DNA of 64,000 nucleotides from Eledone cirrhosa (Eukaryota). The DNA lies in contig OZ024745.1 in the NCBI GenBank assembly GCA_964016885.1, positions 5,394,001 through 5,458,000 on the forward strand. The letters run 5' to 3'. A program made the translations under genes and the position numbers. How positions within the stretch are numbered: the stretch's first letter is position 1; the number at the start of each line of letters is the position of its first letter. Shown in pieces: positions 1 through 64,000 of the stretch. A model generated the notes under the pieces. It was not told the DNA's origin. It ran no database searches and was given only the letters and a program-made list of their open reading frames with translations.

Positions 1-1482
1 TGGATGGCTGGCTGGGAAAATTTGAATCAGCTCAGTGGTACATTTTAGCAGAGAAGAATGGCAAAGTGTCTTATCTCTTCAATATTTTCAGATTGAATGA
101 ATTAGGTTAAAGACAGGGTAGTAAGCCTTAAAGAAGTGCATAGAGGGGGGGGGGGGGGGTAGGAACTGAGGGTCGCATGGTAAATAACTGAGAGAGATAC
201 AATAGGATTAGAATACCGCATGGTAAATATCCAAGTTAATAAGTTAATACTACATCAGTAAAATTAACAATAATAACGTCATGAAAAAAGCTACTAAGAG
301 AAACCCTCGAAAATTTATCGCTAATACAGCAGGGAAAATTTAACGCTAATACAGCAGGGAACATCATAATATTAACGACATGAAAAAGCTACTAAGAGAA
401 ACCCTCGAAAATTTATCGCTAATACAGCAGGGAAAATTTAACGCTAATACAGCAGGGAACATCATAATATTAACGACATGAAAAAGCTACTAAGAGAAAC
501 CCTCGAAAATTTATCGCTAATACAGCAGGGAAAATTTAACGCTAATACAGCAGGGAACATCATAATATTAACGACATGAAAAAGCTACTAAGAGAAACCC
601 TCGAAAATTTATCGCTAATACAGCAGGGAAAATTTAACGCTAATACAGCAGGGAACATCATAATATTAACGACAATATGTAGGCTAAAATACCTTCGTAG
701 ATTAGGTGGATGGCTGGCTGGGAAAATTTGAATCAGCTCAGTGGTACATTTTAGCAGAGAAGAATGGCAAAGTGTCTTATCTCTTCAATATTTTCAGATT
801 GAATGAATTAGGTTAAAGACAGGGTAGTAAGCCTTAAAGAAGTGCATAGAGGGGGGGGGGGTAGGAACTGAGGGTCGCATGGTAAATAACTGAGAGAGAT
901 ACAATAGGATTAGAATACCGCATGGTAAATATCCAAGTTAATAAGTTAATACTACATCAGTAAAATTAACAATAATAACGTCATGAAAAAAGCTACTAAG
1001 AGAAACCCTCGAAAATTTATCGCTAATACAGCAGGGAAAATTTAACGCTAATACAGCAGGGAACATCATAATATTAACGACATGAAAAAGCTACTAAGAG
1101 AAACCCTCGAAAATTTATCGCTAATACAGCAGGGAAAATTTAACGCTAATACAGCAGGGAACATCATAATATTAACGACATGAAAAAGCTACTAAGAGAA
1201 ACCCTCGAAAATTTATCGCTAATACAGCAGGGAAAATTTAACGCTAATACAGCAGGGAACATCATAATATTAACGACAATATGTAGGCTAAAATACCTTC
1301 GTAGATTAGGTGGATGGCTGGCTGGGAAAATTTGAATCAGCTCAGTGGTACATTTTAGCAGAGAAGAATGGCAAAGTGTCTTATCTCTTCAATATTTTCA
1401 GATTGAATGAATTAGGTTAAAGACAGGGTAGTAAGCCTTAAAGAAGTGCATAGAGGGGGGGGGGTAGGAACTGAGGGTCGCA
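1..1482. repeat. Higher-order tandem repeat: 706 and 604 bp units plus a partial third, containing 4 or 3 copies of a 98 bp subunit
   Basis: TGGATGGCTGGCTGGG recurs at 1, 707 and 1311; subunit ATGAAAAAGCTACTAAGAG at 281, 380, 478, 576 and 983, 1082, 1180. Confidence 0.9.
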
Positions 1483-1554
1483 TGTATATATATATACATA
1501 TGTATATATATACATATGTATATATATATACATATGTATATATATATACATATG

Positions 1555-1586
<32 letters not shown>

Positions 1587-1588
1587 CC

Positions 1589-1620
<32 letters not shown>

Positions 1621-1624
1621 TATA

Positions 1625-2110
1625 TAATTATAATGAAATGACAGGAGGCTGGACTTGTGTAAATCCTTGAAAGGTTTATTATACTATGATCATTTCAATG
1701 ACCGGGTTCCGTATGAATTCGGTGATATCATCAGGCATTCGAAATATAATAAGTGAATGTAATAGATAAAATCCATGGGGCTGAAAATCAAGGACCAGAG
1801 GGCGACCGCCATCCAGCATCTTCTACCTTTGCCGGTCGCCCTCGAGTGACGTGGCTAAAACTTACAGTGTGCTACTACAGGTCAGATAAAGGAAAACAGA
1901 AAGGGATGGGAACACAAGTTAGCGTTAATATCATGCCACAAGAAAAGAGAAAGAAAGAAAGAAAGAAGAGAGAAGGAAGAAGAAGAGAAGCCAGGGTTAA
2001 TGTCAGCTATAAGAAGAAAGACAGAAAGAAAGAGGAGGAAAGGTCGGTATTACAGTCAGGCCAGGATTGTCGTGAAGAAATTTTTTATTCTAAGGGACCC
2101 GTATCTTAAC
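1625..2110 (-). mobile_element. Probable solo 3' end (pLTR) of a Penelope-like element
   Basis: Pyrimidine-rich on the minus strand, ends with a hammerhead followed by AATAAA, then a (TA)n tract; same layout as the 3' ends of coding PLEs in this window. No coding sequence. Confidence 0.6.
1681..1738 (-). ncRNA. Type I hammerhead ribozyme
   Basis: Minus strand: AUGC-CUGAUGA-long stem II (ACCG..CGGU)-GAAA-UGAUCA-UA-GUAU; stem I AUGC/GUAU, palindromic stem III AUGAUCAU. Confidence 0.8.
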
Positions 2111-2115
2111 AACTA

Positions 2116-2513
2116 CGGCTGAGTAGCCCAATTTGCATAACGAGTGGGTTAATCGGCCGGGTGCACCGAAAACGATAAACGGAAAAAATGAAGCGAAATT
2201 TCATTTCCCACTCTTAGTACGGCTGTTACTTAAATATAAGTATGTACACGTACATACATATATGTATACACTCGATATGCAAATTGGGCTACTCGGCCGT
2301 TAATATGCATAAGGTGGGTATATACGTTCAACAATCTGGCAGGATGGTATACGTTGCTGGCGATAGCTAATAAGCTTGAGACTAGTACAGAGTTCCTTTG
2401 TCAGTGTTGAACAAACGAGCAACGATGGTTGCTAGACACTGCGGCTTGGTGCGGGATGTTTGTTTACAAACACACCGAACATTATAATAAATGTTCGGTG
2501 AATCCATACTTAC
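2116..2513 (+). mobile_element. Non-coding HHR element family A (retrozyme-like), copy with inverted 5' part
   Basis: 2116-2270 matches 23835-23987 directly; 2271-2513 matches the reverse complement of about 23625-23863; ends in a TA-rich tract. Confidence 0.8.
2352..2392 (+). ncRNA. Hammerhead ribozyme with mutated core (CUGGCGA / GAGA), probably inactive
   Basis: CGTTG-CTGGCGA-T-AGCT-AATA-AGCT-T-GAGA-CTAG-TA-CAGAG; the sister copy at 23742-23782 has the intact CTGACGA / GAAA core. Confidence 0.75.
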
Positions 2514-2569
2514 ATATATATATGTGTGCATACATATTACTGTAGGTCTCTATACATATATGTATGTAC

Positions 2570-2668
<99 letters not shown>

Positions 2669-2700
2669 TATGTATATACATATATGTATATATATATATG

Positions 2701-2753
<53 letters not shown>

Positions 2754-2762
2754 GTATATATG

Positions 2763-2811
<49 letters not shown>

Positions 2812-2812
2812 G

Positions 2813-2877
<65 letters not shown>

Positions 2878-2902
2878 GTATATATATATATGTATATATA
2901 TA
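2514..2902. repeat. (TA)n/(TATG)n microsatellite, representative of many such tracts (e.g. 31121-31602, 33919-34507, 42348-42900, 51628-52502)
   Basis: Directly visible dinucleotide tracts; they produce the YIYI ORFs in the track. Confidence 0.97.
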
Positions 2903-4429
2903 TCATCATCATCATCATCACCGTTTTACGTCCGTTCTTCCACGCTAACATGGGTTAGACGGGTTGTCCTGTTGTGGGCAGTGTCTGGTCGGCTGACCAT
3001 GCCTTGCTCATACAGGAACTGATTTGGCTCGATTTCTACAGCTGGATGCCCTTCCTAACACCAACCTCATTTACAGTGAGTGCTGGGTGCTTTTTCGTGG
3101 CGCCTACACGTCCCCTTTACAGTGTGGGCTGGGTGCTTTTTTGCCGTGGCACCTCCACGACCACCTTGCGGTGGGGGGTGTGGGGGCATATTGTCTATAT
3201 GCTTCAGCTTGTACCCATGGGAGGTCGGGTACTCTGTATTACTGCGTGACGCCAGAAGTCACGGTCGTGTGTCATTGCCTTCGAGAGGTGTAATTGGGTA
3301 AGGTCGGCTTTTATCACCTCATCCCAGGTCATCTTGGGTCTCCCCACTCCGTGGTTTCCATCAACTTCTAGTGCTCTGCATCTTTTTATGCAGCTGTCAT
3401 CCTTCATACGCATCACATGTCCATACCAGCACAACCCCCTCTCCTGCACACAGCATTTGATTCCTCTTATGCTCAGTCTCTCTCTCAATTCATTTATGCT
3501 TTGTCGTTCACGTATATTACTGTTACACATCCATCGGAGCATGCAGGCTTCGTTTCTCTCTAATCTACGTAAGTTTTCCACCTTCAGCGCCCAGGTCTCA
3601 CTACCATGCAACATTGCTGTTCGGATACATGCATCATACAGTCTGCCTTTCATTCTGAGGGAGAAGCCTTTTGCAGCTAGCAGTGGTAGTAGTTCCCTAA
3701 ACTTCTTCCATCCCGTTCTTACCCTAGTTATTGTACTTTCTGAACACCCACCTCCGCTGCTAATTCGGTCACCTAGGTAGCAGAAGCTGTCTACTGTTTC
3801 TACAGAGCCCTCCCAGAGATTGGTGGTACTTGTTTCCTGTGGCTGTTTGCTGCTTGCTGTCTCAGCACAGCTGCTGCATGTGAAGCCTACATTCTTAATT
3901 AAGCTTCCTGAGATCCCGCTACATCTCTTATGTACCCATTGTTTGCATTTGAGGCAGAGAATGGAGTTCCTACCTACACTTTTCCTACATACTGAGCAAG
4001 GCCATTTCCCTGAGGGGATCTGGGTTCTGTTTTCTCGTCTACTTACAAGGACCTTAGTCTTTGTCATGTTGACTTTGAGACCCTTTCTTTCTAGTCCCTG
4101 CTTCCAAGTTTGGAATTTATTCTCTAGTTCTTCCATAGATTCAGCTATGAGTGCGAGGTCATCAGCATACAGGAGTTCCCATGGGCATCCGGTCTTAAAT
4201 TCCTCCGTTATTGCCTGCAGGACTATGATGAACAGGAGGGGGCTAAGAACAGAGCCCTGGTGGACCCCAACCTGTACGCTAAATTCCTCGCTATACTCAT
4301 TGCTAATCCTAACTTTGCTGACTGCTCCCCTATACATGGCTTGTACTACTGCTTTCACAAGCCATTCATCTACTCCTAGTTTTCTAAGAGCCCACCAGAT
4401 TACAGCACGTGGAACTCTGTCAAAGGCTT
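2903..4429 (-). mobile_element. 5'-truncated RTE-clade LINE (family RTE-A)
   Basis: ORF 3204-4358 has QGSVLSPLLF, LYADD, a PCSVC..C..C..WVHKRC insertion, [15 protein letters not shown] and GRPK.TW; (TGA)n 3' tail at 2903-2920. Confidence 0.93.
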
Positions 4430-4444
4430 ATGTATATATATATG

Positions 4445-4510
<66 letters not shown>

Positions 4511-4547
4511 TGTATGTATATATATATATATATGTATATATATTTAT

Positions 4548-5153
4548 GTCAGGTCACCAGTTGGTGCTACTGGTAACATGTATCCCAGTACAACCTGTCT
4601 CATGGTCGGGTCGTTGGCGACTAAACTGGCAGCCCCACCAAGGTTTCTTGGTGAGGAGGGTGACTTTGGACATCCTGCAGGACTAAAAACAAAACCTGTC
4701 AAAGGGCAAAGGAGCTCTTAAGAGTCAATGGCCATCCAAAATCACCGGGAGAGATGACCCCTTAGCCTTTGTCAAGGCAGAATTCTAGGAGAAGGAAAAC
4801 TCTGATATAACACCTGCAACCCTGATGGTATCCAATGATGTTGACTTGTTCTTCTTTTTGGTAAATGTCCTCTTGGTTAAGAGAGTGGGACTGGCTTTGT
4901 GCAGTGCCTTTGCTCACTATAAAAGCTTCACGGCACAGGCATTGCTTTATATCTGGAGATCTCTCTGCACTTGTTGTCACATGGTACCATGGGCCCAGCA
5001 CTATGTGTCAATAATTGTCACAGGTGTAGTGTTTGTACCAGAGTTTTCAAGTCGCTGGCTGGACTAAAAAGTCACACTCGTTCAGCGCATCGGTAGGGGT
5101 TCTCCTACATGGATATAAAGTAGTGGCCGTACTCGAAAACGAGTTGGCAGTCA

Positions 5154-5157
<4 letters not shown>
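4548..5157 (+). mobile_element. About 610 bp non-coding element resembling an RTE 5' UTR (copy 1)
   Basis: Near-identical copy with the same ends at 34508-35116; both flanked by TA tracts; contains GGAGAAGGAAAACTCTGAT, a motif I recall from RTE 5' UTRs. Confidence 0.65.
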
Positions 5158-5204
<47 letters not shown>

Positions 5205-5208
<4 letters not shown>

Positions 5209-5897
5209 AATGAAAGGTATAGAAATTGTTTTAGCGAGAAGCTAATAGTATTCTATAACATATATGCGACTATGTCGTCAAGATGGGAAAAGTAGTTAAC
5301 GTAAGATTTATGAAAAATAATTCAAACTCATCTCAAAAGAGAATCAGGATACAAATTCATCCACAGAATTTAGTGAAATCCAGGGAAAAATCAATAGACC
5401 TTTAACTCATGATAAAATAAAGTTTAAAATACTTATCCTTCAATTTGGAAAAACATCAAATGCTCTGTATTGTCTTAAAGACTATTTCATGAAAACTTTC
5501 AGTGGAGATGGTCACGGTTGGATTTCAATCGTCAGCAGAGCTCAACAGATAACCAGGGCTACCACAGAATTATAAGCCAAAAAGGGAATTCTAAAACTGG
5601 CTAGTTCACTATCATGCGTGATTATGAAAAACACACATGAGGAAAAACGGGGCTAGTGACGTCAGGATGAAAGTGAATGTTTATTTACAAGAAATAACAG
5701 TCAAATACATTCTGAAAAAAAACTCTACAAAAGGAGTTCAGCAAAAAGCAATATTATCACAGTTTTTATAAAAAAAACCGGGATTAGTCACAGATAATTT
5801 AAGCACTCTAGGAAAAGAATCCGAGTATAAGTATAAATGAAAGGTATAGAAATTGTTTTAGCGAGAAGCTAATAGTATTCTATAACATATATGCGAC

Positions 5898-5900
<3 letters not shown>
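5205..5900 (-). mobile_element. Non-coding HHR element family B (retrozyme-like), 627 nt unit with 69 nt terminal direct repeat
   Basis: 5205-5273 is repeated at 5832-5900; flanked by (TA)n; no ORF; contains a hammerhead. Confidence 0.75.
5462..5541 (-). ncRNA. Type I hammerhead ribozyme
   Basis: Minus strand: GCUCUG-CUGACGA-U-UGAAA..UUUCA-U-GAAA-UAGUCU-UUA-AGACAA-UA-CAGAGC; 6 bp stem I, hairpin stem III with one A-A mismatch. Confidence 0.8.
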
Positions 5901-5930
<30 letters not shown>

Positions 5931-6254
5931 TCTGTCTCTATACCTAACGCTTATTTTTATAAGCAGACAGTATTATTGATTTAGGCATTGCAGAAACCCA
6001 CTTTCGGAGCATTCCATCTTCCCCGAGGGTCCGGGTAAATATTTCAATCATATCTCATTTTGTTTGACCCGTTTTAGCTTGTTCGCTTTTTTGGCTATGG
6101 TGGTTAATGGCTTCTTAACCATCGTCTCAGCGTGTATGACCTTTTTAACTTATGTTTATAGCTCTGGTATCTTCTTCAGTTCCATGCACAATATGGAAGT
6201 TGCGTTTCGCTAATTTCTACCCGCCGAAATGCGATTCTCGCTAAATTATATATG

Positions 6255-6385
<131 letters not shown>

Positions 6386-6414
6386 GTATGTATATATATG
6401 TATATATATATATG

Positions 6415-7194
<780 letters not shown>

Positions 7195-7211
7195 TATGTA
7201 TGTATATATGT

Positions 7212-7982
7212 ATATGGCAGTGAAACTTGGGCATTGTGTGCAGAGGATATACGCAGACTGGAGAGGAATGAAGCTTGCATGCTCCGTTGGATGTGTAATA
7301 GTAATATACGTGAACGGCAAAGCATAAATGAACTAAGGAAAAAATTAGGAATAAGAGGGATCAGATGTTGTTTACTCGAGAGAAGACTGCGTTGGTACGG
7401 TCACGTGATAAGCATGAAAGACGACAGCTGTATAAAAAAGTGCAGGGCGATAAAAATAGACGGTAGCCAGGGAGTAGGCAGACCCAGAAAAACCTGGGAT
7501 GACCTGATAAATTCCGACCTCACACACTTACACCTCTCCAAGACAATGTCACTGGACCGAGATCTTTGGCACTACACAGCAATACAGAAGACCCGCCTTG
7601 CCTAAGTACAAAGTGAAACCTACAGTCAGTAGGCACCTCTTAACAAAAATACACCCCCGTCCCACTACCCCCACCCCATCCACACCACCCCTTTCGATGT
7701 AATATGTTGGTGCCACAACATCCAGTCAGAAATAAATGAGGTTGTATAGGTGTCACGACAAAAAAAACACACAGTCTACGCTGTAATGTGGCCGTGTAGG
7801 TAACACGGTAAAAACCTCCCAGTGTTGTTGGTGTTAGGAAGGGCATCCAGCCTTAGAAAACCCGCCAGACAGTCCTATACGAGCAAGACAACCAATCTTG
7901 CCTCAAGTGGGAAAATTCCCGTCCAAACCCATGCAAGCGTGGAAGATGGACGTTAAACAATGATGGTGATGATGATGATGAT
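7212..7982 (+). mobile_element. RTE LINE 3' fragment (family RTE-B)
   Basis: Encodes [25 protein letters not shown]; (TGA)n tail at about 7960-7982. Confidence 0.9.
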
Positions 7983-8320
7983 GTGTGTGTGTATGTATCT
8001 GTGTGTATATATATATGTGTGTGTGTATGTATATATGTATATATATGTGTGTGTGTGTGTGTGTGTATGTATCTATGTGTATATATATGTGTGTGTGTTG
8101 TGTATGTATGTATATATATAAATGTGTGTGTGTGTATGTATCTATGTGCATATATATATGTGTGTGTGTTGTGTATGTATGTATATATGTATATATATAT
8201 GTGTGTGTGTGTGTGTGTATGTATCTATGTGTATATATATGTGTGTGTGTTGTGTATGTATGTATATAGATATGTATGTATATATGTATCTATGTATATA
8301 TGATATGTGTGTGTGTGTAT

Positions 8321-8470
8321 ATCATCATTTTATGTCCACTTTTCCCTGCTTGCAAGGGTGGGACTGATTCTGGCTTGATTTCTACAGCTGGATGCCCTTC
8401 CTAGCACCAACCTCATTTACAATGAGTGCTGGGTGCTTTTTTTCCGTGTCACCTCCACGACCACTTTGCA
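8321..8470 (-). mobile_element. Short RTE 3' UTR fragment
   Basis: Shares TTTCTACAGCTGGATGCCCTTCCTA.CACCAACCTCATTTACA with the RTE-A 3' UTR. Confidence 0.7.
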
Positions 8471-8489
8471 TAGGAACCCCAGTCCCTAT

Positions 8490-8640
8490 CATCTCATTTC
8501 TACAGCTGAGTAAACTGGAGCAATGTGAAATAAAGTGTCTTGCTCAAGGAAACAACACATCACCCAGTCTGAGAATTGAACTCACAACCTTTCGATTGCA
8601 AGGCCAATGCTCTAACCACTAAGCCATGTGCCTCCATTCA
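8490..8640 (-). mobile_element. tRNA-derived CORE-type SINE fragment
   Basis: Minus strand CCTTGAGCAAGACACTTTATTTCACATTGCTCCAG; related copies at about 10015-10135, 11780-11945 and 22906-23220. Confidence 0.6.
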
Positions 8641-10247
8641 TATATGTATAGACTCACACATATACATGTTTGTGTAACTGCATGTATTTAGTTTATCTGG
8701 ATTCATTTACTAAGCTATCAAACAAGAACAAACTTTACTAAATGAAAAACAAACACTAAAAAGAAGATAATATATGAGTTTCTGATGTTAATAGATTTCA
8801 GTAGTTTTGGTAATGTTTCTAATTTTGTTAAATCAACAAATCATTGAAGTAACAGTTTATTTTCTGACTCTAGCTCTCCGACAAGACAGCATTATCTGCA
8901 TCCTTATGGGGGTCGATAAAATAAAGTACCAGTAATACACTGAGTAATTGCTGGCCTTGTGCCAAAAGTAGAAACAATTATCTGATATATAACTCTACTT
9001 TATTCCACTGAACCACCCACATGCAGTTTAATTAGCTATGGGATTAAACTGGGAATTGAAAGACAGACAATTTGAACCTGTTTATTATTTGAACAAGGTT
9101 GTGTCATATCCTTGTTAAATGATGTTTGTAAGGTTTCTGTTTCTGGAAACAGTATAAGTTTGATATGAGGAGACTTGGTTGTTTGTGGAGGATGACATCT
9201 TTCTAAGTTAAGTAGTAAAGTCAGAGACCAGGCTGTGAAATAATCTTACAATTAATTTTATGAGTAAACCTAAATATATTTATGTGGTTAGAATGTCTCA
9301 GGAATGAATCACTGGACATATTTTGTGGACATAACCAACTAGCAGAAGACCCAGGAGTAGACCCACTCTGAGCAAGATGGTTGGATAACATTCATGAGCT
9401 TGGTTGGTCTCGCTTGGTGATCTAGGAAGATCACTTGGAGATGGTTGCTTCTGACAGGACCCACTGGAAAGAATGTTGGAAGACTCCTGCCCTCATGACC
9501 CTCTCAACAAGAAAAAAAGAAAAAGAAAAAGAAAAAGAAAAAGAAAAAGAAAAAGAAAAAGATCTTTTTCTTTTCAGTTATTTTTCCCTTTGTTTTACAG
9601 TTTTTTTTTAATCCTAAGACATTTCATCACGCTCCCTGCCACAAGAGTACCACCTTCCACTATGAACTTACAGCACTTTTTTCCCTCAACTCACATGTAT
9701 GTGGTATTCAATAAGTAGGGAGAAAATATATCAGAGAGCCCCTATGTGATCATGTGGCCTGCTATATGTAGCAACCAATTATCCTTTAAATTTTACTTTT
9801 GTCTATAGTTAGCAAGAGAGCCTGTATGGGTCATGTGGCTTGCTAGAAGTAGCAACCAATTCTCTTTTAAATAACATGTTACCACTATCATACACATTAG
9901 ATTATTCACCTACAAGTGGGGGTATATCTTGTCAAATTGGACCAAGGAAGCAGTGTTCCCATTGGACTTTCCAATTGCTGATATTATCTACCAGTTACAA
10001 CTCCTGACAGAAGGAGCAATGGAAAATAAAGTATCTTGCTCAAGGACAAAATGCATTATCTGGCCCAGAATTGAAGTCACAACCTCACAATTGTGAATTC
10101 AATTCCATAACCCCTCAGCCATGCATCTTCACAACAATAGACACAATGAAACAGACAGAACAGTTAAAGGAATGAAATATACTTTGTCTGAAATACTGCA
10201 TCACATAAGATCAACTGTGAATCTCAGAATGGTCTTTGACTTGACAG

Positions 10248-10414
10248 AGTTATGACATCTGGAGCTATAGATCTGTAAATCACATCTAGTTATGACATTT
10301 GGAGCTATAGATCTGTAGATTACATCTAGTTATGACACATCTGGAGCTATAGATCTGTAAATCACATCTAGTTATGATATCTGGAGCTATAGATCTGTAG
10401 ATTACATCTAGTTA
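10248..10414. repeat. Tandem repeat of about 40 bp, 4 copies
   Basis: AGTTATGACATCTGGAGCTATAGATCTGTA(A/G)AT(C/T)ACATCT repeated. Confidence 0.9.
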
Positions 10415-11223
10415 TTTGATCAACCACTCATACTCGTTATGTCTGACTGATCAGGCTTGATCTAGGGCTATACAATAACAATAACAACTAGTATTTTACT
10501 TGTGATAAAATTTCCTTCAGCTCTTTTGATTCAAACCCACTCATATAAACGGTGATGATGATACTTTTTGGATTAAGTTTTTGGATTGATTCTAATGTTA
10601 AACTATTTCAAATAATAAATATTTAAAAAAAGTTTGTCAAAGTTAAAAGTTACAGTAACTATAGTGATAATTAGAATAAATTATGTTGAAGTTTATGAAC
10701 ACTTTGTTAACTTAAAGAACCTGAGACAAAATTTGGAAAGAATTTGGCTGATGCTTATTTTAATGTAGTTATTTTGGTAATTTATCTCTTCTAATGTGTG
10801 GACTCTTTCATCATAGACCCTATGTTGTTATCTCAATATCACCAGTACTTTGTTGTTTTAACGTAGACCATCAATTTGAATATCAAAAAAACATCATCTT
10901 TCATATACATATCATCTCATTATACATCCTTTTGATGTGTGTGTCTGTACACACACATTCATAAACATACACACCATTACACATGCATATTTCTGTGTAA
11001 TGACACAGCAAATATATTTTCTTTATAAATATATGACTTAACTTCATCACAGACTATTATATAGGAATCATAAACATTTTCCCCCATAAAAATATCGTTA
11101 TCATATTAATCTATCATGAACTGAACTTTTTTAGGCATTGTTCTAATGTTTTTCTTCTGCTGTATTGTCAACCTTTTGTCTTGCTTATATATTCAAACCT
11201 ATTCCACTTTTATTATTTTTTAG

Positions 11224-11276
11224 ACTATCTCTGACCTCCATAATATAATTCATGACTTGAAGGAGGAAATAAAAAG
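11224..11276 (+). CDS. CEP112: Exon of CEP112-like centrosomal coiled-coil protein (TISDLHNIIHDLKEEIK)
   Basis: Polypyrimidine-TAG acceptor, AG|GTAAGT donor; 53 nt ending in phase 2, completed in frame by the next exon. Confidence 0.72.
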
Positions 11277-12279
11277 GTAAGTATGGTGATAGAGCTTATC
11301 TCATTTCTTGAAATGTCTTCTGTGGAAACTGTTTTATATTTGTTTATTGGTGGTGATTGTTCAATTAATCTCCATAAATGGTTGCTTCTTCAGATGGTTC
11401 AAGAACTGGTAAACTTTAGAAAGATATAATTACCACATGGCTAATTTCTAATATTTAGGAATGGGTTTCTACAGATGTCTTCAGCTCATGTAACATTTAG
11501 TAGAGTCTAAGACAATATAGCAACTAGAACACATTCCAAAAATATATCACAGAGATGTCTACTTCGTCACTGGATTCACCAAATTGGTTTGTTTAATGGC
11601 TTAAAGAAGAATTTCAGTGATGATTTTTAAAGAAATGTAGATGATTACCAGCCATTCAAAGAATAAAGGAAAGTCTAAAGTCTGTCTCCCAGAGGTTCAT
11701 CAGGCTGGTGCTTATCCTCATTTCTGTGGTGTTAAGTGACTGAGAATACAAGACCTCCCCTGGACAGGATGCCAGTCCATAGCAGGGTTAAACCCCCAGC
11801 TATAGCTGGTACTTATTTTCAGTTGAGTGTATTGGAGCAATGTGAAATGAAATGTTTTGTTAAGGAACACAACACACAACCCAGTCCAGAAACCCATGAC
11901 ATCATGATCATAAGTCCAACATCCTTACCACTAGGTCACACACTCATTCAATGGTATGAAGGAAACAGTTTGGTATCATTGTCAGTGTTAATAACATTAT
12001 TAGTGCTATGTCATGAATTATCTTGTCAAAGAGTATTTTTATAAATGTCAACAAAATGTCATACACCTGACAACTTCTGTTGATAGAGCAACATTACAGT
12101 TTTAGAAATATTTACATAAGAAAAATATTGAATGATACTTTCTAAGTTTCCAGTGATTTAATTTCTTGGTATTCTAACCATTTTGTTTTTAGATATTTCT
12201 ACTAAACAGATTAGCTTAACTAAAGTCTAATTACTATATCTAATTTAAAATATGCATTTGTGAGTTTTATATCGAATAA

Positions 12280-12475
12280 TAATGGTTTCTGATTTAGGCA
12301 TAAGGCCAACAATTTTGGAGGAGGGGAAAGTCAAATAAATTGACCCCATCGCGTTACTGATACTTTATTTTATTGACTCCGTAAGGTTGAAAGGCAAAGC
12401 TAACCTTGGCAGGATTTGAACTCAGAACATAAAGAACCGTAACTTTTGTCTGACACTCTACCAATACTGCCATCA
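12280..12475 (-). mobile_element. tRNA-derived SINE with Meta-domain-like core
   Basis: Related to 22140-22330 and about 8900-8980; minus strand GCCTTTCA.CCTTACGG.GTCAATAAAATAAAGTA.CAG resembles the MetaSINE domain as I recall it. Confidence 0.55.
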
Positions 12476-12967
12476 ATTCGTTTGCCAGCAAACAGCTTCA
12501 TTACGCTATGTTTTTTTAGATGACCAATGACAGTATTTTGCTCTAAACAGTGGGTGTGAAATTCTGATTTTTTTTTTAACTAAAAATAGATTTTTTTTAT
12601 TCAGGAAAGATTCATCAGGTTATGCCTACAATTGTATTTTTATTTATATGTTACAATATTTATTTTAACCTGCATTGCTTTCAGTTAGGATAGAATTTAG
12701 AAGTGTTATCCACCCAGCCATTGTCCTACAGCAGATAAATGCAGTACTGCATGAAGAGAATTTCAAATATATTTCATATGACCTGAAGATTCTACAGTAT
12801 CCTAATATCCAGGGCTTGACACCTGTAGAGACCCTAAAGCTATATGAAACATGAGGCCCTTCTTTAAAAAGATTTGGTTTAAAAAAATTGAAAATAATTA
12901 TACATGATTGCTATATTTTACATCTAATGTTAATGATAAAGAATACATTCTATATATATATATATAT

Positions 12968-14056
12968 CCAGATACAAGTAGGAGTACATCAAGGTTTGGT
13001 CCTCAGCCTGCTCTTGTTCTTTATAGTCCTCCAAACCATAGCAGATGAGTTTAAGACTGGCTGTCCATGGGAACTTCTCTATGCTGACGATCTGGTTCTT
13101 ATAGCAGAATCAGTAGAGGAGCTATAAAATAAATTCTGGCTATGGAAATAGCAGTGGGAATCAATAGGAGTGAGAGTGAACCTAGCTAAGACAAAAGTGT
13201 TGATGAGTAGAAAAGAGGACAAAACTCTGATTCCGTCAGGGAAATGGCCATGTTCGATATGCAGAAAAGGAACTGGCATAAATTCTATAAAATGCACACA
13301 ATGCAGATCTTGGGTACACAAGAGATGTAGTGGGATAGCAGGCAAACTAACAGGTAGGGAGAAATACGTATGCAGTAGATGTACAGGGAAATTAGACTGT
13401 AGAAGTCGCATTGATAGACACATTTTTCAAATGCAGGCAGGTGTTATAGAAGTGGTGGATAGCTTCCGGTACCTAGGAGATCAGATTAGCATGGGAGGGG
13501 GTGTTCCAAGGCCATAGTATCTAGAATAAGGACGGGTTGGAAGAAGTTTAGGGAGCTGCTACCTCTGCTGACGAAGAAGGGTTTCTCCCTGCGTACGAAA
13601 AGCCGGTGAGGAGCGCGATGCTGCATGGTAGTGAGACTTGGGCAGCAACTACAGAGGATATGCGACAGCTGGAGAGAAATGAGGCAAGCATGCTCCGTTG
13701 GATGTGCAATGTCAATGTGCATCAACGACCGAGCATGGATGTGTTGAGAGAGAAACTGTGTCTGAGATCTGAGAGGAATAGAATGTAGTGTGCGAGAGAG
13801 GAGAGTGTGGTGGTATGGACATGTGATGTGCATGGAGGATGACCGATGGGTGAAGAAGTGCCAGGAAATGCCAGTTGAAGGAAGATGTGGTAGAGGTAGA
13901 CCACGAAAAACATGGGCGGAGGTGGTGAGAACAGACCTCAGATCGCTGAAGCTCACAGAGGAGATGACGAAGGACCGTGACAAGTGGAGAGACGGTGTGC
14001 TGAATAGGACCCGTCCCACCCTTGCAAGCAGGGAAAAGCAGACGTAAAATGATGAT
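12968..14056 (+). mobile_element. Degenerate RTE LINE (third, older family)
   Basis: QVGVHQG, ELLYADD, WVHKRC, LHGSETW and GRPRKTW spread over broken ORFs with stops and frameshifts. Confidence 0.88.
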
Positions 14057-14072
14057 TATATATATATATATA

Positions 14073-15515
14073 TTGGTTTGAGTCATAAATAATTCCTGTA
14101 TTTTAAAAGCAAGTTGTAACTACGCATTTCAAACTTTCAATGTTTTAAATACAACCAGAAATTACCTGATTAGAGAGATTCTTCATCAGTCATTCTTATT
14201 TCATTAGTGAAAGAGTGCAAATCATAATTTAATTTATGATTTCACACCCCTAAAATGGGGGAAGTACATATTTGACACAATGTTGTGGGAGTTTAAGAAT
14301 AACAAAAACCCTACAGAAACAGCTAAGAAAATTTGTAGTTTTTATGGCCAGGGTGTCATTACTGACCACCAATTCTGAAACTGGCTTTCAAAGTTTCATT
14401 CTGGGGACACGTTATTGAGAGATGGACACAGACCAGGACACTCAACAGACTTTGATAAATATGAGAGATGGATCCAGACCAGGACACTCAACAGACTTTG
14501 ATAAATATGAGAGATGGACACAGACCAGGACACTCAACAGACTTTGATAAATATGAGAGATGGACACAGACCAGGACACTCAACAGACTTTGATAAATAT
14601 GAGAGATGGACACAGACCAGGACACTCAACAGACTTTGATAAATATGAGAGATGGACACAGACCAGGACACTCAACAGACTTTGATAAATATGAGAGATG
14701 GACACAGACCAGGACACTCAACAGACTTTGATAAATATGAGAGATGGACACAGACCAGGACACTCAACAGACTTTGATAAATATGAGAGATGGACACAGA
14801 CCAGGACACTCAACAGACTTTGATAAATATGAGAGATGGACACAGACCAGGACACTCAACAGACTTTGATAAATATGAGAGATGGACCCAGACCAGGACA
14901 CTCAACAGACTTTGATAAATATGAGAGATGGACACAGACCAGGACACTCAACAGACTTTGATAAATATGAGAGATGGACCCAGACCAGGACACTCAACAG
15001 ACTTTGATAAATATGAGAGATGGACACAGACCAGGACACTCAACAGACTTTGATAAATATGAGAGATGGACACAGACCAGGACACTCAACAGACTTTGAT
15101 AAATATGAGAGATGGACACAGACCAGGACACTCAACAGACTTTGATAAATATGAGAGATGGACCCAGACCAGGACACTCAACAAACTTTGATAAATATGA
15201 GAGATGGACCCAGACCAGGACACTCAACAGACTTTGATAAATATGCTTTAAGAGAATTGATGGAATGCAATCTGCACAAAAGTAGTTAAGAATTAGCATT
15301 TGACCTCAACATATCCCAATCCACAATCTGCCACCACTTGGAAAAAATAGGAAAAGTGAGCAAGCTGGACGTTTGGGTTTCTCATACTCTTAGTGAGAAG
15401 AATAAGGAAGATCACTTATCCATAGCAACAAGTCTTCTTTCAAGACAGAGAAATGACCCGTTTCTCAAGAATACCTTTGCAGGTGATGAAAAATGGGTCT
15501 TTTATGACAATGTTT
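14073..15515 (+). mobile_element. Mariner transposon relic interrupted by an internal satellite
   Basis: Translates GKVSKLDVWVSHTLSEKNK..PFLKNTFAGDEKWVFYDN (WVPHEL- and GDEKW-like motifs); starts TA|TTGGTTTGAGTCATAAATAA like a mariner TIR; 3' part missing. Confidence 0.85.
14417..15244. repeat. 46 bp minisatellite, 18 copies
   Basis: GAGAGATGGACACAGACCAGGACACTCAACAGACTTTGATAAATAT with exact 46 bp period from 14417 to 15199. Confidence 0.96.
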
Positions 15516-17159
15516 AAAGACTTTTAATTATTTTGGCTAGTTGATATCTCATATTGTTGCTGTCACAGAAACTAAAATTAAATTATAGCCATCACTGGCA
15601 ATCGAGTATGACTTGGTAGTATGTAGCATGCCTTTATTGAGGGTTTTAGGTACCCAGGTAGTCATGAGCAGGCACAGACACCCTTATGGCCCTCTCATTT
15701 GATCCAGTAGATTCCTTCCTATAGATGGAATCTTCTAGAGTTCCTTCTTCAATCTTGCTTTTTATTTCCTCCAGATGTTGACTTACAGAAGTTGAGTGTT
15801 AGTATCATTGACTTCACCTGGGAGGTGGGAGGGTCAACACTAATAATGGATGTTAACTCTCATCTTCTGGCTAATAGAAGAATACAGAAATAAGTTTGCT
15901 TGTTTCTGTATTCTTATAACTACAGAGACAAATTCTATAGACTTTTGTAATTCATAAAAGGATTCACTTAAGTATTGTTTTCATAAACTGGTTTATTGCT
16001 TTTAGTGTAGCTTTGTAATAGCTAACAATACCTTGAAAATATGTGACAATGGTTATCACTCATTTATCTTTAGAATGGGAATTTTTTCAAATGTGCTATC
16101 GTTTTAGTATAGTTTTTCAAATGATTAAAATCTGTAGTGTGTTTTTCCAATCTTAGAAAATACTTATTTTCTTGGCTTCTTCTTTTGTTACATAATATTG
16201 GCATTATACTCTTGGAGAAATAACTTGTGTCTAATCTGATTAATCTGATTGAAGTTTTTAGCATATCTTTTACATGATCTTAATGGCTTGTAATTTTCTC
16301 AGCTTTACATTTTCCTAAATATATTGCTTATTGCTGCTTTCCAAATGGCCAACTTTACAGACTGCATTTAACTGAAGTAGTCTTTCTTTATCAAAGTCAT
16401 ACGCCTTATTAAACTAGTATTGATAATAATATTTTCATACAGTCAGTAATATTATGCCTATAATTATTTCTTATACATTATACTTATATCTATTGCTCCT
16501 TGTCAGCCATCTTACAATTAAAACATTAAACATTCTTTCTTTCAACTAAAAAAAAATTTATACATATTGCAACAGTTTTCAACAAATATGGCATCCCTCC
16601 TCTTCTAACTCCAATTCATAAATGTTTCCATCTCATGGATGTTATACCATGTGGCTTGTTTCGGTATGTTATACCATGTGCCTACCCCACCCCTGCCTCT
16701 CATTTCTGTGGTACAAATACCCCACCCCCTGCCTCTCATTTCTATGGTACAATTTCCCCACCCTCTCTCTCTCTCTCGAATTCATTTCTGCAATCCAGGT
16801 TGAAACGTTTTATTCCAACTTTTCCCCCCAAATGGTATTCTGCTGTCTCTACTGTTTTTCCTTACCTACCCAGAAATTGGTAATAATGGTAACAGATTTA
16901 CTTGTTCTTTATTATACACAACTGCCATTAACTTGGTAGAAGCTACATAAACAAAGAAACTAAATAAATGATAAAGGGAGAAACAATGTTATCTCTGATC
17001 GAGATGAAGCAAGAGTGTATTTGAATTAATATAAAAATGAGAAACTTCAACGCTAGAACAGCCGCTAAAACAGCTGATATTTCAGTTACTTTAGCAGGAA
17101 GTGTTTCTTTTTCATTTTGCTGAATGTTCCACTTGACTATTTCTTTCTACATGAAAACA

Positions 17160-19362
17160 TCTCTCTCAGAACTCTTCTGTCTAAAGTCATTGACTTTGTG
17201 TCTCTCTCAGAACTCTTCTATCTAAAGTCATTGACTTTGTGTCTCTCCCAGAACTCTTCTATCTAAAGTCATTGACTTTGTGTCTCTCTCAGAACTCTTC
17301 TATCTAAAGTCATTGACTTTGTGTCTCTCTCAGAACTGTTCTATCTAAAGTCATTGACTTTGAGTCTCTCTCAGAACTCTTCTATCTAAAGTCATTGACT
17401 TTGTCTCTCTCTCAGAACTCTTCTATCTAAAGTCATTGACTTTGTGTCTCTCTCAGAACTCTTCTGTCTAAAGTCATTGACTTTGTGTCTCTCTCAGAAC
17501 TCTTGTCTAAAGTCATTGACTTTCTGTCTCTCTCAGAACTCTTCTGTCTAAAGTCATTGACTTTGTGTCTCTCTCAGAACTCTTCTGTCTAAAGTCATTG
17601 ACTTTGTGTCTCTCTCAGAACTCTTGTCTAAAGTCATTTTCTTTCTGCCTCTCTCAGAACTCTTCTGTCTAAAGTCATTGACTTTGTGTCTCTCTCAGAA
17701 CTCTTCTGTCTAAAGTCATTGACTTTCTGTCTCTCTCAGAACTCTTCTGTCTAAAGTCATTGACTCTGTGTCTCTCTCCCAGAACTCTTCTATCTAAAGT
17801 CATTGACTTTCTGTCTCTCTCAGAACTCTTCTATCTAAAGTCTTGACTTTGTCTCTCTCCCAAAACTCTTCTATCTAAAGTCATTGACTTTATGTCTCTC
17901 CCAGAACTCTTCTATCTAAAGTTATTGACTTTGTGTCTCTCTCAGAACTCTTCTATCTAAAGTCTTGACTTTGTGTCTCTCTCAGAACTCTTCTATCTAA
18001 AGTCTTGACTATGTTTTTTTGCTCAGAACTCTTCTATCTAAAGTCATTGACTTTGTCTCTCTCCCAGAACTCTTCTATCTAAAGTCATTGACTTTGAGTC
18101 TCTCTCATAACTCTTCTGTCTAAAGTCATTGACTTTGTGTCTCTCTCAGAACTCTTCTATCTAAAGTCATTGACTTTGTGTCTCTCCCAGAACTCTTCTA
18201 TCTAAAGTCATTGACTTTGTCTCTCTCCCAGAACTCTTCTATCTAAAGTCATTGACTTTGTCTCTCTCCCAGAACTCTTCTATCTAAAGTCATTGACTTT
18301 GTGTCTCTCTCAGAACTCTTCTATCTAAAGTCATTGACTTTGTGTCTCTCTCAGAACTCTTCTATCTAAAGTCTTGACTTTATGTCTCTCCCAGAACTCT
18401 TCTATCTAAAGTCATTGACTTTGTGTCTCTCTCAGAACTCTTCTATCTAAAGTCTTGACTATGTTTATTTGCTCAGAACTCTTCTATCTAAAGTCATTGA
18501 CTTTGTGTCTCTCTCAGAACTCTTCTATCTGAATTCATTGACTTTGTCTCTCTCCCAGAACTCTTCTATCTAAAGTCATTGACTTTGTGTCTCTCAGAAC
18601 TCTTCTATCTAAAGTCTTGACTTTGTCTCTCTCTCAGAACTCTTCTATCTAAAGTCATTGACTTTGTGTCTCTCTCAGAACTCTTCTGTCTAAAGTCATT
18701 GACTCTGTGTCTCTCTCAGAACTCTTCTGTCTAAAGTCATTGACTTTGTCTCTCTCCCAGAACTCTTCTATCTAAAGTCATTGACTTTATGTCTCTCCCG
18801 GAACTCTTCTATCTAAAGTCATTGACTTTGAGTCTCTCTCAGAACTCTTCTATCTAAAGTCATTGACTTTGTCTCTCTCCCAGAACTCTTCTATCTAAAG
18901 TCATTGACTTTGTGTCTCTCTCAGAACTCTTCTGTCTAAAGTCATTGACTATGTGTCTCTCTCAGAACTCTTCTATCTAAAGTCATTGACTTTATGTCTC
19001 TCCCGGAACTCTTCTATCTAAAGTCATAGACTTTGTGTCTCTCCCAGAACTCTTCTATCTAAAGTCATTGACTTTGTCTCTCTCTCAGAACTCTTTTATC
19101 TAAAGTCATTGACTTTGTGTCTCTGTCAGGACTCTTCTATCTAAAGTCATTGACTTTTAGTCTCTCTCAGAACTCTTCTGTCTAAAGTCATTGACTTTGT
19201 GTCTCTCTCAGAACTCTTCTGTCTAAAGTCATTGACTTTGTGTCTCTCTCAGAACTCTTGTCTAAAGTCATTTACTTTCTGTCTCTCTCAGAACTCTTCT
19301 GTCTAAAGTCATTGACTTTCTGTCTCTCTCAGAACTCTTCTGTCTAAAGTCATTGACTTTGT
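17160..19362. repeat. Satellite of about 41 bp, roughly 50 or more copies
   Basis: CTCTCTCAGAACTCTTCT(A/G)TCTAAAGTCATTGACTTTGTGT; internal palindrome AAAGTCA-T-TGACTTT. Confidence 0.96.
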
Positions 19363-19654
19363 TAACTTGCGAGCAAAGTTTATAGTTGAGTTTAAAAAAA
19401 AATATTTTATTAAAATTTGAAATATTGGAATCCAAACTCAGAAATAGCTATCATTATCATCGTCGCCACTGCCGTTTAACGTCCATGATGATGATGATGA
19501 TAGCTATATATAATACTAGCTTTAGTAAATTAGGTAAAATATCCCCAGCGACAGAAAAAAGGGGCCAACAGCATTTGAATTCTAACTTTTCAAATTTCAA
19601 ATCATCTAAGTGCTTTGGTTAATCATATTAATCATAAAGTTTTGTCTGAAACTA

Positions 19655-19843
19655 ACCCAGACCCCAGATATATGTACACATAAATCCCTATATACTGAGT
19701 TACCCAGACCCCAGATATATGTACACATAAATCCCTATATATTGAGTTACCCAGAACCCAGATATATGTACACATAAATCCCTATATGCTAAGTTACCCA
19801 GACCCCAGATATATGTACACATAAATCCCTATATACTGAGTTA
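19655..19843. repeat. 47 bp tandem repeat, 4 copies
   Basis: ACCCAGACCCCAGATATATGTACACATAAATCCCTATATACTGAGTT repeated. Confidence 0.9.
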
Positions 19844-20136
19844 CTTAATATTTTTAATTTGAAGTCTATACCACATATTAGACATGTTTCGAATAGTCTT
19901 CATACAATATATCAGTAACATTTCTTACATAACTTTTATCTGCATACAGATCTATTTTTGAATTTCTAATGTAAGAAATTATTTTACTTTTTATATATGC
20001 ACCGTTTGGCTTTAAATTCTTACATGTTTCTATTCATCTTCGTCAAAATTCTTCTACATTTTTATTTGTCTATCAAAATTATCATATCCTTGTTTCTTTC
20101 ATGTTGATATATATTTAGCTTTATTCTTTTTAACAG

Positions 20137-20233
20137 ACTAAAAGAAGAGAGTGAAAAAATAAGTAATAACCTCCTGGCTAAATACGAAGAGAAAATTAAA
20201 GTGATCCGCCGACAAAATACTGCTGCACTCATG
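20137..20233 (+). CDS. CEP112: Exon of CEP112-like protein (RLKEESEKISNNLLAKYEEKIKVIRRQNTAALM)
   Basis: TTCTTTTTAACAG acceptor, ATG|GTAAGT donor; 97 nt (1+96) matching the preceding phase. Confidence 0.8.
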
Positions 20234-20905
20234 GTAAGTTACACCTAACAGAAAATGATTAATCAAATGTCAGAAAAAAACACATTCTTTATGTTAAATT
20301 CTTTATTTATTCGTTTGTGTTTATTAATTTATCAAACTATGAAATAAGGGAAAATTTCCCAAAGGAATAACTTTGCCATTAAATCTGAATATGAAATCCA
20401 AATGGAATTGTTTATCTTTTCCTGGATATTGCTTTGAAGAGCTGACAGAATTCAATGATTGTTGATAATTCTTTCAAAAGTTATTAGAACGAATGTTTCT
20501 CAGAAATACATCCTTTGTTGCTGCGGTTAGCTTTTGTTAAGGCAACAACAACAACAAACAGACAAATGGAATTCTGAATATGTGAGAAATATAAAAGAAT
20601 GACATGACTTCAACATCACTGCTTCAACATGTTAGTAATTGTATATTTGAATTATTTTACCAAGCTTTCAAGGCATTTTTTTTTTTAATATAAAAAAACT
20701 TATATCAATAAATAGAAAGTTGTCTCTTTTTTTTAATAATTTTATTATATTAATAAAATTAGCTTTATCTGCATGATGCTGTTATCACAATGAATATTTA
20801 TTGAGTTTCATAGAAATCATATGCAATCAATAACATTTATTATATGATCTTTGACTTTCTTGTGAGATCTTTACTTTCAAGAGAAAAGTTTTACATTTTT
20901 TTAAA

Positions 20906-21082
20906 TAGAATAAAAGTATAGCTCTTACATTTAGAGAATAAAAATATAGCTCTTACATTTAGAGAATAAAAATATAGCTCTTACATTTTGAGAATAAAAG
21001 TGTAGCTCTTACATTTAGAATAAAAGTGTAGCTCTTACATTTAGAGAATAAAAGTGTAGCTCTTACATTTAGAGAATAAAAT
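20906..21082. repeat. Tandem repeat of about 28 bp, about 6 copies
   Basis: AGAGAATAAAAGTGTAGCTCTTACATTT repeated. Confidence 0.85.
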
Positions 21083-22023
21083 TCATAAAAGAAAAATATC
21101 TTACATTCTTTCATTAATCTATAAAAAAAAGAAGTGAAGAGTATAAAATAACATGTGTAATTTAGGATTCCAGTAGTGTTGATACTTACAATATTAGTCT
21201 GAAGTGATATAAAATTAGAGATTCTTGAGGCTGGGTATACCACAGAAATATATTATAAAAATATGAAAAAGAAATATTGACATGTCTGAATGTTTAACAC
21301 GAGACATGAGAGTAGTCTGGGTTTTTTAAACAATTAGCTTCATTTCTTCTGTTTTTATCTGTAGTTATGTTTGAATCTCTCCTATAGCTACTGATTGTCT
21401 TTAGATGTCCTGGTTGTACATACACACACACACAGGCATACACACACACACACACACACTTGTGGTGTTATTTCTTTTGCAATCATGTATTGAGTTTGTT
21501 GTTTCTCAGTTGTATATACCAAGGTGCCATTATCTTTATATATATATATATATATATAACGAAGGAAGTGTGGTAAGGAACCAGGTGGACCATAACGCAC
21601 CAGTGTTCTCAATACTTAGGGTAGTAGAGTGGGTAATAGGAAAATGTTTAACCCTGACGGCAGAGGTGAAGCCGTTTCAATGGCAATTTCAGCCCATGCA
21701 TGTAGCAGAATCATGTTTATTACCAAGAAACATGTAGTAAACATGTTTCTGCTACATGTATGGGGCCTTCACACACATAGCTAATGTTGGTATCAGGACA
21801 AAAAGTGGCAGTTCACACTGTAAATGTGGTTGACATTAGGAAGGGCATCCAGCAGTAGAAACCAAGCCAGAAACAGTTCTGTATGAGCAAGACATGGTCA
21901 TCTGATCTCACTTGTCTCAATGGGACAACTTACAGGGAAAATGGACATTAAACAGTGATGATAGTGATGATGATGATTACAGATTAACAGTAATTTAATA
22001 GTTTTCACTTTATTTCAATGTAG

Positions 22024-22113
22024 GCCCTTCAACAGAAATATGACGAAGATTACTCGAAATACCGAAACAATGAGCGGCAACTTGAGCTACAAATCAACAA
22101 CTACGAAGAAAAG
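22024..22113 (+). CDS. CEP112: Exon of CEP112-like protein (ALQQKYDEDYSKYRNNERQLELQINNYEEK)
   Basis: TAG acceptor, AAG|GTAATG donor; 90 nt, phase 0-0, heptad-like composition. Confidence 0.8.
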
Positions 22114-22139
22114 GTAATGGAAGTATATTGAAACTGTTT

Positions 22140-22330
22140 AATAATTGTTTCTACTTTTGGCACAAGGCCAGCAATTATCTCAGTGCATTACTGGTACTTT
22201 ATTTTATTGACCCCGTAAGGATGAAAGGCAAAATTAACCTCAGTAGGATTTGAACTCAGAACGTAAAGGGCCATAACTCTGTGCTACAAAGCATGGTGTC
22301 TGACGCTCTACCGATTCTGCCAATCCATTG
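22140..22330 (-). mobile_element. tRNA-derived SINE with Meta-domain-like core
   Basis: B-box-like GAGTTCAAATCC on the minus strand; homologous to 12280-12475. Confidence 0.6.
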
Positions 22331-22792
22331 CTCTTTAAACTGTTTAACAATATAAAGTATACACTCCTATCACTCTGCTTCACTTTAATCATCAAGACTG
22401 TCTTGTGGAGTAAAGGGCAACATCACTAGTGTTGCTGCTGCAATAAAATGCACCCAGTACACTCTGAAAAGTGACTGGCAAATGAAGGACAATGTAGAGT
22501 TGAGTGGGTGTTGCTGAGGCCATTACAACCTCTCTCGTGCCATAACTAAATGTATCTAGTACACAGTGTTAGGAGGCTCCAGCCACAGAAACCATGATAA
22601 AATGGAATGTACAAGTGAGATATAACTCCAATATGTCTTGAAGGACAGAAACATGGAATAAGAACTGTGTGACACACCATCTCACCTCCTCTGCCAGTAG
22701 AGGAAGTAAATATTGTTGTTACTACTGTTAAAGTTTCATAAACAAATACAACTGCAACAAACAACTTTATACAACTTTCATATTTATTTCAG

Positions 22793-22858
22793 CTTTCAGA
22801 GCTTCAACTTCATTACGAAAATAAAATCTTAGGCCTGATGCCAAAATGTGTCCACCGT
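22793..22858 (+). CDS. CEP112: Exon of CEP112-like protein (LSELQLHYENKILGLMPKCVHR)
   Basis: TTTCAG acceptor, CGT|GTAAGT donor; YENKILGLMP resembles YETKLKGLMP near the human CEP112 C-terminus (from memory). Confidence 0.8.
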
Positions 22859-22905
22859 GTAAGTTATCATTTCAGTTGTCTATGTTGTTACCAGTACCAG
22901 TGATA

Positions 22906-23220
22906 TGTGAAGGTACATGGCTTTGTGGTTAGGGTGTTTAGATCATGATTGTAAAGTTATGAGTCCTGGACTGGGTGGTGTGTTGTGTACTTGAACAAGG
23001 CACTTTATTTCATGTTGCTCCAGTCCACTCAGCTGGCAGAAATGAGCTGTACCTGTAATTCAAGGGGCTAACCATGTCAATCATTGTGTCACTGAATCAC
23101 CCTGAGAACTATGTTAAAGATGCTAGTGTCTGTGGAATGCTCAGCCACTTACATATTAATTCCACTAGCAGGCAGTTCCATTGATTGAATCAGTTGGTGC
23201 ACATCATCAGAAAGGATGAG
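22906..23220 (+). mobile_element. tRNA-derived CORE-type SINE
   Basis: A-box-like TGGCTTTGTGG, then GTGTACTTGAACAAGGCACTTTATTTCATGTTGCTCCAG. Confidence 0.6.
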
Positions 23221-23479
23221 AGTCTAACACATATATGGAAGAGAAATATTGAAAGCAAGGATAAGCAATCACTCCATGGTTGCAGGTGTGAAAGAATGCT
23301 AATTTTCTTTGCTTTAGTATACCTGTGAATTAAGGTGTGGAAACTAGAAGTGCATTTACCTGCCTAACACGGAGAATCTTTACTACATGACTGAATTAGA
23401 ATTGTATCAGTGAAATCCTTTTAAAAAGTAGTTCCAAGGAAACATTTGTGTAAGACATAAACAATATATATATAAACAT

Positions 23480-24092
23480 AAAAAATGAAACAAAATTTCA
23501 TTTCCCACTCTTAGTACGGCTGTTACTTAAATATAAGTATGTACACGTACATACATATATTTATACAGACGTACAGTAGTATGTATATATATATATACAT
23601 ACAAGCACAAATATATATATGTACGTATGGATTCACCAAACATTTATTATAATGCTCGGTGTGTTTGTAAACAAACATCCCGTATTAAGCCGTAGTGTCT
23701 AGCAACCTTCGTTGCTCGTTTGTTCAACACTGACAAAGGAACGCTGTACTAGTTTCAAGCTTATTAGCTATCGTCAGCAACGTATACTTTCCTGCCAGAT
23801 TGTTGAACGTATATACTTACCTTATGCATATTAATGGCTGAGTAGCCCAATTTGCATATCGAGTGGGTTAATCGGCCGGGTGCAACGAAAACGATAAACG
23901 GAAAAAATGAAACGAAATTTCATTTCCCACTCTTAGTACGGCTGTTACTTAAATATAAGTATGTACACGTACATACATATATGTATACAGACGTACAGTA
24001 GTATGTATATATATATATATACATACATGCACACATATATATATGTACGTATGGATTCACCGAACATTTATTATAATGATCGGTGTGTTTGT
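23480..24092 (-). mobile_element. Non-coding HHR element family A (retrozyme-like), about 1.4 copies of a unit of about 420 nt
   Basis: About 23481-23668 is directly repeated at about 23903-24092; one intact hammerhead; no ORF; TA-rich flanks. Confidence 0.82.
23742..23782 (-). ncRNA. Type I hammerhead ribozyme (intact)
   Basis: Minus strand: CGUUG-CUGACGA-U-AGCU-AAUA-AGCU-U-GAAA-CUAG-UA-CAGCG; palindromic stem III ACUAGU; stem I extended by GUUCAACA/UGUUGAAC. Confidence 0.87.
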
Positions 24093-24095
24093 ATA

Positions 24096-24168
<73 letters not shown>

Positions 24169-24177
24169 ATATATATA

Positions 24178-24867
24178 TCATCATCATCATCATCGTTTAA
24201 CGTCCATGTTCCACGCTTGCATGGGTTTGGACGGGAGTTTTCCCACTTGAGGCAAGAGTGGTTGTCTTGCTCGCATAGGACTGTCTGGCGGGTTTTCTAC
24301 AGCTGGATGCCCTTCCTAACACCAACCACATTTACAGTGTGGGACTGGGAGGTTTTTACCGTGTTACCTACACGGCCACATTACAGCGTGGACTATGTGT
24401 TTTTTTGTCGTGACACCTACACAATCTCATTTGTTTCGGCCTGGATGTTGTGGCACCAACATAACTTTTCATTGAAAGGGGCGATGTGGATGGGGTGGGG
24501 GTGGTGGGACGGGGGTGTATTTTGTTAGAGGTGCCTACTGACTGTAGTAGGTTTTACTTTGTATTTAGGTAAGGCGGGTCTTCTCTATTACTGAGTACCG
24601 CCAAAGATCTCGGTCCAGTGACATTGTCTTGGAGAGGTGTAAGTGTGTGAGGTCGGAATTTATCAGGTCGTCCCAGGTTTTTCTGGGTCTGCCTACCGTC
24701 TATCTTTATTGTCCTGCACTTTTTTATACAGCTGTCGTCTTTCATGCGCATCACGTGACCATACCAGTGTAGCCTTCTCTCGAGTAAACAACATCTGATC
24801 CCTCTTATTTCTAATTTTTCCCTTATTTCGTTTATGCATTGCCATTCACGTATATTACTATTACACG

Positions 24868-24868
<1 letters not shown>
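24178..24868 (-). mobile_element. RTE LINE 3' fragment (family RTE-B)
   Basis: Near-identical to 6463-7081; (TGA)n tail. Confidence 0.88.
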
Positions 24869-24957
<89 letters not shown>

Positions 24958-25025
24958 AGTATGTAAATATATATATATGTATATACGATATTAATAAATG
25001 GAAACTATATTTATAAAACCATATT

Positions 25026-25090
25026 TATTTCATTATACATATTTCAGGGATACCAAATTAAATTATGGTATGCCTTCATCAGACAAAATA
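25026..25090 (-). ncRNA. Type I hammerhead ribozyme in a TA-flanked insert of about 180 bp (24985-25165)
   Basis: Minus strand: UAUUUUGU-CUGAUGA-AGGCAUACCA..UGGUAUCCCU-GAAA-UAUGUA-UA-AUGAAAUA; 8 bp stem I with two G-U pairs. Confidence 0.82.
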
Positions 25091-25202
25091 CAATATATAA
25101 CAGTTTTACAAATAAGCTTTGACGTACCCTTTTAAAGTGCGACCATTATTTTTGGAAGCCATCTGATATATATATGTATATGTATATATATATATATGTA
25201 TG

Positions 25203-25256
<54 letters not shown>

Positions 25257-25269
25257 TTATATATATATG

Positions 25270-25306
<37 letters not shown>

Positions 25307-25916
25307 GTATATATGTATGTATATATATGTATATATGTATGTATATATGTATGTATATATATGTATATGTATATATATGTATATATGTATGTATATATAT
25401 CCTCTTTCTTCCCGCTTGACCTTTCCGATTTCTTTTCTCTCGCGTTCTTGGTCAAGCCGGTATGAAATTTTTTTTCTCTCTCTCTCTCTCGTCTGCGACT
25501 TCACAGAACTTATGTTTACCGAATTCGCAGACCAGACCCCTTCTTCTTCCCCCCGTTAGACCTGTGCGAAATTCCTTCCTTGCTCACATTTCAACCAGGT
25601 TTGATGGTCTTTTGTCTCTTGTTCACGATTTCACCGAGTTTATATTCATAGAAATCTGGGACTTGTCTCTTTCTTCTCACTTTCTGTTGCTTAAACCATT
25701 TTGTTTGTTCACCCTAACGTCCCCTTTATTTACGTGTCCCAACGACTTTTTTTAGCCGTTGTTCGCACCAACCTGAGGTATATGGCCCTTAAAGCGATGA
25801 AATGCCTGGGACGGTTGGAGGGTCACTGATGAAGGACTTACTTTTTCATATGTATCCCATTTGCAATGCGCAGCTCCATTATTATCATATATGTATATAT
25901 ATATATATATTTATAT

Positions 25917-26050
<134 letters not shown>

Positions 26051-26058
26051 TATATACG

Positions 26059-26195
<137 letters not shown>

Positions 26196-26268
26196 ATATA
26201 TATATATATATTTCGTTTCTGAATTTGTTTAGCAAGATTCTTTATCTGAAATCGTGTGTTGAAACCGA

Positions 26269-26497
26269 TATTGTTATACTTTGGGAGGGTCATGTTGCCA
26301 ATAAGAAACACACGCACCAGTTGCTTTCACATCAATTTATTATAATAAATTTATAAATTATTGGTTGTGGAACCAACCAACCAACCAGAAATTTATAAAT
26401 TCCTAAATTTATAAATTTATTATAATAAATTGAAGTGAAAGCAACTGGTGCGTGTGTTTCTTATTGGCAACATGACCCTCCCAAAGTATAACAATAT
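26269..26497. repeat. Fold-back copy of the 3' terminus of the PLE family at 28821-31120
   Basis: 26269-26360 matches 28821-28911 directly and 26363-26497 is the reverse complement of 28821-28954. Confidence 0.85.
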
Positions 26498-26525
26498 ATA
26501 TATATTATATATATATATATATATA

Positions 26526-28770
26526 GGGGATTTAAAATAACCCTACAAACGTCCCTGGCCCGAGTAAACTTCCTGGACGTGACCCTCGACCTCGAAAACG
26601 ACCTGTACTACCCATACAGGAAACCTAATGACAATCTGCACTACATCCACCGCCGATCAAACCATCCTAGGAACATCACAAACAACCTGGTCAAAAACAT
26701 CTCCCTCCGCATATCCCGTTTGTCAGTTAATGAGCGGATATTCGATGAACAAGCGCCTTATTACAACCAGGCCCTCAAGCGGAGTGGTTTCCGGGAGGAA
26801 ATATCCTACTGTCCAGCTCCCATTAGCGGAACCAGCAGGAGACACCGCCGCTCACGCAATGTAACATGGTTCAATCCTCCCCACAACGCAGAGGTGACAA
26901 CTCCCATTGGGAAACTATTCTTTAGGCTCATTGAAAAACACTTCCCATTACAACACCGCTACCACAACATAATTAACAAAAATACCATCAAACTCTCTTA
27001 CAGCACTACACCAAACTTTGCACAAAACATCGTCTCCTCTAACAACAAAAAACTCAACCCCGATGGCAGAAATAACCTAAATAGCAGTGGAGAACCGACC
27101 AGGAGGTGTAACTGCCCGGATAGATCTATTTGCCCACTCGACAATAGATGCAGAGACCGTAATGTGATCTACCAGTGCAACGTGAGGACGGATACCTCCA
27201 ACAAAGCCTATATAGGACTTACCGCATGTGACTTCAAGACCCGGCTATACCAACATAGACATACCTTCCGAAACCCGGCCCGGCGTCACGCCACTACACT
27301 TTCGGGCCACATATGGGACCTCAAGGACAACAACATCACCTATGATCTCACTTGGAGATTACTGTCCAGAGCCAATTCTTACACGGGAGGACGCCGTCCG
27401 TGCAATTTATGCTCGGAGGAAACTTTACAAATGCTGTTTTCGACGGACCAACTCCTAAACAAGAAAGATGAACTGGTTACTGCATGTAAACATAGATTGC
27501 GTAGGACTTACCTCGCCCTCAAACCCCATAATGACCCGGGGGGGTAGACTAGGGCTATAACACCCCACTTGCCGATTTTGCAATGGGTAACCCCTGCTTG
27601 CCAAGGGAGACGTAAGATCTTCTTTGTATTCTTTTATCGCTTCCTTTATTTCCTTCCCCCCTCTCTCCTTAGTCCTTCTACCCCAGCTCTTCTCCTTTGT
27701 CGGCGTCTTTTCTCGCCCACCTGAGGCTGCCCTTTGGCCCCTTGTAGCCTTAGTACCCCCACCCTCTCCCCTAGTCTATGATAGATTTGGCGGACTCCGC
27801 CCTTTATAGCAGTTGGTTTAGACCCCGGATACTTGTCCCCCTTTTTCCGACCGCTCCCACTATTCTCTGTGCCCTCTATATTTCTTAGTGGCACTTATGC
27901 CTTATTTTTTCGTTTCAGTATTTCTTTCTCCGCTTTTCTTTTGGGCGGGGTGGATTCTGAATTTATTTTTCCGTATTCTACCTTTACTTCGTACGAACTT
28001 TCATGTAGCTTGTTTTAGATCTTTTGGAGTTAGCATTAGTATATATTTTTCTTCGGGACTCAGAATTATTATCTCGTACAAGTTCACTTTGCTGCACTGG
28101 GTGGTTGCTGGCATTGTGCTCGGGATGGAAACCTTTATTGTTTATTTCGTGGTAGTCTCTTCAGTATTTTGGCCCCTTTTGTTGACCCGTCACCGTATCA
28201 TTTATGTACTTATACCTCTTAAAAGGGTCCTTGCCTATTCCGTCCCACCTAGTTCTTTTACTTATTTCGTTATTTCTTTATTTCTTTCTTTACTTCTTTC
28301 TTTCTTTATTTATTTATTTATTCTAGCCTAACAATAGCTAGAGACCTAGGTCGTAGAATTTAATTTACTTTACTTTTTTCTTTACACTTATTTGCTTTTC
28401 TTCACTCTCAGTATTTTTTCTTTCCTATATATTTCTACCCCCCATTGTTCTACCTACCGTTCCGACTTCCTCCCCCTCCCCCTCCCCTGTATCTTCTTTG
28501 ACCTCATGCCCAGCTGTAGCTGGCACTACCAACGCTTGATTGGGTCTACTCCACCCCCTCCCCTCTTTCTCCTACTGGCAGGTTTAGCCACCATCTCCCC
28601 TACGAATTTGCAACCACAGAATTACTACTGATTTTTGACAATCACTTTGACCATATATGGAATTACCCCTTGAGAAGATCGGCTATTTAAATACCAGGAT
28701 AAATTTTCATTTAGTCCAGAATTAGCCGTCGAAACGGCTTGAGCTCAGCTGTCGGGGTCTTACTGGTTCC

Positions 28771-28772
<2 letters not shown>
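26526..28772 (+). mobile_element. 5'-truncated Penelope-like element, probably Naiad clade (RT thumb + GIY-YIG)
   Basis: ORF 26579-27547: (FLDV)TLDL, SNHP, WFNPP, CNC..CPL..C, NVIY..YIGLT..FKTRLYQH, CNLC..E; long 3' UTR ending in a hammerhead; inserted in (TA)n. Confidence 0.9.
28665..28758 (+). ncRNA. Type I hammerhead ribozyme with U3-A8 covariant core
   Basis: ACCCC-UUGAGAA-GA(U)CGGCUA..UAGCCGUC-GAA-ACGGCU-loop-AGCUGU-C-GGGGU; all three stems pair; GUC cleavage triplet. Confidence 0.85.
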
Positions 28773-28814
<42 letters not shown>

Positions 28815-28820
28815 TATATA

Positions 28821-31120
28821 TATTGTTATTCTTTGGGAGGGTCATGTTGCCAATAAGAAACACACGCACCAGTTGCTTTCACTTCAATTTATTATAATAA
28901 ATTTATAAATTAGGAATTTATAAATTTCCGGTTGGTTGGTTGGTTCCACAACCAGATGGTTGTTTATATATTGTCAAAGTTCTTTCGTCACACATTCTGT
29001 GACCTCTTCAGTGACTGGGGATTCTTTTCTTTGTTTTTGTGCCTCTCCTTTGTTCTGTCCTACGCCATCTTGTTTCTGTGTGTGTGTTGTGTGCTCAGTC
29101 TGCACATGCGCCGCATCCGGGTGTCTGTGTGTGTTTATATTTGTTTATTTATTTGTTTATTTACATGTTACCGGTTGGTTGTTTGTTCTATGTGTGTGTG
29201 TGTTTTCATTTTGTCCTTAATTGTAAGTTGTGATGTTGCTGTTCCACTCATATTTTCTATTTAATTTTGGTTGTAATTCTTTTATGTTTATTGCCTCTGT
29301 AATTTGTCTAAACATTGCGTCTTTTCTGTGTGTAGATTCTATTTTTATTTCTATGTTCTCTAATTTACCCTTATGTTCTATTTTAGCATGTTGGTAGAGT
29401 ACAGATGATTCTTTACTATCTTGAAGGTCTCGCCAGTGTTCATTTATCCGTTCCCCTACACTACGAGCTGTCTCACCTATGTACACTATATTTTTGTCTC
29501 TACATTGTCCTTCAGTACATCTTATGCTATATACTACATTTCTAGTTTTACAGTTAATATGGGGGCTTAATTTACAGGTTATACATTTCTTACCTATACA
29601 GGGGGGGGGGGTCTTTGAAAAGGGTATGTCTTGCTAATAAGTGTTTTTATGGAGGTACCTGGTCTTTCTACTATCTTAATATTGAGTTTATGTTTATCTA
29701 GGGCCCTTCTAAATTTGTAAGCTAATTCACCTCTAGGGGTTGTATCGATGAACATTACACTCTGGTATTTATTGCTATCATACCATGAGTTTATACTATT
29801 AGCCTTATTCCTAGTTCTTTCTATTCTATTCCAAAATTTGCTCCTATACAAGGGGCAGGTCCCATTTGTGTCATTATTTACCATTTTTTCCCATTTGGTT
29901 CTGGCTCCTCTATAAACTCTGATTTTATCTCTCTGATTGTAACCAGAGAACTGCATACGGTGGATGAAGTGTTGTATGTGTCTCTCTAGTTCTCCGGGGT
30001 TGCACATGCGGGACACGTTTCTCATCACCAGTACCAAATCCGCAATCAGTATGTTGATTTTGGTATGGTCCGAAACAGCCGAGTTTCGGTGGATCAGGTA
30101 TTTGGAAGACATGTGTTTGGCATAATGGGAATGGAGGATTTGTTTTTTGTTATTAATGGTATCTAACCAGAGCTCTGTGTCTAGTACAGGTAATCGATGG
30201 TTGGGGTGTTTGCTTGGGTAGTCTATAGTAACTCTAATACTCTGGTGGATGGAGTTAGCTATTTGCTGGATGCTTTCCATTGTGTTTTTCTCTAATTCCT
30301 GACTGTTCTCTAGTGGGGGTGTTTTAACTACGATGTTTATATCATCAACGTAGCGGGAGTACATTATCAGGGTTAAGGGGTCTTCTAATTGTTCTTTAAG
30401 TTTAACTCTACTGTCCCACCATACCATGAATAAGTTAGCTATGTCACCTGCAATGCTAACACCAATGGCTGCTCCCTCCTCTTGGGCATATGTTTTTCCA
30501 TTAAATTTGAACATATGTTCCTTAAGGGTTAATTTATGCTGGCCCCCACCGCATGTGCAATCATTTTCTTTAGTTCATCGTGGTTTTCGGGGGTCCGTAT
30601 GGCTCTGGTCCACCCGTTCCATCTATCTGTGTGGGGTTTCTTGGCCATTGAGGTAATGGTAGGTGGTCTGCCTCTTGCTGGTCTTGTAGGGCACAGGTTG
30701 CTAAGGTCATATGTGTCTAGATAATTATTACTATAAGTAAGTTTAAGTAGGAGTCCCAGCTCACTGGTATCAATCCCACGGAACTCAACATTGCTCTCAC
30801 TGATCATTTCTACGCATTTCTCCACAGCAAAATCCACGTCAATAGATGGATACAGGGACACAACATCCATACTACCTATTATGCAGTTTTTTAGGTCCCT
30901 AGATCGGTTACCCTCGCCGATTGTGCTGAGGAGGTCCTCCGTGCTGTCACATACATCTGGGGACATTTCAATGATGGGGCGTATGATCAGGAAGAGGAAG
31001 TAGGACTGTCTGTAGTTACTAGCAATGTTAGCTCCACAGACTGGCCGTGTTGGTGGTCCCGTGACAGGGTCACTGCCCGTTTTAAGGTCTTTTCGAAGCC
31101 CATAAAACGGTGGCACGTCA
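28821..31120 (-). mobile_element. 5'-truncated, frameshifted Penelope-like element (clade not assigned)
   Basis: ORFs 30529-31116 ([18 protein letters not shown]), 29594-30514 (GAAIG, YSRYVDD, LPVLD) and 29217-29486 (YIGETARS..ERINEH, GIY-YIG). Confidence 0.9.
28973..29015 (-). ncRNA. Minimal type I hammerhead ribozyme in PLE 3' end
   Basis: Minus strand: GUCA-CUGAAGA-G-GUCACA-GAAUG-UGUGAC-GAAA-GAAC-UU-UGAC. Confidence 0.8.
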
Positions 31121-31136
31121 TATATATGTATATATG

Positions 31137-31187
<51 letters not shown>

Positions 31188-31266
31188 GTATATATGTATA
31201 TATATATATATGTATATATGTATATATGTATATATATATATGTATATATGTATATATGTATATATG

Positions 31267-31297
<31 letters not shown>

Positions 31298-31558
31298 GTA
31301 TATATGTATATATGTATATATATATATATGTATATGTATATATATATATATGTATATATGTATATATATATATATATGTATATATGTATATATGTATATA
31401 TATATATATGTATATATGTATATATGTATATGTATATATGTATATGTATATATGTATATGTATATATGTATATGTATATGTATATATGTATATATGTATA
31501 TGTATATATGTATATGTATATATGTATATGTATATATGTATATGTATATATGTATATG

Positions 31559-31602
<44 letters not shown>

Positions 31603-31604
<2 letters not shown>

Positions 31605-33918
31605 ACTTTGAATAACTTTGAAATGTTTTGGCCAGTATTGGCCCAGGCCATGTCTAACTTAATAGCACCACCTGGCGAAGTCTTTCAATTCAGGATTTGG
31701 GCACCATGGCCCATTCGAGAAGAGAATTACTGTTTGCGGAGACATATCCGGGTGTGGGTGGTTTGTCCGGGATTACTTGGAGGAATTTGTCCAAAGACTT
31801 CTTGAATTTTGTGTGGTCAGTTTCTGTTTTGACGTGTCCTGGTGTGATGTTGAAGAGAGCAGGGCCGATTGAGGTGAAATAATTGTGCCGTATTGTTGTT
31901 ATGAGTTGCGATTTAGATTTTTGAATGGGACGGATAGCACGGGGCCCAAGCCTTGGGTGTATCTTGGAGGTGATGCCAACATCATTTGGGCAGTGATGAT
32001 GGAACATTTTCCACATCATGCAGATAATATAACGCTCACGGCGACGTTGGAGTGAGTAAAGTTTCAGGTTTTCCAATCGACCCCAGTAGTCAAGGTCTGA
32101 CATGCCATCTATCTTTTTCGTGATTGCCCTTTGAGGAGCTTCAAGTTTCATGATACTTTGTTTCGTGTGGGGAGACCACAGTGGACAACAGTATTCAAGG
32201 TGTGGTCGGGCGAAAGTAGAGAAGAGAAGGATAATGGTGCGGGAATCTCTCGACTGGAAGGTTCTGAGGATCCAGGAACACATTCTGCGGGCCATGTCAA
32301 CTTTGCTGCTTATATGCGTGGTCCAGCTTATGTTGCTGTCCACGGTTACTCCCAAGTCTCTGATGTTGTTAGATGCCACGAGAGTTTCCCCGGAGGGAAG
32401 GGAGTACGGGAGTTTCAGAGCATCCTCTTTTCCAAAGTGGATCAGTTCGAATTTGTCTTCGTTCAGTAACATGTTGTTCTTTTCTGCCCATTGGGTAACA
32501 GCCAGTAGGTCTGACTGAAGGCTTATCCGGTCATCCACGCCATTGATGACCTTTTGGAGCTTGGAATCATCAGCGAAAATTTTAATGTTGCTGTGTTTGA
32601 TGATGTCAGTGATGTCATTAATATAGATGATGAAGAGAAGTGGGCCCAACACAGTGCCTTGTGGGACTCCACTACTGACTTTGGCTGGGCTTGATTTGAC
32701 TCCCTCAACTACAACATGTTGGGTTCTGTTTGACAGGAAGCTCTTGATCCACTGCAGCAGCTTTCCAGTGACACCAATATTGGACAGCTTTCTCAGTAGA
32801 ATGTTATGATCAACCCTGTCAAAGGCCTTGCTGAAATCAAGGTAGATAACATCAGTGTTGGAACCCTCTCCCAAGGCTCTCAAAATGTCATCAAAGTGAT
32901 GCAGTAGTTGCGTCAGGCAATCCCTTCCATTACGGAATCCATGCTGGTTGGAGTTCAGCATATTGTTACTCTCAAGGAAGTGGGTCATTCGCGATCTCAC
33001 CACTCGCTCAAATACCTTAATGATATGAGAGGTGAGTGAGATTGGACGGTAATTCACGGCAAGGGATTTGTTTCCCTTTTTGAAAACTGGGACAACAGAC
33101 TGGGATAGAAGGTTTTCTGGCACATATCCAGCATCCAGTGAGTTCCGCCACAGATTGGCAAGAGGAGAAGCAAGTTGGTGTTGACACGCCTTCAAGACAC
33201 AAGCAGGGAACCTATCGGGACCTACTGCTGAATTATGCTTGATTTCCTTTATTGCCGCCAAGACATCAGGGGCGCCAAACGTTATGTCCGATAAGGTGTA
33301 ATGGGGAGTAACATCGCCGATACAGCCCAGATCGGCCATATCAGGATTGCTGAAAACAGAGCAGTATTGTTTCTGCAGTATCTCACCCATGGTTTTAGCA
33401 TTGTCTTGAAGAGTGCCATTTTCATCAATTAGAGGGCCAACAGTAGAGCCAGTGATTTTGTGTTTTTTTGCAAATGAAAAGAACACTTTGGGATTGAGTT
33501 TGATCTTCTCAATGGCCCAGGCCTCTTCAGCTCTTCTCTGATTGTTGATGAGGGACATTATGTTGTTTTGGAGGTTATGTTTTTTAATCTCTAGTGATGA
33601 AATGGCAGTCAAGTTGATGTGTTGCTGCTGACAGTATTTCAGATTGTTGATTTTTTTGTTCGTTCTCTTAATTTTTCTGATGAGCGTTCTTCTATTTCTA
33701 GGGATTCTGCTCTTAGATTTGTTTATAGTTCTTAATGGGGTGTGTTTAGCACATATGTAACAGTGTCCACAAATGTCTGCCAGGACTTTTTGATGTTAGT
33801 GGGTGTATGAGTGTGCGTGAAGGACCAGTCGACATGTGCAAGATCATGACTGATCGCTTCCCAGTTTGCATTGTGGAAATCCATAGCGTCAAACGGATGG
33901 ACAAAGTTATTCAAAGTA
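31603..33918 (-). mobile_element. 5'-truncated CR1-group LINE
   Basis: ORF 31690-33612: NYRPISLTS, YLDFSKAFD, GVPQGTVLGP, FADD, RRRERY; short-repeat tail (TTCAAAGTTA)x2. Confidence 0.92.
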
Positions 33919-34111
33919 TATATATACATATATACATATATACATATATACATATATACATATATGCATATATATATATATGCATATATATATATATACA
34001 TATATACATATATACATATATACATATATACATATATATATATATATACATATATACATATATATATATATACATATACATATATATATATATACATATA
34101 TACATATATAC

Positions 34112-34142
<31 letters not shown>

Positions 34143-34191
34143 CATATATACATATATACATATATATATATATACATATATACATATATAC

Positions 34192-34223
<32 letters not shown>

Positions 34224-34507
34224 GTATATATATATGTATATATATATTTATGTATATATATATGTATATATATGTATATATATGTATATGTATGTATATG
34301 TGTGTATGTATATATATGTATATATATGTATATATATGTATATATATGTATATATATATATGTATATATATGTATATGTATATATATGTACATGTATGTA
34401 GATGTGTGTATATATATGTATATATATGTATATATGTATATGTATATATGTATATATGTATATGTATGTATGTATATATGTGTATGTATATATATATATA
34501 TGTATAT

Positions 34508-35116
34508 GTCAGGTCACCACTTGGTGCTACTGGTAACATGTATCCCAGTACAACCTGTTTCATGGTCGGGTCGTTGGCGACTAAACTGGCAACGCCACCA
34601 AGGTTTCTTGGTGAGGTGGGTGACTTTGGACATCCTGCAGGACTAAAAACAAAACCTGTCAAAGGGCAAAGGAGCTCTTAAGAGTCAATGGCCATCCAAA
34701 ATCACTGGGAGAGATGACCCCTTAGCCTTTGTCAAGGCAGAATTCTAGGAGAAGGAAAACTCTGATATAACACCTGCAACCCTGATGGTATCCAATGATG
34801 TTGACTTGTTCTTCTTTTTGGTAAATATCATCTTGGTTAAGAGAGTGGGAGTGGCTTTGTGCAGTGCCTTTGCTCACTATAAAAGCTTCACGGCACAGGC
34901 ATTGCTTTGTATCTGGAGATCTCTCTGCACTTGTCGTCACATGGTACCAAAGGCAAAGCACTATGTGTCAATAATTGTCACAAGTGTAGTGTTTGTACCA
35001 GAGTTTTCAAGTCGCTGGCTGGACTAAAAAGTCACACTCGTTCAGCGCATCGGTAGGGGTTCTCCTACATGGATATAAAGTAGTGGCCGTACTCGAAAAC
35101 GAGTTGGCAGCCACCA
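34508..35116 (+). mobile_element. About 610 bp non-coding RTE-5'UTR-like element (copy 2)
   Basis: Collinear with 4548-5157, same ends, TA flanks. Confidence 0.65.
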
Positions 35117-35136
35117 TATATATATATATGTATATA

Positions 35137-35219
<83 letters not shown>

Positions 35220-35226
35220 ATATGTG

Positions 35227-35294
<68 letters not shown>

Positions 35295-35298
35295 TATG

Positions 35299-35451
<153 letters not shown>

Positions 35452-35526
35452 GTATATATATATATGTATGAAAGACGTAAAACAAGAAAATTTTAAAAAA
35501 TTAAAAATTAACTTACTAAAATTTTC

Positions 35527-35608
35527 ACTCCAACTAATTAGTTTCTGTAATGGGATAAAGATAGTTACGTAATGTAACCATTGAGAATTCATTACGTCAT
35601 CAGGGAGT
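35527..35608 (-). ncRNA. Type I hammerhead ribozyme (intact)
   Basis: Minus strand: ACUCC-CUGAUGA-C-GUAAUG..CAUUAC-A-GAAA-CUAAUUAG-UU-GGAGU; palindromic stem III. Confidence 0.86.
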
Positions 35609-36093
35609 CTATTCTCAGCTAAGTCTCCAGGCAATGCGCGGACACTAGGGACTCATATAAAAATAATAATTCGGTGGATGGAACAGCTAGCGGGGACTGA
35701 ATTCCATGCACTGAAAAAGTTCACTGTCTCTGGTCAAATGGCAGATTCTAAAGAATCAATCACGTGACACTGAGGCTAGTCGGAAGGAGTGGGGTGGTAA
35801 AATGACAAAAGCGTACTACCACACCTATGAATTAGTAGTGGATTTGGCAGGTTTGCTCAACAAATAAATAATTTGGAGATAAATATAGAGAATTAGTATA
35901 TCTACCAACATATGCGTACACATGTACACTAACGCTAGCAAATACATAAGTTATGTCATAGTACCTAGGTGGTTCAATGCAGGAGGATGCAGAACAGGAA
36001 TTTAGTCCCCGCTAGCTGTTCCATCCACCGAATTATTATTTTTATATGAGTCCCTAGTGTCCGCGCATTGGCTGCACACTTAGCTGAGAATAG

Positions 36094-36175
36094 ACTCCTT
36101 GATGACGTAATGAATTCTCGATGGGTACATTACGTAACTATCTTTATCCCATTACAGAAACTAATTAGTTGGAGT
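36094..36175 (+). ncRNA. Type I hammerhead ribozyme, C3U core variant
   Basis: ACTCC-TTGATGA-CGTAATG..CATTACA-GAAA-CTAATTAG-TT-GGAGT; inverted copy of 35527-35608. Confidence 0.78.
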
Positions 36176-36394
36176 GAAAATTTTAGTAAGTAAGTTAATT
36201 TTTAATTTTTTAAAATTTTCTTGTTTTACATCTTTCATATAATTGTTCTGCATCCTCCTGCATTGAACCACCTAGGTACTATGAAATAACTTATGTATTT
36301 GCTAGCATTAGTGTACATCTGTACGCATAAGTTGGTAGATATACTAATTCTCTATATATATATGTATATATATATGTATATATATATGTATATA

Positions 36395-36425
<31 letters not shown>

Positions 36426-36436
36426 GTAAATATATG

Positions 36437-36573
<137 letters not shown>

Positions 36574-36746
36574 GTATATATATATGTATATGTATATATA
36601 TATGTATATGTATATATATGTATATGTATATATATATGTATATGTATATATATATGTATTTGTATATATGTATATGTATATATATATGTATATGTATATA
36701 TATATATGTATATGTATATATATATATGTATATATATATATATGTA

Positions 36747-36791
<45 letters not shown>

Positions 36792-36833
36792 GTATATGTA
36801 TATATATATATGTATATATACATATGTATATGT

Positions 36834-37373
36834 ATCATCATCATCATCATCACCGTTTTACGTCCGTTCTTCCACGCTAGCATGAGTTAGACGGGTTGTC
36901 CTGTTGTGTGCAGTGTCTGGTCGGCTGACAATGCCTTGCTCATACAGGAACTGATCTGGCTTGATTTCTACAGCTGGATGCCCTTCCTAACACCAATCTC
37001 ATTTACAGTGAGTGCTGGGTGCTTCTTCGTGGCGCCTACACGTCCACTTTACAGTGTGGGCTGGGTGCTTTTTTGCCGTGGCACCTCCACGACCACCTTG
37101 CGGTTGGGGGTGTGGGGGCATATTGTTTATATGCTTTAGCATGTACCCGTGGGAGGTCGGGTACTCTGTATTACTGCGTGACGCCAGAAGTCACGGTCGT
37201 GTGTCATTGTCTTTGAGAGGTGTAATTGGGTAAGGTCGGCTTTTATCACCTCAACCCAGGTCATCTTGGGTCTCCCCACTCCGCGGTTTCCATCAACTTC
37301 TAGTGCTCTGCACCTTTTTATGCAGCTGTCATCCTTCATACGCATCACATGTCCATACCAGCGCAACCGCCTC
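36834..37373 (-). mobile_element. RTE LINE 3' fragment (family RTE-A)
   Basis: [19 protein letters not shown]; 3' UTR and (TGA)n tail as in 2903-4429. Confidence 0.9.
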
Positions 37374-37423
37374 TATATATATACGTATATGTATATATAT
37401 ATATGTACGTATATGTATATAAA

Positions 37424-39982
37424 TATTCTGACATCACCACAGATGAACTTCACATCATTCTCACCGCACGTAAAACCATCCTAGAGTTCAACAATGAATA
37501 TTGAACCAGAGCCGATACCTCTAACAACTTCGACATCACAATGGGAGCATCCGATTCATCCCAATTGACAGATTTAATTGGTATCTTTATTTTGAACTCT
37601 TTGAGTTGGAAAATTCCTCAACTTCGCGGTGGAATTTATCGTGATGATGGACTCTTTACTATCTTAAATTGCAACATAGTTAACCTTAATATTATTAAGA
37701 ACAATATACGTAATCTCTTTAACCAACATAACCTAAAAATTGAATTTGATAACAGCATCAAACTAGCTAATTTCTTGGATGTATCTCTTAATCTTGACAC
37801 TGGCCTATATTACCCTTACCATAAAAACAATGAGAACCTAAATTATGTTAACTTTAAATCTAACCATCCTACTAATATCAAGAATGCTATAGTTAGTAAT
37901 ATTGGAAAAAGAATATCTAACCTATCTTCTAATAAAAACATCTTTGATGCTAACGCCAATTACTATAATAACGCACTTTCTAAAGCCGGCTATCCTGATA
38001 AAATCAAATATAGTAAAGAAACAAATTCTAGAAGAAATTACAGTAGAATAATTAATCATGATCATTCCAATAACTTTAATAAAAGACCTAGATACAAAAA
38101 CATAATCTGGTATAATGCTCCTTTCTCCATCTCTATTAATAACAATATTCCTAAATTATTCTTTAGTGCCTTAAATAAATGCTTCCCTCCCTCACATATC
38201 TATAGTAAAATATTTAACAAACACACTATAAAATTTTCCTATTCGACATCCTCCAACATTTCCAACATTATCTCTAAACACAACAATAAAATACTAAATA
38301 CTAAATCTCTTCCTTCCAACACTGAATTTCATAATAATAGTAATAGTACTCCCGACGTCATTGTAAACCCTAGGCTAATTTCTGCAAACCCAAATACAAC
38401 GTCAAACACAATTTCGCTAAATGTTCTTAATCCCATTCTAAATCAAGAAACTATTATTCCTATCGCAAATAACTTCTCCAATCCAATTCATTCTATAGAT
38501 AACACTAGGTCACTCGTTAATAATCTCTCTAATGGCAATTGCAATTGCCCTGTTAAAAATAAATGTCCTCTCAACAACCATTGTCTTGATAAAAACTTAA
38601 TTTACGATTGTAAACTTATAACTGACACCAATTCCTTCACCTATTTTGGCTCCACTTCCACCTCTTTTAAAGCTCGTCTTTATAACCATCATTCGTCTTT
38701 TAAATACAAACTTAAAAGAACCAACACGGCTCTCTCAGAACTCATATGGTCCTTGAAAGACAAAAATATTAAATATAGCATCTTTTGGAAGAAGGTTTCT
38801 TTTGCGTCTCCATACTTGAACAGTTCTCTATCCAAGATTTGCAATCTCTGTCTAAATGAAAAATTTACCATTATATCTAATTTAGATTCTATAGTAAATA
38901 GACGCACTGACTTGTTTTCTATCTGCTTGCATAAATTCCACAAAACATTTCACAAAGTATACAGCTAATATCCAAATCTTTATCAATTTAGAATCTTTTT
39001 TCTCAAAGGCACATATATATATATACACTTCTTTAAAAATATACCCATCTTTCTACCTTATTTCAAAGGTCTTATTATACATTATATAATACTTGTTACT
39101 CATTCTATAACGCTCCTATTTTTCTTTTAATGTCTAACCCCTAATCTGTACCTTTTCTCACTGTTGCCTAACATAGAATCAATTATTACATAATGCAATA
39201 CATTCTTACTCTATATCACCTTGTAAAAATCCTTTTGACGTTAGATTATTCATCCTCAATTCATTATTCTTTTCTCCCTTTCATCTAACTCATTCACGCT
39301 CATCTCACAATATATCCTTACTTAAATTACCTGTTGTTCTTTTTAATAATATATATCAACATTTTCTTTCCATCGCACATATTATTAAACCCTTAAATAT
39401 CATTCTTAATACATATTAACTTTTTCTTTCCATCGCACATGTTATTAAACCCTTAAATATTATTCTTAATACATATTAACATTTTCTTTTCATCGCACAT
39501 ATTATTAAACCCCTCAATATACAAACCTTAACTTTACATTATTTTTCTCTTCGTTAATTTTCAAATTCTTTTAATTTATACATTATCTTCCAACGGTTTT
39601 CAACCTCTCTATGGAAAACAATATATCTTTCTCAGTTATAAAAGCTATCTCTCTCTCTCTATCACCCATCTCTCCTCCTATCTCATCCTTCCTCATTATA
39701 CTCATCCTTCTCCATTTTTTACTCTCATCTCCTCCTCTTTTTCATCCTTTCTAACACCCACCCCCCAAAAAAAAAATTTTTTTTTCCCCAATATCACACA
39801 TCAATCTAAAACTACTTCTCATATGTTGATTTAAAACTGCACTATCCACAAGTGTTTTTTAACCTTCATATCATGTCTTCCTGTTTTATCTGATGAAAAC
39901 AAATATTATTGCATGATGATATTTGTTTTTGAAATGCGCATAATAAAATACATGGAACTCTTTTAACCATCTTTTGTTCTTA
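37424..39982 (+). mobile_element. 5'-truncated Penelope-like element, probably Naiad clade (second family)
   Basis: FDITMGASD, GGIYRDDGL, FLDVSLNL, SNHP, IIWYNAP, CNC..CPL, NLIY..YFGST..FKARLYNH, CNLCLNEK; 3' UTR with a 60 bp tandem repeat at about 39360-39515 and a terminal hammerhead. Confidence 0.9.
39882..39950 (+). ncRNA. Type I hammerhead ribozyme in PLE 3' end
   Basis: UGUUUUAU-CUGAUGA-AAACAAAUAUUAU..AUGAUAUUUGUUUU-U-GAAA-UGCGCA-UA-AUAAAAUA; palindromic stem III AUGCGCAU. Confidence 0.87.
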
Positions 39983-39993
39983 TATATATATAT

Positions 39994-42347
39994 TCATCAT
40001 CATCATCATCATCACCGTTTTACGTCCGTTCTTCCACGCTAGCATGGGTTAGACGGGTTGTCCTGTTGTGGGCAGTGTCTGGTCGGCTGACCATGCCTTG
40101 CTCATACAGGAACTGATCTGGCTTGATTTCTACAGCTGGATGCCCTTCCTAACACCAACCTCATTTACAGTGAGTGCTGGGTGCTTTTTCGTGGCGCCTA
40201 CACGTCCACTTTACAGTGTGGGCTGGGTGCTTTTTTGCCGTGGCACCTCCACGACCACCTTGCGGTGGGGGGGGGGGGGCATATTGTTTATATGCTTCAG
40301 CATGTACCCATGGGAGGTCGGGTACCCTGTATTACTGCGTGACGCCAGAAGTCACGGTCGTGTGTCATTGACTTTGAGAGGTGTAGTTGGGTAAGGTCGG
40401 CTTTTATCACCTCATCCCAAGTCATCTTGGGTCTCCCCACTCCGCAGTTTCCATCAACTTCTAGTGCTCTGCACCTTTTTATGCAGCTGTCATCCTTCAT
40501 ACGCATCACATGTCCATACCAGCGTAACCGCCTCTCCTGCACGCAGCATTTGATTCCTCTTATGCTCAGTCTCTCTCTCAATTCATTTATGCTTTGTCGT
40601 TCACGTATATTACTGTTACACATCCATCGGAGCATGCAGGCTTCGTTTCTCTCTAATCTACGTAAGTCTTCCACCTTCAGCGCCCAGGTCTCACTACCAT
40701 GCAACATCGCTGTTCGGATACACGCATCATACAGTCTGCCTTTCATTCTGAGGGAGAAGCCTTTTGCAGCTAGCAGTGGTAGTAGTTCCCTAAACTTCTT
40801 CCATCCCGTTCTTACCCTAGTTATTGTACTTTCTGAGCACCCACCTCCGTTGCTAATTCGGTCACCTAGGTAGCAGAAGCTGTCTACTGTTTCTACAGGG
40901 CCCTCCCAGAGATTGGTGGTACTTGTTTCCTGTGGCTGTTTTCTTGCTGTTTCAGCACAGCTGCTGCATGTGAATCCTACATTCTTAATTAAGCTTCCTG
41001 AGATCCCGCTACATCTCTTGTGTACCCATTGTTTGCATTTGGGGCAGAGAATGGAGTTCCTACCTACACCCTTCCTACATACTGAGCAAGGCCATTTCCC
41101 TGAGGGGATCTGGGTTCTGTTTTCTCGTCTACTTATAAGGACCTTAGTCTTTGTCATGTTGACTTTGAGGCCCTTTCTCTCTAGTCCCTGCTTCCAGGTT
41201 TGGAATTTATTCTCTAGTTCTACCATAGATTCAGCTATGAGTGCGAGGTCATCAGCATACAGGAGTTCCCATGGGCATCCGGTCTTAAACTCCTCCGTTA
41301 TTGCCTGCAGGACTATGATGAACAGGAGAGGGCTAAGAACAGAGCCCTGGTGGACCCCAACCTGTACGCTAAATTCCTCGCTATACTCATTGCCAATCCT
41401 AACTTTGCTGACTGCTCCCCTATACATGGCTTGTACCGCTTTCACAAGCCATTCATCTACTCCTAGTTTTCTAAGAGCCCACCAGATTACTGCACGTGGA
41501 ACTCTGTCAAAGGCTTTCTCAAGGTCGACAAATGCCAAGTAGAGTGGCTTACTTTTAGCTAGGTACTTTTCCTGTAATTGCCTCACAAGGAAGAGCGCAT
41601 CAGTGGTGCCTTTCCCTGGAACAAACCCAAATTGCATCTCGTCTATATTCACCCGGTCCCTAATCAGCTGTGCTATAACTCTTTCTGTTACTTTCATGAC
41701 CTGGTCCATCAACTTTATACCTCTATAGTTTCCTCTATCTAGTGCATCGCCTTTACCTTTGTAGCAGTTGACAATGATGCTACTGCACCAATCTTTTGGT
41801 ATGGCCCCCTCTAGTATTACCTGGTTAACGATACGTGTGGTTATAGTGTGACCTACAGACCCAGATGCCTTCAGCATCTCGGCAGCTATACCCGATGGAC
41901 CGGTTGCCTTCCCTATCTTCATATCTCTGATTGCCTTACTTACTACGCTGCCGCTGACTTGTACTGCTGGTCCCTCTATAGGGTCTACGTGGGGTAGGGT
42001 CTCTTCTTCCCATGCATTCTCCTCATTTAGTAATCTATCATAATGACTCTTCCATGCATCTTTCTTCTCAGCACTTGTGAGGGCAAGCTCACCTTTATCA
42101 TTCCGGATACACTTCTCTCCAATGACATCACAACTATCTCTGACACACTGCCTCGCAATCTTGAATACCTCCTGTTTCTGGTCCTCACGTTGTAAAACAT
42201 GCTTGAATTTTCTATCCTCTGCTTCCCTCCTAGCTAAGTATACTTGTCGCCTAGCTTCCCTCTTGGTCTCTATGTAATGTACCCTGCTCCCCCCGTTCTT
42301 CCATTCTTTCCATGCCTGTCTCTTGGCCTTGACTGCTTCATCTACCT
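39994..42347 (-). mobile_element. 5'-truncated RTE LINE (family RTE-A) with intact RT region
   Basis: ORF 40297-41922: NYRGIKL, QFGF, FVDLEKAFDRV, QGSVLSP, LYADD, LHGSETW; (TGA)n tail. Confidence 0.94.
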
Positions 42348-42398
42348 TATATTATATATATATATATGTATAGATATACATATATGTATATATATACA

Positions 42399-42700
<302 letters not shown>

Positions 42701-42704
42701 ATAT

Positions 42705-42763
<59 letters not shown>

Positions 42764-42799
42764 ATATTATATATATATATATTATATATATTATATATA

Positions 42800-43052
<253 letters not shown>

Positions 43053-43058
43053 ATATAC

Positions 43059-43106
<48 letters not shown>

Positions 43107-43207
43107 GTATATATATATATATGTATATATATGTATATATATATGTATATATATGTATATATATATGTATATATATATATATATGTACATATATTTATAT
43201 ATTTATG

Positions 43208-45905
43208 TATCCAGTCAGCTGCCCGATGCCCCCAGTCATGAGGGTAAATTTGAGGATAGCCTAAGTAGGATAGAAGAGGTCCTTGACAAACTGGACCAGG
43301 GTCTCAACATCCTACTGCTGGGAGACTTCAACCTACCTCCTCCCTGGAATGACGTCAATAGAACAGAGACAGACGGAATCCCTGCTGGCCCTCACACACA
43401 GGCTATTCATGGAGCAAGCAATACTCCTCCCAACAAGAGGCGAAAATGTCCTGGACCTCTGTTTTACAAACAATGAAGTGCTCATCCAAAATGTAAAGGT
43501 GACACCAAGAATTCTCTCGAATCATAACTTAGTAGAGCTAATGATATGTGGTCGAAGAGAACCAACAGAGACAAAACCACCAAGAAGCTCTGGGACGCTA
43601 TCCAGCCTTAACTTCTACAAGGCTAACTGGAAAAAGATTAAGAGTGAAATCCGGAAGCAAACATGGAGTGAAAACACCGCCACACAAGACACTAACACAC
43701 AATTTCAACACTTCATGACAACGATACACACCATATGCAAAAAGTTTGTCCCGGAGAAAGAGGCAAAGAGACACAAAAATCTTATTCCCAGAGATAGGAA
43801 AATCCTTATGAGACGTAGAACTAAACTCTCAAACCAGTTGAATAGTCAACAAAACAAAAACAAGAAGGAATCCTATTTGAAACGTGCACTACTTGACACC
43901 GAGATTGCACTCAAACTTTCACATGAGAATGAGAGGGCAAAGAAAGAGAACAGGGCCATAGAAAACATTAAAACAAACCCTAAGGCCTTCTTTAAATTTG
44001 CAAAAGAAACTGCCTCAGTACACTGCAAGATTGGGCCGCTCTTCCACACGGACGGTTCATTAACCGAAAACCCCCAAGAGATATGTGAAATACTGAACGA
44101 ACAGTACAAAAGTGTGTTCACATGTCCACTGAGGCACATGCAAATAACGAAGCCAGAGGAGTTCTTTGATGCCACAACACTACATGAAGAAATGGCAACC
44201 ATCAACCACATAGACATAATGGAGGAGGATGTGGTGTACGTCATTGATGATATTAGAACAGACTCGGCTGCTGGACCTGATGGATTCCCAGCAGTTCTCT
44301 TAAAAATATGTAAGCGGGCCTTAGCAACTCCACTGAAGATGGTCTTCAGAAGCTCCTTGGCTAGCAGTGTACTACCCAGGGAGCTGAAAGAAGGCACAAT
44401 ATGCCCTATCCATAAAGGAGTTAGTAGAGCGGAGGCCAAGAACTATAGGCCAGTCTCCCTGACGTTGCATATCAGTAAGGTCATGGAGCGAGTCGTCAGA
44501 AAGAAACTAATCACTTTCCTCGAAGAAAATGACCGCCTGACTAGCACGCAACATGGCTTCCGCCCAGGAAGAAGCTGCCTTACACAGCTGCTACATCACT
44601 ACGACTGGGTACTGAGACAACTACTAGACAGCTCACATGTGGACGTGATATATCTTGACTTTGCGAAGGCCTTTGACAAGGTCGACCACGGCATGATATG
44701 TCACAAACTACACGGACTCGGCATAACTGGAAAAGTAGGTGAGTGGCTGCATGCTTTCCTAAGGGACAGAAGCCAGGCAGTCGCAGCAAATGGGGCCCTC
44801 TCAAAGGAAACACCAATAACAAGTGGGGTGCCCCAGGGGACAGTCCTGGGACCACTACTGTTTTTGGTGGCTCTCTCAGACATGCCCTCTGTAGTACATA
44901 CAACAACATCCCTCACTAGCTATGCTGATGACACTAAGGTAGCACAGGCAATCAAAAACCCGGCTGACGCTGCCCTTTTACAGCAGGATCTGGATGCCAT
45001 ATACAGATGGGCGGAAGAAAACAACATGCAGTTTAATGCTGGCAAATTCCAAGCCCTACAATACAAACCTGCAAACACAAATATAGTGGAACACAGCTAC
45101 ACAGGACCAGGAGGGACCGATATCCCCGTGTCAAAATCGATACGAGACCTGGGCATAGACATGAGCGATGATGCATCTTTTTCTTCACACATCATGAAAG
45201 TGGCGACAATGTGCAGACGACTCGCTGGCTGGATCTTGAGGACTTTCCGGACAAGAGATCGAGACACCATGTTGACACTGTGGAGGACTTTTTTCCTAAG
45301 CCACCTGGACTACTGCTCCCAGTTGTGGTCAACCCCATAGTGTCAAACTAACCACGGAGCTTGAGGCAATCCAGCGAAGCTACACCAAGAGCATTGCCAA
45401 GATGAAGGAGACAAGCTACTGGGAGAGGCTGAAGGAACTGAACCTCTACTCCTTGGAGCGAAGACGGGAGAGATACGCAGTGATCTACACGTGGAAAATC
45501 CTGGAGGGACTAGCACCAAACTTTGGCATTGGGAGCTGGACCAACCGTCGAACAGGACGTCACTGTGTGGTGCCAAAGGTCCCGTCTTCCACATCTATAA
45601 TAAGGAGCAGGTATTGCAATAGCCTGGGATTCAAGGGCCCTCAACTCTTCAACAGGCTGCCGAGGCATCTGAGAGACTTGCATGACGTGGAGGTGGATGT
45701 CTTTAAGAAACATCTCGACACCTTGTTATCCAGGATCCCGGATGAGCCCACAGCAAGACACGAGGGAAACCTAAGGGCAGCAGCAACAAACTCCCTCTTA
45801 CACCAGTGGCCAACCTATACAGGCTGGAGATAAAATGTGTAGCAACAAGGGCGGTGCCCCAGCATGGCCTCAGCCAGATGGCTGAAACAGGTAAAAGAGT
45901 AAAAG

Positions 45906-45909
<4 letters not shown>
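43208..45909 (+). mobile_element. 5'-truncated CR1-group LINE (second family)
   Basis: Endonuclease remnant [18 protein letters not shown]; RT NYRPVSLT, YLDFAKAFD, GVPQGTVLGP, YADD, RRRERY; tail (AAAAGAGT)x2. Confidence 0.92.
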
Positions 45910-45944
<35 letters not shown>

Positions 45945-45945
45945 G

Positions 45946-46002
<57 letters not shown>

Positions 46003-46025
46003 GTATATATATTTATATATTTATG

Positions 46026-46076
<51 letters not shown>

Positions 46077-46085
46077 ATATATATG

Positions 46086-46161
<76 letters not shown>

Positions 46162-46257
46162 AATGTACATATATTTATATATATAAGTATATATATATAT
46201 ATATGTACATATATTTATATATATAAGTATATATATATATATATATATGTGTGTATA

Positions 46258-46366
<109 letters not shown>

Positions 46367-46369
46367 GTG

Positions 46370-46591
46370 TCATCATCATCATCATCATCATCATCAACGT
46401 TTAACGTCCGTGTTCCAGGCTTGCATGGGTTTGGACGGGGGTTTTCCCACTTGAGGCAAGAGTGATTGTCTTGCTCGCATAGGACTGTCTGGCGGGTTTT
46501 CTACAGCTGGATGCCCTTCCTAACACCAACCACATTTACAGTGTGGGGCTGGGAGGTTTTTACCGTGTTGCCTACACGGCCACATTACAGC

Positions 46592-46594
<3 letters not shown>
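46370..46594 (-). mobile_element. RTE-B 3' UTR stub
   Basis: Matches the 3' end of 6463-7081; (TGA)n tail. Confidence 0.8.
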
Positions 46595-46645
<51 letters not shown>

Positions 46646-46780
46646 AAGGTTTAGCAAATAATGAATTGTCCAACCAAATGCCAGTGTGTTTCAATGGCAG
46701 GTTAATAAATTAACGAGCCAGAACAAATATAAACAAGGTTTAGCAAAATATGTATATGTGTATATATATATATATATTAT

Positions 46781-46816
<36 letters not shown>

Positions 46817-47105
46817 TATATATATATATATGTATATGTATATGTATATATATATATGTATATGTATATATATATATGTATATATATATGTATATGTATA
46901 TATATATGTATATGTATATATATATGTATATGTATATATATATGTATATGTATATATATGTATATGTATATATATATATATGTATATGTATATATATGTA
47001 TATGTATATATATATGTATATGTATATATTTATGTATATATATGTATATGTATATATATATGTATATGTATATATATATGTATATGTATATATATGTATA
47101 TGTAT

Positions 47106-47140
<35 letters not shown>

Positions 47141-47347
47141 ATATATATATGTATATGTATATATATGTATATGTATATATATATGTATATGTATATATAT
47201 GTATATGTATATATATATGTATATGTATATATATGTATATGTATATATATATGTATATGTATATATTTATGTATATATATGTATATGTATATATATATGT
47301 ATATGTATATATATATGTATATATATGTATATATATATGTATATGTA

Positions 47348-47411
47348 TACTCTTTTACTCTTTTACCTGTTTCAGCCATCCGGCTGAGGCCATGCTGGGG
47401 CACCGCCCTTG
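47348..47411 (-). mobile_element. 3' terminal stub of the CR1-group family at 43208-45909
   Basis: Reverse complement of about 45846-45909. Confidence 0.85.
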
Positions 47412-47450
47412 ATATATTATATATATATGTATATATATTTATATTATATA

Positions 47451-47541
<91 letters not shown>

Positions 47542-47559
47542 ATATATTATATACATATA

Positions 47560-48378
47560 CTAGCAGTAAAGCCCGGCGTTGCTCGGGGTCGCTCAGTAGC
47601 TGTGTTAAAGTTACAATGTTAAGTTTCTTTTTTGGCTTAAAAACTGTAGTGTCTACTGTGCAGACTTGCATGTGGTGTTTTTGATTAATATTCCCTCAAC
47701 CAACAATATGCCTTATGAAGTTAAGAAAACATAACGATAACCCGAATGTTATAACAAAAGAGGATGCTGGGGATAAAAACTGCACTGGTTATTTATTAAC
47801 AAAGATCGAAAATGTAAACACTGCAACGCAGAGAAAAACATTAGCGTAACCAAATTATCAGTTATGTCTGTCTGCACGCCTATATCACCTCTCTGCACGA
47901 CTGTCTGTCTGCACGCCTGAAATATTTGCTTGTTTTACGTAGTCTTTAAATAGACTTGTTTTCAAGTAAAAATATTGTTTTAAAATGCTTTTAAATGGAA
48001 ATGAAGCAAAACGGAAGCTTAGTGTTCGAACTGATGAATTTTGCAGGTCAATATTTTGCTGGCTCGACAACTGTCTGTTCGTGTATTGTGTTAATGTCAT
48101 TTTAAACGCTGAGAAAGCCAGCGTAATTTTTTACGTAAGACGCTCAATGTAAACAGAACAAAGGGAAATAACTGATCACTTACGCTCAAAAATCGATACA
48201 TTATATTCGATTTCGTCACATAGGGTGGGTCAATTTGAAATATTTTTTTTCCGATGTCTTCGCTAGGGCTCAATGTACAAGTATAGCAATTTCGGTGCAA
48301 TTCCGTGAGAGATTCTAAGAGGAGATGTGTGCCAAAAATCGATAGACAGACAGACAACCACAGTTTTATATATATAGA
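47560..48378 (-). mobile_element. Non-autonomous Helitron
   Basis: Minus strand starts TC(TATATATATAAAA) followed by (TGTC)n, ends with hairpin CCCGAGCAACGCCGGG then CTAG; inserted between A and T with no TSD. Confidence 0.8.
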
Positions 48379-48388
48379 TATATATATG

Positions 48389-48420
<32 letters not shown>

Positions 48421-48479
48421 GTATATATTTATATATATTATATATATATGTATATATATATATACATATATATATATAT

Positions 48480-51400
48480 CTGAGCGCTCACTCCTTAGTA
48501 GAGGCCTTCGCTTCATACCCCACACTCCGCACAGCGACGAGTTCCGCATCCGAACGGAAGTCGAGCGATTCGTGCGACGCACTAAGCTACAGGCACATTT
48601 CAACCGAACGCCACCGGCTCCGGACGCCTCAGACCCGTTTCTCGCCCTGGGCCGACGACCATCTTCTTGGACGCCGGCCCCAGGGCAATTTAGCACCCTG
48701 GACGCCTTCGTCGATGCCAGCCGTAGCGCAGTAAATCGTTTCGACTTCCGCCACCGTTCCAAACGGTACAATATCTCACGGGGCGAACTCCTCGCTCTCC
48801 GCTCCCTCCGTAGCCGAGATGACATCGTCATCAAACCGGCGGACAAGGGAGGCGCCGTGGTGGTATGGCGCGCGGACCTCTACACGGCCGAAGCCCTCTT
48901 ATACCGCCCTCTACCCTCCGATCCCACCCCCCTCTACCAACAACAAGTCTCCTCCACCATCCAACACCTTATCGCCTGGTCCCTCCTCCCCCCACCGCTT
49001 CCCACCTCATCGTCCGCACCCCCCCCCCCGCACCCCCACCATCTACTTCCTCCCCAAACTCCACAAACCCGACAACCCCGGCCGCCCCATCGTCTCCGCT
49101 TGCAACTGCCCCACTGAACTCATCTCCGCCTTTCTCGACTCCATCCTCGCCCCCCTTGTCACCACCCTCCCCTCCAACATCTCTGACACCAACCACGCCC
49201 TGCGCCTTTTCGACTCCTTCACCTACCCACCCGGCCCACAGCCCTTCCTCTTCACCCTAGACATCAAGTCCCTCTATACCGTCATCCCCCACGCCGACGG
49301 CCTACGTGCCCTCAAACACTACCTCGACCTTCGCCCCTCCCCCATTCCCTCCACCCCCACCCTCCTTCGCCTCGCAGAGCTGGTCCTCACCCTCAATTGT
49401 TTCTCCTTCTCGGGTGAGTTTTACCAACAGGTCACGGGGGTAGCCATGGGTACAAGAATGGGCCCGAACTATGCCAACCTTTTTGTTGGCCATGTTGAGG
49501 CCCAAATCTTTGCCCAGTACACCGGCCCCACGCCCGAACTGTACAGTCGTTACATTGACGACTGTATCGGAGCAACGACCCTCACCCGAGAACAGCTCGA
49601 CTCCTTTCTCTCCTTCTTCTGCTCCTTCCACCTCTCCCTCCACTTCACCACCTCTATCTCCACCACCCACGTCCACTTCTTAGACATCTCCGTCGCTTTC
49701 GACCCCTCCCACCACTCCCTCGTCACCTCCACCTTCTTCAAACCCACCGACTCCCACTCTTACCTCGACTTCACCTCTTCCCACCCCACCCACACTAAAC
49801 ACTCCATTCCCTACTCCCAACTCCTCAGGATCCGCCGCCTCTGTAGCCGAGATGCTGACTTCGAGTCCCAGGCCCTTTCCCTAGTCAGCCATTTCATCCG
49901 CAGAGGTTACCCCCCTCTCTCGTCCACACCGCTCTCACCCGCGCCTGTGCTGTCCACCGCTCCACCACCCTCATCCCACGCCACCGCACACCCACCTACT
50001 GTCTCTCCTTCCCCATCACCTACCACCCCTCCACCGCACCATCCGCTGCCTCTTCCGACGCCTCCAGTCCGATCCCTCCACCTCCCACATCTTCCCAACC
50101 CCACCACTCCCCTCCTTCAAACGCGCACGCAATCTCCGCACCCTCCTCGTCCACAGCTCCCTACCCCCAAACCACGCTCTGTTCCCCCCCCCCGGTTCCT
50201 TTCCCTGTTCTAGGCCCCGCTGCAACACCTGTCCCCACATCACCAACACCACCACCTTCCAGGGTCCCAACGGCCACTCTCTCTCTGTCCGGCATGCCTT
50301 CCGCTGCACCTCCTCCAACCTAGTCTACGGGACGGGACGTCGCCTGGCGGACCGATTCACTGAGCACAACCGGGATATTCGTCTCGGTGGTAGTTCGCCC
50401 ATCGCCCGCCACTTTGGTGGCCCTGGACATTCCGCACGCCATCTCACAGTCTGTGGCCTACTCCAATGCCACGGAACACCCGCCAATCGCCTTAGAGTCG
50501 AAAAAAGAACTATCTTCATCTTACAGACCCACACTTCCCCCGGCCTGAACTCCTCACCCTTATTCCTTTAGCCTTCGACCGCCCCGCTCCCCCCACACCT
50601 ATCCCCCACTAACACCACTAACACACCCCTCCTTTTCACCGCCCACCCCACAACTAACAATACTAACACTTCCACTCCACCCCTCATCCGACCACCCTTC
50701 CCCAACTAACATACTAACATCCCTCCCTTCTTCTCTTCCTCCACCCCTCCTTATCACACGCACACACCCACCGGCACATATATACACACGCTCACACTAA
50801 ACACACACCCTACTACCACCACTAACCCTCACCCCCACACCTCCATCCCACCACCCCGCAACTAACCTCACTAACACCCCCTGACCCCAAGCACACGAAC
50901 ACACGCACCCACTTACACCACCCACCCCACACGCAACTAACATCACTATCACCCCCCAACCCCACGCACACGTACCCACACACCCTCGTACACCACCAAC
51001 TCTCCACACCCTACCACCACTAACCCCCACACACACGTGCTTTCCACCACATATTTACACCCTCAGCCTCCTGATTCCTCTCCTCCCACCCCTCTATCCA
51101 CACATGCACAGACACTCCGACCTACAACACCCCCCACACACACCTCTTCCTGAACATGCAACCCCGTTCTTCCCCCAACCCTTACTTTCACACACACACA
51201 CACACTCACACACGTACACCTACACACACACACCACCTTCAGCCCTCCCCGCTCGGACACCCCGTCTCCCTCTCCCCACTCCACCCGCCACCACCCCTAC
51301 ACACCCCACACCCTTCCACCACCTGTTTTACCCCTCTTTTAATTTCAGTTTATTTTGATCATGCTTTTATATTTAATTTTATTTCATTCCTTGTATTTTG

Positions 51401-51627
51401 ATCATGCTTTATTTTTACTTTTATTTTTAATTTCATTCGCACCGTTTCCTTTCGCTATATGTCTCTCCACCACTCCCCTACACACCCTTTGAACTCTGTT
51501 CCCACCTGAGGAAGGGCTTATGCCCGAAACGTCGTTCCCCACCACCACCCCACTCTCCAGAGCGTGAAATTAATAAACATTCGTTGTACTGCCTCTCTGT
51601 TTTGTTCCTGTTCAAATTTTTCCATTA
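48480..51627 (+). mobile_element. Penelope-like element, probably Neptune clade, frameshifted
   Basis: LSRGLRFIP, IKPADKGGAVVVW, LPKLHK..PGRPIVS, TLDIKSLYT, GVAMGTRMGP, RYIDD, SSHP..SIPYSQ; GIY-YIG remnant CTSSNLVY-GTGRRLADRFTEH lacking the YIG segment; C-rich 3' UTR. Confidence 0.9.
51504..51535 (+). ncRNA. Minimal hammerhead ribozyme in PLE 3' end
   Basis: AC-CUGAGGA-A-GGGC-UUAU-GCCC-GAAAC-GUC-GU; palindromic stem III ACGU; stem I only 2 bp locally. Confidence 0.8.
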
Positions 51628-51631
51628 TATA

Positions 51632-51680
<49 letters not shown>

Positions 51681-51901
51681 ATTATATATATATATATATT
51701 ATATATATATATTATATGTGAAAAAATGGGGAGAAGTATACTGCAGGTTGCACATGGATAACATGTTATATATATATATATATTATATATAGATATATAT
51801 ATTATATATATATTATATATATATATTATATATATATTATATATATAATATATATTATATATATATATTATATATATATATATTATATATTATATATATA
51901 T

Positions 51902-52018
<117 letters not shown>

Positions 52019-52035
52019 ATATATTATATATATAT

Positions 52036-52154
<119 letters not shown>

Positions 52155-52267
52155 ATATATTATATATATATATTATATATATATTGTATATATATATATA
52201 TATTATATATATATGTATATATATATATATATTATATATATATGTATATATATATATATATTATATA

Positions 52268-52314
<47 letters not shown>

Positions 52315-52315
52315 G

Positions 52316-52482
<167 letters not shown>

Positions 52483-52502
52483 ATATATATATATGTATAT
52501 AT

Positions 52503-54318
52503 ATAACTTTGAATAACTTTGAAATGTTTTGGCCAGTATTGGCCCAGGCCATGTCTAACTTAATAGCACCACCTGGCGAAGTCTTTCAATTCAGGATTTG
52601 GGCACCATGGCCCATTCGAGAAGAGAATTACTGTTTGCGGAGACATATCCGGGTGTGGGTGGTTTGTCCGGGATTACTTGGAGGAATTTGTCCAAAGACT
52701 TCTTGAATTTTGTGTGGTCAGTTTCTGTTTTGACGTGTCCTTGTGTGATGTTGAAGAGAGCAGGGCCGATTGAGGTGAAATAATTGTGCCGTATTGTTGT
52801 TATGAGTTGCGATTTAGATTTTTGTATGTGACGGATAGCACGGGGCCCAAGCCTTGGGTGTATCTTGAAGGCGATGCCAACATCATTTGGGCAGTGATGA
52901 TGGAACATTTTCCACATCATGCAGATAATATAACGCTCACGGCGACGTTGGAGTGAGTAAAGTTTCAGGTTTTCTAGTCGACCCCAGTAGTCAAGGTCTG
53001 ACATGCCATCTATCTTTTTCGTGATTGACCTTTGAGGAGCTTCAAGTTTCATGATACTTCTGCGGGCCATGTCAACTTTGCTGCTTATATGCGTGGCCCA
53101 GCTTATGTTGCTGTCCACGGTTACTCCCAAGTCTCTGATGTTGTTAGATGCCACGAGAGTTTCCCCGGAGGGAAGGGAGTACGGGAGTTTCAGAGCATCC
53201 TCTTTTCCAAAGTGGATCAGTTCGAATTTGTCTTCGTTCAGTAACATGTTGTTCTTTCCCGCCCATTGGGTAACAGCCAGTAGGTCTGACTGAAGGCTTA
53301 TCCGGTCATCCACGCCATTGATGACCTTTTGGAGCTTGGAATCATCAGCGAAAATTTTAATGTTGCTGTGTTTGATGATGTCAGTGATGTCATTAATATA
53401 GATGATGAAGAGAAGTGGGCCCAACACAGTGCCTTGTGGGACCCCACTACTGACTTTGGCTGGGCTGGATTTGTCTCCTTCAACTACAACATGTTGGGTT
53501 CTGTTTGACAGGAAGCTCTTGATCCACTACAGCAGCTTTCCAGTGACACCAATATTGGACAGCTTTCTCAGTAGAATGTTATGATCAACCCTGTCAAAGG
53601 CCTTGCTGAAATCAAGGTAGATAACATCAGTGTTGGAACCCTCTCCCAAGGCTCTCAAAATGTCATCAAAGTGATGCAGTAGCTGCGTCAGGCAATCCCT
53701 TCCATTACGGAATCCATGCTGGTTGGAGTTCAGCATATTGTTACTCTCAAGGAAGTGGGTCATTCGCGATCTCACCACTCTCTCAAATACCTTAATGATA
53801 TGAGAGGTGAGTGAGATTGGACGGTAATTCACGGCAAGGGATTTGTTTCCTTTTTTGAAAACTGGGACAACAGACTGGGATAGAAGGTTTTCTGGCACAT
53901 ATCCAGCATCCAGTGAGTTCCGTCACAGATTGGCAAGAGGAGATGCAAGTTGGTGTTGACACGCCTTCAAGACACAAGCAGGGAACCTATCGGGACCTAC
54001 TGCTGAATTATGCTTGATTTCCTTTATTGCCGCTAAGACATCAGGGGCGCCAAACGTTATGTCCGATAAGGTGTAATGAGGAGTAACATCGCCGATACAG
54101 CCCAGATCGGCCATAACAGGATTACTGAAAACAGAGCAGTATTGTTTCTGCAGTATCTCACCCATGGTTTTAGCATTGTCTTGAAGAGTGCCATTTTCAT
54201 CAATTAGAGGGCCAACAGTAGAGCCAGTGATTTTGTGTTTTTTTGCAAATGAAAAGAACACTTTGGGATTGAGTTTGATCTTTTCAATGGCCCAGGCCTC
54301 TTCAGCTCTTCTCTGATT
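52503..54318 (-). mobile_element. CR1-group LINE, second copy of 31603-33918 with a stop codon and a 126 bp deletion
   Basis: Collinear and highly similar; 42 codons missing between MARR and SIMK. Confidence 0.92.
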
Positions 54319-55340
54319 AGGAGTGATATAGAATGAGTAACAAGTATTATATAATGTATAATAAATAACTTTGAAATAAAGTAGAAAGATGGGTATATTT
54401 TTAAAGAAGTATATATATATATATGTGCCTTTGAGAAAAGGATTCTGAATTGATAAAGTTTAGGATATTAGCTGTATACTTTATGGAATGTTCTGTGGAA
54501 CTTATGCAAGCAGAGAGGAAACAAGTCAGTGCGTCTATTTATTATAGAATCTAAATTAGATATAATGGTAAATTTTTCATTTAGACAGAGATTGCAAGTC
54601 TTGGATAGAGAACTGTTCAAGTACAAAGCAGCAGAAGAAATCTTTTTCCAAAAGATGTTATATTTAATATTTTTGTCTTTCAAGGACCATATGAGTTCTG
54701 AGAGAGCCGTGTTGGTTCTTTTAAGTTGGTATTTAAAAGACGAATGATGGTTATAAAGACGAGCTTTAAAGGAGGTGGAAGTGGAGCCAAAATAGGTGAA
54801 GGAATTGGTGTCAGTTATAACTTTACATTCATAGATTAAGTTTTTATCAAGACAATGGTTGTTGAGAGGACATTTATTTTTAGCAGGGCAATTGCAATTG
54901 CGATTAGAGAGATTATTAACGAGTAACCTAGTGTTATCTATAGAAGGAATTGGATTGGAGAAGTTATTTGCGATAGGAATAATAGCTTTTTGATTTAGAA
55001 TGGGATTAAGAACATTTAGCGAAGTTGTGTTTGACGTTGTATTTGGGTTTGCAGAAATTAGCCTAGGGTTTACACTGACGTCGGGAGTACTATTACTATT
55101 ATTATGATATTCAGTGTTGGAAGGAAGAGATTTAGTATTTAGTATTTTATTGTTGTGTTTAGAGATAATGTTGGAAATGTTGGAGGATGTCGAATAGGAA
55201 AATTTTATAGTGTGTTTGTTAAATATTTTACTATAGATATGTGAGGGAGGGAAGCATTTAATTAAGGCACTAAAGAATAATTTAGGAATATTATTAATAA
55301 TAGAGATGGAGAAAGGAGCATTATACCAGATTATGTTTTT
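54319..55340 (-). mobile_element. Internal fragment of the Naiad-like family at 37424-39982
   Basis: KNIIWYNAP..FHKVYS closely matches ORF 37541-38968, plus about 150 bp of 3' UTR. Confidence 0.9.
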
Positions 55341-55522
55341 GCATTCACTGTAAATGAGGTTGGTGTTAGGAAGGGCATCCAGCTGTAGAAATGAAGCCAA
55401 ATCAGTTCCTGTATGAGCAAGGCATGGTCAGCCGACCAGACACTGCCCACAACAGGACAACCCGTCTAAGCCATGCTAGCGTGGAAGAACGGACGCAAAA
55501 CGGTGATCATGATGATGATGAT
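55341..55522 (+). mobile_element. RTE-A 3' UTR stub
   Basis: Reverse complement of about 2903-3082; (TGA)n tail. Confidence 0.85.
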
Positions 55523-55550
55523 ATATACATATATATATACATATATATAT

Positions 55551-55583
<33 letters not shown>

Positions 55584-55637
55584 TAAATATATATATATAT
55601 ATACATAGATATATGTATATATATATAAATATATATA

Positions 55638-56086
55638 TGAAAGACGTAAAATAAGAACATTTTAAAATTAACTTACTTACTAAAATTTTCACTCCAACTA
55701 ATTAGTTTCTGTAAGGGAATAAATATAGTTACGCAATGCAACTATAGAGAAATCCTTACGTCATCAGGGAGTCTATTCTCAGCTAAGTTCGCAGGCAATG
55801 CGCGGACACTAGGAACGCATATAAAAATAATAATTCAGTGGATGGAAAAAAGCGAGCGGGTACTAGATTCCAGGGCACAAGAAAAAAATTCACTGCCTAC
55901 TTGGTCAGTGGCAAATTCTAAAGAATCAATCACGTGACACTGAGGTTAATCAGTGAGAAGTGGAGTGGTAATAAGACAAGAGCCTAACTACTACCATGAA
56001 CCATAGTAGTAATTTCGGCAAGTTTTGCTCAACAAATAATTTGGTATACATCTGTATACATATGTTGGTAGATATACTAATTCTCT

Positions 56087-56088
<2 letters not shown>
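55638..56088 (-). mobile_element. Non-coding HHR element family C, diverged second locus with short inverted end
   Basis: Collinear with 35468-35876; about 56045-56088 is inverted and ends at the same TACTAATTCTCTATAT as 36353. Confidence 0.8.
55691..55772 (-). ncRNA. Type I hammerhead ribozyme (intact, covarying stem II)
   Basis: Minus strand: ACUCC-CUGAUGA-C-GUAAGG..CCUUAC-A-GAAA-CUAAUUAG-UU-GGAGU. Confidence 0.87.
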
Positions 56089-56173
<85 letters not shown>

Positions 56174-56265
56174 TATATGTGTATATATATATATATACAT
56201 ATATATATATGTATATATATATATACATATATATACATATATATGTATATATATACATATATATG

Positions 56266-56318
<53 letters not shown>

Positions 56319-56448
56319 GTATATATATACATATATATATATGTATGTATATATATACATATATATATATGTATATATATACATATATATATATATGTAT
56401 GTATATATATACATATATATATATGTATATATATACATATATATATAT

Positions 56449-58238
56449 ATAAACGTTTGAATATGTGTAATAAAGCCAAAACAATGCAGGTATGGACATA
56501 GAAAAAAGAATGCAATTGTAAAAGATATTGTTGACAATTCATCCTTTACCTTAGATTTATTTAAATGTCCTTAATTTTCGAGATAATATCTCTTCTTCAG
56601 AGGGAAATAAAGGTCTCAAACCAGCGTTCTAAATATCTTGCCAAGCCATGCTGACAGGAAATAGTATAGAGTATCTGTTCTATCTCTAATGTCAAAGAGT
56701 TAAAATTAGGTGGATAAAAAGTAGTCTCCCTTTAAAAGGGGTTTGTTTAGGGTTTTTTATTTTTTATTTTATATACATGCCTGTATAAGTGTGTGGGAGA
56801 ATGCATGAAGGTGTAAGTATGTGAGTGTGTGTGTGTGAGTGTGAGAAGATAAGTCTATTCGTAAATGTGGAGGATAGGTGTTATCTGGTGTAGAACTGGT
56901 TTTGTGTGTGTATGTGTGAGAGAGAATAAGTGGAGGTGTAAGCGTGTGTGTGTGTGGGGTGTGTAAATATGGGGCTAGAAGCCCTATCAGGTTATAAATT
57001 GGGTGTTGAGTTCTAGTCTATTATTGATTGGTGGTTGTGTTTTATCTATAATTAGTGCTTCCTTAATTCTAAGATTGCCGAGGTTTCTTTCCTTAGTTTC
57101 TATCCTAACTGTTATGGTTTTGTCGGTGTTTTTGCATTTAACTAGGTGTTTCTTAAATGAGGAAGCGTTAGTATTGAGGTGTTCTTTTATTCTTATGTGG
57201 AGTGGTCTGGTGGTGCTACCTACGTAGAAGTTGTTGCATTTGTCACACTCTAGTCTGTATACGACGTAAGCCTGGTGGCATAGGTCTGTGTCGTTGATGA
57301 GGCAGTTGGCTAGTCTGCAGCAGTTGTCATGTCTGGTGGAGTGTCTCTTGGCCAGCCGTCCGTGCAGAGAAGGACCCGAGTGGGCCAGTTGGATATCCAG
57401 TCCCTCTCGTCTGATGGCTCTGCGGATGGCTGTTGTTGTTTCTTCACTGAAGTGTGGGAGCTTCAGGAAGCAATTGTTAGTGTCTCGGGTGTGGTGTCCT
57501 CTGTTCTTTCTGGCACGGTTTGTGGTGGACGTCGTGCATCTGTTCAGTCCGAGCACCTCCAGGAAACGTGTGGCGTGTGTGTCTCGGTCTCCAGCGTCGG
57601 TGCATTTGTTCCGGATACGTGCCAGTTCGTTCCTTATGTATCCGAACTTGGCACCGAGTGGGAGGGCCGATCTGAAATGTACGAACAGGTCCCTGCTGGC
57701 GGCTTTTTTATAGAAGCAGGTGTGGATGTTGCCTTCCTCTGTTACCCTGAGTTGGAAGTCCAGTAGGGATAGGGATCCGCGGTCATCGGGGTGTTCCATG
57801 CTGAACTTTATACTGGCGTCCATGCTGGAGAATGTTGTGTATATTTTATCTGCCTCCTCACGGGATGATGTAAGTATGAGTATGTCATCTACATATCGGG
57901 TGAAGAAGGCATGGGAATGGCAGAGTTGAGGGCTCGGCATTCTAGCTGGTGCATGTAGGTGTGGCCAGCAGGCCCGATAGGTTGGATCCCATGGGTAATC
58001 CTGTTGTCTGTCTGTATGTGTGGTGGTGGAAGGTGAAGTACGTGTTGTCTACTGTGAAGGACAAAAGCTGATGTATGTCCGTCGGGTGGAGGCCGTAGCA
58101 GTGGATGTCCTCTGCGACCACGCAGTCCGTCAATAAATCGTCAACGAATTGTCAACAATATCTTTTACAATTGCATTCTTTTTTCTATGTCCATACCTGC
58201 ATTGTTTTGGCTTTATTACACATATTCAAACGTTTATA
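56449..58238 (-). mobile_element. 5'-truncated Penelope-like element with inverted terminal copy of its 3' end
   Basis: GLPMGSNLSG, FTRYVDD, LSLLDF, VVYRLEC..C..FYVGSTTR.L..RIKEH (GIY-YIG); about 58147-58237 is the reverse complement of 56449-56540. Confidence 0.9.
56569..56603 (-). ncRNA. Minimal hammerhead ribozyme in PLE 3' end
   Basis: Minus strand: CCU-CUGAAGA-A-GAGAU-AUU-AUCUC-GAAA-AU-UA-AGG; palindromic stem III AAUU. Confidence 0.78.
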
Positions 58239-58265
58239 CCTCATTACACAATGCTTCAAGTGAAC

Positions 58266-61200
58266 TGTGCCAGTAGTGGTGGTGGTGGTGTCTGTACTGC
58301 CAGTAGTGGTGGTGGTGTCTGTACTGCCAGTAGTGGTGGTGGTGTCTGTACTGCCAGTAGTGGTGGTGGTGGTGTCTGTACTGCCAGTAGTGGTGGTGGT
58401 GGTGTCTGTACTGCCAGTAGTGGTGGTGGTGGTGTCTGTACTGCCAGTAGTGGTGGTGGTGGTGTCTGTACTGTCACTAGTGGTGGTGGTGGAGTCTGTA
58501 CTGACAGTAGTAGTGGTGGTGGAGTCTGTACTGTCAGTAGTGGTGGTGGTGGTGTCTGTACTGTCAGTAGTGGTGGTGGTGTCTGTACTGTCAGTAGTAG
58601 TGGTGGTGGTGTCTGTACTGTCAGTAGTAGTAGTGGTGGTGTCTGTACTGCCAGTAGTGGTGGTGGTGTCTGTACTGCCAGTAGTGGTGGTGGTGTCTGT
58701 ACTGTCAGTAGTAGTGGTGGTGGTGTCTGTACTGCCAGTAGTGGTGGTGGTGTCTGTACTGCCAGTAGTGGTGGTGGTGTCTGTACTGCCAGTAGTGGTG
58801 GTGGTGTCTGTACTGCCAGTAGTGGTGGTGGTGGAGTCTGTACTGCCAGTAGTGGTGGTGGTGGTGTCTGTACTGCCAGTAGTGGTGGTGGTGTCTGTAC
58901 TGCCAGTAGTAGTGGTGGTGGTGTCTGTACTGCCAGTAGTGGTGGTGGTGTCTGTACTGCCAGTAGTGGTGGTGGTGGTGGTGTCTGTACTGCCAGTAGT
59001 GGTGGTGGTGGAGTCTGTACTGCCAGTAGTAGTGGTGGTGGTGTCTGTACTGCCAGTAGTGGTGGTGGTGTCTGTACTGCCAGTAGTGGTGGTGGTGGTG
59101 TCTGTACAGCCAGTAGTAGTGGTGGTGGTGTCTGTACTGTCACTAGTGGTGGTGGTGGTGTCTGTACTGCCAGTAGTGGTGGTGGTGGTGTCTGTACAGC
59201 CAGTAGTAGTGGTGGTGGTGTCTGTACTGTCACTAGTGGTGGTGGTGTCTGTACTGTCACTAGTGGTGGTGGTGTCTGTACTGCCAGTAGTGGTGGTGGA
59301 GTCTGTACTGAGAGTAGTGGTGGTGGTGGTGTCTGTACTGTCAGTAGTGGTGGTGGTGGTGTCTGTACTGCCAGTAGTGGTGGTGGTGTCTGTACTGCCA
59401 GTGGTGGTGGTGGTGGTGTCTGTACTGCCAGTAGTAGTGGTGGTGGTGTCTGTACTGTCACTAGTGGTGGTGGAGTCTGTACTGCCAGTAGTGGTGGTGG
59501 TGTCTGTACTGCCAGTAGTGGTGATGGTGGTGTCTGTACTGTCAGTAGTGGTGGTGGTGTCTGTACTGCCAGTAGTGGTGGTGGTGGTGTCTGTACTGCC
59601 AGTAGTGGTGGTGGTGGTGTCTGTACTGCCAGTAGTGGTGGTGGTGGTGGTGTCTGTACTGTCAGTAGTGGTGGTGGTGGTGTCTGTACTGCCAGTAGTG
59701 GTGGTGGTGGTGGTGTCTGTACTGCCAGTAGTGGTGGTGGTGTCTGTACTGCCAGTAGTGGTGGTGGTGGTGTCTGTACTGCCAGTAGTGGTGGTGGTGG
59801 TGTCTGTACTGCCAGTAGTGGTGGTGGTGGTGGTGTCTGTACTGTCAGTAGTGGTGGTGGTGGTATCTGTACTGTCAGTAGTGGTGGTGGTGTCTGTACT
59901 GCCAGTAGTGGTGGTGGTGGAGTCTGTACTGCCAGTAGTGGTGGTGGTGGTGTCTGTACTGTCAGTAGTGGTGGTGGTGGTATCTGTACTGTCAGTAGTG
60001 GTGGTGGTGTCTGTACTGCCAGTAGTGGTGGTGGTGGTGTCTGTACTGCCAGTAGTGGTGGTGGTGGTGTCTGTACTGTCAGTAGTGGTGGTGGTGGTAT
60101 CTGTACTGTCAGTAGTGGTGGTGGTGTCTGTACTGCCAGTAGTGGTGGTGGTGGTGTCTGTACTGTCAGTAGTGGTGGTGGTGTCTGTACTGTCAGTAGT
60201 GGTGGTGGTGTCTGTACTGCCAGTAGTGGTGGTGGTGGTGTCTGTACTGCCAGTGGTGGTGGTGGTGGTGTCTGTACTGCCAGTAGTAGTGGTGGTGGTG
60301 TCTGTACTGCCAGTAGTGGTGGTGGTGTCTGTACTGCCAGTGGTGGTGGTGGTGGAGTCTGTACTGACAGTAGTAGTGGTGGTGGTGTCTGTACTGCCAG
60401 TAGTGGTGGTGGTGTCTGTACTGCCAGTAGTAGTGGTGGTGGTGTCTGTACTGTCAGTAGTGGTGGTGGTGTCTGTACTGCCAGTAGTGGTGGTGGTGGT
60501 GTCTGTACTGCCAGTGGTGGTGGTGGTGTCTGTACTGCCAGTAGTGGTGGTGGTGGTGTCTGTACTGCCAGTAGTGGTGGTGGTGGTGTCTGTACTGCCA
60601 GTAGTAGTGGTGGTGGTGTCTGTACTGCCAGTAGTGGTGGTGGTGTCTGTACTGCCAGTGGTGGTGGTGGTGGTGTCTGTACTGCCAGTAGTAGTGGTGG
60701 AGGTGTCTGTACTGCCAGTAGTGGTGGTGGTGTCTGTACTGCCAGTAGTAGTGGTGGTGGTGTCTGTACTGCCAGTAGTGGTGGTGGTGTCTGTACTGCC
60801 AGTAGTAGTGGTGGTGGTGTCTGTACTGTCAGTAGTGGTGGTGGTGTCTGTACAGCCAGTAGTAGTGGTGGTGGTGTCTGTACTGCCAGTGGTGGTGGTG
60901 GTGGTGTCTGTACTGTCAGTAGTGGTGGTGGTGGTGTCTGTACTGTCAGTAGTGGTGGTGGTGTCTGTACAGCCAGTAGTAGTGGTGGTGGTGTCTGTAC
61001 TGCCAGTGGTGGTGGTGGTGGTGTCTGTACTGCCAGTAGTGGTGGTGGTGGTGTCTGTACTGCCAGTAGTGGTGGTGGTGTCTGTACTGCCAGTAGTGGT
61101 GGTGGTGGTGTCTGTACTGTCAGTAGTGGTGGTGGTGGTGTCTGTACTGTCAGTAGTGGTGATGGTGGTGTCTGTACTGCCAGTAGTAGTGGTGGTGGTG

Positions 61201-64000
61201 TCTGTACTGTCAGTAGTGGTGGTGGTGTCTGTACTGTCAGTAGTGGTGGTGGTGGTGTCTGTACTGCCAGTAGTGGTGGTGGTGTCTGTACTGCCAGTAG
61301 TAGTGGTGGTGGTGTCTGTACTGACAGTGGTGGTGGTGGTGGTGTCTGTACTGTCAGTAGTGGTGGTGGTGTCTGTACTGCCAGTAGTAGTGGTGGTGGT
61401 GTCTGTACTGCCAGTAGTAGTGGTGGTGGTGTCTGTACTGCCAGTAGTGGTGGTGGTGTCTGTACTGCCAGTAGTGGTGGTGGTGGTGTCTGTACTGCCA
61501 GTAGTGGTGGTGGTGTCTGTACTGTCAGTAGTAGTGGTGGTGGTGTCTGTACTGTCAGTAGTAGTGGTGGTGTCTGTACTGTCAGTAGTGGTGGTGGTGG
61601 TGTCTGTACTGTCAGTAGTGGTGGTGGTGGTGTCTGTACTGTCAGTAGTGGTGGTGGTGTCTGTACTGCCAGTAGTAGTGGTGGTGGTGTCTGTACTGTC
61701 AGTAGTGGTGGTGGTGTCTGTACTGTCAGTAGTAGTGGTGGTGGTGTCTGTACTGTCAGTAGTAGTGGTGGTGGTGTCTGTACTGCCAGTAGTGGTGGTG
61801 GTGTCTGTACTGTCAGTAGTAGTGGTGGTGGTGTCTGTACTGTCAGTAGTGGTGGTGGTGGTGTCTGTACTGCCAGTAGTGGTGGTGGTGTCTGTACTGC
61901 CAGTAGTAGTGGTGGTGTCTGTACTGTCAGTAGTGGTGGTGGTGGTGTCTGTACTGTCAGTAGTGGTGGTGGTGGTGTCTGTACTGTCAGTAGTGGTGGT
62001 GGTGTCTGTACTGTCAGTAGTAGTGGTGGTGGTGTCTGTACTGCCAGTAGTGGTGGTGGTGTCTGTACTGCCAGTGGTAGTGGTGGTGGTGTCTGTACTG
62101 TCAGTAGTGGTGGTGGTGGTGTCTGTACTGTCAGTAGTGGTGGTGGTGGTGTCTGTACTGTCAGTAGTGGTGGTGGTGGTGTCTGTACTGTCAGTAGTGG
62201 TGGTGGTGGTGTCTGTACTGTCAGTAGTGGTGGTGGTGTCTGTACTGCCAGTAGTAGTGGTGGTGGTGTCTGTACTGTCAGTAGTGGTGGTGGTGGTGTC
62301 TGTACTGTCAGTAGTGGTGGTGGTGTCTGTACAGCCAGTAGTAGTGGTGGTGGTGTCTGTACTGTCAGTAGTGGTGGTGGTGGTGTCTGTACTGCCAGTA
62401 GTGGTGGTGGTGGTGTCTGTACTGCCAGTAGTGGTGGTGGTGGTGTCTGTACTGTCAGTAGTAGTGGTGGTGGTGTCTGTACTGTCAGTAGTGGTGGTGG
62501 TGGTGTCTGTACTGTCAGTAGTAGTGGTGGTGGTGTCTGTACTGTCAGTAGTGGTGGTGGTGGTGTCTGTGCTGTCAGTAGTGGTGGTGGTGTCTGTACT
62601 GTCAGTAGTAGTGGTGGTGGTGTCTGTACTGCCAGTAGTGGTGGTGGTGGTGTCTGTACTGTCAGTAGTGGTGGTGGTGGTGTCTGTACTGTCAGTAGTA
62701 GTGGTGGTGGTGTCTGTACTGTCAGTAGTGGTGGTGGTGTCTGTACTGCCAGTAGTAGTGGTGGTGGTGTCTGTACTGCCAGTAGTGGTGGTGGTGGTGT
62801 CTGTACTGCCAGTAGTGGTGGTGGTGTCTGTACTGTCAGTAGTGGTGGTGGTGTCTGTACTGCCAGTAGTAGTGGTGGTGGTGTCTGTACTGCCAGTAGT
62901 GGTGGTGGTGGTGTCTGTACTGTCAGTAGTGGTGGTGGTGGTGTCTGTACTGCCAGTAGTGGTGGTGGTGGTGTCTGTACTGCCAGTAGTGGTGGTGGTG
63001 GTGTCTGTACTGCCAGTAGTGGTGGTGGTGGTGTCTGTACTGACAGTAGTGGTGGTGGTGGTGTCTGTACTGTCAGTAGTAGTGGTGGTGGTGTCTGTAC
63101 TGTCAGTAGTGGTGGTGGTGGTGTCTGTACTGTCAGTAGTGGTGATGGTGGTGTCTGTACTGTCAGTAGTAGTGGTGGTGGTGTCTGTACTGCCAGTAGT
63201 GGTGGTGGTGGTGTCTGTACTGCCAGTAGTGGTGATGGTGGTGTCTGTACTGCCAGTAGTAGTGGTGGTGGTGTCTGTACTGCCAGTAGTGGTGGTGGTG
63301 GTGTCTGTACTGCCAGTAGTAGTGGTGGTGTCTGTACTGCCAGTAGTGGTGGTGGTGGTGTCTGTACTGCCAGTAGTGGTGGTGGTGGTGTCTGTACTGC
63401 CAGTAGTAGTGGTGGTGTCTGTACTGCCAGTAGTGGTGGTGGTGTCTGTACTGCCAGTAGTGGTGGTGGTGGTGTCTGTACTGCCAGTAGTGGTGGTGGT
63501 GGTGTCTGTACTGCCAGTAGTGGTGGTGGAGTCTGTACTGCCAGTAGTGGTGGTGGTGTCTGTACTGCCAGTAGTGGTGGTGGTGTCTGTACTGCCAGTA
63601 GTGGTGGTGGTGTCTGTACTGCCAGTAGTGGTGATGGTGGTGTCTGTACTGTCAGTAGTGGTGATGGTGGTGTCTGTACTGTCAGTAGTAGTGGTGGTGG
63701 TGTCTGTACTGCCAGTAGTGGTGGTGGTGTCTGTACTGCCAGTAGTGGTGGTGGTGTCTGTACTGTCAGTAGTGGTGATGGTGGTGTCTGTACTGTCAGT
63801 AGTGGTGATGGTGGTGTCTGTACTGTCAGTAGTAGTGGTGGTGGTGTCTGTACTGCCAGTAGTGGTGGTGGTGGTGTCTGTACTGCCAGTAGTGGTGATG
63901 GTGGTGTCTGTACTGCCAGTAGTAGTGGTGGTGTCTGTACTGCCAGTAGTGGTGGTGGTGTCTGTACTGCCAGTAGTGGTGGTGGTGGTGTCTGTACTGC
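58266..64000. repeat. Minisatellite GTCTGTACTG(C/T)CAGTAGT(GGT)n, mostly 27-33 bp units, over 5.7 kb, runs off the window
   Basis: Directly visible; unit length varies in 3 nt steps. Confidence 0.97.

What the first reader, a model, noticed from the sequence alone, without database searches (positions are those of the whole stretch)
23480..24092. Family A: 1.4-mer of a highly structured ~420 nt unit with one intact hammerhead
Seen: about 190 nt terminal direct repeat, no ORF; HHR stem I is extended by GUUCAACA..CUGGCA.GGA / UCC..UGUCAG.UGUUGAAC; further hairpins AGCAAC/GUUGCU and CACCGA..UGGUG. A more-than-unit-length insert is what reverse transcription around a circular RNA would leave (inference).
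Basis: partly seen in the sequence, partly recalled or inferred. Interest (0 to 1): 0.75.

Follow-up and report, generated by a model that had tools for sequence, protein, structure and literature searches.

The report
Animal hammerhead retrozyme copy, Penelope-style insertion
This is one scattered copy of a very abundant, non-coding 422-base repeat that carries a self-cutting RNA motif, a kind of element already known in animals; its ends look like the work of a Penelope-type retrotransposon, and a second copy nearby looks copied from an edited RNA, but nothing here shows that the RNA was a circle.

Summary
The core is complete, but helix III is a 1-2 bp palindromic stub and helix II opens with U.U, so it should cut poorly alone. 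The family is high-copy (9636 contigs laid in one run). Its ends are not freely permuted: 3' ends join (TA)n at two internal sites (23894, 23953), 218 and 277 nt past the cleavage site; 5' ends vary and are often inverted. That is the published Penelope-like (PLE) pattern, for which uncleaved tandem RNA suffices, so the 1.4-mer does not prove a circle. A second copy (2117-2588) is inverted, covers the unit once with two ~30-nt overlaps, abuts a PLE-like tail, and has 9 private A-to-G changes and no U-to-C on the ribozyme strand, as from an ADAR-edited template. Verdict: works like an animal non-LTR retrozyme, probably PLE-mobilised; new member of a known kind; circularity, cleavage and expression untested.

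The parts
23472..24093 (-). Copy A1: 1.47 units of the 422-nt family A element; 3' end at 23472 (23480 on a stricter reading), 5' end at 24093, both in TA-rich DNA; no target duplication resolvable
   Evidence: 23472 corresponds to the end hotspot 23894
23894..24093 (-). 5'-truncated upstream partial unit (pseudo-LTR in PLE terms)
23472..23669 (-). 3' repeat, 95% like the upstream partial unit
23747..23777 (-). Type I hammerhead core: C3-A9 at 23777-23771, helix II 23769-23758 (4 bp) under a U.U pair, G12-A15.1 at 23756-23753, self-complementary hexamer 23753-23748, cut predicted between 23747 and 23746
   Evidence: pair probabilities; variants
23722..23808 (-).
   Evidence: extension pairs mostly P 0.83-1.0; the two pairs next to the core 0.40 and 0.53
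23701..23716 (-). 6-bp hairpin 3' of the ribozyme
   Evidence: helix list
24058..24085 (-). Hairpin with an AAUAAA-bearing loop (second copy about 23634-23661)
23965..24052 (-). Long TA/CA-rich hairpin (25 + 11 bp); source of the sub-threshold miRNA-family matches
23946..23961 (-). 6-bp hairpin whose loop holds 3'-end hotspot H2 (23953; 42 contigs joined to TA repeats)
23892..23901 (-). 3'-end hotspot H1 (23894; 60 contigs joined to TA repeats)
2269..2588 (+). Copy A2, segment Y: ribozyme-sense 23865 to about 23538 (equivalent to 23960), ending in a TA array; 9 private A-to-G changes, two in the hammerhead core (A6, A14)
2117..2270 (-). Copy A2, segment X: inverted piece equal to 23836-23989 (98%); overlaps Y by about 30 nt of unit sequence at each end
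1625..2114 (-). Pyrimidine-rich segment with a decayed hammerhead-like motif at 1734 that ends in a TA array; joined to X in the same orientation with no TA between; PLE tail by resemblance only
   Evidence: no Rfam match, does not fold as a hammerhead
24094..24866 (-). TA array and 3' part of a LINE (RTE-like, label recalled) beside A1; neighbour, not part of the unit

Best explanation
A1 is a dispersed, one-ribozyme offspring copy of a high-copy, non-coding 422-nt hammerhead element that works like an animal non-LTR retrozyme and is most likely moved by a Penelope-like element (PLE) protein. Steps: (1) source loci of more than one unit are transcribed on the ribozyme strand [inferred]; (2) the hammerhead, weak alone, cuts as a dimer through its palindromic helix III and may give monomers and circles [from known families; not shown]; (3) a PLE reverse transcriptase/GIY-YIG nuclease nicks (TA)n DNA and starts cDNA inside the RNA at one of two AU-rich sites 218 and 277 nt past the cleavage site [end positions shown; enzyme inferred]; (4) synthesis runs back through the uncut or re-joined cleavage site and stops at random, giving a full unit plus a truncated one (A1) or, when both DNA ends are extended, an inverted pair (A2) [structures shown]; (5) some templates are A-to-I edited first [inferred from A2]. 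Whether the template is an uncut tandem transcript or a circle is open; A1 fits both.
For: Type I core, 422-nt non-coding unit, strong fold that leaves the ribozyme formed. High copy number: 9636 contigs laid in X1, 73429 reads in X21; also 4 contigs in X5 and 38 in X6, two other organism labels. Of the 6 X1 loose-end rows shown, the two largest are TA-joined ends at 23894 (60) and 23953 (42); none of the 22 rows shown lies at the cleavage site. Contigs with 10-17 other letters run through both hotspots (records 4-8), so head-to-tail read-through is not special to A1. 10 of 15 joint rows shown are opposite-strand joints at 10 different places. Among 40 variant rows shown none hits the 12 core positions, N7 and loop II vary, and pair 2.3-1.3 occurs as U-G, G-U and A-U. 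PLE-type frames and other hammerhead-like motifs followed by (TA)n (5 of 6 with a good helix II within 250 nt, against 19% of background positions) lie in the same window. Published PLE pattern: partial tandems, inverted truncated copy, (TA)n targets (PMC8557442, passages); two internal start sites, both strands extended, uncleaved RNA used (PMC11167929). A2: 9 A-to-G, 0 U-to-C (p 0.004), 9 of 11 private changes in 196 nt (p 7e-6 to 2e-3); best 200-column windows of 12 other repeat alignments hold 0-4 of one transition.
Against: No homology between the unit and any of 4 PLE tails in the window beyond shuffles (19-292 of 300 shuffles as good), so no partner is identified. LINEs here also end in TA arrays, so the target is not PLE-specific. 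No array with two ribozymes was seen: both window copies hold one. The inverted joints come only from a reduced-representation PCR library (1-5 read starts each), where chimeras are possible; none is listed for the three contig sets. 432 loose-end rows, 7 joint rows and 1 variant row were not shown, and 23996-24093 was skipped. The two hotspots are 59 nt apart, not the 30-40 nt of published tails, and show 3-5 nt of TA microhomology, whereas the tested PLE started without homology. Absence of core variants is not significant alone (about 1 in 4 by chance, my estimate). The ADAR neighbour preference is not distinguishable from background (1 of 9 with G upstream, P 0.52), and several changed sites are unpaired in the monomer fold.
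Confidence: 0.7

Rival explanations
1. One reading: the template is a covalently closed 422-nt circle made by ribozyme cleavage and ligation, and the reverse transcriptase runs round it more than once. (Compatible with PLE mobilisation; this is the circular sub-case, scored as the chance that circles are the main template.)
For: Both window copies cross the cleavage site, which a cut linear monomer cannot template. The unit folds well as a circle with the ribozyme formed. In A2, X and Y together cover the unit once with overlaps of about 30 nt at both ends, as if two enzymes met on one closed template (post hoc, chance about 3% by my estimate). A1's repeats share the minority letters at 23927 and 23966 and differ by about 4.5%, near twice the 1.8% private change of the unique part. 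Related animal elements do make abundant circles (PMC7229834).
Against: 3' ends are clustered, not permuted. Uncut tandem RNA explains the same structures (PMC11167929). X and Y differ at 3 of about 62 overlapping positions, one of them an A-to-G site present only in Y: weakly against one template. No change private to A1 is shared by its two repeats in the 102 nt that could be checked.
Confidence: 0.35
2. The element is a SINE-like passenger of a LINE (RTE- or CR1-like) and A2 is ordinary twin priming.
For: Both copies sit in TA arrays at the 3' end of the same LINE family; twin priming gives 5' inversions with short overlaps (established knowledge of L1, recalled).
Against: No shared 3' tail with these LINEs in the self-comparison; the LINE is in the same orientation at A1 and the opposite at A2; fixed internal 3' ends and partial tandems are PLE marks.
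Confidence: 0.15
3. A satellite-like DNA repeat spread by recombination or local duplication, with a relic ribozyme and no RNA step.
For: The window is full of tandem arrays; Li et al. discuss satellite-type growth of such units and found cleavage in only 1 of 9 tested (bioRxiv 2026.07.22.740005).
Against: Recurrent TA-joined ends, variable 5' ends, inversions and a strand-specific A-to-G cluster point to reverse transcription.
Confidence: 0.1
4. An endogenised infectious viroid-like RNA.
For: Size, compact fold and a ribozyme; near-identical words under several organism labels (three laid).
Against: Ribozyme on one strand only; branched, not rod-like, fold; very high genomic copy number.
Confidence: 0.04

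Closest known systems
Animal non-LTR retrozymes (Cervera and de la Pena 2020, PMC7229834; mussel 350-390 bp, axolotl 330/350 bp)
   Same: Non-coding unit within the 150-450 bp range, low GC, one type I hammerhead per unit, compact fold with the ribozyme free; helix III as described for HHR_Amex1 (one pair under a palindromic tetraloop) and U.U at the base of helix II as in HHR_Amex2.
   Different: This locus has one ribozyme and 1.47 units, not an array; cleavage and circles untested; insertion ends, inversions and an A-to-G cluster are visible here and were not described in the parts of that paper that I read.
Penelope-like elements and their non-autonomous derivatives (PMC8557442, incl. MRC1; Poseidon of Anolis, PMC11167929; Li, Clavereau and Pollet, bioRxiv 2026.07.22.740005)
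   Same: Full unit preceded by a truncated copy, inverted 5' piece, (TA)n targets, 3' ends at two internal sites downstream of the hammerhead.
   Different: No ORF; canonical-size hammerhead with extended helix I instead of the minimal PLE type; hotspots 59 nt apart; no sequence link to any PLE tail in the window.
Plant LTR retrozymes and hammerhead viroids
   Same: Hammerhead, compact fold, terminal direct repeat at first sight.
   Different: Type I not type III; the terminal repeats do not hold the ribozyme; one polarity only; no 4-bp target duplication seen.

Membership tests
Animal non-LTR retrozyme | Type I hammerhead with conserved core | tested here: met
   U.U at 10.1-11.1 has a published precedent; Rfam score under gathering
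Animal non-LTR retrozyme | Non-coding unit of about 150-450 bp, GC under 50% | tested here: met
   422-424 nt; GC 0.37 for 22001-24000; no credible ORF
Animal non-LTR retrozyme | Stable self-paired circular fold with the ribozyme free to form | tested here: met
   z -6.62, helix II P 0.90-0.99
Animal non-LTR retrozyme | Many genomic copies | tested here: met
   9636 contigs laid in X1
Animal non-LTR retrozyme ('active' by Li et al.) | Two or more consecutive units each with a ribozyme, at this locus | tested here: not met
   one ribozyme in A1, one broken in A2; so the locus is filed as a solo offspring copy, not an active retrozyme
Animal non-LTR retrozyme | Tandem arrays elsewhere in the genome | tested here: inconclusive
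   read-through of the junction is common, but no piece spans a unit; no genome held
Animal non-LTR retrozyme | Self-cleavage (as dimer) and circular RNA in tissues | not testable with these tools
   needs bench work or RNA reads
Non-autonomous PLE | Partial tandem forming a pseudo-LTR | tested here: met
Non-autonomous PLE | Inverted 5'-truncated piece | tested here: met
   A2; 10 of 15 joint rows in X21, possible PCR chimeras
Non-autonomous PLE | 3' ends at two internal sites, AT-rich target | tested here: met
   23894 and 23953 joined to TA repeats; spacing 59 nt, longer than published tails
Non-autonomous PLE | Sequence shared with the terminal repeat of an autonomous PLE | tested here: inconclusive
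   no link to 4 tails in the window or to the 1625-2114 segment; the rest of the genome could not be searched
Autonomous PLE | RT plus GIY-YIG ORF | tested here: not met
   the unit closes on itself
Hammerhead viroid / viroid-like RNA | Ribozymes in both polarities | tested here: not met
Plant LTR retrozyme | Type III hammerhead inside both terminal repeats | tested here: not met
   type I, outside the repeats

The most novel reading that the evidence does not exclude
Family A is a circular RNA parasite whose genomic copies record how animal retrozymes move: a PLE enzyme pair starts at two fixed AU-rich sites on a closed 422-nt RNA and copies it from both ends of a cut (TA)n target; block 1625-2580 is one insertion in which the enzyme jumped from a PLE transcript onto the retrozyme; and ADAR-edited RNAs with a dead ribozyme are written back into the germline. 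That would give direct genomic evidence for the PLE partner and the circular template, both only hypotheses in the papers read, and a mark (identical edits in both repeats) that tests circularity from assemblies alone.
Probability: 0.22. Interest if true: 0.72.

Novelty: new member of a known kind. Interest (0 to 1): 0.45.

Why it matters
Animal hammerhead repeats are known, but which enzyme moves them and whether the circle is the template remain open (PMC7229834 discussion; bioRxiv 2026.07.22.740005). This family is dispersed, abundant and leaves readable junctions, so both questions can be tested on one assembly. The A-to-G cluster, if ADAR-made, is a rare record of an edited RNA fixed in DNA and gives the polarity of the template. 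As a single locus, A1 is an ordinary dead-end copy.

Tried and rejected
No whole genome is held, so copy ends could not be listed genome-wide. Pattern scans for the ribozyme core: 0 hits in metagenome and viral contigs. Earlier findings: nothing by sequence or place. The miRNA-family matches are TA-hairpin noise far under gathering. A 12-nt motif shared with the PLE tail at 28824-29000 looked like a partner signal but 19-70 of 300 shuffles score as well: rejected. An octamer-like 8-mer at 23850-23857 is at chance level for the window (4 found, 3.9 expected); the snRNA-type promoter precedent is recalled and did not turn up. Two of the 11 A/G differences between A1 and A2 (23835, 23788) are A1's own changes and were dropped before the count of 9. 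ADAR neighbour test: null. The motif at 1734 failed Rfam, the fold test and my strict descriptor. The host was not identified: one search gave only distant animal relatives (42% or less); an octopus-like repeat landscape is my recollection, not a result. A second ribozyme on the plus strand: none.

Full report
1. Observation. The stretch is real. 23472-23669 and 23894-24093 are direct repeats, 95% alike, period 422, so the insert is 1.45-1.47 units. There is no credible ORF. All quoted helices and the hammerhead lie on the minus strand. The unit folds far better than shuffles as a line (z -6.94), as a circle (z -6.62) and without its long TA hairpin (z -5.02 against -2.63 for the plus strand). 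Rfam gives no hammerhead at gathering score; on the 211-nt core the best of two matches is Hammerhead_HH9 over the whole model, E 0.022, 18.9 bits against 52.

2. The ribozyme. Type I: C3-A9 at 23777-23771, a 4-bp helix II under a U.U pair, G12-A15.1 at 23756-23753, cut predicted after 23747. Helix III is one or two pairs with a palindromic loop; 23753-23748 is self-complementary (seen in the sequence). Such ribozymes cut poorly alone and well as dimers (PMC4209133, passages; PMC7229834, parts 2-4 of 6), and the U.U pair has a precedent in HHR_Amex2. In the read data none of 40 variant rows shown touches the 12 core positions, N7 and loop II vary, and pair 2.3-1.3 takes U-G, G-U and A-U forms; this fits selection but is not significant alone. 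With one ribozyme, A1 cannot release a monomer: it is a product, not a source.

3. The family. No genome is held. The run search found 20 holder rows in 16 studies; I laid 4 runs on one unit, 23670-24093. X1 gave 9636 contigs, X21 73429 reads, and X5 and X6 (two other organism labels) 4 and 38 contigs. 23996-24093 was skipped as repeat. The two largest X1 loose-end rows shown are joins to TA repeats at 23894 (60 contigs) and 23953 (42). On the ribozyme strand these are 3' ends, 277 and 218 nt past the cleavage site; 23894 matches A1's end at 23472 and 23953 lies in a hairpin loop 7 nt from A2's end. None of the 22 loose-end rows shown is at the cleavage site (432 not shown). Divergent contigs run through both hotspots, so head-to-tail junctions are common. 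Ten of 15 joint rows shown are opposite-strand joints at ten places; their short sides mostly match the distance to the AATT sites at 23849 and 23916 where reads end, which makes them head-to-head like A2 (my inference). They come from a PCR-based library only, so chimeras are possible.

4. Second copy. A2 (2117-2588) is an inverted piece X (23836-23989) joined head to head to a sense piece Y (23865 round to about 23960). X and Y cover the unit once with about 30 nt overlap at each end. Y differs from A1 by 11 A/G changes; two are A1's own and were dropped. The other 9, two in the core, are absent from the variant rows shown; there is no U-to-C (p 0.004), and they make 9 of 11 private changes in 196 nt (p 7e-6 to 2e-3 by the background assumed; 9 of 15 over all of Y, p 3e-4 to 0.045). 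In 12 other repeat alignments the best 200-column window holds 0-4 of one transition. ADAR editing of the template is the simplest cause (clusters in repeat duplexes: PMC5625713, passages), but the neighbour test is null and this is one copy. X runs without TA into a pyrimidine-rich segment (1625-2114) that has a decayed hammerhead-like motif and ends in a TA array. It may be a PLE tail inserted in the same event or an earlier insertion; it failed three ribozyme tests, so I hold this at even odds at best.

5. Mechanism. The pattern matches PLEs: 5' truncation, a full copy preceded by a truncated one, an inverted piece, (TA)n targets (PMC8557442, passages); cDNA started inside the RNA at two sites, both DNA strands extended, and uncleaved RNA as main substrate (PMC11167929, parts 1-2 of 4). 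PLE-type frames occur at least five times in the window, and other hammerhead-like motifs end shortly before TA arrays. No sequence ties family A to any of them. Shown: structure of the copies, end positions, copy number. Inferred: transcription, dimer cleavage, PLE enzyme, editing. Not shown: a circle. Both copies cross the cleavage site, so the template was uncut or re-joined; A1 cannot tell which. A2's symmetric overlaps favour a closed template; the three differences between X and Y in the overlaps weigh slightly against one template.

6. Comparison. It works like an animal non-LTR retrozyme and meets the structural criteria, but this locus fails the two-ribozyme criterion of Li et al. (bioRxiv 2026.07.22.740005, parts 1-3 of 5), who class such copies as solo offspring and argue that retrozymes are non-autonomous PLE sequences. 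The more-than-unit-from-a-circle idea is already proposed in PMC4209133 and PMC7229834. It is not a plant LTR retrozyme or a viroid by the tests listed.

7. Novelty. Searches for a description in cephalopods (PMC13282606 passages with 0 occurrences of ribozyme or retrozyme) and for ADAR-marked retrocopies or PLE template-switch chimeras listed nothing that describes this; these cover open-access text only, I saw most hits as listings, and supplements were not read (those of PMC7229834 and the closed ones of the bioRxiv preprint may list related families). PMC5680766 was seen as passages only. The host is an animal; octopus is my recollection of the repeat landscape, not a result. Two earlier notes of this scan on other genomes reached a similar PLE link; they are unchecked and not used as support.

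8. Verdict. Observation confirmed; interpretation partly supported; new member of a known kind; interest 0.45, raised above routine by the readable insertion ends and the A-to-G cluster, which make the open questions of partner and template testable.

Noticed in passing
window 26268-26497 and 28824-29070 (-): PLE terminal sequence in an inverted arrangement, both junctions at the same 3' end and in TA arrays; a minimal hammerhead with an extra purine before helix II at 29011 (-), 153 nt from the end.
   Followed up: partly
window 26492-27547 +, 37505-38968 +, 54468-55427 -, 48735-50571 +, 56987-58048 -, 29594-30574 -: At least five truncated PLE-type frames; two have no Pfam match at E 0.01 but atlas and homologue hits carry PF26215 and GIY-YIG.
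   Followed up: partly
window 56600 -, 51506 +, 25082 -, 39890 +, 5535 -: Further hammerhead-like motifs; the first four lie 91-149 nt before a TA array. 25082 and 1734 both have a C.C mismatch in a long helix II.
   Followed up: partly
runs X5 and X21, loose ends at 23719, 23787 and 23959: An abundant sister subfamily that keeps the ribozyme core but has other sequence on both sides and a 4-nt insertion at 23958.
   Followed up: no
window 23850-23857 (-), also 2131-2138 and 2277-2284: Octamer-like 8-mer about 105 nt upstream of the cleavage site; chance level for the window.
   Followed up: partly
window 8490-8643, 10013-10123, 11820-11931, 22903-23049: tRNA-derived SINE-like family; the copy at 8565-8628 (-) scores as tRNA just over Rfam gathering.
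   Followed up: no
window 1-1484, 14416-15245, 17160-19370, 58261-64000: Tandem arrays with periods of about 98, 92, 41 and a long G-rich, A-poor array at the window's end.
   Followed up: no
window 40297-42351 -, 31690-33795 -, 43274-45340 +: Long LINE reverse-transcriptase frames (684-701 aa) with several near-identical partial copies, nested in TA arrays.
   Followed up: no

Follow-up and report, generated by a model that had tools for sequence, protein, structure and literature searches.

EN+ Penelope-like elements are standardly found as inverted 5'-truncated copies, with a tail at one end and a bias towards (TA)n targets (PMC8557442; PMC3846280). In vitro work on the anole enzyme has described the extension of both target strands from two internal start sites, which define the tail, and favours uncut RNA as the main template (PMC11167929). 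A 2014 proposal traces copies of more than one unit to circular templates (PMC4209133), the expression of small hammerhead units as circles in animals was reported in 2020 (PMC7229834), and such units have been argued to be non-autonomous Penelope derivatives (bioRxiv 10.64898/2026.07.22.740005). The origin of tandem and inverted Penelope-like copies, and of circular templates from hammerheads, is nevertheless presented as an open question (PMC8557442). Outside this group, twin and dual priming have been described for L1 (Meyer et al. 2010, PMC2837659), and in cephalopods Penelope-like elements are listed for Octopus vulgaris in a source whose accessible part leaves hammerheads unmentioned (PMC13282606).

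The locus described here lies in a window of 64,000 nt (the whole stretch of Eledone cirrhosa DNA that was analysed), and probably represents a non-autonomous Penelope-like (retrozyme-type) unit of 534 nt, for whose mobilisation in trans an autonomous Penelope-like element would supply the reverse transcriptase/GIY-YIG protein.

Arms, joint and outer ends

The focal insertion (35469-36352) is flanked by two long TA tracts, and self-comparison of the window resolves it into the order A-B-C followed by inverted C-j-A (Table 1). The left arm proper covers 35469-35995 (527 nt) and is followed by one A at 35996. The right arm, in minus-strand reading, runs ...GGATGCAGAAC-AATTATA-TGAAAG..., where the 7-nt joint j connects the end of the unit to its start, resulting in a unit length of 527 + 7 = 534 nt; just four letters of j are without counterpart in the left arm and its flank. 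A first-pass annotation had proposed this end-to-start joining through AATTATA in the inverted right arm, and a circularly permuted unit of about 535 nt, with a self dot-plot as the check, and the self-comparison and a letter-level reading of the arms confirmed both. The junction as described there is correct, but its head and tail were assigned on the strand opposite to the hammerhead-sense RNA.

Table 1. Features of the focal insertion, its flanks and the third copy, in window positions
Feature	Position	Strand	Remarks
Left (TA)n/TATG target tract	35120..35468	.	18 G and 0 C per 349 nt on +
Left arm, 6 nt short of one unit, c-b-a in RNA sense, 3' end at left flank (priming site 1)	35469..35996	-	
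Segment A	35469-35705		left arm
Type I hammerhead motif (predicted), intact CUGAUGA/GAAA core	35527..35608	-	own descriptor and fold
Segment B, ending in TATA-like site 2 (35879-35887)	35706..35887	-	
Segment C, with stable hairpin 35946-35897	35888..35995	-	pair probabilities 0.98-1.0
Inversion point, read as junction of two cDNA ends	35996..35997	.	microhomology of at most one base
Right arm segment a, inverted copy of 35469-35705, hammerhead motif 36094-36175 with C3U	35997..36237	+	
Joint j, TATAATT on +, end of a to start of c	36238..36244	+	contains priming site 1
One-sided tail (j + c), 115 nt	36238..36352	+	ends at priming site 2 against right TA tract
Right (TA)n/TATG target tract	36353..36836	.	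38 G and 2 C per 484 nt on +; polarity as left
Third copy, left arm (A+B)	55638..56044	-	about 9% diverged over A; intact hammerhead core 55772-55691
Inverted arm of third copy, covering the initial 41-45 nt of C	56041..56085	+	starts at site 2

Two inverted pairs came out of the self-comparison, one matching 35467-35705 with 36239-35997 (95.1%, 243 columns, E 1e-108) and the other matching 35879-35996 with 36361-36244 (95.8%, 118 columns, E 1e-50). The long inverted repeats previously claimed for the two arms are real as pairs, but they interleave (A, C, A', C') and cross, which makes a single hairpin impossible, and segment B, occurring once in the focal insertion and again in the third copy, is left unpaired. 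A DNA transposon with terminal inverted repeats was rejected, since neither pair is terminal to the other and the two cross. Inside (TA)n sequence a target-site duplication would not be discernible.

The third, more distant copy of the family lies at 55630-56096 in the self-comparison (arms at 55638-56085), and its two inverted, non-overlapping fragments with an internal deletion have the shape of twin priming. Its left arm begins at site 1 and ends 2-6 nt ahead of site 2, a 4-nt overlap blurring the exact point. In the focal insertion the arms overlap by about 350 nt, and that non-overlapping shape is absent. Both insertions hold an inverted truncated copy beside a direct one, in agreement with the literature (PMC8557442) and with the annotation's statement that Penelope-like insertions often carry inverted 5' segments.

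The outer ends of the two insertions are identical, left at site 1 and right at site 2, and all four abut TA tracts; the inversion points differ while these ends stay fixed (2/2 copies). They correspond to two of the four TATA sites of the unit, one in the joint and the other where C borders B, with 115 nt between them counted through the joint; the match to the TA tract is 2-4 nt at site 1 and at least 5 nt at site 2. On the hammerhead strand both outer ends are RNA-sense 3' ends facing the TA flanks, as needed for target-primed copying, and their fixation at TATA-like RNA sites in two insertions argues that both target strands primed reverse transcription.

Overlapping inverted arms with an extension on one of them also occur in an unrelated insertion at 26212-26493, an inverted insertion derived from the Penelope-like element whose 3' end lies at 28824-28954 (arms of 89 and 132 nt with the same 3' end, the left one bearing a 60-nt extension without other copy in the window), and this layout is therefore not peculiar to the focal family. 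Other repeats of the window include a small non-coding family between TA tracts, present as a partial tandem at 23472-24093 (200 nt repeated at a spacing of 422) and in an inverted, overlapping form at 2117-2588, in neither of which the descriptor finds a hammerhead. There are, furthermore, an imperfect 72-nt palindrome in single copy (21693-21764), a long tandem repeat with QYRHHHHYW-like runs in one frame and a strong strand skew (58700-64000), and a tRNA-like stretch at 8565-8628 (minus), the sole Rfam match of the window at gathering score, which has relatives near 10013, 11820 and 22903 and is probably the head of a SINE.

Hammerhead motif, fold and relatives

The minus-strand motif lies near the 3' end of the unit and combines a stem I of 5 bp, a long two-part stem II (about 50 nt, with a nested hairpin) and a palindromic stem III, its cut being predicted after GUU, between 35532 and 35531. 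Penelope-like hammerheads are known to have a palindromic stem III, a stem II of great length and one additional base behind A9 (PMC4209133). Judging from descriptor and fold, this is predicted to be a type I hammerhead motif with self-cutting capacity. Concerning the opposing hammerheads of the first-pass annotation, the motifs do lie on opposite strands (35608-35527 on minus, 36094-36175 on plus), but in the right arm the core has mutated to UUGAUGA (TTGATGA versus CTGATGA in DNA), and no Rfam hammerhead family matched at the insertion; around it, 16 weak matches at E up to 10 comprised zero ribozymes. The descriptor marked six type I hammerhead-like sites in the window, three of them in this family (35603 minus, 36099 plus and 55767 minus), and in its strict form it gave no match in each of five block-shuffled windows. 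Over the three family copies the fold is paired in 65/66 cells, with one stem II pair changed on both sides, and the covariation among these three sequences is without significance (155/500 shuffles as high).

Folded as a circle, the unit reaches -124.8 kcal/mol versus -97.8 +/- 5.5 in shuffles (z = -4.9; 0/60 as stable), with 61% of it paired. Across the joint, segment c is paired with the end of a (7.7 expected pairs versus 1.9, a level reached by 1% of 300 shuffles), in a helix that was picked post hoc from the fold, has a probability of 0.43 in the whole-arm fold and carries a mismatch in the left-arm version of c. A coding remnant was rejected: the longest stop-free stretch is 64 codons, and tblastn of eight Penelope-like ORFs from the window gave no match to the unit. 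An ORF for reverse transcriptase and GIY-YIG endonuclease, the mark of an autonomous Penelope-like element, is absent from the unit, and neither a pLTR sharing sequence with the family nor a direct tandem copy of the unit is present within the 64-kb window.

The window also contains several Penelope-like fragments. At least six ORF fragments of this kind were recognised at 26492-28771, 37505-39981 and 48735-51625 (plus) and at 29217-31653, 54468-55427 and 56987-58048 (minus), five of these at least six having a hammerhead-like motif 91-189 nt ahead of a TA tract. In the ORF scan (seven ORFs), two match GIY-YIG and one matches RVT_1 below its cut-off, and blastp ties three more to the RVT_1 one. 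Seven hand-picked hammerhead-like motifs outside the family likewise precede a TA tract, at a distance of 68-189 nt counted from the start of the motif. One hammerhead-like motif, at 28670-28760 (plus) behind the ORF 26492-27547, is altered in its core, has a stem II some 50 nt long and escaped the descriptor; two others, at 25082 (minus) and 39890 (plus), are alike, with a stem I of 8 bp, the former without adjoining ORF. No sequence was found in common between the focal family and the other hammerhead-like motifs or Penelope-like fragments of the window. The 64-kb window yielded no autonomous partner. The family would behave as a retrozyme-type passenger of Penelope-like elements.

Relatives were searched for more widely. 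Exact 24-nt and 19-nt motifs from the hammerhead end had zero matches in metagenome and viral contigs, and a looser core pattern retrieved 44 metagenome and 11 prokaryote loci, 0/55 of which resemble the family (blastn E 1e-3; best nhmmer E 0.12). Five of the metagenome loci (L015, L016, L025, L032 and L039) carry the letters of the hammerhead core and share the palindromic stem III, are otherwise unlike the family in sequence, and may be unrelated hammerheads. A word search of sequencing runs, which listed no RNA run, gave 0.42-0.49 of the words in three runs of one sample, possibly the source, and 0.05-0.18 in eight further rows, and was not counted as evidence.

Priming and template

From what is directly observed on the unit, i.e., its anatomy, two fixed outer ends, a hammerhead motif and no coding capacity, we infer the remaining steps as follows. 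The enzyme would cut the (TA)n tract on both strands, and each freed 3' end would anneal to a short UAUA site inside the RNA. The first would prime at site 1 and copy a, b and c (one unit minus 6 nt), and the second would prime at site 2, which lies 115 nt from site 1 towards the RNA 3' end, and copy c, j and 241 nt of a, after which the two cDNA ends would be joined head to head. Given that both focal arms copy a and c, two RNAs (dual priming) or strand displacement would be needed here; in the third copy one RNA might have served both primers, the first cDNA being halted at the second primer (twin priming).

Which RNA was copied? The predicted cut site lies 63-67 nt inside site 1 and is crossed scar-free by all three long arms, and a self-cut linear monomer therefore cannot be the template. 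This crossing, together with the right arm running from C into A, means that the template was continuous across both points, as it would be in an uncut tandem transcript or in a hammerhead-cut, religated monomer circle, at about even odds. The circular or multimeric template of the first-pass annotation thus survives in part: the right arm needs a template running end into start, for which circle and tandem transcript are likeliest, but the joint alone does not separate these two, it is seen in one copy, and a one-off template jump might also have produced it. Nor is the joint a surprise, since it is the known one-sided tail on the inverted arm of Penelope-like elements (PMC8557442; PMC11167929). 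Set by judgement and not by computation, our assessment holds a tandem transcript possible at a little under an even chance and a circle possible at much the same level or slightly below, with a small remainder, not much less than that of the template jump, for other explanations.

Against the scheme set out above stand the single observation of the joint and the absence of a tandem copy from the window, the lack of relatives in the searches (0 motif matches, 0/55 loci) and of a pLTR match in the window, the non-significant covariation with three sequences, and the post hoc choice of the cross-joint helix, with its probability of 0.43 and its mismatch in the left-arm c. The anole element, moreover, is reported with homology-free priming and, in the accessible part of that report, with no RNA ends at the hammerhead site (PMC11167929), and the tail of 115 nt exceeds the usual 30-40 nt.

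The left arms of both insertions stop just short of a TATA-like priming site, and that of the focal insertion ends 6 nt short of one unit, with 2-3 nt left to the TATA of site 1. For a stop placed at random, the chance of lying no more than 3 nt from one unit is 1.3%, and no more than 6 nt from it 2.4% (n=1, post hoc). This stop, and its parallel in the third copy (2-6 nt before the site of the second primer), suggest a tentative reading, somewhat short of an even chance, in which reverse transcription went once round a monomeric RNA circle and was halted by collision with its own primer. A circle predicts the stop, but it would also be expected if C began at a natural 5' end of the RNA, or if copying of a tandem transcript paused where protein was bound to the upstream site 1. 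The stop is a weak hint of a circular template, and a tandem transcript or a template jump explains it nearly as well. In the literature covered, mostly outside subscription journals, no paper was found that reads a one-turn stop as evidence of a circle and, by title and abstract start, none on twin priming as a Penelope-like mechanism.

In a linear monomer with a one-off template jump, the true RNA 5' end would be the start of c, the left arm would be a full-length copy, and the second cDNA would have run off the 5' end onto the 3' part of an RNA, the joint being an accident of one insertion and its four unique letters an RNA tail or untemplated. This fits a left arm ending within one base of the start of c, predicted as well as by a circle, and a joint observed once. 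We consider it unlikely, as it requires a full-length copy and a precise jump in one event, the pairing across the joint is above 99% of shuffles, the position of the hammerhead, 63 nt inside the 3' end, is understandable if c follows on the cut piece, and inspection identified no promoter where c begins.

An antisense template that folds back and primes itself has been proposed to explain the head-to-head inverted pLTRs of rotifer Penelope elements (PMC3846280), and the focal arms are indeed head to head; alternatively, an ordinary partial-tandem copy could have been inverted or duplicated later as DNA. The inversion point, however, lacks a palindrome, the restart of the inverted arm is 291 nt back and not at the turn, and the right end is common to the third copy, which is not expected from random rearrangement; these explanations are quite improbable.

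As for the arms themselves, 8/237 aligned letters differ between the A arms, together with one 4-nt indel, and 4/109 between the C arms (about 3.5% overall). With the third copy as outgroup, five of the ten covered substitution sites match the left arm, three the right and two neither, and at the indel the third copy agrees with the right arm. Two different source templates, though still conceivable, need not be invoked for these differences: the changes are spread over both arms, hitting the right-arm core and a hairpin, and ageing suffices. The flanks bear their G interruptions on the plus strand on both sides, and thus represent one tract split in two and not mirror images. An assembly artefact from fold-back reads is hardly credible in spite of the difficulty of assembling inverted repeats between long TA tracts, noted for Penelope-like elements (PMC8557442), and of counter-evidence that consists of sequence letters and not of read-level support, as the arms differ by 12 substitutions and the indel, distributed over both, the G-rich flanks are of one polarity and unmirrored, and the joint carries letters missing from the left arm.

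A unit that can be copied in one turn, with two fixed priming sites, makes the choice between circle and tandem transcript countable: a circle would give a pile of arms at exactly one unit and none longer, and a tandem transcript would give arms past one unit. If one-turn stops recur across copies, the genome sequence by itself would show circles, and not tandem transcripts, as the insertion template; with two insertions, the hint of a circular template is a lead and not a result.

Comparison with known systems

Like the EN+ Penelope-like insertions (Craig et al. 2021, PMC8557442; Arkhipova et al. 2013, PMC3846280; Frangieh et al. 2024, PMC11167929), the focal insertion joins an inverted 5'-truncated copy to a direct one, with a tail on one arm, a hammerhead near the 3' end, a (TA)n target and two internal start sites of reverse transcription. 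Its opposite-strand hammerheads are about 500 bp apart, and such pairs are 100-700 bp apart in an earlier account (PMC4209133). Unlike those elements, the unit is devoid of an ORF, its tail measures 115 nt versus 30-40 nt (PMC8557442), it is so short that the direct arm reaches round and contains the tail sequence, and both of its start sites are TATA-like and match the target.

With metazoan non-LTR retrozymes (Cervera and de la Pena 2020, PMC7229834; Li et al. 2026) the unit shares a small, non-coding and strongly self-paired sequence, a type I hammerhead and a palindromic stem III, and the Penelope-like mobilisation from circular RNA proposed there is the one considered here. Its 534 nt are above the 170-400 nt of one report (PMC7229834) and within the 51-972 bp of the other (bioRxiv 10.64898/2026.07.22.740005). 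In contrast to retrozymes, its stem II is about 50 nt long with a nested hairpin, the cut is predicted at GUU, the 64-kb window contains no tandem array of hammerhead units, and the unit is known from DNA alone; for the last two reasons the family is not filed as a retrozyme.

As in L1 twin and dual priming (PMC2837659), each target strand appears to have primed a cDNA and the two cDNAs to have been joined head to head, and the third copy has the classic non-overlapping twin-priming shape with a small deletion. Unlike L1, there is no poly(A), the second site is fixed, and the overlap of the focal arms fits dual priming (two RNAs) over one RNA. The architecture of the focal insertion is thus ordinary, being the published Penelope-like pattern of an inverted truncated copy, a one-sided tail and a microsatellite target; new here are a non-coding family whose tail is long and, weakly, a single hint of a circular template.
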